This document shows positions 1 to 64,000 of a DNA stretch of 64,000 nt, piece after piece. The translations under genes and the position numbers were made by a program. The first letter of the stretch is position 1; each line of letters starts with the position of its first letter. The notes under the pieces are model-generated. The model made no database searches. It was not told the origin of the DNA and worked only from the letters and a program-made list of their open reading frames with translations. The stretch comes from Eledone cirrhosa (Eukaryota), in NCBI GenBank assembly GCA_964016885.1, contig OZ024742.1, positions 33,976,001 through 34,040,000 of the forward strand, written 5' to 3'.

Positions 1-116
1 CGCCTATATCACCTCTCTGCACGACTGTCTGTCTGCACGCGTATATCACCTCTCTGCACGACTGTCTGTCTGCACGCGTATATCACCTCTCTGCACGACT
101 GTCTGTCTGCACGCCT
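1..116. repeat. 37-bp tandem repeat, ~3 copies (runs off window start)
   Basis: Unit cgc(c/g)tatatcacctctctgcacgactgtctgtctgca starts at 1, 38 and 75. Confidence 0.9.
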
Positions 117-562
117 ATCGAAATTTACAGATACATATACTTTAAATAAACTTATATAATTTTTGCTTTTTTTTACGAAATATTTGCTTGTTTTACGTAG
201 TCTTTAAATAGACTTGTTTTCAAGTAAAAATATTGTTTTAAAAGGCTTTTAAATGGAAATGAAGCAAAACGGAAGCTTAGTGTTCGAACTGATGAAGCTG
301 TGTTAAAGTTACAATGTTAAGTTTCTTTCTTGGCTTAAAAACTGTAGTGTCTACTGTGCAGACTTGCATGTGGTGTTTTTGATTAATATTCCCTCAACCA
401 ACAATATGCCTTATGAAGTTAAGAAAACATAACGATAACCCGAATGTTATAACAAAAGAGGATGCTGGGGATAGAAACTGCACTGGTTATTTATTAACAA
501 AGATCGAAAATGTAAACACTGCAACGCAGAGAAAAACATTAGCGTAACCAAATTATCAGTTA

Positions 563-727
563 TGTCTGTCTGCACGCCTATATCACCTCTCTGCACGACT
601 GTCTGTCTGCACGCCTATATCACCTCTCTGCACGACTGTCTGTCTGCACGCGTATATCACCTCTCTGCACGACTGTCTGTCTGCACGCGTATATCACCTC
701 TCTGCACGACTGTCTGTCTGCACGCCT
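563..727. repeat. Second block of the same 37-bp tandem repeat (~4.5 copies)
   Basis: Same unit. Each block is followed by the same ~120-bp segment (175-296 vs 732-853). Confidence 0.9.
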
Positions 728-1383
728 AGCGACGAAATATTTGCTTGTTTTACGTAGTCTTTAAATAGACTTGTTTTCAAGTAAAAATATTGTTTTAAAA
801 TGCTTTTAAATGGAAATGAAGCAAAACGGAAGCTTAGTGTTCGAACTGATGAATTTTGCAGGTCAATATTTTGCTGGCTCGACAACTGTTAAAGCCAGCG
901 TAATTTTTTACGTAAGACGCTCAATGTAAACAGAACAAAGGGAAATAACTGATCACTTACGCTAAAAAATCGATACATTATATTCGATTTCGTCACATAG
1001 GGTGGGTCAATTTGAAATTTTTTTTTCCGATGTCTTCGCTAGGGCTCAATGTACAAGTATAGCAATTTCGGTGCAATTCCGTGAGAGATTCTAAGAGGAG
1101 ATGTGTGCCAAAAATCGATAGACAAACAGACAACCACAGTTTTATATATATAGATTAAGGATGCTATTTATGGTTTGGATGAAACAATTGTAAGTGAATA
1201 AATCGTTTGAATACAGCTTTGATTCTTGTGACTTCTATATATATATATATACACACACGCACACACACACATTTATATATATATATATATACACACACAC
1301 ATATATATATTTATATATAAATACACACACACACATATATATACATATACACACACGCACACATATATATATAAATATATATA

Positions 1384-1577
1384 ACAAAGGATTTGTGGTA
1401 AGGAACCAGATGGACCATAACGCACCAGAGTACTCAATACTTAGGGTTGTAGAGTGGGAAATAGGAAAAAGTATGACCCCGACGGCAGAGCTCAAGCCGT
1501 TTCGACGGCTATTTCTGTCCAGAAATAGCCGTCGAAACGGCTTGAGCTCTGCCGTCGGGGTCATACCTTTTCCTATA
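1384..1577 (-). mobile_element. Penelope-like terminal repeat remnant with near-perfect fold-back (1461-1575), family D
   Basis: Near-perfect palindrome centred at ~1518, flanked by (TA)n. Each arm has a hammerhead 3' half, GAAACGGC-loop-GCCGTC. Homologous to 5195-5360. Confidence 0.6.
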
Positions 1578-1838
1578 AATATATATATATATATATAGAC
1601 GTGCGTGTTTTCCATTACACTGTACACATTTACGCAGCCTGTAAATGAAGCTAATTACGTCAAAGATTTATTAAACTGACATAAAAGAATTACTAATTGT
1701 TTATTTACCACAATATGTGATTATGTCAAGCAGGAGCTCGAGGCGAACAAGTGTTTCTGTGAAATCTCTGCTGATTTTATTAACTACATTCAAATGTCAA
1801 TTTTTCGGTTTTTAATTTTGTATTGCTCTCTCTCTCCG

Positions 1839-1898
<60 letters not shown>

Positions 1899-1987
1899 TC
1901 TCCCTCTCTCTCTCTCTCTCTCTCCCCCCCCCTCTCTCTCTATCTATCTATCTATCTATCTACATATCTATCTATATATACATGTAT

Positions 1988-2039
<52 letters not shown>

Positions 2040-2120
2040 ATAATCATAAATATATATACGTATATATACACATATATATGTATATATACATGTATATATA
2101 TAAACATATATATATTTGAA

Positions 2121-2400
2121 AATTAGAATTGGTGCTCTGAAATAGCGATATAATCAGTTCCTGATTATTACTAGAATTCTATAAGAATCAAACATTCAGG
2201 ATTTTCAGCAAACAGGTGGAATACTTGGCTTTGATAAGTACCAATCAGTACGAAACAGCTCTGTCAGCTTTATCTCCCCTGTTTGCTGAAAATTTAAAGT
2301 AAGTGAGTCTGTCACTACTCTAAAACAATAACGTAAGGTCTTCGAAATGCTTTTAATTAAGCATACAGTGTATTGCAAAATACACTATATATACATTCAT
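2121..2400 (+). mobile_element. Penelope-like terminal repeat remnant, family B
   Basis: Homologous to 13246-13693, flanked by (TA)n, contains a hammerhead fold. Confidence 0.6.
2201..2293 (+). ncRNA. Type I hammerhead ribozyme, U3-A8 core variant
   Basis: ggct-TTGATAA(2231-2237)-gtac/caatca/gtac-GAAA-ca/gctc/tg-TC-agct. Distal 16-bp perfect helix 2201-2216 with 2278-2293. Predicted cleavage after GUC at 2265. Confidence 0.75.
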
Positions 2401-2491
2401 ATATATATTTGTATGTATATATAAGTATAGAGATAGGAAAAATATGTATTTATAAATATATGTATGTATATATGTATATATATATATATAT

Positions 2492-3097
2492 GTCAGGTCA
2501 CCAGTTGGTGCTACTGGTAACATGTATCCCAGTACAACCTGTCTCATGGTCGGGTCGTTGGCGACTAAACTGGCAACCCCACCAAGGTTTCTTGGTGAGG
2601 AGGGTGACTTTGGACATCCTGCGGGACTAAAAACAAAACCTGTCAAAGGGCAAAGGAGCTCTTAAGAGTCAATGGCCATCCAAAATCACCGGGAGAGATG
2701 ACCCCTTAGCCTTTGTCAAGGCAGAATTCTAGGAGAAGGAAAACTCTGATATAACACCTGCAACTCTGATGGTATCCAATGATGTTGACTTGTTCTTCTT
2801 TTTGGTAAATATCATCTTGGTTAAGAGAGTGGGACTGGCTTTGTGCAGTGCCTTTACTCACTATAAAAGCTTCACGGCACAGGCATTGCTTTATATCTGG
2901 AGATCTCTCTGCACTTGTCGTCACATGGTACCATGGGCCCAGCACTATGTGTCAATAATTGTCACAAGTGTAGTGTTTGTACCAGAGTTTTCAAGTCGCT
3001 GGCTGGACTAAAAAGTCACACTTGTTTAGCGCATCAGTAGGGGTTCTCCTACATGGATATAAAGTAGTGGCCGTACTCGAAAACGAGTTGGCAGCCA

Positions 3098-3100
<3 letters not shown>
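2492..3100 (+). mobile_element. ~605-bp dispersed element, copy 1 (probably a non-autonomous retroelement)
   Basis: Highly similar inverted copy at 20418-21027 with the same endpoints. Both copies sit in TA/TACA microsatellites. Confidence 0.7.
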
Positions 3101-3168
<68 letters not shown>

Positions 3169-3304
3169 CATATATTTATAAATACATATTTTACCTATCT
3201 CTATACTTATATATACATACAAAAAATATTATTATGAATTTGATATCTTAGTCAAATGATATTATTTAACCGGAAAATTTGCCTAAATGAACATCAAGTC
3301 GCTA

Positions 3305-3685
3305 CATGCAGCTTCAGAAGATACTCAGGACGTATGGGACGATCATTTCTGTTGCCAGTAGCCGTGCCCTTTAAAGATTTCCCAAAAGGGCCCCGGCTAA
3401 TTTTCTTTACTGATCCTTGGAAACTGTTCGACATAATACCTAGTGCTCCTATGACGATGCGGACGACCTCTATCCCTTGACAGTCCCAAATCCTTTTCAG
3501 TTCCCACTTTAGATCCTTGGTACCGGTTAATGTTCCCCTTCTCCTTTTCTTGCACTCTAGAGTCAAAGAGTCAAGTCACATTTATAATCAAGTAAGATTT
3601 TATTTTCTTTGTCAAAACACACCAGTTGAGGCCTATTGTCTTCTAATTCTTTATTTGTTTGTATCCTGAAATCCCACAGAACCAT
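3305..3685 (-). pseudogene. R4/Dong-like non-LTR retrotransposon restriction-like endonuclease C-terminal fragment
   Basis: Minus-strand frames give WDFRIQTNKELEDNRPQLVCFDKENK and DLKWELKRIWDCQGIEVVRIVIGALGIM, matching the WDF..QT....NRPD and DL..E..R.W...V.PIVIGALG motifs. Frameshifted. Confidence 0.75.
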
Positions 3686-3759
3686 CGCTCGCTTGTTTTC
3701 TATTACTGACTTTCTCAGAATGGGGCGAATTATTCAGTTTGCATAAATGCCAGTGGAAA

Positions 3760-3900
3760 GGCGGCGAATTGGCAGAGTCATTAGAACGTCGGATAGAATG
3801 CTTTGCAGTATTTGTTTCGGCTATCCGCCCTCTGAGTTCAAATCCCACAGAGGTCAACCTTTGAAAGTCGTTAAAAATGTACCAGTCGCGTACTGGGGTC
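3760..3900 (+). mobile_element. tRNA-derived SINE (cephalopod-type)
   Basis: A-box-like tggcagagtcattag and B-box gagttcaaatccc. Similar to 8972, 11822 and 40931. Confidence 0.7.
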
Positions 3901-5194
3901 TATTCTCCATCTATATATAAATATCTCACTTCCATTCTCTCACTCTATAGATTACATAATATATATATATATGTACGTGTGTGTGTGTGCGTGCGTATGA
4001 GTGTGTGTGTCTGTGTTTAGGTTTACTGTTTCTTTATAGCCGTTTGATAAAAAGCGATCGATCAAATATTTACCAGACTTGAACAAATAAATATTGGGGT
4101 CGATATTATCGACTAAAATCCTTTCGAGACGGTGGCCTTACATGGCCGGAGTCTAATGACTGAAAAGAAGAAAGAGTTGAATTTTATTCATGAACTATCG
4201 CGAATGTCTACTGGAGATGTATACGTTTGAATACGTCATATATATTTCAGAGAAACATTCGATCCCCCAATGACACTTCTATAAAAGACGTTTATTATTT
4301 GTTGAATAATCTATTTAGATATAAATATAACTTCAGATCCCGACAGACGAACTAACTTAAGAATATAGATTCTCTAAAGCCAAAAAAAAAAAAAAAAAAA
4401 AAAAAAACTATCTTGCACCATTATAGAAAGACAACTCATCGACAAAACAAGAACACAACCAAAATCAAAACAGACACAGTAAAATATGAAACCAACAAAA
4501 TGCAAGCAACATAAATCAGAAATATAGAACGAATACATTGAAATACTGCTTCAGTTCACTGCGGTTTTCCTTCAGGACCGTGGTGGCGTTGTCGGGTGCA
4601 GTAGCGTACTACTTTCTCCTTTGATATCTGTTGCGATCCAGGACTTGAGTTATTGCGAATTTTTTACTGTTCAATTCCTTGATGTTATCCGCCAATTTCA
4701 TCTTCGGAGCCCTTGATTTCTTTTTCGCTAAACTGAGACGAATTAAATTCTGATATACCTACAAACCCATGACCAAGAAATTATGTGCTAGAAATCCGGA
4801 AAAATATATTTGTTTACAGAAATACAAAAACTAGACGTTTTCACTATGGGTTTCTTTCTATTGGCAATATTGACATGACCATCCCTGAAATATAACAATG
4901 AACAAATATATATATATTTGTTTGTCTTTCATCTTTTACTTCTTTGGACAGCATTTAGTTTATGTCAGACGCTGTGACCCCAGATGAACCAACAGTGCCG
5001 TTGGTAGAAGTCGAAATAACCCAAGTCCATCTCAATGGCCGATGACCATGGAGTTCTGTGTCCTTCGTTTGTATATTCATTTTAAAAACTATGCTTTAAG
5101 GTTTTCTCTTAAAAAATTGTTTCATTTTGTTTTGTTTTCGTTCATTGTCTTGTTCTATCTTTGTTAATTTTCCTAAGTATATATATATATATGA

Positions 5195-5356
5195 AAAGAT
5201 TCAGGTCCCCGACGGCTCTGGCCGTTTCGACAGCTAGATCTGATTATTACCCACTCTACTACCCCAAGTATCGAGTACTCTGGTGGGTTACGGTCCACCT
5301 GCTATTTTACCACACCATTTCTGATATATATATATATATATCAGAAAGGGTGTGGT

Positions 5357-5360
<4 letters not shown>
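5195..5360. mobile_element. Family D Penelope-like remnant with internal inversion
   Basis: 5245-5315 matches the reverse complement of 1393-1460. 5203-5235 is an inverted GAAACGGC-caga-GCCGTC-gggg block. Confidence 0.55.
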
Positions 5361-5402
<42 letters not shown>

Positions 5403-5454
5403 TTATATTATATATATATATATATACATATATTATATTATATTTATATATATG

Positions 5455-5693
5455 TTAGGTATTTCCGAAGAAAATGCAAAGGAAAAACGAGTACTCTATG
5501 TATAGAACAGAGGTATTTTATTTAGAAAGTGAACAGCACAATGTATAACTACTCCATTACCAAATGTTTCAGGACCCTGGTTATTGTTAAGATACGTCTG
5601 GATCGTTCATCAGACATAACCTCTCTGTCTGATGAACGATTTGACGTATATTAATATTTTCTAGGGCTCTTAAACCTTTGTGTTGTTCTCTTT

Positions 5694-5699
<6 letters not shown>
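5455..5699. mobile_element. Family A Penelope-like terminal repeat with inverted partial copy; degenerate hammerheads
   Basis: Minus strand CTGATGA...GAAACATTTGGTA-atggag. Plus strand partial copy from 5621. The tail is homologous to 13015-13080 and 21370-21451. Confidence 0.6.
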
Positions 5700-5753
<54 letters not shown>

Positions 5754-5761
5754 GGATATAC

Positions 5762-5842
<81 letters not shown>

Positions 5843-5903
5843 TATATATATATATGAATATATATGTACACATAACTACATATATATATAATACGTATAT
5901 CCA

Positions 5904-5940
<37 letters not shown>

Positions 5941-5941
<1 letters not shown>

Positions 5942-6716
5942 ACTTAAAATGCAGTGGAAATATGAAGAAAGCAAGAACAGGGGGGGGGGGGGTTCCTCAT
6001 CAGTTGTCTACTGGGGGTCTAGGATATTTCTACGCTTTAAAGACAAGATACCACTTCACCCCAGGGCGTCAATAACTGGATAAATTATTGGGAAAACGAA
6101 GGAAGGAAGGAAGGAAAGCAAAGGGGAAGAAAAGAGAAACAATAACAAAACAGCGAAAAAAATACACAAACCGAGCAATGTGCGAACAACTATAGGTAGG
6201 ACATCCAAGACCACTCGATAATAGAACTTAAGTTCGAGACCGAGTAATCGAGAAAAAGAAGACACACGTCTAATGGCCGCAGTTGTAAGTAAGATGAGAA
6301 CTGCTGAACGGTCAGACGAGGGGGTGAGAGGAAGAAAGGGAGAGGAAGAAAGTGGGGTAAGAGTAGATAGGGAGAAAGGAAGAGGAAGAAAGAGAGGTGA
6401 GTGTAGAAAGTGGCGAAATAGGTAGGTAGAAGGGGGAGAGAAGAATGGTCACAGCGAAAAACATGATGAAATATATGGCGAATAGAAATGGCTGTATAGT
6501 TGCTATTTAAGGTGACTTAAAATGCAGTGGGAATACGAAGAAAGCAAGAACAGGGGGGTCCTCATCAGTTTTCTACTGGGGGTCTAGGATATTTCTACGC
6601 TTTAAAGACAAGATACCACTTCACCCCAGGGGTTCAATAACTGGATAAGTTATTGGGAAAACGAAGGAAGAAAGGAAGGAAAGCAAAGGGGAAGAAAAGA
6701 GAAACAATAACAAAAT
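5941..6716 (-). mobile_element. Element bounded by ~200-bp direct repeats (5941-6150, 6515-6716), Penelope-like tandem terminal repeat arrangement
   Basis: Two near-identical blocks enclose a purine-rich spacer. (TA)n on both sides. Confidence 0.55.
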
Positions 6717-6727
6717 ATTCATCTCTC

Positions 6728-6758
<31 letters not shown>

Positions 6759-7245
6759 ATATATACTTATAACCATATCCAAATTCATAATCATATATAT
6801 TGTACGTTAATACGTATCATATTTTGCAATACGTTATTTTTAAATAGTGTAGCTCTACTTTCTATAAGTTGCTGAGATATAAAATAGAAAACTGCTTTAC
6901 AGCTTTCTAAATTTAGACAATTTCGATGTTTTTGACAGTCCACTTTAACACTGAAATGATGGCTGAAAGAAAGTTAACAATCTGTACACTGCAATGCTAG
7001 AAAGCTTTACATATTATTATACTTTTACAATACAAATTTCTTCATTATATATTTTTTGATTATATATTTCTTCTCTCAACATCATTGCAATCGATGATCA
7101 ATAAAATTTCTTTTTATTTCGAGAAAGTTATTCCCTACTTAAAATATCTTCACGACAAGTAAATGGATTTCCAGTTAAAGGAAAATATAAACAAAATAGA
7201 TGTAGAATACACCCAAACATACAAACAAAGAAGGCAATCGTAGTT

Positions 7246-7419
<174 letters not shown>

Positions 7420-7422
7420 GCT

Positions 7423-7512
7423 GGTTAGGACGGAACAAGAGGAGATAAGGAGAAAGAAGAAATAATCCTTCGTCCTTCTTTCTCCTTTTCTCCTCTTGTT
7501 CCGCCCTAACCC
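7423..7512. repeat. Short fold-back (~37-bp arms) inside (TA)n
   Basis: ggttaggacggaacaagaggagataaggagaaagaag pairs with cttctttctccttttctcctcttgttccgccctaacc. Confidence 0.8.
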
Positions 7513-7564
7513 CCATCCTAAACCTTGTTTTTAGAAACCACACAGCTCCTTTCGTTTCGTTATA

Positions 7565-7669
<105 letters not shown>

Positions 7670-8361
7670 ATACATACGTATGAGTCTATGTGCTTGTGCG
7701 TGTGTGTGTGTATTACACTTTGATACAATTCTATTACTTATCTATTTTATACTTCTAGAAGGTGAGTCTATAGTTTTAAACAGAATCCTAATCCGTTTTT
7801 CTTTATTCATTCATATTTTCTATCTTCTTATCCTTTAAATTAATTATTGTCTCATTTGATGAGAAATCAATGTTTGTAAATTGTGTGTCACACAATCAGA
7901 CATTTTAAAAACATATTTCGCAAATCTAATCTTATACACACATATACAAAAATTAATACACAACGTATACATACATATACACACATATATACACAGACAC
8001 ATACATATTCAACCCCCTCCCGACAGACACACACACACACACACACACACACATATCTATATATATATAACTGATGTTGTCTGTGTGTGTCCTCATTTTT
8101 GCAAAGTCTATACAAATCTACATTTCTACTCTGATTGACTTCAAACTTGCATTTATATATTCCTTGCGGTCTAAAGATATTAACTGCAGCTTTTATTTTT
8201 CAATTTTCTATTGTTAAAGGGGTGTTAGGCGCCGGTTATCGATCTCCGTCGAGCCCTTATAATATCTGTCTGTATGTCTGGCTGTCTGCATAACGACATT
8301 CTGACGAACACGTCATTGCTGACGTATTATCTTCGCTACATTCGCGCGCGCACACACACAT

Positions 8362-8392
<31 letters not shown>

Positions 8393-8431
8393 CACATATA
8401 TACATATACACACACATATATACACACACAG

Positions 8432-8464
<33 letters not shown>

Positions 8465-8524
8465 CTTATATATACATATATATATACACATATATACATA
8501 TACACACACATATATACACACACA

Positions 8525-8612
<88 letters not shown>

Positions 8613-8656
8613 CAATGATATTAAATAAATGGAAACTATATTTATAAAACCATATT

Positions 8657-8717
8657 TATTCTATTATATATATTTCAAAGGTACCAAAACTTTGGTACGC
8701 TCTCATCAGATAAAATA
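8657..8717 (-). ncRNA. Type I hammerhead ribozyme, family C
   Basis: tattttat-CTGATGA-gagcgtaccaaa/gt/tttggtaccttt-GAAA-tatata-TA-atagaata. Stem I is 8 bp with one GU. Stem III is minimal and self-complementary. Confidence 0.7.
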
Positions 8718-8971
8718 CAAAGTTTGTTTGATAAATATTGACACAACAAAGAAAAAATACCTTAACGGTTCAAGTTTTTTCTGGATAGTGAAGGAAAAGA
8801 GAAGAAAAGTCAGATATTTCAAATTATTAAGATGAGTATGCAAATGAGGTTGAGGTATAGGGCTGAAAAAACGTTATTTTTAGACGCTATGCAGAATTTA
8901 AATAATTAGGATATATGTATGAGTAGGAAGAAGAAAAAAAAGAAAGAAGAGCTTGTATATATATATATAAT

Positions 8972-9151
8972 TATTTCTACTTTTGGCACAAGGCCAGCAA
9001 TTATCCCAGCTGGTACTTTATTTTATCGACCCCGTAAGAATAAAGGTCAAAGTTACTCTCAGCGGGATTTGAACTCAGACCTTAAAGGGGTGTAACTCTT
9101 TGCTGCAAAGCATGACATCCGATCCTCTACCGACACTGCCAATAGACAGCC
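8972..9151 (-). mobile_element. tRNA-derived SINE
   Basis: Reverse strand reads ttggcagtgtcggtagag...ctgagttcaaatcccgc. Confidence 0.7.
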
Positions 9152-9471
9152 TTATATATATACATAGCTTTTCCATTGTCTCTGTCATGTGCGCCGCATT
9201 TTGAATATTCATATATTAGTGCAGAGTCCCTCAAAATAGAAAAACTATTATCAGAAAAAAAGGAACAAGCACACACACAAAAAAAAAAAATCAACAAACT
9301 AAAATACTGCCAACAGCAATACACACATTCAACTGGCAATCACAATGCACGAATAAAAAATAATATAACTTCCAGCAATGTATGAAGACCATCATAAATA
9401 ACCAAAGAATTGCGTTCTTATTTCTGTTTACCTTTTACATACATACATATACATATATACATTATATATAT

Positions 9472-9513
<42 letters not shown>

Positions 9514-9562
9514 TATTCAAAATATTAACAAATGAAAGATATTCACATAATCAAAATATATG

Positions 9563-9627
9563 CTTTATTATATATATTTCAAAGGTACTGTGTTGTTTTT
9601 TTTTCAGTACGTCTTCATCAGATAAAA
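9563..9627 (-). ncRNA. Type I hammerhead ribozyme, family C copy 2
   Basis: ttttat-CTGATGA-agacgtactg/A-rich loop/cagtaccttt-GAAA-tatata-TA-ataaag. Confidence 0.65.
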
Positions 9628-10963
9628 TATATGATTTGATATATGACATACCGCTACGGTCTTGATTATACAATTCAAGTATTGGCAGTGATTTATTTCA
9701 TCAAATCTCAATGTTTATATACCACAAATAATATGATAAACTTAAGTATGATAAACTTAAAGAAAAAAAGGACGTAGAGCAAATTAGAGATATGAGAGAG
9801 GGTGTAAATAGGAGGAACGGCAAGAAAAAAAATACATATATATATAAACATACATAAATAGATAAAAGAATGTATGAGCAAAAGAAATATATAAAAAAGA
9901 AAGAGGAATAACGACAAAAAATGGAAAGTGCAAGGAAAGTAAAGGGAACAGAGGGGGATAAAGAAAAATAAAGAAAAATAAAGGAAGCATCAAATAGAGG
10001 GGGATAGAGAAAAAAACCGTTGTTTTCAAATGCTCAATCAAATAGGACATCCAATCAATTCAACTAAACAATTGAATATCTTTAGTATTTGATTATGCAT
10101 TAGCTAATTATACTTATATATTATATCAAAATTAATCAGTATAGATTATTTTCTATAGCAATCACATATATCGTTTAATTAAAAATTTATATAATTTAAT
10201 GTAACTCATTGTAGATTATTATTTTTAATTTTAAGGTAAGATATTCTATAAATATTTAGTTACAACTTTAAAAGAATTAATTTTTAAAGCGTATTTAAAT
10301 AATTATTACATATGCATTAAAATCTAATACCATACATAAATCAGCATCAATACATATAATATATTTAGATCATATATTACTCAAATTATTTAATTATGAT
10401 ATTCTCTTTATAAAATCTTCACTATTCTTTAATTTTCATTTAATTTCTAGGATTAAACTGCAGTTACATTTACTCTCAAAAGTTTAATTTCATTAATTTA
10501 ATGAAAGGTTATTTTTACTTCTGTATTTACTTATTTTGATATATAGTTTCATTTTAATGATTGTCTGTATATTATTAGTCTACATATTTCAAAACTAATA
10601 TAATTCAACAAGCTAGTCAAAAAGAAAGGAAATTTTTACGGACAATGAAAACAAAAGGAAGATAACTCATTCACGATATACAAACATCTATAACATATCT
10701 CTACTCACACATTCCGCGATATTTTGAAAACCATAAATCATCTATTGCAAATATCATAAAGGATGTCTAGTTAAATATTGAACTCTCCTAATCAAAAGAA
10801 AGGATAACGAGACTCTTAATGAAATAATTCTAATACATATAAAATTATTAATTGTCAATATTTTTTTCGAAACTTGTACAATGCTTGGAGAGTTTTATTA
10901 ATTTTATCGTGACAACTACTGAATAATTGTTTTTTTTTTTGTTGATTAAATTGTCATAATTTG

Positions 10964-11058
<95 letters not shown>

Positions 11059-11093
11059 TTCAAATCCACATTCAATAAAAAACACCAGGATTT

Positions 11094-11153
11094 TTTCATT
11101 CTGACGACTGGAAGCAAATTTGTTTGCTTTCGAGAAACCACTGGTAAATGAAA
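11094..11153 (+). ncRNA. Type I hammerhead ribozyme, family A
   Basis: tttcatt-CTGACGA-c tggaagcaaa/tttg/tttgctttcg a-GAAA-cc/act/gg-TA-aatgaaa. Perfect 7-bp stem I, 10-bp stem II with a C-A mismatch at its base. Cleavage predicted after 11146. Confidence 0.7.
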
Positions 11154-11178
11154 TAATTATCTTATGTTGTTTATTACA

Positions 11179-11355
<177 letters not shown>

Positions 11356-11417
11356 GTATAGATATAGGTATATATATATATATATATATATTATACATAT
11401 ACGTTTATACATACTTC

Positions 11418-11750
11418 AGTTCCACTGAAGCAGGTGGAGAAGTTTAAGTATATTGGGATCATATTCACGGCTGATGGAAAGCAGGAGGCTGAATTAAGTG
11501 CAAGCATTGGAGGAGTCGGTGTAGTAATGTGCCATCTTCAGCCTTCGGTAATCAAAAGAAGGGAGGCATTTGTAAAAGCCAAGCTCACAATCTTCAATTC
11601 GGAATTCGTACCAACCCTTAACTATGGTGACCATTCTTGGGTAATGACCGAAAGAAATGGGGCTCCTCCGAAGAGTCTTTGGTGTAACGTTACTCGATAG
11701 CTTGCATAGCTCGGAGAGTGACTCCAGGTAGATCCACTATTTTTCGAAAT
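11418..11750 (+). pseudogene. RTE-like LINE reverse transcriptase C-terminal fragment
   Basis: VEKFKYIGIIFTADGKQEAE...KAKLTIFNSEFVPTLNYGDHSWVMTER, then frameshifted G.LRRVFGVTLLD. A related short piece is at 19249-19300. Confidence 0.7.
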
Positions 11751-11821
11751 CCCAGCTCCGATATTAACGAATATAAACGATAATTGTGTATGTAATTGTC
11801 CCCCATTAGACAATAGATAAT

Positions 11822-12012
11822 TGTTTCTACTTTTGGCACAAGGCCAGCAATTATTCCAGTGTATTACTGGTACTTTATTTTATCGAACCCGTAAGGATGA
11901 AAGGCAAAGTTAACCTCGGCGGGGTTTCAATTCAGACCATAAACGGCGGTAACTATTTGCTGTAAAGCATGGCGTCCGACCCTCTACCTATACTGCCAAT
12001 CCACTGCCCTTT
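11822..12012 (-). mobile_element. tRNA-derived SINE
   Basis: Same family as 8972-9151 and 40931-41151. Confidence 0.7.
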
Positions 12013-12596
12013 ATTAGACAATAAATAATGATATATTGATGGGAACAACCAATTTAAATACATCTGTAAATCTATGCATGTGTAACCACACACACACAGA
12101 ACTATATAAACGGAAAAATCATAACTCCAAAGAAACCTCAACTAAAATCCTATTCTTTCATTATTTTTTCTTCTTTAGTTTAGTAAAGGATTTATCTATC
12201 GGATCCCCAGAAACCTCTTCTCTGGCAAATGTCAACACCCCTTCCAAAATAATTCCTTTCAATCATGTTTATATATATATTTATATTTTTATTTACTTAT
12301 CTTCATTCTTTTATACTTCTTTTTATGTGAAACCCTAAACCTAAACTTGAATCCTTGACACAATGGAACCCCACATATAAACGCAAAAACACAGCACAAG
12401 ACAAAACTAAAACGTTCTATCCACTTTTAGGTATTTTTAGAAACCCATACAAATTTTCATAGAAATTTTCAAATTAGCAAGCAGAAGTTTTAACGAAAAA
12501 AAAACAAAACAATTTAATCTAATAACAAATGCTTTGATGATCCAAAACGGAGAAATCAGGCTTTGCTAACATGAATTGTTTTGTCATAAGGATCCT

Positions 12597-12671
<75 letters not shown>

Positions 12672-12696
12672 TGTAATAAACAACATGAGATAATTA

Positions 12697-12769
12697 TTTC
12701 ATTTACCAAAGGTTTCACGAAGACAGACGAGCTTGACTCAGACGTCTGAAATCGTTCGTCAGAACGAAA
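12697..12769 (-). ncRNA. Type I hammerhead ribozyme, family A, canonical core
   Basis: tttcgtt-CTGACGA-acga..cagacg/loop/cgtctg..tcgt-GAAA-cc/ttt/gg-TA-aatgaaa. Confidence 0.8.
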
Positions 12770-12914
12770 ATTTATTATAAACAGCTCCCACCAGGAATGA
12801 TCGCAGCATATTCTACATCTCATGTGTGAATGGTATCTTCCAGCCCGATAAGTTGAACACTCTACAGTTATAGGAAATTAACCAACATATACTATGAATA
12901 TATACGATATAAAT

Positions 12915-12987
12915 TTTTGTTCTAACGAACGATTTCAGACGTATGCATCAAGCTCGTCTGTCTTCGTGAAACCTTTGGTAAATGAAA
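12915..12987 (+). ncRNA. Hammerhead copy with G5A core substitution (probably inactive)
   Basis: Same fold as 12697-12769 but the core reads CTAACGA. Confidence 0.55.
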
Positions 12988-13080
12988 TAATTGTCTCATG
13001 TTGTTTATTACATAACTAAAAAGCTCTGTAGTCTACATAGAGCACTCTCATTTTCTTTACCTTTCCTACGGAAACACTTA

Positions 13081-13163
<83 letters not shown>

Positions 13164-13347
13164 AGGTGCGTTTTTCAAACCCTTTTTTAATAATCTTACC
13201 AGGAAATGGCGTATTGACTGTTGTGGAAATACTATATATATATATGTATATATAGTGTATTTTGCAATACAATGTATACTTAATTAAAAGCATTTCGAAG
13301 ACCTTATGCTATTGTTTTAGAGTAGTGACAGACTCACTTACTTTAAT

Positions 13348-13438
13348 TTTCAGCAAACAGGGGAGATAAAGCTGACAGGGCCCTGTTTCGCATTTATTGA
13401 TGCTTATCAAAGCCAACTACTCCTCCTGTTTGCTGAAA
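13348..13438 (-). ncRNA. Type I hammerhead, U3-A8 variant (family B)
   Basis: ggct-TTGATAA-gcat/caataa/atgc-GAAA-cagggccctg-TC-agct. Distal helix ttcagcaaacagg/cctgtttgctgaa. Confidence 0.75.
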
Positions 13439-13463
13439 TCATGGATGTTTGGTTCTTATAGAA

Positions 13464-13552
13464 TTCAGCAAACAGGAGGAGTAGTTGGCTTTGATAAGCA
13501 TCAATAAATGCGAAACAAGGCCCTGTCAGCTTTATCTCCCCTGTTTGCTGAA
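13464..13552 (+). ncRNA. Type I hammerhead, U3-A8 variant (family B)
   Basis: TTGATAA at 13491-13497, stem II gcat/atgc, GAAAcaaggccctGTC, long stem I. Confidence 0.72.
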
Positions 13553-13688
13553 AATTAAAGTAAGTTTGTCTGTCACTACTCTAAAACAATAGCATAAGGT
13601 CTTCGAAATGCTTTTAATTAAGCTTACAGTGTATTGCAAAATACACTATATATACATTCATATATATATAGCTATTTCAGAGCACCAA

Positions 13689-13773
<85 letters not shown>

Positions 13774-13855
13774 GAAAAATAGAGTAAAATACTCCTATGA
13801 ATGGAAAAATGTTTCTTCGGTGTACACATAGGGTCATCAGACAAATCTTTATGTC

Positions 13856-14092
13856 TGTTGGCTCTGTGAATGGAGAAGACAAACTCCGTGTTAACAAAGA
13901 ATGTATGTATACCATAGTTTCTGCCCAATTTCTGCCTGCCGAATTCTAATCCCGATGTACTGGTCAACCCACGCTAATGATAATATTTGCATAAAATGAC
14001 ACGATGTGTGCGGTTTGATCTAAATCGGATCTATATGGCTGATTGTGAGGTGAACTAACTCACCACACAGCTGTGACGACTGCTTACTCAAA
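13856..14092 (-). mobile_element. Degraded SINE-like element
   Basis: Reverse strand begins gctgtgtggtgag with a decayed B-box-like segment. Weak resemblance only. Confidence 0.35.
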
Positions 14093-14212
14093 ATAGTTCA
14101 TAAATCTGCCTATGTAGAATTACAGCCTATTTGAGTAAGAAGTCATAGAAAGTCATTTCTTTATTTTCCTGTCATATCATCACCCATCCACCACCACAGC
14201 CACTACCACAAT

Positions 14213-14216
<4 letters not shown>

Positions 14217-14282
<66 letters not shown>

Positions 14283-14309
14283 GCTACTTCTACTACTACT
14301 ACTACTACC
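14217..14309. repeat. (CTA)n microsatellite
   Basis: Read directly. Confidence 0.95.
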
Positions 14310-14396
14310 ATTGTATATATACATATATATGTATACAAATATATTCACGTATGCATTAACATATTACCAATACTTTGTATATATACACACACACAC

Positions 14397-14430
<34 letters not shown>

Positions 14431-14557
14431 ACACAAGCACACACACATATATATGTATATGTATGTATATATATATACATATATACATATATACATATAT
14501 ATATATCTATATATATGTATATGTATATATACATATATATATGTGTATATATGTATA

Positions 14558-14625
<68 letters not shown>

Positions 14626-14659
14626 TACATATACATACGTGTGTGTTTGTGTGTATATA

Positions 14660-14690
<31 letters not shown>

Positions 14691-14761
14691 GTGTGTGTTT
14701 GTGTGTGTATATATATATATACACACAAACACACATACATATATATATATGTATATGTATA

Positions 14762-15574
<813 letters not shown>

Positions 15575-15614
15575 ATATATGCATATAGAGATAAATGCAT
15601 GTATGCACTAGCAT

Positions 15615-15669
15615 ACTACTACTACTGTTGCTGCTGCTGCTGCTGCTACTACTACTACTACTACTACTG

Positions 15670-15714
<45 letters not shown>

Positions 15715-15832
15715 ATACTACTACTACTACTACAACCATCACCACCACCACCACTACTGCTACTGCTGCTGCTGCCGCTACTACTACTACTACAACAACA
15801 ACTACTACTTCTACTACTACTACTACTACTAT

Positions 15833-15866
<34 letters not shown>

Positions 15867-15890
15867 GCTGCTGTTGCTGCTGCTGCTGCT

Positions 15891-15986
<96 letters not shown>
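15615..15986. repeat. Compound (CTA)n/(CTG)n/(CCA)n microsatellite
   Basis: Read directly. Confidence 0.95.
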
Positions 15987-16379
15987 TAGATAGATTTTTT
16001 TATCTCCGAGCATTATGAAGAATATTCTATATTTCAAAATCAATAGGAATTTATTGAAGAAAAAAAAGAGAAAAACCGCAAAAAAATGTGTTTAGAATAC
16101 AACACAAAGTCAAAACAACAACAACAAAATTAAGAAAGAAGCAGTTACCTTTTAGTTAGATTTTAGTGTTTAAAAAGGAGATAGTGTTGGGATAGATGTA
16201 TGGTGGAGCAGAGAAACTCAGTCGATAGCGCCTGGTAGTCTATGGACGAAACATATGAAGGTTGATATGCTGCTATATGCAACTATGAATATATATATAT
16301 ATATGTATACATATATATATATATAATTACATATATGTATATGTGTGTGTGTGTCTGTGTGTATATACAAGTATGAATT

Positions 16380-16411
<32 letters not shown>

Positions 16412-16437
16412 TATAATGGTGTGTGTGTGCTTATATG

Positions 16438-16499
<62 letters not shown>

Positions 16500-16592
16500 T
16501 CTATATGTTCTTGTATGTATCTATGTATGTAAGTATGCGTGTATGAGTAGACGTGAAACGAATCTGATGCCAGATACTTTACAAGGAATAGA

Positions 16593-16892
16593 AATCGATA
16601 TAATATCAACTATCATTCGAACAAGAAAGATTTATATCTGTGACTTGAAAGAAATATTGAGAACATATATAATAGGAATATATTCAATTTGCACTGCACC
16701 CCTCCTTGAAATTTAAGTGCCCACACTGTAAATGATGCTTCTTTATGCGTTGTAGCGTACACTGATATTTGCAGCTATCTAGGGGCCTATTTTTGTATAT
16801 AACCAAATCGAATATACACAGGCATACACAAACGTACATATATGTATGTACACATGTATACAAACATACATAAATACATTCATACATATGTA

Positions 16893-16897
<5 letters not shown>
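16593..16897 (+). repeat. ~300-bp segment duplicated in inverted orientation at 18919-19223
   Basis: Near-identical reverse complement. The ORF track gives near-identical 67-aa translations. Confidence 0.9.
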
Positions 16898-16975
<78 letters not shown>

Positions 16976-16998
16976 GTATGTATATATATATGTATATA

Positions 16999-17076
<78 letters not shown>

Positions 17077-17131
17077 TATACATATATATATACATATATA
17101 TATATATATTTATATATATATGTGTGTCATG

Positions 17132-17221
<90 letters not shown>

Positions 17222-17222
17222 A

Positions 17223-17253
<31 letters not shown>

Positions 17254-18089
17254 AGTTAAACAGAAATAACAACACAATCGGTACAATATATGGAAGAGGT
17301 ATATTAGGTTAACGCTTGATATAGCAGCTTCATCAGAAGAAAGAATGAGAAATAAGATATGGTTGAGGGGACGGGTGGGTTGCAATTGGAAAACATGTTT
17401 TTAGATAAAAATAACAGGTCCATTCATGTTGACTTCTTTTATACAATATATCTATAAATTAATAGATGTATATACATAGGGTTAACCCAGACTGCATCAA
17501 TGTGTGTATAAATATACACATTTTAAATATTTAAACATGTAAAAATGACAGAAATACGATTATCCAGTAAATTAAAATAAATCATAAACACTTTTATAGA
17601 TGTGTCTACAGCTTGGCTGATTCCCTGCTACCCACTCTGTATATATACAGATATAGCTTGGCGTACTTAATATATAACTTAACTACCAATACGAACTCTA
17701 ATTGTATACAAATAAATACTTCCTTTTCAGAGTATTTTTATAAGCAAATGGGTATATAAACCCATCAATTTTTGTCTTGTGGCTATTTATATATTATATG
17801 CATCCTCTGATGAAGACACTATAAGATCCAAAAATCGATTTGAAGTGATTATCATTTTTCTCGACTTTCGGAGGAGATCCTGTTTCCGGCATTAAAACAA
17901 TGAGCGGACATCCGAAACAAAAACATACCTGTTTTTAGTCCGCTTCCTTCCATCCAAAATTGCTTCGGAGATGTTACCTTTTACTCAATTTTGCTGTTTG
18001 AAGAAATCAAGATATCTATCGTCATGGAAATATGTATAACGGCTCAATTAATAAAAGACTCTAACATCTACAACTTCCCATTTTCCTCT

Positions 18090-18148
<59 letters not shown>

Positions 18149-18153
18149 TATAT

Positions 18154-18244
<91 letters not shown>

Positions 18245-18249
18245 TATAT

Positions 18250-18299
<50 letters not shown>

Positions 18300-18506
18300 C
18301 GTTTCTGAATTTGTTTAGCAAGATTCTTTATCTGAAAACGTGTGTTGAAACCGATATTGTTTTACTTTGGGAGGGTCATGTTGCCAATAAGAAACACACG
18401 CACCAGTGCTTTCACTTCAATTTATTATAATAAATTTATAAATTTAGGAATTTATAAATTTCGGGTTGGTTGGTTGGTTCCACAACCAGATGGTTGTTTA
18501 TATATT

Positions 18507-18549
18507 GTCAAAGTTCTTTCGTCACACCTTCTGTGACCTCTTCAGTGAC
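18507..18549 (-). ncRNA. Minimal type I hammerhead candidate
   Basis: Reverse complement of 18707-18749. Confidence 0.55.
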
Positions 18550-18706
18550 TGGGGATTCTTTTCTTTGTTTTTGTGCCTCTCCTTTGTTCTGTCCTACGCC
18601 ATCTTGTTTCTGTGTGTGTCACACAGAAACACACAGAAACACACAGAAACAAGATGGCGTAGGACAGAACAAAGGAGAGGCACAAAAACAAAGAAAAGAA
18701 TCCCCA

Positions 18707-18749
18707 GTCACTGAAGAGGTCACAGAAGGTGTGACGAAAGAACTTTGAC
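18707..18749 (+). ncRNA. Minimal type I hammerhead candidate
   Basis: gtca-CTGAAGA-g-gtcaca/gaagg/tgtgac-GAAA-gaac-TT-tgac. One extra nt after A9, CUU triplet. Confidence 0.55.
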
Positions 18750-18918
18750 AATATATAAACAACCATCTGGTTGAGGAACCAACCAACCAACCGGAAATTT
18801 ATAAATTCCAAAATTTATAAATTTATTATAATAAATTGAAGTGAAAGCAACTGGTGCGTGTGTTTCTTATTCGCAACATGACCCTCCCAAAGTATAACAA
18901 TATATATATATATATATA

Positions 18919-19223
18919 TATAGGTACATATGTATGAATGTATTTATGTATGTTTGTATACATGTATGCATACATATATGTACGTTTGTGTATGCCTGTG
19001 TATATTCGATTTGGTTATATACAAAAATAGGCCCCTAGATAGCTACAAATGTCAGTGTACGCTACAACGCATAAAGAAGCATCATTTACAGTGTGGGCAC
19101 TTAAATTTCAAGGAGGGGTGCAGTGCAAATTGAATATATTCCTATTATATATGTTCTCAATATTTCTTTCAAGTCACAGATATAAATCTTTCTTGTTCGA
19201 ATGATAGTTGATATTATATCGAT
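18919..19223 (-). repeat. Inverted copy of 16593-16897
   Basis: Direct comparison. Confidence 0.9.
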
Positions 19224-19499
19224 TATATATATATATATATATATATACAAATGGGATTCCCCGAAGAGTCTTTGGAGTAACGTTACTCGATAGGGTGCAA
19301 GATGAGCTGCTGATGTGTTGGTTGCGTGTACAGCTAATTTTGCGCTGTCGAATGATGGTGTGTGTATTTATGTGCCCCCCTCAACGCGTGTGCTTCAATA
19401 AGTGCCAGGTCTGTGTGTATATCTGGATGCTTGTGGGATCTGCTGGTGAAATTTGTGGGTAGTTGTGCTCATTAGTGAGTATGCGTTGTGTAGATCTAG

Positions 19500-20395
19500 G
19501 TGTTCTGACAAAACCGGCAACTTATAATTTGTCAACCCAGAAAGTCACAATTCCTAGATTAAGAACGACTTGATCTTCACCTACAGAGAATCTAACCATG
19601 AACCAGATGAATGATCGAACCTCACAACACAATAATTCCTTATTTTACCCTAAAGGACCATAAACCAGACTTCGATGGCAAACCTACTATCCAGCTTATA
19701 AAACCCGAGGAAATCAGATGTAGGGAGGATAAGTAAAAGCATCTTGAATAAAATCATAACCCAAAGTTAAGCATCAACCTTAGTTCAGCTTATGAAATAG
19801 TACACACGAAGTGGCCTCCTGGTTTCAAAGTATCACTGACAAAGCGAAAACTAATTCATCAGGTTTGACATCACGATTAATTTTGTCTCAATAACTAAAC
19901 CACATCTGGAGGCCTCAATAGATTACACTTGAAATATCACATCCATTAGTAATCAGGATATTGAATTAATTCTCCACGCCAAGAAGATGGTCCTGATTTT
20001 TAGAAACTCTTGGATAAAAACGGTCCGAGACTCACCCTTCGTTGTTAGTATGGGAGCAACCACCTCGGCGGAGGTTACAGACCGGATAGGCCTGCAAATA
20101 CTCCAGAAACTAATAGAAAGGTTTCCTGCTCTCGGAGCGGGCCTACATAAAGATAACTGGCTAGTAACTCTCTCCGGATATAACTCCAGTAGAACGGAAG
20201 GGTACACAAACATCTTATCATGTGCTTCCGGGAATTAGGGTTTAAGGTTACCTTACAAACATCCCTCACCTGTCATCTGTAACACCTTCTTGGATATCAC
20301 CCTAAATATGGAGAATCAACTACACCACCACTCCCGGAAACCCAATGAAAATCTACTTTACATCCATCGACACTAAAATGACCGAAGATCTATCA
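19500..20395 (+). pseudogene. Penelope-like element reverse transcriptase fragment (decayed)
   Basis: TLKDHKPDFDGKP, SDVGRISKSILNKI, FDI, FVVSMGATTSAEVTDRIGLQIL, GLHKDNWL (decayed YRDD), FLDITLNM, RKPNENLLYIH. Several frameshifts and stops. Confidence 0.8.
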
Positions 20396-20417
20396 TTTTG
20401 TATACATACATACATAC

Positions 20418-21027
20418 ATGGTGGCTGCCAACTCGTGTTCGAGTACGGCCACTACTTTATATCCATGTAGGAGAACCCCTACCGATTCGCTGAACGAGTA
20501 TGACTTTTTAGTCCAGCCAGCGACTTGAAAACTCGGGTACAAACACTACACTTGTGACAATTATTGACACATAGTTCTGGGACCATGGTACCATGTGACG
20601 GCAAGTGCAGAGAGATCTCCAGCTATAAAGCAATGCCTGTGCCGTGAAGCTTTTATAGTGAGCAAAGGCACTGCACAAAGCCAGTCCCACTCTCTTAACC
20701 AAGACGATATTTACCAAAAAGAAGAACAAGTCAACATCATTGGATACCATCAGGGTTGCAGGTGTTATATCAGAGTTTTCCTTCTCCTAGAATTCTGCCT
20801 TGACAAAGGCTAAGGGGTCATCTCTCCCAGTGATTTTGGATGGCCATTGACTCTTAAGAGCTCCTTTGCCCTTTGACAGGTTTTGTTTTTAGTCCTGCAG
20901 GATGTACAAAGTCACCCTCCTCACCAAGAAACCTTAGTGGGGTTGCCAGTTTAGTCGCCAACGACCCGACCATGAGACAGGTTGTACTGGGATACATGTT
21001 ACCAGTAGCACCAAGTGGTGACCTGAC
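20418..21027 (-). mobile_element. ~605-bp dispersed element, copy 2
   Basis: Reverse complement of 2492-3100, flanked by (TACA)n. Confidence 0.7.
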
Positions 21028-21068
21028 ATACATACATACATACATACATACATACATACATACATACA

Positions 21069-21102
<34 letters not shown>

Positions 21103-21133
21103 CATACATATATATATATGTTCAATTTCTAAT

Positions 21134-21176
<43 letters not shown>

Positions 21177-21181
<5 letters not shown>

Positions 21182-21451
21182 ATTAGAAATTGAATAACAC
21201 AAAATATAACTACTCCATTCCCAAAAGTTACTGGATCACAGACGATAATAACAGGCAGAGTGTTATAGATAAAATATCTTTTATCTATAACATCTCTGTC
21301 TGACGACCGATCCAGACGTATATTATTAACGTCTGTGATCCAGAAACCTTTGGAGTAGTAATATTTTGTGTTGTTCAATTTCTAATTAAATAGCTCTGTT
21401 CTATACATGGAGCACTCTTTATTCCTTTGCTTTCCCTTCGGAATTACCTAA
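21177..21451. mobile_element. Family A Penelope-like element with inverted partial repeat and damaged hammerhead
   Basis: 21177-21245 is inverted relative to 21329-21392. CTGACGA at 21300-21306, cagacgt/acgtctg stem, GAAACCTTTGG with the cleavage triplet deleted. Junction hairpin at 21261-21292. Confidence 0.65.
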
Positions 21452-21536
21452 AACACACACATATATATATAAGGAGTGTCTGTGGTGCTAAGGGCGAGAA
21501 GAGAAACGGTCAGAGTAGTACACGATGCATGGTAGC

Positions 21537-24500
21537 GTGCACAGTGGGTAGGTTAATGTTAATGAGGCAGGGACCCTGTGCACAGTGCACAGTCGGTAGG
21601 TTAATGTTAATGAGACAGGGACCCTGTGCACAGCGCACAGTCGGTAGGTTAATGTTAATGAGACAAGGACCCTGTGCACAGTCCACAGTGGGTAGGTTAA
21701 TGTTAATGAGACAGGGACCCTGTGCACAGTGCACAGTCGGTAGGTTAATGTTAATGAGACAAGGACCCTGTGCACAGTCCACAGTGGGTAGGTTAATGTT
21801 AATGAGACAGGGACCCTGTGCACAGTGCACAGTCGGTAGGTTAATGTTAATGAGACAGGGACCCTGTGCACAGTCCACAGAGTGTAGGTTAATGTTAATG
21901 AGACAGGGACCCTGTGCACAGTACTCAGTCGGTAGGTTAATGTTAATGAGGCAGGGACCGTGGGCACAATGCACAGTGGGTAGGTAAATGTTAATTAGAC
22001 AGGGACCTTGTGCACAGTGCAGAGGGGGTAGGTTAATGTTAATGAGACAGGGACCCTGTGCACAGTGCACAGTCGGTAGGTTAATGTTAATGAGACAGGG
22101 ACCCTGTGCACAGTCCACAGTGGGTAGGTTAATGTTAATGAGACAGGGACCCTGTGCACAGTGCACAGTCGGTAGGTTAATGTTAATGAGACAGGGACCC
22201 TGTGCACAGTCCACAGTGGGTAGGTTAATGTTAATGAGGCAGGGACCATGTGCACAGTGCACAGTCGGTAGGTTAATGTTAATGAGACAGGGACCCTGTG
22301 CACAGTGCACAGTCGGTAGGTTAATGTTAATGAGACAGGGACCCTGTGCACAGTGCACAGTGGGTAGGTTAATGTTAATTAGACAGGGACCATGTGCACA
22401 GTCCACAGTGGGTAGGTTAATGTTAATGAGACAGGGACCCTGTGCACAGTGCACAGTCGGTAGGTTAATGTTAATGAGACAGGGACCCTGTGCACAGTCC
22501 ACAGTGGTTAGGTTAATGTTAATGAGACAGGGACCCTGTGCACAGTGCACAGTCGGTAGGTTAATGTTAATGAGACAGGGACCCTGTGCACAGTGGACAG
22601 TCAGTAGGTTAATGTTAATGAGACAGGGACCATGTGCACAGTGCACAGTGGGTAGGTTAATGTTAATGAGGCAGGGACCATGTGCACAGTGCACAGTCGG
22701 TAGGTTAATGTTAATGAGACAGGGACCCTGTGCACAGTGCACAGTCGGTAGGTTAATGTTAATGAGACAGGGACCCTGAGCACAGTCCACAGTCGGCAGG
22801 TTAATGTTAATGAGACAGGGACCCTGTGCACATTGGACAGTCCGTAGGTTAATGTTAATGAGACAATGACCCTGTGCACAGCCCACAGTGGGTAGGTTAA
22901 TGTTAATGAGACAGGGACCCTGTGCACAGTGCACAGATTGTATGTTAATGTTAATGAGACAGGGACCCTGTGCACAGTGCACAGATTGTATGTTAATGTT
23001 AATGAGGCAGGGACCCTGTTCACAGTGCACAGTGGGTAGGTTAATGTTAATGAGACAGGGACCCTGTGCACAGTGGACAGTCAGTAGGTTAATGTTAATG
23101 AGACAGGGACCCTGTGCACAGTGCACAGTGGGTAGGTTAATGTTAATGAGACAGGGACCGTGGGCACAATGCACAGTGGGTAGGTTAATGTTAATGAGAC
23201 AAGGACCCTGTGCACAGTGCACAGTGGGTAGGTTAATGTTAATGAGACAGGGACCCTGTGCACAGTGCACAGTGGGTAGGTTAATGTTAATTAGACAGGG
23301 ACCATGTGCACAGTCCACAGTGGGTAGGTTAATGTTGATGAGGCAGGGACCCTGTGCACAGTCCACAGTCGGTAGGTTCATGTTAATGAGACAGGGACCC
23401 TGTGCACAGTGCACAGTCGGTAGGTTAATGTTAATGAGACAGGGACCCTGTGCACAGTGCACAGTGGGTAGGTTAATGTTAATGAGACAAGGACCCTGTG
23501 CACAGTGCACAGTCGGTAGGTTAATGTTAATGAGACAGGGACCCTGTGCACAGTCCACAGTCGGTAGGTTAATGTTAATGAGAGAGGGACCCTGTGCTCA
23601 GTGCACAGTGGGTAGGTTAATGTTAATGAGACAGGGACCCTGTGCACAGTGCACAGTGGGTAGGTTAATGTTAATGAGACAAGGACCCTGTGCACAGTGC
23701 ACAGTCGGTAGGTTAATATTAATGAGACAGGGACCCCGTGCACAGTGCACAGTGTGTAGGTTAATTTTAATGAGACAGGGACCCTCTGCACAGCCCACAG
23801 TGGGTAGGTTAATGTTAATGAGACAGGGACCCTCTGCACAGTCCACAGTGGGTAGGTTAATGTTAATGAGACAGGGACCCCGTGCACAGTGCACAGTCAG
23901 TAGGTTAATATTAATGAGACAGGGACCCCGTGCACAGTGCACAGTCGGTAGGTTAATATTAATGAGACAGGGACCCCGTGCACAGTGCACAGTGGGTAGG
24001 TTAATGTTAATGAGACAAGGACCCTGTGCACAGTCCACAGTCGGTAGGTTAATGTTAATGAGACAGGAACCCTGTGCACAGTGCACAGTCGGTAGGTTAA
24101 TGTTAATGAGACAGGGACCCTGTGCACAGCCCACAGTCGGTAGGTTAATGTTAATGAGACAGGAACCCTGTGCACAGTCCACAGTCGGTAGGTTAATGTT
24201 AATGAGACAGGGACCCTGTACACAGTGCACAGTCGGTAGGTTAATGTTAATGAGACAGGGACCCTGTACACAGTGCACAGTCGGTAGGTTAATGTTAATG
24301 AGACAGGGACCCTGTGCACAGTGCACAGTGTGTAGGTTAATTTTAATGAGATAGGGACCCTCTGCACAGCCCACAGTGGGTAGGTTAATGTTAATGAGAC
24401 AGGGACCCTGTGCACACTGCACAGTGGGTAGGTTAATGTTAATGAGACAAGGACCCTGTGCACAGTCCACAGTGGGTAGGTTAATGTTAATGAGACAGGG

Positions 24501-27500
24501 ACACCGTGCACAGTGCACAGTCGATAGGTTAATGTTAATGAGACAAGGACCCTGTGCACAGTCCACAGTGGGTAGGTTAATGTTAATGAGACAGGGACCC
24601 CGTGCACAGTCCACAGTCGGTAGGTTAATGTTAATGAGACAGGGACCCTGTGCACACTGCACAGTCGGTAGGTTAATGTCAATGAGACAAGGACCCTGTG
24701 CACAGTGCACAGTCGGTAGGTTAATGTTAATGAGACAGGGACCCCGTGTACAGTGCACAGTCGGTAGGTTAATGTTAATGAGACAGGGACCCTGTGCACA
24801 CTGCACAGTCGGTAGGTTAATGTCAATGAGACAAGGACCCTGTGCACAGTGCACAGTCGGTAGGTTAATGTTAATGAGACAGGGACCCCGTGCACAGTGC
24901 ACAGTCGGTAGGTTAATGTCAATGTGACAAGGACCCTGTGCACAGTGCACAGTCGGTAGGTTAATGTTAATGAGACAGGGACCCCGTGCACAGTGCACAG
25001 TCGGTAGGTTAATGTTAATGAGACAAGGACCCTGTGCACAGTCCACAGTTGGTAGGTTAATGTTAATGAGCCAGGGACCCTGTGCACACTGCACAGTCGG
25101 TAGGTTAATGTTAATGAGACAAGAACCCTGTGCACAGTGCACAGTCGGTAGGTTAATGTCAATGAGACAAGGACCCTGTGCACAGTGCACAGTCGGTAGG
25201 TTAATGTTAATGAGACAGGGACCCCGTGCACAGTGCACAATCGGTAGGTTAATGTTAATGAGACAAGGACCCTGTGCACAGTCCACAGTTAGTAGGTTAA
25301 TGTTAATGAGCCAGGGACCCTGTGCACACTGCACAGTCGGTAGGTTAATGTTAATGAGCCAGGGACCCTGTGCACAGTGCACAGTGGGTAGGTTAATGTT
25401 AATGAGACAGGGACCCTGTGCACAGTGCACAGTCGGTAGGTTAATGTTAATGAGACAAGGACCCTGTACACAGTCCACAGTCGGTAGGTTAATGTTAATG
25501 AGACAGGAACCCTGTGCACAGTCCACAGTGGGTAGGTTAATGTTAATGAGACAGGGACCCTGTGCACAGTGCACAGTCGGTAGGTTAATGTTAATGAGAC
25601 AGGGACCCTCTGCACAGTCCACAGTGGGTAGGTTAATGTTAATGAGACAGGAACCCTGTGCACAGTCCACAGTGGGTAGGTTAATGTTAATGAGACAGGG
25701 ACCCTGTGCACAGTGCACAGTGGGTAAGTTAATGTTAATGAGACAGGGACCCTGTGCACAGTGCACAGTCGGTAGGTTAATGTTAATGAGACAAGGACCC
25801 TGTACACAGTCCACAGTCGGTAGGTTAATGTTAATGAGACAGGGACCCCGTGCACAGTGCACAGTCGGTAGGTTAATGTTAATGAGACAGGGACCCTGTG
25901 CACAGTGCACAGTGGGTAGGTTAATGTTAATGAGACAGGGACCCTGTGCACAGTGCACAGTCGGTAGGTTAATGTTAATGAGACAAGGACCCTGTACACA
26001 GTCCACAGTCGGTAGGTTAATGTTAATGAGGCAGGGACCCTGTGCACAGTGCACAGTGGGTAGGTTAATGTTAATGAGACAGGGACCCTGTTCAAAGTGC
26101 ACAGTCAGTAGGTTAATGTTAATGAGGCAGGGACCCTGTGCACAGTCCACAGTCGTTAGGTTAATGTTGATGAGGCAAGTACCCTGTGCACAGTGCACAG
26201 TGGGTAGGTTAATTTTAATTAGACAGGGACCCTGTGCACAGTGCACAGTCGGTAGGTTAATGTTAATGAGATAGGGACCATGTGCACAGTGCACAGTGGG
26301 TAGGTTAATGTTAATGAGGTAGGGACCCTGTGCACAATCCACAGTCGGTAGGTTAATGTTGATGAGGCAGGGACCCTGTGCACAGTGCACAGTGGGTAGG
26401 TTAATGTTAATGAGACAGGGACCCTGTGCACAGTCCACAGTCGGTAGGTTAATGTTGATGAGGCAGGGACCCTGTGCACAGTCCACAGTCGGTAGGTTAA
26501 TGTTGATGAGGCAGGGACCCTGTTCACAGTGCACAGTGGGTAGGTTAATGTTAATGAGACAGGGACCCTGTGCACAGTGCACAGTCGGTAGGTTAATGTT
26601 AATGAGGCAGGGACCCATGAGCACAGTGCACAGTGGGTAGGTTAATGTTAATGAGACAGGGACCCTGTGCACAGTCCACAGTCGGTAGGTTAATGTTAAT
26701 GAGACAGGGCCATTGTGCACAGTGCACAGTGGGTAGGTTAATGTTAATGAGACAGGGACCCTGTGCACAGTCCACAGTCGGTAGGTTAATGTTGATGAGG
26801 CAGGGCCCCTGTGCACAGTGCACAGTGGGTAGGTTAATTTTAATGAGACAGGGACCCTGTGCACAGTGCACAGTCGGTAGGTTAATGTTAATGAGATAGG
26901 GCCATGTGCACAGTGCACAGTGCGTAGGTTAATGTTAATGAGGTAGGGACCCTGTGCACAATCCACAGTCGGTAGGTTAATGTTGATGAGGCAGGGACCC
27001 TGTGCACAGTCCACAGTGGGTAGGTTAATTTTAATGAGACAGGGACCCTGTGCACAGTGCACAGTCGGTAGGTTAATGTTAATGAGATAGGGCCATGTGC
27101 ACAGTGCACAGTGCGTAGGTTAATGTTAATGAGGCAGGGACCCTGTGCACAGTCAACAGTCGGTAGGTTAATGTTGATGAGGCAGGGACCCTGTGCACAG
27201 TGCACAGTGGGTAGGTTAATGTTAATGAGACAGGGACCCTGTGCACAGTCCACAGTCTGTAGGTTAATGTTGATGAGGCAGGGACCCTGTGCACAGTCCA
27301 CAGTCGGTAGGTTAATGTTGATGAGGCAGGGACCCTGTTCACAGTGCACAGTGGGTAGGTTAATGTTAATGAGACAGGGACCTTGTGCACAGTGCACAGT
27401 GGGTAGGTTAATGTTAATGAGACAGGGACCCTGTGCACAGTCCACAGTCGGTAGGTTAATGTTAATGAGACAGGGCCATTGTGCAGAGTGCACAGTGGGT

Positions 27501-30500
27501 AGGTTAATGTTAATGGGACAGGGACCCTGTGCACAGTCCAAAGTCGGTAGGTTATTGTTAATGAGACAGGGACCTTGTGCACAGTGCACAGTGGGTAAGT
27601 TAATGTTAATGAGACAGGGACCCTGTGCACAGTCCACAGTCGGTAGGTTAATGTTAATGAGGCAGGGACCCTGTGCACAGTGCACAGTGGGTAGGTTAAT
27701 GTTAATGAGGCAGGGACCCTGTGCACACTGCACAGTCGGTAGGTTAATGTTAATGAGCCAGGGACCCTGTGCACAGTGCACAGTGGGTAGGTTAATGTTA
27801 ATGAGACAGGGACCCTGTGCACAGTGCACAGTCGGTAGGTTAATGTTAATGAGACAAGGACCCTGTGCACAGTGCACAGTCGGTAAGTTAATGTTAATGA
27901 GACAAGGACCCTGTGTACAGTCCACAGTCGTTAGGTTACTGTTAATGAGACAGGGACCCCGTGCACAGTGCACAGTGTGTAGGTTAATTTTAATGAGACA
28001 GGGACCCTCTGCACAGCCCACAGTGGGTAGGTTAATGTTAATGAGACAGGGAACCTCTGCACAGTCCACAGTGGGTAGGTTAATGTTAATGAGACAGGGA
28101 CCCTGTGCACAGTGCACAGTGGGTAGGTTAATGTTAATGAGACAAGGACCCTGTGCACAGTGCACAGTCGGTAGGTTAATGTTAATGAGACAAGGACCCT
28201 GTGCACAGTCCACAGTGGGTAGGTTAATGTTAATGAGGCAGGGACCCTGTGCACAGTCCACAGTCGGTAGGTTAATGTTGATGAGGCAGGGAACCTGTGC
28301 ACAGTGCACAGTCGGTAGGTTAATGTTAATGAGATAGGGACCTGGTGCACAGTGCACAGTGGGTAGGTTAATGTTAATGAGGTAGGGACCCTGTGCACAA
28401 TCCACAGTCGGTAGGTTAATGTTGATGAGGCAGGGACCCTATGCACAGTGCACAGTGGGTAGGTTAATGTTAATGAGACAGGGACCCTGTGCACAGTGCA
28501 CATTCGTTAGGTTAATGTTAATGAGACAGGGACCCTGTGCACAGTGCACAGTTGGTAGGTTAATGTTAATGAGGCAGGGACCCTGTCCACAGTCCACAGT
28601 CGGTAGGTTAATGTTGATGAGGCAGGGACCCTGTGCACAGTGCACAGTGGGTAGGTTAATGTTAATGAGACAGGGACCCTGTGCACAGTCCACAGTCGGT
28701 AGGTTAATGTTGATGGGGCAGGGACCCTGTGCACAGTCCACAGTCGGTAGGTTAATGTTGATGAGGCAGGGACCCTGTTCACAGTGCACAGTGGGTAGGT
28801 TAATGTTAATGAGACAGGGACCCTGTGCACAGTGCACAGTGGGTAGGTTAATGTTAATGAGACAGGGACCCTGTGCACAGTCCACAGTCGGTAGGTTAAT
28901 GTTAATGAGACAGGGCCATTGTGCACAGTCCACAGTGGGTAGGTTAATGTTAATGGGACAGGGGCCCTGTGCACAGTCCACAGTCGGTAGGTTATTGTTA
29001 ATGAGACAGGGACCTTGTGCACAGTGCACAGTGGGTAAGTTAATGTTAATGAGACAGGGACCCTGTGCACAGTCCACAGTCGGTAGGTTAATGTTAATGA
29101 GGCAGGGACCCTGTGCACAGTGCACAGTGGGTAGGTTAATGTTAATGAGGCAGTGACCCTGTGCACAGTGCACAGTTGGTAGGTTAATGTCAATGAGACA
29201 GGGACCATGTGCACAGTGCACAGGGGGTAGGTTAACGTTGATGAGGCAGGGACCCGGTGCACAGTGCACAGTCGGTAGGTTAATGTTAATGAGACAGGGA
29301 CCATGTGCACCGTGGCAGGGGGTAGGTTAATGTTTATGAGACATGGACCCGGTGCACAGTGCACAGTGGGTAGGTTAATGTTAATGAGACAGGGACCATG
29401 TGCACAGTGCACAGGGGGTAGGTTAATGTTTATGAGACAGGGACCCGGTGCACAGTGCACAGTCGGTAGGTTAATGTTAATGAGACAGGGACCCTGTGCA
29501 CAGTGCACAGTGGGTAGGTTAATGTTAATGAGACAGGGACCCTGTGCACAGTGCACAGTCGGTAGGTTAATGTTAATGAGACAGGGACCCTGTGCACAGT
29601 GCACAGTGGGTAGGTTAATGTTAATGAGACAGGGACCCTGTGCACAGTCCACAGTGGGTAGGTTAATGTTAATGAGACAAGGACCCTGTGCACAGTCCAC
29701 AGTGGGTAGGTTAATGTTAATGAGACAAGGACCCTGTGCACAGTCCACAGTGGGTAGGTTAATGTTAATGAGACAGGGACCCTGTGCACAGTGCACAGTG
29801 GGTAGGTTAATGTTAATGAGACAGGGACCCTGTGCACAGTGCACAGTGGGTAGGTTCATGTTAATGAGGCAGGGACCCTGTTCACAGTGCACAGTGGGTA
29901 GGTTAATGTTAATGAGACAAGGACCCTGTGCACAGTGCACAGTGGGTAGGTTAATGTTAATGAGACAGGGACCCTGTGCACAGCCCACAGTGGCTAGGTT
30001 AATGTGAATGAGACAAGGACCCTGTGCACAGTGCACAGTCGGTAGGTTAATGTTAATGAGACAGGGATCCTGTGCACAGTGCACAGTCGGTAGGTTAATG
30101 TTAATGAGGCAGGGACCCATGTGCACAGTGCACAGTGGGTAGGTTAATGTTAATGAGACAGGGACCCTGTGCACAGCCCACAGTCGGTAGGTTAATGTTA
30201 ATGAGACAGGGCCATTGTGCACAGTGCACAGTGGGTAGGTTAATGTTAATGAGACAGGGACCCTGTGCACAGTCCACAGTCGGTAGGTTAATGTTAATGA
30301 GACAGGGCCATTGTGCACAGTCCACAGTGGGTAGGTTAATGTTAATGGGACAGGGACCCTGTGCACAGTCCAAAGTCGGTAGGTCATTGTTAATGAGACA
30401 GGGACCTTGTGCACAGTGCACAGTGGGTAAGTTAATGTTAATGAGACAGGGACCCTGTGCACAGTCCACAGTCGGTAGGTTAATGTTAATGAGGCAGGGA

Positions 30501-33500
30501 CCCTGTGCACAGTGCACAGTTGGTAGGTTAATGTTAATGAGGCAGGGACCCTGTGCACAGTCCACAGTCGGTAGGTTAATGTTGATGAGGCAGGGACCCT
30601 GTGCACAGTGCACAGTGGGTAGGTTAATGTTAATGAGAAAAGGACCCTGTGCACACTGCACAGTGGGTAGGTTAATGTTAATGAGACAGGGACCCTGTGC
30701 ACAGTCCACAGTCGGTAGGTTAATGTTAATGAGGCAGGGACCCTGTGCACAGTGCACAGTTGGTAGGTTAATGTTAATGAGGCAGGGACCCTGTGCACAG
30801 TCCACAGTCGGTAGGTTAATGTTGATGAGGCAGGGACCCTGTGCACAGTGCACAGTGGGTAGGTTAATGTTGATGAGGCAGGGACCCTGTGCACAGTGCA
30901 CAGTGGGTAGGTTAATGTTAATGAGGCAGGGACCCTGTGCACAGTGCACATTGGGTAGGTTAATGTTAATGAGGCAGGGACCCTGTGCACAGTCCACAGT
31001 CGGTAGGTTAATGTTGATGAGGCAGGGACCCTGTGCACAGTGCACAGTGGGTAGGTTAATGTTAATGAGAAAAGGACCCTGTGCACACTGCACAGTGGGT
31101 AGGTTAATGTTAATGAGACAGGGACCCTGTGCACACTGCACAGTCGGTAGGTTAATGTTAATGAGGCAGGGACCCTGTGAACAGTCCACAGTCGGTAGGT
31201 TAATGTTGATGAGGCAGGGCCCCTGTGCACTGTGCACAGTGGGTAGGTTAATTTTAATGAGACAGGGACCCTGTGCACAGTGCACAGTCGGTAGGTTAAT
31301 GTTAATGAGATAGGGCCATGTGCACAGTGCACAGTGGGTAGGTTAATGTTAATGAGGTAGGGACCCTGTGCACAGTCCACAGTCGGTAGGTTAATGTTGA
31401 TGAGGCAGGGACCCTGTGCACAGTGCACAGTGGGTAGGTTAATGTTAATGAGACAGGGACCCTGTGCACAGTGCACAGTCGTTAGGTTAATGTTAATGAG
31501 ACAGGGACCCTGTGCACAGTGCACAGTTGGTAGGTTAATGTTAATGAGGCAGGGACCCTGTGCACAGTCCACAGTCGGTAGGTTAATGTTGATGAGGCAG
31601 GGACCCTGTTCACAGTGCACAGTGGGTAGGTTAATGTTAATGAGACAGGGACCCTGTGCACAGTGCACAGTCGGTAGGTTAATGTTAATGAGGCAGGGAC
31701 CCATGTGCACAGTGCACAGTGGGTAGGTTAATGTTAATGAGACAGGGACCTTGTGCACAGTCCACAGTGGGTAGGTTAATGTTAATGGGACAGGGACCCT
31801 GTGCACAGTCCACATTCAGTAGGTTAATGTTAATGAGACAGGGACCTTGTGCACAGTGCACAGTGGGTAGGTTAATGTTAATGAGACAGGGACCCTGTGC
31901 ACAGTCCACAGTCGGTAGGTTAATGTTAATGAGACAGGGCCATTGTGCACAGTGCACAGTGGGTAGGTTAATGTTAATGGGACAGGGACCCTGTGCACAG
32001 TCCAAAGTCGGTAGGTTATTGTTAATGAGACAGGGACCTTGTGCACAGTGCACAGTGGGTAAGTTAATGTTAATGAGACAGGGACCCTGTGCACAGTCCA
32101 CAGTCGGTAGGTTAATGTTAATGAGGCAGGGACCCTGTGCACAGTGCACAGTGGGTAGGTTAATGTTAATGAGGCAGGGACCCTGTGCACACTGCACAGT
32201 CGGTAGGTTAATGTTAATGAGCCAGGGACCCTGTGCACAGTGCACAGAGGGTAGGTTAATGTTAATGAGACAGGGACCCTGTGCACAGTGCACAGTGTGT
32301 AGGTTAATTTTAATGAGACAGGGACCCTCTGCACAGCCCACAGTGGGTAGGTTAATGTTAATGAGACAGGGAACCTCTGCACAGTCCACAGTGGGTAGTT
32401 TAATGTTAATGAGGCAGGGACCCTGTGCACACTGCACAGTCGGTAGGTTAATGTTAATGAGACAAGGACCCTGTGCACAGTGCACAGTGGGCAGGTTAAT
32501 GTTAATGAGACAAGGACCCTGTGCACACTGCACAGTGGGTAGGTTAATGTTAATGAGACAAGGACCCTGTGCACAGTGCACAGTGGGCAGGTTAATGTTA
32601 ATGAGACAAGGACCCTGTGCACAGTGCACAGTCGGTGGGTTAATGTTAATGAGCCAGGGACCCTGTGCACACTGCACTGTGGGTAGGTTAATGTTAATGA
32701 GACAAGGACCCTGTGCACAGTGCACAGTGGGCAGGTTAATGTTAATGAGACAAGGACCCTGTGCACAGTGCACAGTCGGTGGGTTAATGTTAATGAGACA
32801 GGAACCCTGTGCACAGTCCACAGTGCGTAGGTTAATGTTAATGAGACAGGGACCCTGTGCACAGTGCACAGTTGGTAGGTTAATGTTAATGAGGCAGGGA
32901 CCCTGTGCACAGTCCACAGTCGGTAGGTTAATGTTAATGAGACAGGGACCCTGTGCACAGTGCACAGTTGGTAGGTTAATGTTGATGAGGCAGGGACCCT
33001 GTGCACAGTGCACAGTCGGTAGGTTAATGTTAATGAGATAGGGACCTGGTGCACAGTGCACAGTGGGTAGGTTAATGTTAATGAGGTAGGGACCCTGTGC
33101 ACAATCCACAGTCGGTAGGTTAATGTTGATGAGGCAGGGACCCTGTGCACAGTGCACAGTGGGTAGGTTAATGTTAATGAGACAGGGACCCTGTGCACAG
33201 TGCACATTCGTTAGGTTAATGTTAATGAGACAGGGACCCTGTGCACAGTGCACAGTTGGTAGGTTAATGTTAATGAGACAGGGACCCTGTGCACAGTCCA
33301 CAGTCGGTAGGTTAATGTTGATGAGGCAGGGACCCTGTGCACAGTCCACAGTCGGTAGGTTAATGTTGATGAGGCAGGGACCCTGTTCACAGTGCACAGT
33401 GGGTAGGTTAATGTTAATGAGACAGGGATCCTGTGCACAGTGCACAGTCGGTAGGTTAATGTTAATGAGGCAGGGACCCATGTGCACAGTGCACAGTGAG

Positions 33501-36500
33501 TAGGTTAATGTTAATGAGACAGGGACCCTGTGCACAGTCCACATTCGGTAGGTTAATGTTAATGAGACAGGGACCTTGTGCACAGTGCACAATGGGTAGG
33601 TTAATGTTAATGAGACAGGGACCCTGTGCACAGTCCACAGTCGGTAGGTTAATGTTAATGAGACAGGGCCATTGTGCACAGTCCACAGTGGGTAGGTTAA
33701 TGTTAATGGGACAGGGGCCCTGTGCACAGTCCACAGTCGGTAGGGTATTGTTAATGAGACAGGGACCTTGTGCACAGTGCACAGTGGGTAAGTTAATGTT
33801 AATGAGACAGGGACCCTGTGCACAGTCCACAGTCGGTAGGTTAATGTTAATGAGGCAGGGACCCTGTGCACAGTGCACTGTGGGTAGGTTAATGTTAATG
33901 AGGCAGGGACCCTGTGCACAGTGCACAGTTGGTAGGTTAATGTTAATGAGACAGGGACCATGTGCACAGTGCACAGGGGGTAGGTTAATGTTGATGAGGC
34001 AGGGACCCGGTGCACAGTGCACAGTCGGTAGATTAATGTTAATGAGACAGGGACCATGTACACCGTGCACAGGGGGTAGGTTAATGTTTATGAGACATGG
34101 ACCCGGTGCACAGTGCACAGTGGGTAGGTTAATGTTAATGAGACAGGGACCATGTGCACAGTGCACAGGGGGTAGGTTAATGTTTATGAGACAGGGACCC
34201 GGTGCACAGTGCACAGTCGGTAGGTTAATGTTAATGAGACAGGGACCCTGTGCACAGTGCACAGTGGGTAGGTTAATCTTAATGAGACAGGGACCCTGTG
34301 CACAGTGCACAGTGGGTAGGTTAATGTTAGTGAGACAGGGACCCTGTGCACAGTCCACAGTGGGTAGGTTAATGTTAATGAGACAAGGACCCTGTGCACA
34401 GTCCACAGTGGGTAGGTTAATGTTAATGAGACAAGGACCCTGTGCACAGTCCACAGTGGGTAGGTTAATGTTAATGAGGCAGGGACTCTGTGCACAGTGC
34501 ACAGTGGGTAGGTTAATGTTAATGAGGCAGGGACCCTGTGCACAGTGCACAGTGGGTAGGTTAATGTTAATGAGGCAGGGACCCTGTTCACAGTGCACAG
34601 TGGGTAGGTTAATGTTAATGAGACAAGGACCCTGTGCACAGTGCACAGTGGGTAGGTTAATGTTAATGAGACAGGGACCCTGTGCACAGCCCACAGTGGG
34701 TAGGTTAATGTTAATGAGACAAGGACCCTGTGCACAGTGCACAGTCGGTAGGTTAATGTTAATGAGACAGGGACCCTGTGCACAGTGCACAGTCGGTAGG
34801 TTAATGTTAATGAGACAGGGACCCTGTGCACAGTCCACAGTCGGTAAGTTAATGTTAATGAGACAGGGACCCTGTTCACAGTGCACAGTGGGTAGGTTAA
34901 TGTTAATGAGACAGGGACCCTGTGCACAGTGCACAGTCGGTAGGTTAATGTTAAAGAGACAGGGACCCTGTTCACAGTGCACAGTGGGTAGGTTAATGTT
35001 AATGAGACAGGGACCCTGTGCACAGTCCACAGTCGGTAGGTTAATGTTAATGAGGCAGGGACCCTGTGCACAGTCCATAGTCGGTAGTTTAATGTTAATG
35101 AGACAGGGACCCTGTGCACAGTGCACAGTGGGTAGGTTAATGTTAATGAGACAGGGACCCTGTGCACAGTCCACATTCGGTAGGTTAATGTTAATGAGAC
35201 AGGGACCTTGTGCACAGTGCACAGTGGGTAGGTTAATGTTAATGAGACAGGGACCCTGTGCACAGTGCACATTCGTTAGGTTAATGTTAATGAGACAGGG
35301 ACCCTGTGCACAGTGCACAGTTGGTAGGTTAATGTTAATGAGGCAGGGACCCTGTCCACAGTCCACAGTCGGTAGGTTAATGTTGATGAGGCAGGGACCC
35401 TGTGCACAGTGCACAGTGGGTAGGTTAATGTTAATGAGACAGGGACCCTGTGCACAGTCCACAGTCGGTAGGTTAATGTTGATGAGGCAGGGACCCTGTG
35501 CACAGCCCACAGTCGGTAGGTTAATGTTGATGAGGCAGGGACCCTGTTCACAGTGCACAGTGGGTAGGTTGATGTTAATGAGACAGGGACCCTGTGCACA
35601 GTGCACAGTCGGTAGGTTAATGTTAATGAGGCAGGGACCCATGTGCACAGTGCACAGTGGGTAGGTTAATGTTAATGAGACAGGGACCCTGTGCACAGTC
35701 CACAGTCGGTAGGTTAATGTTAATGAGACAGGGCCATTGTGCACAGTCCACAGTGGGTAGGTTAATGTTAATGGGACAGGGGCCCTGTGCACAGTCCACA
35801 GTCGGTAGGTTATTGTTAATGAGACAGGGACCTTGTGCACAGTGCACAATGGGTAAGTTAATGTTAATGAGACAGGGACCCTGTGCACAGTCCACAGTCG
35901 GTAGGTTAATGTTAATGAGGCAGGGACCCTGTGCACAGTGCACAGTGGGTAGGTTAATGTTAATGAGGCAGGGACCCTGTGCACAGTGCACAGTTGGTAG
36001 GTTAATGTTGATGAGGCAGGGACCCGGTGCACAGTGCACAGTCGGTAGGTTAATGTTAATGAGACAGGGACCATGTGCACCGTGCACAGGGGGTAGGTTA
36101 ATGTTTATGAGACATGGACCCGGTGCACAGTGCACAGTGGGTAGGTTAATGTTAATGAGACAGGGACCATGTGCACAGTACACAGGGGGTAGGTTAATGT
36201 TTATGAGACAGGGACCCGGTGCACAGTGCACAGTCGGTAGGTTAATGTTAATGAGACAGGGACCCTGTGCACAGTGCACAGTGGGTAGGTTAATGTTAAT
36301 GAGACAGGGACCCTGTGCACAGTCCACAGTCGGTAGGTTAATGTTAATGAGACAAGGACCCTGTGCACAGTCCACAGTGGGTAGGTTAATGTTAATGAGA
36401 CAAGGACCCTGTGCACAGTCCACAGTGGGTAGGTTAATGTTAATGAGACAGGGACCATGTGCACAGTGCACAGTGGGTAGGTTAATGTTAATGAGACAGG

Positions 36501-38516
36501 GACCCTGTGCACAGTGCACAGCGGGTAGGTTAATGTTAATGAGGCAGGGACCCTGTTCACAGTGCACAGTGGGTAGGTTAATGTTAATGAGACAAGGACC
36601 CTGTGCACAGTGCACAGTGGGTAGGTTAATGTTAATGAGACAGGGACCCTGTGCACAGCCCACAGTGGGTAGGTTAATGTTAATGAGACAAGGACCCTGT
36701 GCACAGTGCACAGTCGGTAGGTTAATGTTAATGAGACAGGGACCCTGTGCACAGTGCACAGTCGGTAGGTTAATGTTAATGAGACAGGGACCCTGTGCAC
36801 AGTCCACAGTCGGTAAGTTAATGTTAATGAGACAGGGACCCTGTTCACAGTGCACAGTGGGTAGGTTAATGTTAATGAGACAGGGACCATGTGCACAGTG
36901 CACAGTCGGTAGGTTAATGTGAAAGAGACAGGGACCCTGTTCACAGTGCACAGTGGGTAGGTTAATGTTAATGAGACAGGGAGCCTGTGCACAGTGCACA
37001 GTCGGTAGGTTAATGTTAATGAGACAGGGACCTTGTGCACAGTGCACAGTCGGTAGGTTAATGTTAATGAGACAGGGACCCTGTGCACAGTGCACAGTGG
37101 GTAGGTTAATGTTAATGAGACAGGGACCCTGTGCACAGTGCACAGTCGGTAGGTTAATGTTAATGAGGCAGGGACCCTGTGCACAGTCCATAGTCGGTAG
37201 TTTAATGTTAATGAGACAGGGACCCTGTGCACAGTGCACAGTGGGTAGGTTAATGTTAATGAGACAGGGACCCTGTGCACAGTCCACAGTCGGTAGGTTA
37301 ATGTTAATGAGGCAGGGACCCTGTGCACAGTCCATAGTCGGTAGTTTAATGTTAATGAGACAGGGACCCTGTGCACAGTGCACAGTCGGTAGTTTAATGT
37401 TAATGAGACAGGGACCCTGTGCACAGTGCACAGTCGGTAGTTTAATGTTAATGAGACAGGGACCCTGTTCACAGTGCACAGTGGGTAGGTTAATGTTAAT
37501 GAGACAGGGACCCTGTGCACAGTGCACAGTCGGTAGTTTAATGTTAATGAGACAGGGACCCTGTGCACAGTGCACAGTCGGTAGTTTAATGTTAATGAGA
37601 CAGGGACCCTGTTCACAGTGCACAGTGGGTAGGTTAATGTTAATGAGACAGGGACCCTGTGCACAGTGCACAGTCGGTAGTTTAATGTTAATGAGACAGG
37701 GACCCTGTGCACAGTGCACAGTCGGTAGTTTAATGTTAATGAGACAGGGACCCTGTGCACAGTGCACAGTCGGTAGGTTAATGTTAATGAGACAGGGACC
37801 TTGTGCACAGTGCACAGTCGGTAGGTTAATGTTAATGAGACAGGACCCTGTGCACAGTCCACAGTGGGTTGGTTAATGTTAATGAGACAGGGACCCTGTG
37901 CACAGTGCACAGTCGGTAGGTTAATGTTAATGAGACAGGGACCTTGTGCACAGTGCACAGTCGGTAGGTTAATGTTAATGAGACAGGGACCCTGTGCCAG
38001 TCCACAGTCGGTAGGCTAATGTTAATGAGGCAGGGACCCTGTGCACAGTCCACAGTGGGTTGGTTAATGTTAATGAGAGAAGGACCCTGTGCACAGTGCA
38101 CAGTGGCTAGGTTAATGTTAATGAGACAGGACCCTCTGCTCAGTGCACAGTGGGTAGGTTAATGTTAATGAGACAGGGACCCTGCGCACACTGCACAGTC
38201 GGTAGGTTAATGTTGATGAGGCAGGGACCATGTGCACAGTGCACAGTGGGTAGGTTAATGTTAATGAGACAGGGACCCTGCGCACAGTGGACGGTCGGTA
38301 GGTTAATGTTAATGAGACAGGGACCCTGTGCACAGTCCACAGTCGGTAGGTTAATGTTAATGTGGCAGGGACGCTGTGCACACTGCACAGTCGGTAGGTT
38401 AATGTTAATGAGACAGGGACCCTGCGCACAGTGCACGGTCGGTAGGTTAATGTTAATGAGACAGGGACCCTGTGCACAGTCCACAGTCGGTAGGTTAATG
38501 TTAATGAGGCAGGGAT
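21537..38516. repeat. 48-bp satellite/minisatellite array, ~354 units
   Basis: Consensus cagt(g/c)cacagt(g/c)ggtaggttaatgttaatgagacagggaccctgtgca. 16-aa periodicity in the ORF track. Rare 47- or 49-bp units. Confidence 0.99.
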
Positions 38517-38825
38517 CAGGCCGTGAGCTCAGCCGGTTTTAGCTTTAATCTTGGCAAGCTACTTCAAACATAATAATTATATTGCATATATTTTTATATA
38601 TAGGTATATATAGTCGAATATAAGATGACATTTGTTTATGATCTTTGACACGCAGAAAACCCGTTAAATTACTGTTGATAAACAGCAATTAATATTATGA
38701 AACTAATACAATACAGTTCTTGTACAATATTGGATATATTATTTGAGCGTGTGTCTGTGCGCCTGCGCGCGCGTGTGTGTACATTTTTATGTATTAAATA
38801 TGAAGCACATAAAAAATGTGCAAAG

Positions 38826-39153
38826 GTCATCTTCGGTCACGAATGACTATAGATTTTGCATCTAGAAAGTTCCCCTCCGAGGTACAAACCCGGGTAAAGT
38901 GTTTCTGAGGAAACCCAGCAGTCACCCCTATCTGACAACCCCTGTTACCACATCACTGTTGTCCAAAGGAAAGACATAGACTAATACTGCTTGGCACCAG
39001 TGATGTCAGAACTCATTTCTACAGCTGAGTAAACTGGAACATCGGGAAATAAAGTGTCTTGCTCAAGGACAGGACGCATTTCCTGGTCTGGGAATCGAAC
39101 ACACAAAAACGCAATTGCGAATTCAACTATCTAACCACTAAGCTACGCACCTT
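38826..39153 (-). mobile_element. tRNA-derived SINE with conserved core (cephalopod-type)
   Basis: Reverse strand: ggtgcgtagcttagtggttag (A box), gttcgattccc (B box), ccttgagcaagacacttt, ccagtttactcagctg. Confidence 0.75.
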
Positions 39154-39188
39154 TACAGGCACATAGATAGAAGCAAACAAAAAAGAAA

Positions 39189-39470
39189 CATACATACACT
39201 GATTCATACGTATACACACCATCACAAACATACATACACATACACACTGATTCAGAAGCATACACACCATCACAAACATACATACACATACACACTGATT
39301 CACACGCACACACACCATCACAAACATACATACACATACACACTGATTCATACGTATACATACCATCACATACATACATACACATACATACTGATTCACA
39401 CGCACACATACCATCCCGAACATACAACACATACACACTGATTCATACGCACACACACACCATCACAAAC
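39189..39470. repeat. CA-rich minisatellite, 48-bp period, ~6 copies
   Basis: ctgattca recurs at 39199, 39247, 39295, 39343, 39391 and 39438. Confidence 0.9.
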
Positions 39471-40045
39471 ACACAATTACACACACACACACATAAACAC
39501 ACACACGCACGCACACACACGCACACACACACAGACACTCACAGAGACACACAGACACACTTAACATTCATATCATACATTATTAGCGCTGAGATCCGAA
39601 GGCACGTTCCCAAGTTTTGTTTGTAAATCCTAAGGGAAAACAAAACAGTAAAAGAAGGGAAATATAACGTAAAGATAAAAGAGTGAAAGATGTTTAACCT
39701 TATTATCACATTTATATAATGTATATATACAATACGTGAATATAAAAAAGAACAGCGAACAGTAGAAAAGAATTGCCTGACAGAAGCTAAGCATCATGCT
39801 CTTTGTCTATTTGAAAAATTACGTGAAGTAGCATCATGCACATTGAATGATACCTTCTCAGTTTTCACAGCTATGATTGCTATCCAATTAAAAAGCCAAT
39901 CTCTTAAAAGCCGGAAACAGTTTTGTTGGAACAATAGCTATTGAGAAGGATCTTTGTGGATCTGACATTCTTTGTAAATCGAAGTCAATTCCGCACATAA
40001 CCCCCTACTAGTTACTATTTATTTTGTCTAATCTACACTGTTTGT

Positions 40046-40147
<102 letters not shown>

Positions 40148-40258
40148 TATATATAGCGTAATTTAAACGATAGCAAATACGTAAACCGTATGTATGCATT
40201 GCTTGAAAATAATAAAAGTGGTAATACTATTATGATTCTATGTATGTGTGTGTGTGTT

Positions 40259-40350
<92 letters not shown>

Positions 40351-40532
40351 TAGGCATGTGTTTTGTATAAGTGCAATGTACGCATACAACATATATACAC
40401 ACACAGACACATATGCATATATGCAAATAGTACGTGCCCAAATACATAACAAACATATTTTAGAGTCGAGATCATATGTGAGTCTGTATGTGTGTGCGTG
40501 TATGCGCGTGTGTGTGTCTGTATGCGTTTATG

Positions 40533-40563
<31 letters not shown>

Positions 40564-40591
40564 ATGTGTGTCTGAGTCATTGTACGAGTTC

Positions 40592-40663
<72 letters not shown>

Positions 40664-40930
40664 ATATATATATATATGTGTGTGTGTGTGTCTGAGTTAT
40701 TGTACGAGTTTATATATATATATATATATGCTTTGCAATCGGTGAAATACAATATAATATACACCACACTGAAATAAGTATTGGGGCCTTTAAGTTCGAC
40801 TAAAACAGAAACTTAAATGACTAAAACCAATAAAACAAGACTCACAGTCTTGCATGTTTTGAATGAGGAGTTGGCTTTGAAACCATATTGTTTAGAGTTG
40901 ATTAGAAGCCCAAACAATGCCTATAAAGAA

Positions 40931-41151
40931 TTGGTTTCTCATATAGGCACAAGGCCAACAATTTGGCGGGAGAATAAGTCGATTAAATCGACCCCAGTGC
41001 GTGACTGGTACTTTATTTGATCAACCCCGTAAGGGTGAAAGGCAAAGTTAACCTCGGCGGGATTTGACCTCAGATCATAAAGGGGCGTAACTCTTTGCTG
41101 CAAAGCATGTTGTCCGACGCCCTACCGACACTGCCAATCCGCTGCCCTTAA
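40931..41151 (-). mobile_element. tRNA-derived SINE
   Basis: Reverse strand gggcagcggattggcagtgtcggtagggcgtcgg...gaggtcaaatcccgccgagg. Same family as 8972 and 11822. Confidence 0.75.
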
Positions 41152-41224
41152 TGCCTATAAAGAATTAAAACGTAATCTGTTGTTCCGAATTTTCAATCTT
41201 AAAACACTTTCATAAGTGAAACAC

Positions 41225-41400
41225 TTTGATTTTAACAGGGCATAAGCCTTAGTTGAAGTCCTCCTAAATGTTGTTAGAATTTCCAGCCGCAGGTGTGAAC
41301 CCCGCGAGTTGGAGTGGCTTTTCCAGCGCGTTTTCCTTGCCGTCCTCCGTGGGAACGCCTTCTCCATCCTGTCCGCTGGGGTTGTGGGTGGGGCATCGCG
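41225..41400 (+). pseudogene. CRE-like (restriction-like endonuclease) non-LTR retrotransposon 3' fragment
   Basis: EPRELEWLFQRVFLAVLRGNAFSIL resembles the LFQR.S.A..RGNA C-terminal motif. Confidence 0.6.
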
Positions 41401-41864
41401 TAACATCCCATATTTAGGTATCCAGATTAATAGTTTTTATATACAAACCACTTGTATTATAGTATAGCTTGACACTACTAGACTATTGAGGTCGGTTGTC
41501 AAACTTCCCATTGAAAGACTTTCAATGCCTGTTTTAGCACGTTAAGTCTCTCATTTGGAATGCCATATGTTGCGAGAGTTTCCCGGGTCCCAATCTCATC
41601 GCTAAGACCAAAACCCAGGAACAGACTATTGATGTCATTGTATATTTTTCTTTTTCTCTCCTAAGTGAGATATTTCAGGAATCGAAAGGTAGAGTTCATA
41701 TTCAGTCCAGAAAAGTTCTTAGCATTGAATAACGACCGAACAAGCCTTAGCTGCAGCGAAATCCTTAGTAGATCTTTTCCTTCAAGCCTTTATCTCCCCC
41801 CTCTCTATATCTCCCTCTCTGTCTTTCTCTTTCTCTGTCTTTCTCTCTCTCTCTGTCTCTCGCC

Positions 41865-41996
<132 letters not shown>

Positions 41997-42230
41997 ATAA
42001 TCTAGCTGTCGTCTGTTCTACAGCGTAGATGTAATTCACTTCGCGCAGAAGTTTTGTTCAAATTTATTGCGGAAATTTTGTAAGTTCAATTTTAATTTTG
42101 ATACTATTGTGTAGCTTGACCCTCCGCCTGAACTGTCAAGCGGTGGGTCAGCTCATCTTTACCCCTCCTAGGGGTGAAAAACCTGTTTTTAAAAATGTTG
42201 TGGCATAAAAATTTCAATCATCTGACAGAA

Positions 42231-44145
42231 ATGTTAAACGAAGCTAACGAAAATAGTGGTGGGGACAGCGGTAAGAGTTGTAAGCTCGCACGCTTTAGTC
42301 CCCCCTTCCTTCCAGACTAACGTCATAGAGAAGGAAAGAAAAAATAAAATAAAAACAGACGAATCTGCGGAGAAAAATGACGAAAACACACATCTGGACA
42401 TTGATTCCAACAACGAAAAAAAAAAATTTGAAAAATTGCATGACAATATTAATACCACAAACAAAGACACGACAAACACAAAAATAACATTTGAAAACAA
42501 CATCATAACAGAAAGCAAAGCAGACGACAAAGTCAATACCAATAATATGTCTTGTGCACAAACAACAAAGAAATCTTTGACATATATACCTGAAAATATT
42601 TCAGATGTGGCACAAAGAATTACAGACGCCAAACAATACATAACTGAAGGAGAAAATGGTATTTTATCGGTAAAAATGCCTCAAGAACTCACCAAACACA
42701 TTGAAAGTCGAACGGTCGTTTTCCGCACCATCAACAACATTTCTAAAAAACCTGAACAGCCAACTCAAACACAAATCAAAACAGTACTTACAGAAGTACT
42801 TAAGGAAACCACTTTCATAAGAAAAGACAAACTGTATGGAAGCCTAGCGATTATTATGAAGAACGAATCGGCGGCAAAAAAATGTGCTTTGTCACCGATT
42901 CGTTCGAAAAATTTTACCTTTTATCCATCTTCTATGGGTAAACGAACTCAACGCATATGGCTGGATGCAATGATGCCAGATGTGGACTACTGCTGGCTCA
43001 TAGCTGGCTTCATCGATCCAGCGAATGACAACGTGATTTCCATTGGGAAAACCACAGGCAATGCGTTCAGTGGAACAGGTATAGAACTTGTAGTGCAAAT
43101 GAAGCCTGAACGCATCGCCCAAATACCCGACAGAATCCTATTAGAGGGCCACGGGTATATAAACATTAGCGTGGAGGGGAGAAGGCCGTCCGGTCATATC
43201 TGTGCAGGCAGAGGGCAGCTGAAGACGGCTTGTCCCCAACTCAACAAAAAGAAAACCCTGCTACCAACACCAGCTCCACCTCCACCACCACCACCACAAC
43301 AGATAAACAAACAACAAAACTCAGTCCCACCCAACCCGTCCCTCAGTAAAACTACACCACCACCACAACACAAACAGTCACAACACATTACTCCAAAACA
43401 AAATACAGGCCCACCCAACCCCTCACTCAATAAAACAACACAACCACCGCAGCCACAACACACAACACAGTCTAACATAGTGACATCCATCTCCCCCACA
43501 AAGAAAACCAACACGGAAACATTACCAGCAAACATACCTCTTCCCTCCAACACTGAAGATAACCCAACGAATTCGGAGGAAGAAACGGAGTCCTTCAGAT
43601 AGATTAAAAGGAAAAAAAGAAAACATGTGCAAAACACATAAGGACAAACAACCCCCACCCAAATGTCAACACAATCCAACAAAACACAAAACACCCCTCC
43701 AGCAACAAACAAAACCAAACCTGCCCCTCCCCTCTTCGAAACACTCACACCATCCGAAAAAAAGACATTACACTATACTTACATCAACAGAAACAATAAT
43801 AAATTAAATGAACTCATAAACAATAACCCTTCGGCAACAAACCGAAGGTGTAAACTTTGTTTCTTCAGAAAACTACCCACATTTAAAATTAATAAAGATC
43901 CCAATGGACCTCTACCAAAAACTAAAAAAGAATTTTAAGGAGGACGTAGAACCACCCTCTGTCAAACCCATAAACTGCGTCCTACTAAAAAGCTTTCCCC
44001 CTCCCCTTCCCCTCCCCAACACAACTCCAAACACCCCAACCCCACCACACACTGACGACCCCACACCACCACAAGACATCCCTTCACCCAACACCCCCGA
44101 CCCATGGAAGTCGTGCGACCCGAACCCCAGCAAGCAGAAAGTTAG
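42231..44145 (+). pseudogene. E1 ORF1 (zinc-knuckle protein), disrupted
   Basis: Homologous to E3 ORF1. Knuckle degenerate (GHICAGRGQLKTAC). Stop at 43600-43602 plus frameshifts. Confidence 0.85.
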
Positions 44146-44178
44146 GTCTCTACACTCTCCTTTGGCTTTGCCGCTCAC

Positions 44179-47100
44179 ATGGATGTGTTAAGAGTAGGAT
44201 GTTTGAATGCACGTGGCCTGGGCTCAACTTGGAAGCAAGCAAAGCTTCTAAATGACCTCAGGTCATGTGGTATAAATGTAATGGTTATCTGTGAGACTCG
44301 GATCAGCGTCGTGCGGCAGCTGACCCCTACCTTCGATGACTTTGAGGTGCATGCATATCTCTGTCAACCTGGAGGTGTGGGTGGGGTTGTCGTACTGCTG
44401 CAAAAACACCTGGGTCTTGCCGTACAGGTTGTTCACTCGGACCCGGAAGGTCGTTTGTTGGTGCTAGACGTTGGCAGTAGTGAAGGTGCGGCCTTGAGAC
44501 TGGTTGCCGTCTACTCCTCTTTCGGAGCTGAACGGCCCGACTTCTTCCAGCGTTTGGAGACTTTTCTGGGAACGTCGCGTTCCCTGCTTCTAGCAGGGGA
44601 TTGGAATGACATCCTAGATGCACGTTGGGACTATGCAGGAGCATGTCCTAATAGAGGGGGTGTAACAGCCTCAAGGGGTTACTCGACCGTTTTAACTTGG
44701 TCGATAGATATCGACTAAATTTTCCAACTGTGCCTACCTGGACTTGGACGAACCACAGTGGTCAATCTAGATCGTACTTAGATAGATTCTTAGTTAGAAG
44801 TAAGGATAGGGACATATTAAGCTGTCCAGAAATGCTCACGGTTAGCTATACGAATCACAAATTAGTGACCTGCGTAGTCAATCTCGAGAAAACACATAAA
44901 CAGGGTCCCGGTTACTGGAAACTTAATTTGTCTTTACTGGCAAAAGAGACTTACAGAAACCGGATTAGCAGATTAGTTAAGGAGAGGTTGACGGGTGCAA
45001 TCGTCAACAACCGATGGTGGGCATCTCTCAAAAGAGAGATTAGAACAGAATCAATAAGTTATAGCAAGATGTTAGCTGCCGATAGGAATAGAAACGAGAA
45101 AGAATTAACAGGTAAATTAGAAGAGGCAATCAAGAGCGAAGAAGTGGCCAGAGTGCTGGCATCGAGGACGGCCTTGAACCAGTTTTTCGATGCAAAGCAC
45201 GAAGGCTGCGTCATTCGAAGTAAAATACGTGCTCTAGGTAATGAGGGGGCCAAAGCCGTTGGCTGGGCCCGCGTGACAGAAGCTAAGAGTGGAAATCGAT
45301 CCACCATCCGGTCGTTGCAAAACGAGGATGGACGGGTGATCCGGGAGCCTAAGCAGATGTGCGAGGCCTTTCAAAGGCACTTTCCCCGATTATACGGGGG
45401 GGGGGGGAGGGTCCGGGCAGGGACGTGGATTTCGGTCCATAGTCAACGGCCTGCCGCGTCTCTCGAGCGAAGAGGCACAGTCCTGCGAGGGACCAATCTC
45501 GGCTGATGAGATCGGGGATGCGCTGAACCAATGCAGCAGACGCAAAACTCCAGGTCTCGATGGTATACCTTACGAACTTTATTTAGCAATGCCGGTCTTC
45601 TTCTCCGAACTCCTCGAAGCGGTCTACTGCAATTGGCAGCAGAACGGGAGAATTCCTTGTTCTGTAGCCATGGTCGTAGTCTCGCTGGTGAGGAAGGACG
45701 AGAATAAGGGGGATAGTATAAATAATTTTCGGCCCATAACCCTGCTAAACACAGAGTTAAAGATGTTGGCCAAGGTGTTAGCAAAGAGGTTGGCGCTTGT
45801 CGTGGCTGGCCTGATGGGAGATGCGCAGACATGTGCTATCCCATCCAGGTCCATTCACGATAAGCTCCAGCTCATGCGATACATCATAGAGAGGGTTGGC
45901 AACAAACCCGGCTTCGGTGGGGCCCTGATCAACTTGGATCAGTCTAAGGCCTTCGATAGGGTCGACCATGGTTGGCTGGGTGCGGTGCTAGCGGCGGCTG
46001 GGTTCGGTCCTGTTTTCAGAGGCTGGATCACTGCCTTACATAGCAACCACATCTGTTCTAGGATCAAGGTGAACGGCTACCTTCCGAAGCCGTTCGAAAT
46101 CACACGATCCATTCGACAGGGGTGCCCTCTCTCCTCCCTTCTGTACGTATTGACTCTCGAGCCTTTACTGAGGAAGTTGGAGTTGTTGCAGGGTATCCCC
46201 CTGGAACCAGGATTGAGCAAAGAGGTGTCGGCCTACGCCGATGACGTAACAGTAATGGTATCGACCGACTCGGAGATCGAGGCGATCGGTACCTTACTGG
46301 AGGATTACGAAAGGTTGTCAGGAGCGAAACTGAACCGGGAAAAATCCATCGGGCTGCAACTCGGAACGTGGAGAGGCAGACCGATGCCTCCCGACGGTGT
46401 CGTCGGACACTGGACGGAGGGCCCGGTAAAGTTGCTTGGGGTCTGGTTTGGACCGGACCTCCAGGTGGATAAGAACTGGGACGAGGTTACGAAAAAGGTG
46501 TTTGCACTCACCCAGAAATGAGCCAAGTGTAAGCTGTCCCTAAAAGGCCGGGCGGAGGTGGCGAACATTTACATAGCGTCCGTCACTTACTACCGCCTGA
46601 CTGTCGTGCCTTGCCCTAAGGAAACACTCACCACCATGGAACGCATGCTCTTCCAATTTCTTTGGAAGAAGCGCCCTCCTATGGTGAGAAGATCCATATG
46701 CTGCCAACAACCTTCGAAAGGAGGGCTGGGGATGCCGTGGTTGATGATGCGTAGGCACGCATTAAGGCTACGGCACCTACAGGTATTCCTCACTGGTCAA
46801 CCGGTGTGGGCTCCGTTCGTGAAACGAGCCTTTCCGAGACTCGTCTCGCTCACCGAGCTGCAGTCCTGGGTCAAGCAAAGATCCGGAAAACTGGGAGACT
46901 GGCACACTGAGTGTGCTAAGGAGCTCAGGGCTCTCTGGCAAGCGGGCCAGGCCATCGGTGGAGAATCCACCTCATCATTCTATAGAGGGCTGGTGGCTAG
47001 CAGGGGCGATGACACCCTTGGAGAGTCGCTGGACATGGAAGAGGACGAACTGGCCAGCCTGTTCGGTAGGACTTTCGGCCCGGGACCAATGGACAACTTC

Positions 47101-47615
47101 CAGAAGTCACTAGCCTGGCAGTGCTACCGGGGGCTCTATCCGTTCGAGAGAGGCTCTACAGACACGGGCGCCCGGGCAGGGATCCCTCGAAAAAGATTTG
47201 CCCTAGATGCGTGCGTCACGAAGAAACCGTTGCGCACGCATTGGTGCAGTGTCCGGGCGTGGCTGATCTGTGGGGCTACGCCGAACGACTGCTGTCGCGG
47301 GTGGCGCCGATTCGATTGACCGCCGAGTCCGTGATGACAATCAAACCGCCTCCCCTCTTCACAAAGGAAGCAAAGGCGGTTTTTCTGTGCGTAATAGCCA
47401 TGTTGAAAGAGGTTTTTTGGTGGACACGATTGAAAGGTCTGAGGTCAGGCAACTTCCTCTCTGGCTATAGTCTGGTCTACTTCTTCCGATATCACTTCGG
47501 AAGAAGGATAAGAATGGAGAGAGAGGTGCTTGGCCACAGCCAGTTTTATGAAGGGTGGGTGATAGTGGCGAGAATGGCTCGTGTAAATGGGCCTTCTCTG
47601 TATACCATCCTGTAG
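44179..47615 (+). pseudogene. E1 ORF2 (APE endonuclease + RT), disrupted
   Basis: LNARGL, GDWN, SYLDRF, RPITLLN, DQSKAFDRVDH, RQGCPLS, YADD and CPRC..ETVAHAL..C spread over several frames. Confidence 0.92.
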
Positions 47616-47829
47616 GTAAAGAAGTGAAGGAGAGGGGAGCACCTTCTCCATGTGCTCCCCGGGCAAAGGATTGCACACTTTTTCGGGGGTGTGTGCAACC
47701 CCCATCATGTCACCTCCCTTTTGAGGTTGTTTTCGATTATTTTCATTTTATACCCTTTTTACTCGATTGTATGTAAACTCCCCCTTTGTATTTGTCCCTT
47801 CTTTTTATGCCTTTATGGTAAATAAAGAA

Positions 47830-47863
<34 letters not shown>

Positions 47864-47884
47864 ATATCTATCTATCTATCTATC

Positions 47885-49519
47885 TAGAACCGGGACTGCG
47901 CAAAGCGGCGTCGGCTTATGCTGACGATGTGACGGTAATGGTGTCGAGCACCTCGGAAATCGGGGTGATCGGCAACTTACTGAAAGAATACGAAACGCTG
48001 ACGGGAGCAAAACTAAACCCGGACAAGTCAGTCGGTTTGCAACTCGGTACGTGGAGAGGCAAACCGATGACGTCCGACAGCGTCGTTGGACGCTGGACGG
48101 ACGGACCGGTGAAATTGCTCGGGGTCTGGTTCGGTCCAGACCTACAGGTGGAGAACGAGGTCACGGCCAAGGTGTTTGCACTCACCCAGAAGTGGGCAGA
48201 GTGCAAACTGTCCTTGAAAGGTCGAGCGGAGGTGGCGAACACTTTCATAGCGTCCGTCAGCTACTACCGCTTGACTGTCGTGCCTTGTCCCCGTGAACAC
48301 CTCGCCAAGATGGAACGCATGCTCTTCCAGTTTCTGTGGAAGAAGCAGGCTCCGCTGGTGAGGAGATCCGTCTGCTGTCAGCACCCTTCCAACGGAGGGC
48401 TGGGAATGCCGTGGCTGATGATGCGCAAACATGCGCTGAGGCTGCGGCATCTCCAGATATTCCTCACCGACCCCCAACCGGTCTGGGCACCGTTTGTGAG
48501 ACAGGCTTTCCCACAGCTCGTCTCGCTGACGGAGCTTCAGTCCTGGGTGAAGAAAAGACCGAAAACGATGGGCGCCTGGCACATTGAATGCGCTCAGGCG
48601 CCCACAGTCCTCTGGCTAGCGGGCGCAGCAATCAGTGGAGACTCCACTTCGACATTCTATAGAGGGATTGTACGTTAAAAGGGCGATGACGTGCTCGGAG
48701 AGACTCTGGGCGTCGAAGACGATGAGCTCACCAGTCTGTTTGGTAGGACTTTCCGCCCGGAACCTATGGACAACTTCCAGAGGCCCCTGGCCTGGCAGTG
48801 CTACCGAGGAGCTCTACCGGTTCGTGACAAGATCTACAGGCACGGACGCCCCGGCAGTGATCCTTCCAAGAGGACGTGTCCAAGATGCGCGCAGGACATT
48901 GAAACATCACGCAATTGTACACTGCCCGGGCGTAACCGACCTGTGGAGCTATGCAGAACAACTGCTGTCGCGTATGGGACAAATCCAGTTGACTGCCGAG
49001 TCCAGAGTAAGGATCAAACCGCCAGCCTCTTTCAAAAACGAAAGAGAGGCGGTTTTCCTCTGTACGGTGGCTATGGTGAAAGAAGTTATATGGTGGACGA
49101 GGTTGAGAGGACTGAGGACAGATTCCTTTCTCTCCGGACAACAATTGATTCCCTTCTTTAAGTATCACTTTAGAAGGAGAATCAGGGTGGAGAGAGAGGT
49201 ACTGCACCCCAGTAAATTTACTGAAAGGTGGGTGAATGAAGCGAAAATGGCCCGAGTGATTGGGCCTTCTCTGTTTATAAGCCTGTAGGTTGAGGAAGAG
49301 AGCAAAAGGAAGAAAGGAGCACTTGTACAACACGCTCCTGGAGTTGAGGGTTGTTCTATCGACGGGGTATTAAACAACCCATTTGTGGCTCCTGCCCCTA
49401 TTGGGGATTTCGATTGTTGTAATTGTTTGTTTTTATATTTTTACACAACTGTATGTAAAATCCCCGGCATGTCTTTGTATTGTCCCCTTTTCTCGTGCGC
49501 CCTTGTGGCTAATAAAGAA

Positions 49520-49520
<1 letters not shown>
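47885..49520 (+). mobile_element. E2, 5'-truncated L1/Tx1 copy (divergent subfamily)
   Basis: Starts at EPGLRKAASAYADD directly after (TATC)n. Stop at 48676-48678 and a frameshift. Divergent 3'UTR ending aataaagaaa. Confidence 0.92.
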
Positions 49521-49607
<87 letters not shown>

Positions 49608-49789
49608 GAGTAAGTTCTGTTTAAATTTCTATAGAAATTCTTGTCTGATAACTTTAATTTTTGTACCATTTTGTAGAGGGACTGCCAGGTCAAACTTTGA
49701 TCTGGTCAGTCTCTCAAAATATTCTACGCCTTTAGGCGAAATAGTTAAAAAAAAAGTTTTTTCTTGCTGAAAAGTCAATATTTTTTTAA

Positions 49790-51577
49790 ATGGCCGAAGC
49801 TTCTTCACCAAAATTCGAAGGAGGAAAGGGGAAGATGAACTTACAGCTTCCCCCTGCCACTGTCACAGTAGCAGAGGTCAAGAAGATAGGTCAGCCAGAG
49901 GAAGAATTCTCTCCACCTGTTAACCGACAACTTGACGTTGCCATGGCAACAACCCAAAGAACCAGCAGCAACAGCAACAACAACAACAATGCGACGGACG
50001 AAAACAACACCAATAACAATAACAATAACAACAACAAGACCAATAACGGTGACAACAACAACAATGATAACAACAACACCACCAACGACAACAACAACAC
50101 AAACAAACAAAATTTCTCCTTCGCCGAGACGACAAGGAAAACCCTCGACTATCTGCCAGTAGATATAACAAAAGCGAAGGAGCTACTGGCGGATGCGAAA
50201 AAATATATAGTGTACGGGGAAAATGGTTCATTCACAATTCATTCCCCCCCGGAACTAAAAAGCCAGAGACTCCTAAACACGGTCATGTTTAGGACAATCT
50301 CGAACAAAAGTAAAAAACCAGCTCAACCATCACAGAGCGAGATAGAGCTGGTTTTAAAAGACGTCATGAAGGACATCACCTTCATTCAGAAGGATAGACT
50401 CTACGGGAGTCTATCCATTCTCATGAAGGACAGGGACACAGCAGTGAAACTGTCCATCAAACCAATCACATCCACCGCATACACCTTCTACCCTACGTAC
50501 ATGGGTAGAAGAACACAAAAAATAAAAATCCACACCATCCTGCCGATTATGGACATATGGTGGGTTTTGACAGGTTTTCTGGACCTGGAGGATGACATGC
50601 TGGTGTCCATGGGAAAGGCATCGGGTGACGCGTTCAGTGGAACGAGCCTCGAACTTGTAGTTCAAATGAGGCCCGAAAGGATCGCCCAGATCCCTGAACG
50701 CGTCATACTGGATGATCTAACCTTCATCAACATTACCGTTGAGGGTAGACGGCCCTCGTGTTACCTCTGCGGAACCAGAGGTCACCTGAGGGCTGTCTGT
50801 CCCCAACTTAATAAGAAAACCCCAATCCTGCCTACACCACCAACAACTGCACAACCAACACAATCACCACAACTACCACTACAAAAACAACCACCACAGC
50901 TCAAACCAAAACAAAACAATGTCCAACCCATCCCCTCCACTCAAAAAACAAAAACAATTTCCAAAACACCCGTACCGCAAACACAACCCGAAAATATACC
51001 CCTCCCCTCCAACGCGGAAGATGACCCTAGTTCGTCGTCAGACGAGGAGGAGCACTTCCACACAATCAAAAGAAAAAAAAGAAAACACACCTCAGACACA
51101 CAAATGAAAAAAAACCCTCCCCAAAACATAACACTGACACCAACACAAAAGAGCTCACAACAGCAAACAAAAAACACCACACAAAAACAAAAACATGCAT
51201 ACACATACATAAATACAAGAAACAAAAAACTGTTAAACATTGTGTACAACAACAATCTAATAAAAACACAAGGGCCTAACTTCACCCAGGCAGGGGATTT
51301 CCCCCACCTCAAAATGATTAAGGCCCCACAGGACACCTATAAAACTTTAAAAAACAATTTTAAAGAGGACGTGGGTCCCCCCTGCGTCGGGCCCATTAAC
51401 CGCGTCCTCCTAAAAAACTATCCCACCCCCTCCCCAAACACCCTCACAACTCCAAGCTCCCCAACCACACAACACACTGATGCCCCCACACTTCCACAAA
51501 CCACCACCCCACCCAACAACCCATCCCCCACCCTAATGGAAATTGTGCAGCCCGATACCCGAGACGCAGAGAGGTAA
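49790..51577 (+). CDS. E3 ORF1p, 595 aa, CCHC zinc knuckle nucleic-acid-binding protein
   Basis: Open ATG-TAA frame. CYLCGTRGHLRAVC fits CX2CX4HX4C. Asn-rich and Pro/Thr/Gln-rich low-complexity regions, basic KRKKRK. Confidence 0.9.
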   Translation: MAEASSPKFEGGKGKMNLQLPPATVTVAEVKKIGQPEEEFSPPVNRQLDVAMATTQRTSSNSNNNNNATDENNTNNNNNNNNKTNNGDNNNNDNNNTTNDNNNTNKQNFSFAETTRKTLDYLPVDITKAKELLADAKKYIVYGENGSFTIHSPPELKSQRLLNTVMFRTISNKSKKPAQPSQSEIELVLKDVMKDITFIQKDRLYGSLSILMKDRDTAVKLSIKPITSTAYTFYPTYMGRRTQKIKIHTILPIMDIWWVLTGFLDLEDDMLVSMGKASGDAFSGTSLELVVQMRPERIAQIPERVILDDLTFINITVEGRRPSCYLCGTRGHLRAVCPQLNKKTPILPTPPTTAQPTQSPQLPLQKQPPQLKPKQNNVQPIPSTQKTKTISKTPVPQTQPENIPLPSNAEDDPSSSSDEEEHFHTIKRKKRKHTSDTQMKKNPPQNITLTPTQKSSQQQTKNTTQKQKHAYTYINTRNKKLLNIVYNNNLIKTQGPNFTQAGDFPHLKMIKAPQDTYKTLKNNFKEDVGPPCVGPINRVLLKNYPTPSPNTLTTPSSPTTQHTDAPTLPQTTTPPNNPSPTLMEIVQPDTRDAER

Positions 51578-51601
51578 GTGCCTTTTCTCTTCACCACCAA
51601 C

Positions 51602-54600
51602 ATGGCTATGCTAAGAGTAGGCTGTTTAAATGCGCGTGGCCTGGGCTCAACTTGGAAGCAAGCAATGCTTCTAAATGACCTCAGGTCACAACGTATAGAT
51701 GTGATGGTTATTTGCGAGGCCCGGATCAGCAACGTGCGACAGCTGGCCCCCACCTTTGATGACTTTGAGATGCACGCATCTCTCTGTCAGCCCGGAGGTG
51801 CGGGTGGAGTTGTCGTTCTGCTGCAAAAACATCTGGGTCTCGCAACACAGATGGTACATTTGGACCCGGAGGGTCGACTAGTGGTTCTGGACCTTGGCAG
51901 TGGTAAAGGCGGAGCGTTTAGGTTGGTAGCCGCCTACGGCCCTTTCGGGTCAATGCGGCCGGACTTCTTCCATCGTCTGGAGACTTTTCTAGGGACGTCC
52001 CGCTCCTTGCTATTAGTGGGGGACTGGAATGGTATCCTAGATGCACGCTGGGACTACGTAGGGGCCTGCCCCGATAGAGAGGGGTGTAATAGCCTCAAAG
52101 GGTTAATCGGTCGATTTGACCTGGCCGATAGATATCGACTAGATTTTCCGACTGCGCCAACCTGGACTTGGGCAAATCGTAGCGGATCATCTAGGTCGTA
52201 CCTAGATAGGTTCTTAGTTAGAATTAAGGATAAGGACTTTTTAAGTTGTCCAAAAATGCGCATTGTTGGCTATTCAGACCACAAATTAGTGACCTGCATG
52301 GTCAACCTTGACAGAACTCATAGACAGGGCCCCGGTTACTGGAAGCTCAACTTGTCCTTGCCGGCAAGTAGAGCCTACAGGAATCGGATTAGTACGTTAG
52401 TTAAGGAACGGTTGACTGGAGCGATCGTCAACAGCAGGTGGTGGGTATCTCTAAAGAGAGAGATTAGAGTAGTCTCGATAGAATTTAGTAAGGTTCTAGC
52501 TGCGGATAGGAATAGGAAGGAAAGGGAGCTAATAGATAGAGTAGAAGAGGCAATTAGAAGCGGCGACGTGGCCAGAGTGCTAGCGTCGAGAACGGCTTTG
52601 AGCCAGTTTTTCGACGCGAAGCACGAAGGCTGCGTTGTCCGAAGTAAAATACGTGCTCTAGGGAACGAGGGGACCAAAGCTGTTAGCTGGGCCCGCGTGA
52701 CAGAGGCCAACAGTGGAACTAAATCCACCATCCGGTCTTTGCGAGACCTGGATGGACGGGCGATTCTTGAGCCTAAGCAGATGTGTGAGGCCTTTCAAAG
52801 GCACTTTTCCCGACTGTTCGGGAGGGGCGGGGAGCCGGTTGGGAACGTGGACTTCGGTCCATACCTCGACGGCCTGCCGCGCCTCTCGGACAGGGAGGCG
52901 AAGTCCTGCGAGGAGCCGATCTCGGCCGCTGAGATAGAGGACGTGCTGAGCCAATGCGGCAAACGCAAATCCCCGGGTCTCGATGGTCTTCCTTACGAAT
53001 TATATCTAGCTATGCCGGACTTGTTCCCCGATCTCCTCGAGGCGGTCTACTGCAACTGGCAACAGAACGGGAGAATTCCCTGTACTGTGACCAAGGGCGT
53101 AGTCACGCTAGTGAGGAAGGACGAGAACAAGGGGGACGAAATAAGTAACTTCAGGCCCATAACACTGCTAAATACAGAGTTACAGATTTTGGCCAAGGTG
53201 CTAGCAAAGAGGTTGGCGCTTGTCGTGGGCAACCTGGTGGGAGATGCGCAGACATGCGCTATCCCGTCCAGGTCCATCCATGACAACCTCCACCTCATGC
53301 GATACATCATAGAGAGGGTTGGGAACGAACCCGGCTTTGGTGGGGCTCTGATCAACTTGGATCAATCTAAGGCGTTCGATAGGGTCGACCATGGTTACCT
53401 GGGTGCGGTGCTAGCGGCGGCAGGCTTCGGACCCGTTTTCAGGGGCTGGATCACTGCTATGCACAGCAGCCGCATCTGCTCTAGGGTCAAGGTGAACGGC
53501 TACCTCTCGGAGCCGTTCAAAATCGCGCGGTCCATCCGACAAGGGTGCCCTCTCTCCTCCCTTCTGTATGTGTTGACTCTCGAGCCACTACTGCGGAAGT
53601 TGGAGTTGTTGCAGGGCATCCCTTTGGAACCGGGATTGCGGAAAGCGGTGTCGGCCTACGCCGATGACGTGACAGTAATGGTGTCGACGGCCTCCGAAAT
53701 CGAGGCGGTCGGCACCTTACTGGAGGAGTACGAAAAGTTCACAGGGGCTAAGCTGAACCGGGACAAGTCGATCGGTTTGCAACTCGGCACGTGGAGGGGC
53801 AGACCGATGCCCTCCGATAGCGTCGTCGGACGCTGGACGGAGGGCCCGGTGAAGTTGCTCGGGGTCTGGTTCGGACCGGACCTCCAGGTGGAGAAAAACT
53901 GGGCGGAGGTTAAAACAGGGTGTTTGCACTGACCCAGAAGTGGGCCAGTTGCAAACTATCCCTGAAAGGTCGGGCGGAGGTGGCGAACACCTACATAGCG
54001 TCCGTCATCTACTACCGCCTGACCGTAGTGCCCTGCCCAAGGGAAACCCTCACCAAGATGGAGCGCGCGCTCTTCCAATTCCTTTGGAAGAGGCGGGCTC
54101 CTATGGTGAGGAGATCCATCTGCTGTCAACACCCTTCGAAAGGAGGGCTGGGGATGCCGTGGCTAATGATGCGTAAACACGCATTAAGGCTACGGCACCT
54201 CTACGTATTCCTCACCGGACAACCGGTGTGGGCCTCGTTTGTGAGACGAACCTTTCCCAGACTCGTCTCACTCACCGAGCTGCAATCCTGGGTCAAGCAA
54301 AGACCGAGAAAACTGGGCGCCTGGCACACTGAGTGTGCCCAGGCGCTCACCGCCCTCTGGCAGGCGGATCCGGTTATCAGTGGAGACTCCACCGCAACAT
54401 TCTATAGAGGGCTGGTACGCAGCAGGTGCGACGACGCCCTCGGAGAAGCCCTAGACATGGAGGAGGACGAACTGGCCAGCCTGTTCGGTAGGACATTCAG
54501 CCCGGGACCTATGGACAACTTCCAGAAGTCCCTGGCCTGGCAGTGCTACCGAGGGGCTTTACCCGTTCGAGAAAGGCTCTACAGACACGGGCGCCCGGGT

Positions 54601-55038
54601 AGGGACCCCGCCAAAAAGATCTGTCCCAGATGCGTGTGCGACGAGGAAACCGTTGCACACGCATTAGTACACTGCTCGGGCGTAGCCGATCTGTGGGGCT
54701 ATGTCGAACAACTGCTGTCAAGGGTGGGACCGATCCGGTTGACCACCGAGTCTATTGTAATGATCAAGCCGCCTCCCCCCTTCAAAGATGAAGCAGAGGC
54801 GGTGTTTCTGTGCGTAATAGCCATGGCGAAAGAGGTTGTATGGTGGACGCGTCTGAAAGGACTGAGGTCGGGCACCTTTCTCTCTGGCCAACAACTGGTC
54901 CGTTTCTTCCGATATCATTTCGGAAGAAGGATCAGGATGGAGAGAGAGGTGCTGCACCCCAGCCGTTTCTATGAAAGATGGGTGAAAGTGGCGAGAATGG
55001 CCCGTGTGAATGGGCCTTCACTCTACATCAGACTATAG
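51602..55038 (+). CDS. E3 ORF2p (APE endonuclease, RT, C-terminal cysteine motif); single 1-nt deletion near 53912
   Basis: ORF-track pieces 51578-53932 and 53920-55038 join. Catalytic motifs present: N, E, GDWN, LDRF, SDH, PGLDG, KAFDRV, QGCPLS, YADD. Confidence 0.88.
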
Positions 55039-55517
55039 GTGAGGAAGATGAAAGACCAAGGGAGCACCCCTTCTCTGTGCTCCTGAGGAGAAGGGTTGCA
55101 CACTTTTTTCGGGGGTGTGTGCGACCCCCCAAGGCGCCTCCTCTCTATTGAGGATTTTGTTAAAAATTTTATTTTTTGTTATATCTTATTTTATTTTTAT
55201 ATTTTGTTATTGCCTCCTCCTTATTGAGGACGCCTTTTTGTGTAAACTCCCCCCTTTGTACTTGTCCCACTTTTGATGCCCTAGTGGCAAATAAAAGAAA
55301 TATATCTATCTATCTATACACACACGCGTGAAACTTGGTGAGTAAGTTCTGCTTAAATTTCTATAGAAATTCTTGACTGTAAACTTTTATTTTTGTACCA
55401 TTTTGTAGACGGACTGCCAGGTCAAATTTTGATCTGGTCAGTCTCTCAAAATATTCTACCCCTTTAGGCGAAATAGTTAACAAAAATTTTTTTTTGAAAA
55501 GCTAACATTTTTTTTCA

Positions 55518-57284
55518 ATGGCTGAAGCTTCTTCACCAAAATTCGAAGGAGGAAAGAGGAAGATATGCTTACAGCTTCCCCCTGCCACTGTCATAGTAGC
55601 AGATGTCAAAGACAAATGTCAGCCAGAGGAACGATTTTCTCCACCTGCTGACCGACAACTTGACGTTGCTATGGCAACAAACCAAACAACAAGCGGTACC
55701 AGCAACAACAACAACAACAATACTACGAACGAAAACAACACCAACAACAATAACAATAACAACAAGACCAATAACTGTGATAACTACAACACCATTAATT
55801 ACAGCAGCAACACAAACAAGGAAAAGGTCTCCTTCGCCCAGACGGCAAGGAAAACCCTGGATTATCTGCCAGTAGATATAAGCAAAGCGAAGGAGCTACT
55901 GGCAGATGCCAAAAAATACATAATGTACGGGGAAAATGGATCATTTTCGATCCCCCCCCCCCGGAACTAAAAAGCCAGAGAGTCCGAAACACTGTCATGT
56001 TTAGGACAGTCTCAAACAAAAGCAAAAAACCAGCTCAACCATCAAAGAGTGAGATAGAGCTGGTTTTAAAAGATGTCACGAAAGACATCATATTCATTCA
56101 GAAGGATAGACTCTACGGGAGTCTATCCATTCTCATGAAGGACAGGGACACAGCAGTGAAACTGTCCATAAAACCAATTACATCCACCGCATACACATTC
56201 TACCCTACGTACATGGGTAGAAGAACACAAAAAATAAAAATTCACACCATCCTGCCGATTATGGACATATGGTGGGTATTGACAGGTTTCCTGAACCTAG
56301 ACGATGACACACTAATATCCATGGGAAAGGCATCGGGTGACGCGTTCAGTGGAACGAGCCTCGAACTTGTAGTTCAAATGAGGCCCGAAAGGATCGCCCA
56401 GATCCCAGAACGCGTCATACTGGATGATCAAACTTTTATCAACATTACCGTTGAGGGTAGGTGGCCCACGTGTTGCCTCTGTGGAGCCAGAGGTCACCTG
56501 AGGGCTGTCTGTCCTCAACTTAATAAGCAAACCCCAATCCTGCCTACACCACCAACAACTGCACAACCAACACAATCACCACAACCACCACTACAAAAAC
56601 AACAACCACAGCTCAGACCAAAACAAAACAATGTGCAACCCATCCCCCCATTAAAAAATAAAACAATTTCCAAAACACCCGCACCGCAAACACAACCCGA
56701 AAATCTACCCCTCCTCGCCAACGCGAAAGATGACCCTCGTTCGTCGTCAGACGAGGAGGAGCACTTCCACACAATCAAAAGAACAAAAAGAAAACACACC
56801 TCAGACACACAAATGAAACAACCCCTCCCCAAAACATAACACAGGCACCAACACAAAAGAGCACACAACAGCAAACAAAAAACAGCACACAAAAGCAAAA
56901 ACATGCATACACATACATAAACACAAGAAATAAAAAACTGCTAAACATTGTGTACAACAACAATTTAGTAAAAACCCAAGGGCCTAACTTCACCCAGGCA
57001 GGGGATTTCCCCCACCTCAAAATGATTAAGGCCCCAGAGGACACATATAAAATACTAAAAAACAACTTTAAAGAGGACCATCCTCCCCCCTGCGTCGGGC
57101 CCATTAACCGCGTCCTCCTAAAACAATTCCCCACCCCCTCCCCAAACACCCACACAACTCCAAACACCCCAACCACACAACACACTGGTGCCCCTACACT
57201 TCCACAAACCACCCCCCCACCCAACAACCCACCCCCACCCTCATGGAAATTGTGCAGCCCGATACCCGGGACGCAGAGAGGTAA
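55518..57284 (+). pseudogene. E4 ORF1, frameshifted
   Basis: Pieces 55518-55970, 55997-56839 and 56950- align to E3 ORF1. Confidence 0.9.
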
Positions 57285-57314
57285 GTGCCCTTTCTCTTCA
57301 CCACCAACATAGCT

Positions 57315-60300
57315 ATGCGAAGAGTAGGCTGTCTAAATGCGCGTGGCCTGGGCTCAACTTGGAAGCAAGTAATGCTTCTAAATGACCTCAGGTCACAACG
57401 TATAGATGTGATGGTTATTTGCGAGGCCCGGATCAGCAACGTGCGACAGCTGGCCCCCACCTTTGATGACTTTGAGATGCACGCATCTCTCTGTCAGCCC
57501 GGAGGTGGGGGTGGGGTTGTCGTTCTGCTGCAAAAAATATCTGGGTCTCGCAACACAGACGGTAAATTTGGACCCGGAGGGTCGACTAGTGGCTCTGGAC
57601 CTTGGCAGTGGTGAAGGCGGAGCGTTTAGGTTGGTAGCCGTCTACGGCCCTTTCGGGTCAATGCGGCCGGACCTCTTCCATCGTCTGGAGACTTTTCTAG
57701 GGACGTCCCACTCCTTGCTATTAGTGGGGGGACTGGAATGGTATCCTAGATGCACGTTGGGACTACGTAGGGGCTTGTCCCGATAGAGAGGGGTGTAATA
57801 GCCTCAAAGGGTTAATCGGTCGATTTGACCTGGCCGACAGATATCGACTATATTTTCCGACTGCGCCAACCTGGACTTGGGAAAACCTCAGCGGATCATC
57901 TAGGTCGTACCTAGATAGGTTCTTAGTTAGAAATAAGGATAAGGACTTTTTAAGTTGTCCAAAAATGCGCATGGTTGGCTATTCAGACCACAAGTTAGTG
58001 ACCTGCATGGTCAACCTTGACAGAACGCATAGATAGGGCCCCGGTTACTGGAAGCTCAACTTGTCCTTACCGGCAAGTAAGGCTTACAGGGACCGGATTA
58101 GCACTTTAGTTAAGGAGCGGTTGACGGGCGCCATTGTCAACAGCAGGTGGTGGGGATCTCCCAAAAGAGAGATTAGAGTAGTCTCTATAGAATTTAGTAA
58201 GGAGTTAGCCTCAAATAGAAATAGGAAGGAAAGGGAGTTGGTAGATAGTGTAGAAGAGGCAATTAGAAGCGGCGACGTGGCCAGAGAGCTAGCGTCGAGA
58301 ACGGCCCTGGGCCAGTTCTTCGACGCGAAACACGAAGGCTGCATCGTCCGAAGCAAAATACGTGCTCTGGGAAACGAGGGGACCAAAGCTGTTAGCTGGG
58401 CCCGCGGGACAGAAGCCAAAAGAGGGAGCAGATCCACTATCCGGTCTTTGCGAGACCAGGATGGATGGGTGATCCTTGAACCTAAGCAGATGTGCGAGGC
58501 TTTTCAAAAGCACTTTGCCAGATTGTTTGGAAGGGGCGGGGAGTCGAATGGGGAAGTGGACTTCGGTCCATACCTTGACGGCCTGTCGCGTCTCTCGGAC
58601 AGGGAGACGAAGTCCTGCGAGGAGCCGATTTCAGCCGCTGAGATAGAGGACGTGCTGAGCCGATGCGGCAAACGCAAATCCCTGGGTTTCGATGGTCTTC
58701 CATACGAACTATATCTAGCTATGCCGGACTTGTTTCCCGATCTCCTCGAGGCGGTCTACTGCAACTGGCAACAGAACGGGAGAATTCCCTGTGCTGTGAC
58801 CAAGGGCGTAGTCACGCTAATGAGGAAGGACGAGAGCAAGGGGGACGATATAAATAATTTCAGGCCCATAACTCTGCTAAATACAGTTACAGATTTTGGC
58901 CAAGGTGCTAGCAAAGAGGTTGGCGCTTGTCGTGGGCAACCTGGTGGGAGATGCGCAGACATGTGCTATCCCGTCCAGGTCCATCCACGACAACTTCCAC
59001 CTCATGCGATACATCATAGAGAGGGTTGGGAACGAACCCGGCTTTGGTGGGGCCCTGATCAACTTGGATCAATCTAAGGCGTTCGATAGGGTCGACAATG
59101 GTTACTGGATGCGGTGCTAGCGGCGGCAGGCTTCGGACCCGTTTTCATGGGCTGGATCAATGCCATGCACAGGAGCCGCATCTGCTCTAGGGTCAAGGTG
59201 AACGGCTACCTCTCGGAGCCGTTCGAAATCGCGCAGTCCATCCGACAAGGGTACCCTCTCTCCTCCCTTCTGTATGTAATGACTAGAGCCACTGCTGCGG
59301 AAGTTGGAGTTGTTGCAGGGCATCCCGTTGGAACCGGGATTGCAGAAAGCGGTGTCGGCCTACGCCGATGACGTAACAGTAATGGTGTCGACGGCCTCGG
59401 AAATCGGGGCGATCGGCACCTTACTGGAGGAGTACGAACTTTTTACAGGGGCTAAGCTGAACCGGGACAAGTCGATCGGTCTGCAACTCGGCACGTGGAG
59501 GGACAGATCAATGCCCTCCGATGGCGCCGTCGGGCGCTGGATCGGACCAGACCTCATGTTTGAGAAGAACTGGGGTAAGGTAACGAACAGGGTGTTTGCA
59601 CTGACCCAGAAGTGGGCCGAGTGCAAACTGTCCCTGAAAGGTCGTGCGGAGGTGGCGAACACTTATATCGCGTCCCTCATCTACTACCGCCTGACCGTTG
59701 TGCCTTGCCCAAGGGAAACGCTCGCCAAAATGGAGCGCACACTCGTCCAATTCCTTTGGAAGAAGCGGGCTCCTATGGTGAGGAGATCCATCTGCTGTCA
59801 ACACCCTTCAAAAGGAGGGCTGGGGATGCCGTGGCTAATGATACGTAAACACGCATTAAGGCTACGGCACCTCCAGGTATTCCTCACCGGTCAACCGGTG
59901 TGGGCCCCGTTTGTGAGGCGAGCCTTTCCCAGACTCGTCTCGCTCACCGAGCTGCAATCCTGGGTCAAGCAAAGACCGAGAAAACTGGGCGCCTGGCACA
60001 CCGAGTGTGCCCAGGCCCTCACGGCTCTCTGGCAGGCGGACCCGGCTGGTGGTTAGCAGGTGCGACGACGCCCTCGGAGAAGCCCTGGCGTGGAGGAAGA
60101 CGAACTGGCCAACCTGTTCGGTAGAACATTAAGCCCGGTACCCATGGATAACTTCCAGAGGTCCATGGCCTGGCAGTGCTACCGAGGGGTTCTGCCCGTT
60201 CGAGAAAGGCTCTACAGACACGGGCGCCCGGGTACGGACCCCTCGAAAAAGATCTGTCCCAGATGTGTGTGCGACGAGGAAACCGTTGCACACGCATTGG

Positions 60301-60669
60301 TACACTGCTCGGGCATTGCCGATCTGTGGGGCTATGTCGAACAACTGCTGTCAAGGGTGGGACCGACCCGGTTGACCACCGAGTCTATTGTAACGATCAA
60401 GCCCCCCCCTCTTCAAAAACGAAGGAGAGGCGGTGTTTCTGCGCGTAATAGCCATGGCAAAAGAGGTTGTATGGTGGACGCGTCTGAAAGGACTGAGGTC
60501 AGACACCTTTTTCTTTAGCCAACAACTGGTCCGTTTCTTCCGATATCATTTCGGAAGAAGGATCAGGATGGAGAGAGAGGTGCTGCACCCCAACCGTTTT
60601 TATGAAAGATGGGTGAAAGTGGCGAGAATGGCCCGCGTGAATGGGCCTTCACTCTACATCAGACTATAG
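57315..60669 (+). pseudogene. E4 ORF2, disrupted
   Basis: APE and RT motifs spread over more than six fragments. Confidence 0.9.
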
Positions 60670-60961
60670 GTGAGGAAGATGAAAAATCAAGGGAGCACCC
60701 CCTCTCTGTGCTCCTGAGGAGAAGGGTTGCACACTTTTTTCGGGGGTGTGCGCGACCCCCCCCCCCTCACGGCGCCTCCTCCCTATTGAGGATTTTGTTA
60801 TTAAATTTATTTTTGTTATATTTTATCTTATTTTTATATCTTGTTATTGCCTCCTCCTTATTGAGGACGCCTTTTTATGTAAACTCCCCCCATTGTACTA
60901 GTCCCACTTTTTGATGCCCTGGTGGCAAATAAAAAGAAAGTTATCTATCTATCTATCTATC

Positions 60962-63900
60962 TTGATAGAGTGAGACACGCTTCACATCGGCTCTGCTATT
61001 CTATCGGAATTTACCCTTACTATAGCAAGTACCAGTGCATTTTTTCTGTGCAACACATTTGGAACACTTACCCCTGTTATTTAGGGAAACATTTTTACAT
61101 TTACCCCCTTTTAAGGGGGTAAAATAAATAACTATTTTTCTGTAAAACTTCTTTCTTGGCCGCATGGCGGGAAAGATGGCAGACATGTCTGCCATTAGCT
61201 CTGCCACGCCCCCCAAGTCTGAAGAACAAAAAATGGATACAACAAAACATTTTTGTTTTAACAAAAGACAAAGAAACAGCACAGAGGCTTTCCCTAAGCC
61301 CACTCACATCAACAGCATACAGTTTCTATCCCTCCTACATGGGTAGAAGAACTCAGAGAATCAAAATACAGACAATGCTGCCCACAATGGACTTCTGGTG
61401 GGCTATTGCTGGCTTCATAGACATGGGCGAGGACACAGTGCTGTCAATGGGGAAGGCATCTGGAGATGCGTTCCTGGGAATGGACCTCGACCTACTAGTA
61501 CAAATGAGGCCCGAAAGAATAGCGCAAATCCCGGATCGCATCTGGCTGGATGACCTCACCCCAATATATATAATTGTAGAGGGGAGAAGACCAGCATGCT
61601 ATTCATGCATGGAAAGGGGACACGTTAAGGCTAACTGCCCGAATCGTATCCCCCAAAAAGGACTATTGCCCACACCCACCACAAACAGTACACCAACACC
61701 ACCCACCTCCAAAAATACACTAACACCACCAACACACACAGCAAACAAAATACAGACACCATCAACCACAAGCACAACACAAACATCACCACCACCATCA
61801 CCAACCACAAGCACGACACAAACATCACCACCACCACCACAAAACACATTCCAAACAAATAATATAAAAAACAGCAACAATTCTACCCCTCCCGCAAAAA
61901 AAACCCACCAGACACCACGTCCCTCCCACCTAGCGCTGAAGAGTTTCCCCCAACTTCTGAAGAAGAAGGAGGAGAAGCCTTCAGACAAGTTAAAAGGAAA
62001 AAAACGAAAGCACACACCCAGCACACCACAACAACAAATAACCCACACACAAACACCAACTCCAATCAAAAACACCCACCCTCGACAAACAAAAATAAAT
62101 CTGCGCCTCCCCTCTTCGAAACATTGACAGCATCACAAAAAAAGACTTTACAATACACATATATAAATAAAGAAAACAAAAAACTGTTTAAATTAATAAT
62201 CAATAGCCCTTTGGTGCAGACCGAAGGGCCAAACTTTATCTCAACAGAGAACTTTACTCATTTAAAAATGATAAAGGTCCCTCTGGACCTTTATCGTTCC
62301 TTAAAAGAACAATTTAAACAGGACGTGAGCCCCCCTGTTTAAAACCGTTAAATCGTGTCCTCTTGGAAGATTTCCCCCATAACCTCTCCTCTCCCTAACA
62401 CAACTCCAAATACCCCAACGCCACCACACTCGGATACCCCCACACCACCACAAAAAATCCCTCCACCCAACACACCCGACCCCATGGAAATTACACAACC
62501 CGGACTCCGGGACGCGGAGAGGTAGGTGCTTTTCTTTCTTCACTTTCAACACCAAAACAGATCAATTGAGAGTTGGTTGTTTGAATGCGCGTGGCCTGGG
62601 CTCAGCTTGGAAGCAAGCAAAGCATCTAAGTGACCTGAGGTCACGAAGTATAGATGTGATGGTTGTTTGCGAGAGTCGGATCAGCAGCGTGCGACAGCTG
62701 ACTCCCGCCTTCGATGACTTTGAGATGCACGCATCTCTCTGTCAACCCGGAGGTGGGGGTGGGGTTGCCGTACTGCTGGATAAACGTCTGGCTCTCGACG
62801 TACAGATTGTTCACTCGGACCCGAGGGGTCGATTACTGGTTCTGGACGTCGGAGGCGGTGAAGGCGGGGCTTTCAGACTGGTCGGTCTTTATGCCCCCTT
62901 CGGGGCTTAAAGAGCCGACTTCTTCCAGCGTCTGGAGACTTTTCTAGGAACGTCGCGTTCCCTGCTTTTAGTGGGGGACTGGAATGGAATCCTAGATGCG
63001 CGTTGGGACTATGCAGGGGCATGTCCCGATAGAGGGGGGTGTAGCAGCCTCAAGGGGTTACTCGATCGATTCGACCTGGTCGATAGATTTCGACTAGATT
63101 TTCCAACTGTGCCAACCTGGACTTGGGCAAACCGCAGTGGTCAATCTAGATCGTACCTCGATAGGTTTTTGGTTAGGAGTAAGGATAGGGACGCATTTAG
63201 TTGTCCAGAATTGCTCATGGTTGGCTATTCAGATCACAAATTAGTGACCTGCGTGGTCAACCTTGATAGAACGCATAGACAGGGTCCCGGTTACTGGAAG
63301 ATGAACTTGTCCTTGCCGGCAAAGGAAGCTTACAGGAACCGGATTAGTAGCTTAGTTAAGATGCGGTTGACGGGAGCGATCGTCAACAGCAGGTGGTGGG
63401 TATCTCTAAAGAGAGAGATTAGAGTAATTTCGATAGGTTACAGTAAGGAACTAGCGGCGAATACAAATAGGAGGGAAATGTAGTTGACAGATAAACTAGA
63501 ATAGGCGATTAGGAGCGGAGACGTGGCCAGAGTGTTAGCGGCGAGAACGGCGTTGAGCCAATTCTTTGACGCGAAGCACGAAGGCTGCGTTGTCCGAAGT
63601 AAAATACGTGCTTTAGGAAACGAAGTGACCAAAGCTGTTAGCTGGGCCCGCGTGACAGAAGCCAAGAGTGGGATTAGATCCACCATTCGGTCTTTGCGAG
63701 ACCAGGATGGACGGGTGATCCTTGAACCTGAGCGGATGTGCGTGGCCTTTCAAAGGCACTTTGCTCGACTGTTCGGAGGGGGCGGGGGGCCGGACGGGGA
63801 TGTGGACTTCGGTCCATACCTCGACGGTCTACCGCGTCTTTCGAGCGGCGAAGCGGAGTGCTGCGAAAGGCCAATCACAGCCACTGAAATCGGGGAAGCG

Positions 63901-64000
63901 CTCAGCCAATGCAGCAGACGCAAATCTCCGGGCCTCGATGGTCTACCATACGAACTTTATTTAGCTATGCCGGTCTTGTTCTCCGAACTCCTCGAGGCTG
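60962..64000 (+). mobile_element. E5, another subfamily, internally deleted ORF1, runs off window
   Basis: Distinct 5'UTR. ORF1 (ATG 61176 to stop 62525) lacks much of the N-terminal half but keeps CYSCMERGHVKANC. ORF2 from ~62566 has stops at 62908 and 63481. Confidence 0.9.

Follow-up and report, generated by a model that had tools for sequence, protein, structure and literature searches.

A conserved splice-donor motif at the ORF1 end of a young L1/Tx1-type LINE family

LINEs must copy unspliced RNA, and because this RNA is required as template, splice signals within them are usually viewed as liabilities. In the 64-kb stretch of DNA analysed here (the window), where element copies are arranged head to tail, a first-pass annotation noticed that ORF2 of the LINEs is bracketed like an intron, with a donor-like motif at the end of ORF1 and an acceptor-like TAG as the ORF2 stop. 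Does the family keep these signals, and what might they do? The letters and coordinates hold for the donor of E3 (GAGAG/GTAAGT; slash, putative splice border) and its ORF2 stop (TAG, then GTGA), for E4, which has the same design, and for AG/GTAGGT in E5, TAG/GTAA in E1 and TAG/GTTGA in E2; the competing CAG upstream of the E3 stop was also located (Table 1). The donor AG/TTAGGT of E1 was read correctly, but it is no lineage trait: the three other lineage C copies read AG/GTAGGT, so the mutation is private to this copy.

The copies belong to a young LINE of L1/Tx1 type that inserts into microsatellites. ORF2 matches PF03372, PF00078 and PF13966, corresponding to an APE endonuclease, RT and C-terminal zinc motif, and its similarity is higher to human L1 ORF2p (E 3e-46) than to R2 (1e-18). 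ORF1 contains zf-CCHC-like clusters scoring 0.92 and gave no match in the Pfam search. The inspected copies are bordered by (TCTA)n or (TTA)n tracts, as judged by inspection, (TTA)n being the target of lineages D and F. The Tx1 label is putative, its basis being architecture and targeting. Young copies number in the thousands, and copies aligned over the whole length of a 321-nt junction query of E3 lie on multiple chromosomes. Family silent-site divergence in ORF2 is about 45%; the share of invariant ORF2 sites across these lineages, 51 of 231 at four-fold positions (22%), 28 of 83 at two-fold purine positions (34%) and 13 of 50 at Arg third positions, serves as a yardstick for the motifs below. 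Relatives 38–45% identical were found; a first metagenome scan found no relative, and a second yielded 35 distant loci, 27 of them examined. Given that ORF2 of E3 is frameshifted and E4 is degenerate, neither copy is a working element; both preserve the design as relics. Among other copies of the family, 12 of 67 that span ORF2 have about 1,135–1,140 open codons. E5 has no ATG at the usual ORF2 start position; the idea of lineage B as a non-autonomous family was rejected, its frameshift being a variable G run that is in frame in 6 of 12 copies.

Table 1. Features of the LINE copies in the window
Feature	Position	Strand	Remarks
E1, lineage C	42002..47830	+	donor mutated here (44142); TAG 47613-47615
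E2, lineage E2a, 5′-truncated	47887..49520	+	TAG 49286-49288
E3, youngest-lineage LINE copy	49608..55302	+	~27 nt short at 5′ end; between (TCTA)n tracts
5′UTR donor-like motif GTAAGT of E3	49610..49615	+	= +28 in full-length copies
T-rich acceptor-like site of E3, ending TTTTGTAG	49655..49676	+	67 nt 3′ of 5′UTR donor
ORF1 of E3, 595 aa, CCHC knuckle, end = AER-stop	49790..51577	+	
5′ splice-site motif AG/GTAAGT of E3, overlaps ORF1 stop, GT at 51574	51572..51579	+	conserved
Pyrimidine-rich spacer and ORF2 ATG (51602) of E3	51580..51604	+	
ORF2 of E3: APE endonuclease, RT, zf-RVT	51602..55038	+	frameshift near 53912
Candidate acceptor of E3, ORF2 stop TAG/G (TAG 55036-55038), rival CAG at 55029-55031	55016..55039	+	
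3′UTR of E3, hairpins, AATAAA at 55290-55295	55039..55302	+	
E4, older copy of E3 group	55320..60941	+	donor 57281; TAG 60667-60669
E5, lineage B (older form), cut at window end	60963..64000	+	donor AG/GTAGGT at 62522

At the ORF1 end, G/GTRAGT or G/GTAGGT is retained in 14 lineages, nearly all of the family, and the exact E3-type donor occurs in 1,545 genomic copies. After 6 mis-anchored copies were set aside from 141 parsed, 124 of the remaining 135 read GTAAGT, GTGAGT or GTAGGT. In an alignment whose sites were found partly via the motif itself, many A-group copies having been chosen by it, columns −1, +1, +2 and +6 are invariant in all 14 lineages and +5 is G in 12 of 14, with two two-copy ties; −2 and the positions from +7 on are variable. 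The conserved span, −1 to +6, coincides with the donor consensus. This conservation exceeds silent-site expectation, the three free positions jointly having a chance of about 0.01–0.025 (a hand product from the ORF2 yardstick). With a generic, non-species-specific matrix, the ORF1-end donor has the highest score in 15 of 18 representatives, each with about 280 GTs; in distant L1-like elements with adjacent ORFs, the top donor lies at the ORF1 stop in 0 of 12. The motif is present in ORF1 phases 0 (B), 1 (E2c, F and F2) and 2, and this persistence in all three makes it independent of the stop codon. Lineage D holds it with no TAG at the ORF2 end. As an exception, the sole E2d copy found reads ATAAGT; a search for further E2d copies returned only matches that were truncated or belonged to another lineage. 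Judged from these comparisons, the ORF1-end donor is a selected nucleotide motif, more than a by-product of an Arg–stop codon pair, which makes a role involving the splicing machinery plausible.

The same hexamers occur within the first 100 nt in 11 of 14 5′UTR types, at alternative positions and with no fixed acceptor, against 1 of 14 in antisense and 1 of 14 in 3′UTR controls. These 5′UTR motifs match poorly on the exon side, their individual p-values range from 0.005 to 0.32, and the types are related to each other. The T-rich acceptor-like site in the 5′UTR is unspliced in full-length copies, and its distance is not fixed in other lineages; in E3 and L042 the best-scoring acceptor of the entire element is a 5′UTR site. 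Spliced 5′UTR copies, suggested by 24 pattern matches, were rejected, the 20 inspected belonging to a lineage with a different, unspliced UTR.

No comparably constrained acceptor accompanies the donor. The ORF2 stop is TAG in 18 of 20 lineage representatives and TAA in D and D3. The first-pass annotation had held that a subfamily stopping with TAA or TGA would speak against splicing; lineage D (7 ORF2-spanning copies) is such a subfamily, and it still keeps the donor. Among about 260 AGs, the TAG is placed fourth or higher in 11 of 16 TAG lineages but only 7th to 16th in E3, and 10 of 18 representatives have a competing AG 7 nt upstream. Retention of the TAG is within the range of neutral two-fold sites (34% fully invariant). 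Only 1 of 18 representatives has a pyrimidine tract above synonymous expectation, the hydrophobic ORF2 tail pattern recurs in 38–40% identical relatives whose stop comes later, and the last 12 ORF2 codons show no extra constraint (3 of 10 silent sites invariant, p = 0.50). By eye, a 20-row alignment contained no conserved branch-point match. With D stopping in TAA, a tract that follows from the amino acids and no extra constraint at silent sites, the acceptor half cannot be told apart from chance. The early caveat that stop codons resemble splice sites by chance applies to the acceptor, for which nothing beyond chance was shown, and not to the donor. The idea that TAG/G reflects a hairpin spanning the ORF2 stop was rejected as unsupported: local folds form in single sequences, but the alignment held no covarying structure.

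Joining the donor to the ORF2 stop had been expected to leave the ORF1 C-terminus identical. This is true of E3, E4 and the lineage of E1, but of only 5 of 16 lineages overall, a set that leaves out A4 (one copy, phase unclear) and D (no TAG). A stop follows within 0–3 codons in 9 of the 16, including the phase-shifted B, E2c, F and F2 (chance about 0.04, estimated by hand and post hoc from 7 clusters), and 27–78 codons are added in 7. The stop-preserving design is lineage-specific. Retrotransposed ORF1+3′UTR copies carrying the junction, which the annotation had anticipated, numbered 0 genome-wide for lineages A, C and old B, against the 1,545 unspliced donors and 20,673 ORF2-end matches; the search is valid for these lineages. 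Likewise, 0 of 20 copies selected by their 5′UTR had ORF1 and 3′UTR with ORF2 missing, and a search for A-group donors followed by foreign sequence found none, its 2 matches both being 1-nt indels with ORF2 following. As the lineages validly tested contain no ORF1-only copy, the proposed branch of non-autonomous elements is unsupported. The lack of genomic spliced copies leaves splicing itself unrefuted, since spliced copia RNA is abundant and no genomic spliced read was found for it.

Contigs from runs X1, X4, X5 and X6 (among six runs of unrecorded kind), aligned to E3, gave no donor-to-stop or 5′UTR joint among the 15 of 245 joints listed. On a natural tandem pair with both sites, X4 contigs gave 1 joint, and 6 of 48 loose ends were listed, with no donor-to-stop or 5′UTR joint among them. 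One X4 contig spans the ORF2 stop unspliced. Summed X4 depth is apparently lower over ORF2 than over ORF1 and the 3′ end, although the parts of a gene cannot be ranked by contig depth; for this reason, and because rare forms are dropped, such contigs speak neither for nor against splicing.

The best explanation, possible though short of probable, is that the ORF1-end and 5′ donors are unpaired U1 sites protecting an intronless transcript. The LINE keeps a strong 5′ splice-site motif at the ORF1 end, in most cases accompanied by another close to the 5′ end of the element, and U1 snRNP would bind these with no splicing in most transcripts. Bound U1 may then keep the intronless 5.7-kb RNA from being cleaved or terminated prematurely, yielding a full-length template, and any splicing to the ORF2 stop would be a minor by-product. 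Donor conservation, phase independence, top ranking, the lack of such a donor in distant L1-like elements, the 5′UTR hexamers and the donor of D without TAG argue for it. There are precedents: in EVD, premature termination is blocked by U1 (PMC5580714), and Restrictor is blocked by 5′ sites that stay unspliced (PMC12211998). However, ORF2 of E3 has no AATAAA or ATTAAA downstream for the ORF1-end site to mask, the hexamers that lie 128–540 nt upstream in 15 of 18 representatives sit in A-rich coding sequence and are uncorrected for composition, the 5′UTR exon-side matches are weak, E2d reads ATAAGT and the donors were partly located by motif. Moreover, with a strong donor and a high-ranking AG downstream, some splicing would be expected at least sometimes.

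Alternatively, ORF2 may be an optional 3,465-nt intron whose removal would give an ORF1+3′UTR mRNA; like copia gag RNA, this mRNA would serve as the source of ORF1p and escape retrotransposition. We consider this doubtful: the conserved strong donor, the frequency and rank of the TAG and the stops within 0–3 codons agree with it, as does copia, whose spliced RNA is about ten-fold over full-length with no genomic spliced read found (bioRxiv 10.1101/2023.05.27.542554), but the neutral behaviour of the TAG, the TAA of D, the tract, tail and silent-site results, the upstream AG, the low rank in E3, the added codons and the missing junction copies all count against it. That the LINE is built like a three-exon gene (5′ head, ORF1 and 3′UTR) with ORF2 as a regulated intron is likewise rather unlikely; if true, spliced RNA would yield ORF1p, intron-retaining RNA would yield ORF2p and be the sole template, copia-style subgenomic expression would have arisen independently in a non-LTR element, and transposition could be switched through splicing by host or element. 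It is improbable that the donor is spliced elsewhere, to an ORF2-internal acceptor with early polyadenylation, to the 5′UTR acceptor of the next tandem copy or to a host exon. The top 5′UTR acceptor of E3 and L042, the head-to-tail copies and the coupling of splicing to early termination in EVD (PMC5580714) suit this idea, and such RNAs, having no 3′ tail or being overlong, would leave no copies in the genome; yet no alternative acceptor is conserved across lineages, and no A-group donor followed by foreign sequence was found, the two matches being the indels. Finally, the motif might have no splicing role, reflecting an inherited stop/restart context (termination–reinitiation for ORF2) or persistence by descent. 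A purine after the stop is a favoured termination context; all lineages share a single ancestor, lineage B ORF2 has no ATG, which fits reinitiation, and L1 and SART1 employ termination–reinitiation (PMC5972666). We regard this as unlikely, as the motif is kept where the stop lies 1–12 codons off (B, E2c, F and F2), the conserved span is that of the donor consensus, and the 5′UTR motifs and the absence in distant L1-like elements are left unexplained.

That selection has maintained the donors while silent sites diverged by about 45% suggests that the splicing machinery is used in some way. If these donors are unpaired U1 sites, they would illustrate a route by which an intronless retroelement avoids premature-termination surveillance; an intronic ORF2 would be a new way of setting the ORF1p:ORF2p ratio. 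In the open-access literature, exclusive of supplements and Repbase entries, we found neither arrangement described for L1/Tx1. HAL1 elements are ORF1-only, the form that a retroposed product of the proposed splice would take, but no such copy was found in the lineages tested. Tx1-clade LINEs that target microsatellites, namely Kibi in (TC)n, Koshi in (TTC)n and crocodilian Tx1 in (TTCC/TTTC)n, share with the present LINE two ORFs, an APE endonuclease with RT, and simple-repeat insertion; they differ in target, which here is (TCTA)n, or (TTA)n in D and F, and the accessible parts of PMC4494074 and PMC3812793 mention no splice signal. Drosophila copia makes its structural-protein mRNA by splicing out the enzyme genes, as is a candidate here, and in neither case was a genomic spliced copy found; copia is an LTR element with demonstrated splicing, whereas the present element is non-LTR, with putative splicing and an unconstrained acceptor. 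Arabidopsis EVD, with the Ty1-copia shGAG, has a U1 site near the end of its structural ORF, as is putative here, which both splices and suppresses premature termination (PMC5580714), but in that LTR element a short intron is coupled to early termination, whereas the candidate intron here is the whole of ORF2. Human L1, which gives rise to SpIREs, is an L1-type element with 5′UTR splice donors (PMC5860796) and leaves retroposed spliced copies from them; for the present LINE none was found for either donor, and its main donor lies at the ORF1 end.

Five LINE copies (E1-E5) lie in the window. In a domain search, their ORF2 contains APE endonuclease, RT and zf-RVT domains, with human L1 ORF2p as the nearest match among solved structures, and ORF1 has a CCHC knuckle. 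In the 3.0-Gb host genome, pattern searches located the E3-type donor of the ORF1 stop in 1,545 exact copies, a degenerate ORF2-end pattern matched 20,673 times, and a 321-nt junction query matched over its whole length in 40/40 scored hits; thus, the family is large and young. Copies were gathered by degenerate patterns and coordinates, with a tree built on 67 ORF2-spanning copies. Fourteen lineages have at least two copies, with four-fold-site differences of up to 49%. Lineages D and F occupy (TTA)n instead of (TCTA)n, a target switch inside one family (L133-L141, L144, L255-L259). The various pairings of 5'UTR/ORF1 types with ORF2 lineages (copies L042, L243, L315, L316 and L048) suggest recombination or template switching between lineages. 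Lineage B lacks an ORF2 ATG but has ~1,080 open ORF2 codons past a length-variable G run in 3/5 copies, which suggests a non-AUG restart.

Coordinates of the features (window positions unless a locus is named)
Feature	Location	Details
LINE copies E1-E5	42.0 kb to window end	head-to-tail, (TCTA)n between them
E3 candidate intron, donor GT to ORF2 TAG	51574-55038	3,465 nt
E3 5'UTR GTAAGT	49610	
Site of other lineages' ORF2 ATG in lineage B	62522-62575; L168-L171, L274	ATA or ACA
Lineage F arrays	C1:423.37-423.42 Mb	ten copies, 5.84-kb spacing
Rejected splice-junction candidate	L322:2433-2440	internal deletion of most of ORF2; ~300 nt post-donor and ~80 nt pre-stop retained
48-bp tandem array	21537-38515	354 copies, 91% identity; long open frames on minus strand
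Long near-perfect inverted repeats	13083-13773, 14836-15411, 18354-18903, 16593-19224	include a 325-bp pair, 98.8% identity; candidate MITEs or foldback elements

The first-pass annotation, whose coordinates all proved correct, proposed ORF2 as an intron whose removal leaves an ORF1-3'UTR mRNA with the same ORF1 stop. One half of this claim is strengthened and the other is unproven. Lineage comparison indicates that the donor is under selection, given its invariance beyond the ORF2 silent-site expectation. Positions -1, +1, +2 and +6 are unchanged in 14/14 lineages, and +5 is G in 12/14 (the remaining two are ties between two copies), whereas the flanking positions vary. In the same lineages, 51/231 four-fold, 28/83 two-fold purine and 13/50 Arg third positions of ORF2 are invariant; the chance of +1, +5 and +6, which are free of coding, all persisting is ~1-2.5% (product worked by hand). 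The ORF1 stop varies among TAA, TAG and TGA, yielding GTAAGT, GTAGGT and GTGAGT, respectively, and these hexamers occupy 124/135 correctly anchored copy contexts (141 parsed, six mis-anchored; group A biased by the selection procedure). The TTAGGT of E1 was read rightly but is confined to that copy rather than lineage-wide, and the sole E2d copy found has ATAAGT. By a metazoan matrix, the donor is top-scoring of ~280 GTs in 15/18 representatives; the corresponding control was 0/12 in distant L1-like elements with adjacent ORFs (27/35 loci examined). Invariance and rank are joined by independence of phase, as the donor is kept despite a frameshift-displaced ORF1 stop (B being in phase 0, and E2c, F and F2 in phase 1). 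A translation-restart context (discussed in the cited part of PMC5972666) or descent is an unlikely explanation of the motif.

The ORF2-end acceptor is, by these comparisons, not separable from chance. ORF2 does stop with TAG in 18/20 representatives and, in favor of ORF2 as an intron, the site ranks 4th or better among ~260 AGs in 11/16 TAG lineages (only 7th to 16th in E3). However, D and D3 end ORF2 with TAA, at odds with the proposal, and nonetheless keep the donor; a single TAG change falls in the neutral range of silent sites. The preceding pyrimidines code for PSLYISL-like tails, with an excess over the synonymous expectation in 1/18, a similar hydrophobic tail occurs in 38-40% identical relatives with a later stop, and excess constraint was not found at silent sites of the last 12 ORF2 codons (3/10 invariant, p = 0.50). 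In 10/18 representatives, the site has a rival AG just 7 nt before it. As to the same stop, joining preserves the ORF1 C-terminus in 5/16 lineages; overall, the joined frame stops within 0-3 codons in 9/16, including all phase-shifted ones, and gains 27-78 codons in 7/16. The nearby stops, with a chance of ~0.04 (post hoc, hand-computed, seven related clusters), mildly support splicing; in A2 and A3 the stop is lost altogether. On balance, ORF2 as an intron is doubtful.

The annotation had also envisaged non-autonomous elements. The exact junction pattern gave 0 matches, as did a broader one for groups A, C and old B, the lineages that the genome-wide search validly covered. The junction was absent in 20/20 copies chosen by 5'UTR. 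Donor plus GT plus non-A gave two point mutants with ORF2 following. These results rule out a sizeable ORF1-3'UTR family in the tested lineages, in contrast to human L1, which leaves spliced genomic copies (PMC5860796, in part). They do not exclude splicing, since copia has abundant spliced RNA but yielded no spliced genomic read, according to the portion cited (bioRxiv 10.1101/2023.05.27.542554). Splicing of the donor to some other site is highly improbable; the pattern of donor then foreign sequence matched twice, both one-base indels.

A second donor-like motif in the 5'UTR is only suggestive of a real signal, because the 5'UTR types are related and single p-values range from 0.005 to 0.32. 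Full-length copies begin ~28 nt upstream of GTAAGT, and the first 100 nt hold GTAAGT, GTGAGT or GTAGGT in 11/14 types (placed between +21 and +32 or between +55 and +79), with one-off variants in the remaining three; antisense and 3'UTR controls each gave 1/14. The E3 group has a good acceptor 67 nt downstream, but a fixed-distance YAG is absent in the other lineages, and among the 20 inspected of 24 hits from a genome pattern search, no copy was missing the donor-acceptor segment. In E2b, E2c and G (L145, L251, L245), a strong acceptor-like YAG, the best of the scanned element, lies 32-37 nt past the ORF1 donor, right before the ORF2 ATG; it is absent in A, C and D. With the 5'UTR donor, it could yield an ORF2-only RNA.

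Since the ORF1-end donors are conserved while no partner acceptor is constrained, we tentatively read them as U1 docking sites on RNA kept unspliced. U1 binding there, with an effect on termination, is our inference; in E3, ORF2 contains no poly(A) hexamer that the site could mask. U1 docking and ORF2 as an intron are compatible if a minority of transcripts splice.

The element class is already known; in the cited part of an annotation of O. vulgaris, 13 L1-Tx1 families are listed as recently active, and splicing is nowhere mentioned (PMC13282606). Searches of open-access papers revealed no L1/Tx1 element described with a selected donor where ORF1 ends. By architecture and microsatellite targeting, the family is a putative Tx1 member, consistent with the Tx1 elements Kibi and Koshi (PMC4494074 and PMC3812793, in part). 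For U1 docking, the sections cited report that, in mammalian cells, Restrictor is blocked by 5' sites left unspliced (PMC12211998), and that a U1 site in EVD, besides serving in splicing, suppresses premature termination (PMC5580714), a precedent for the role that the Eledone donor may play.
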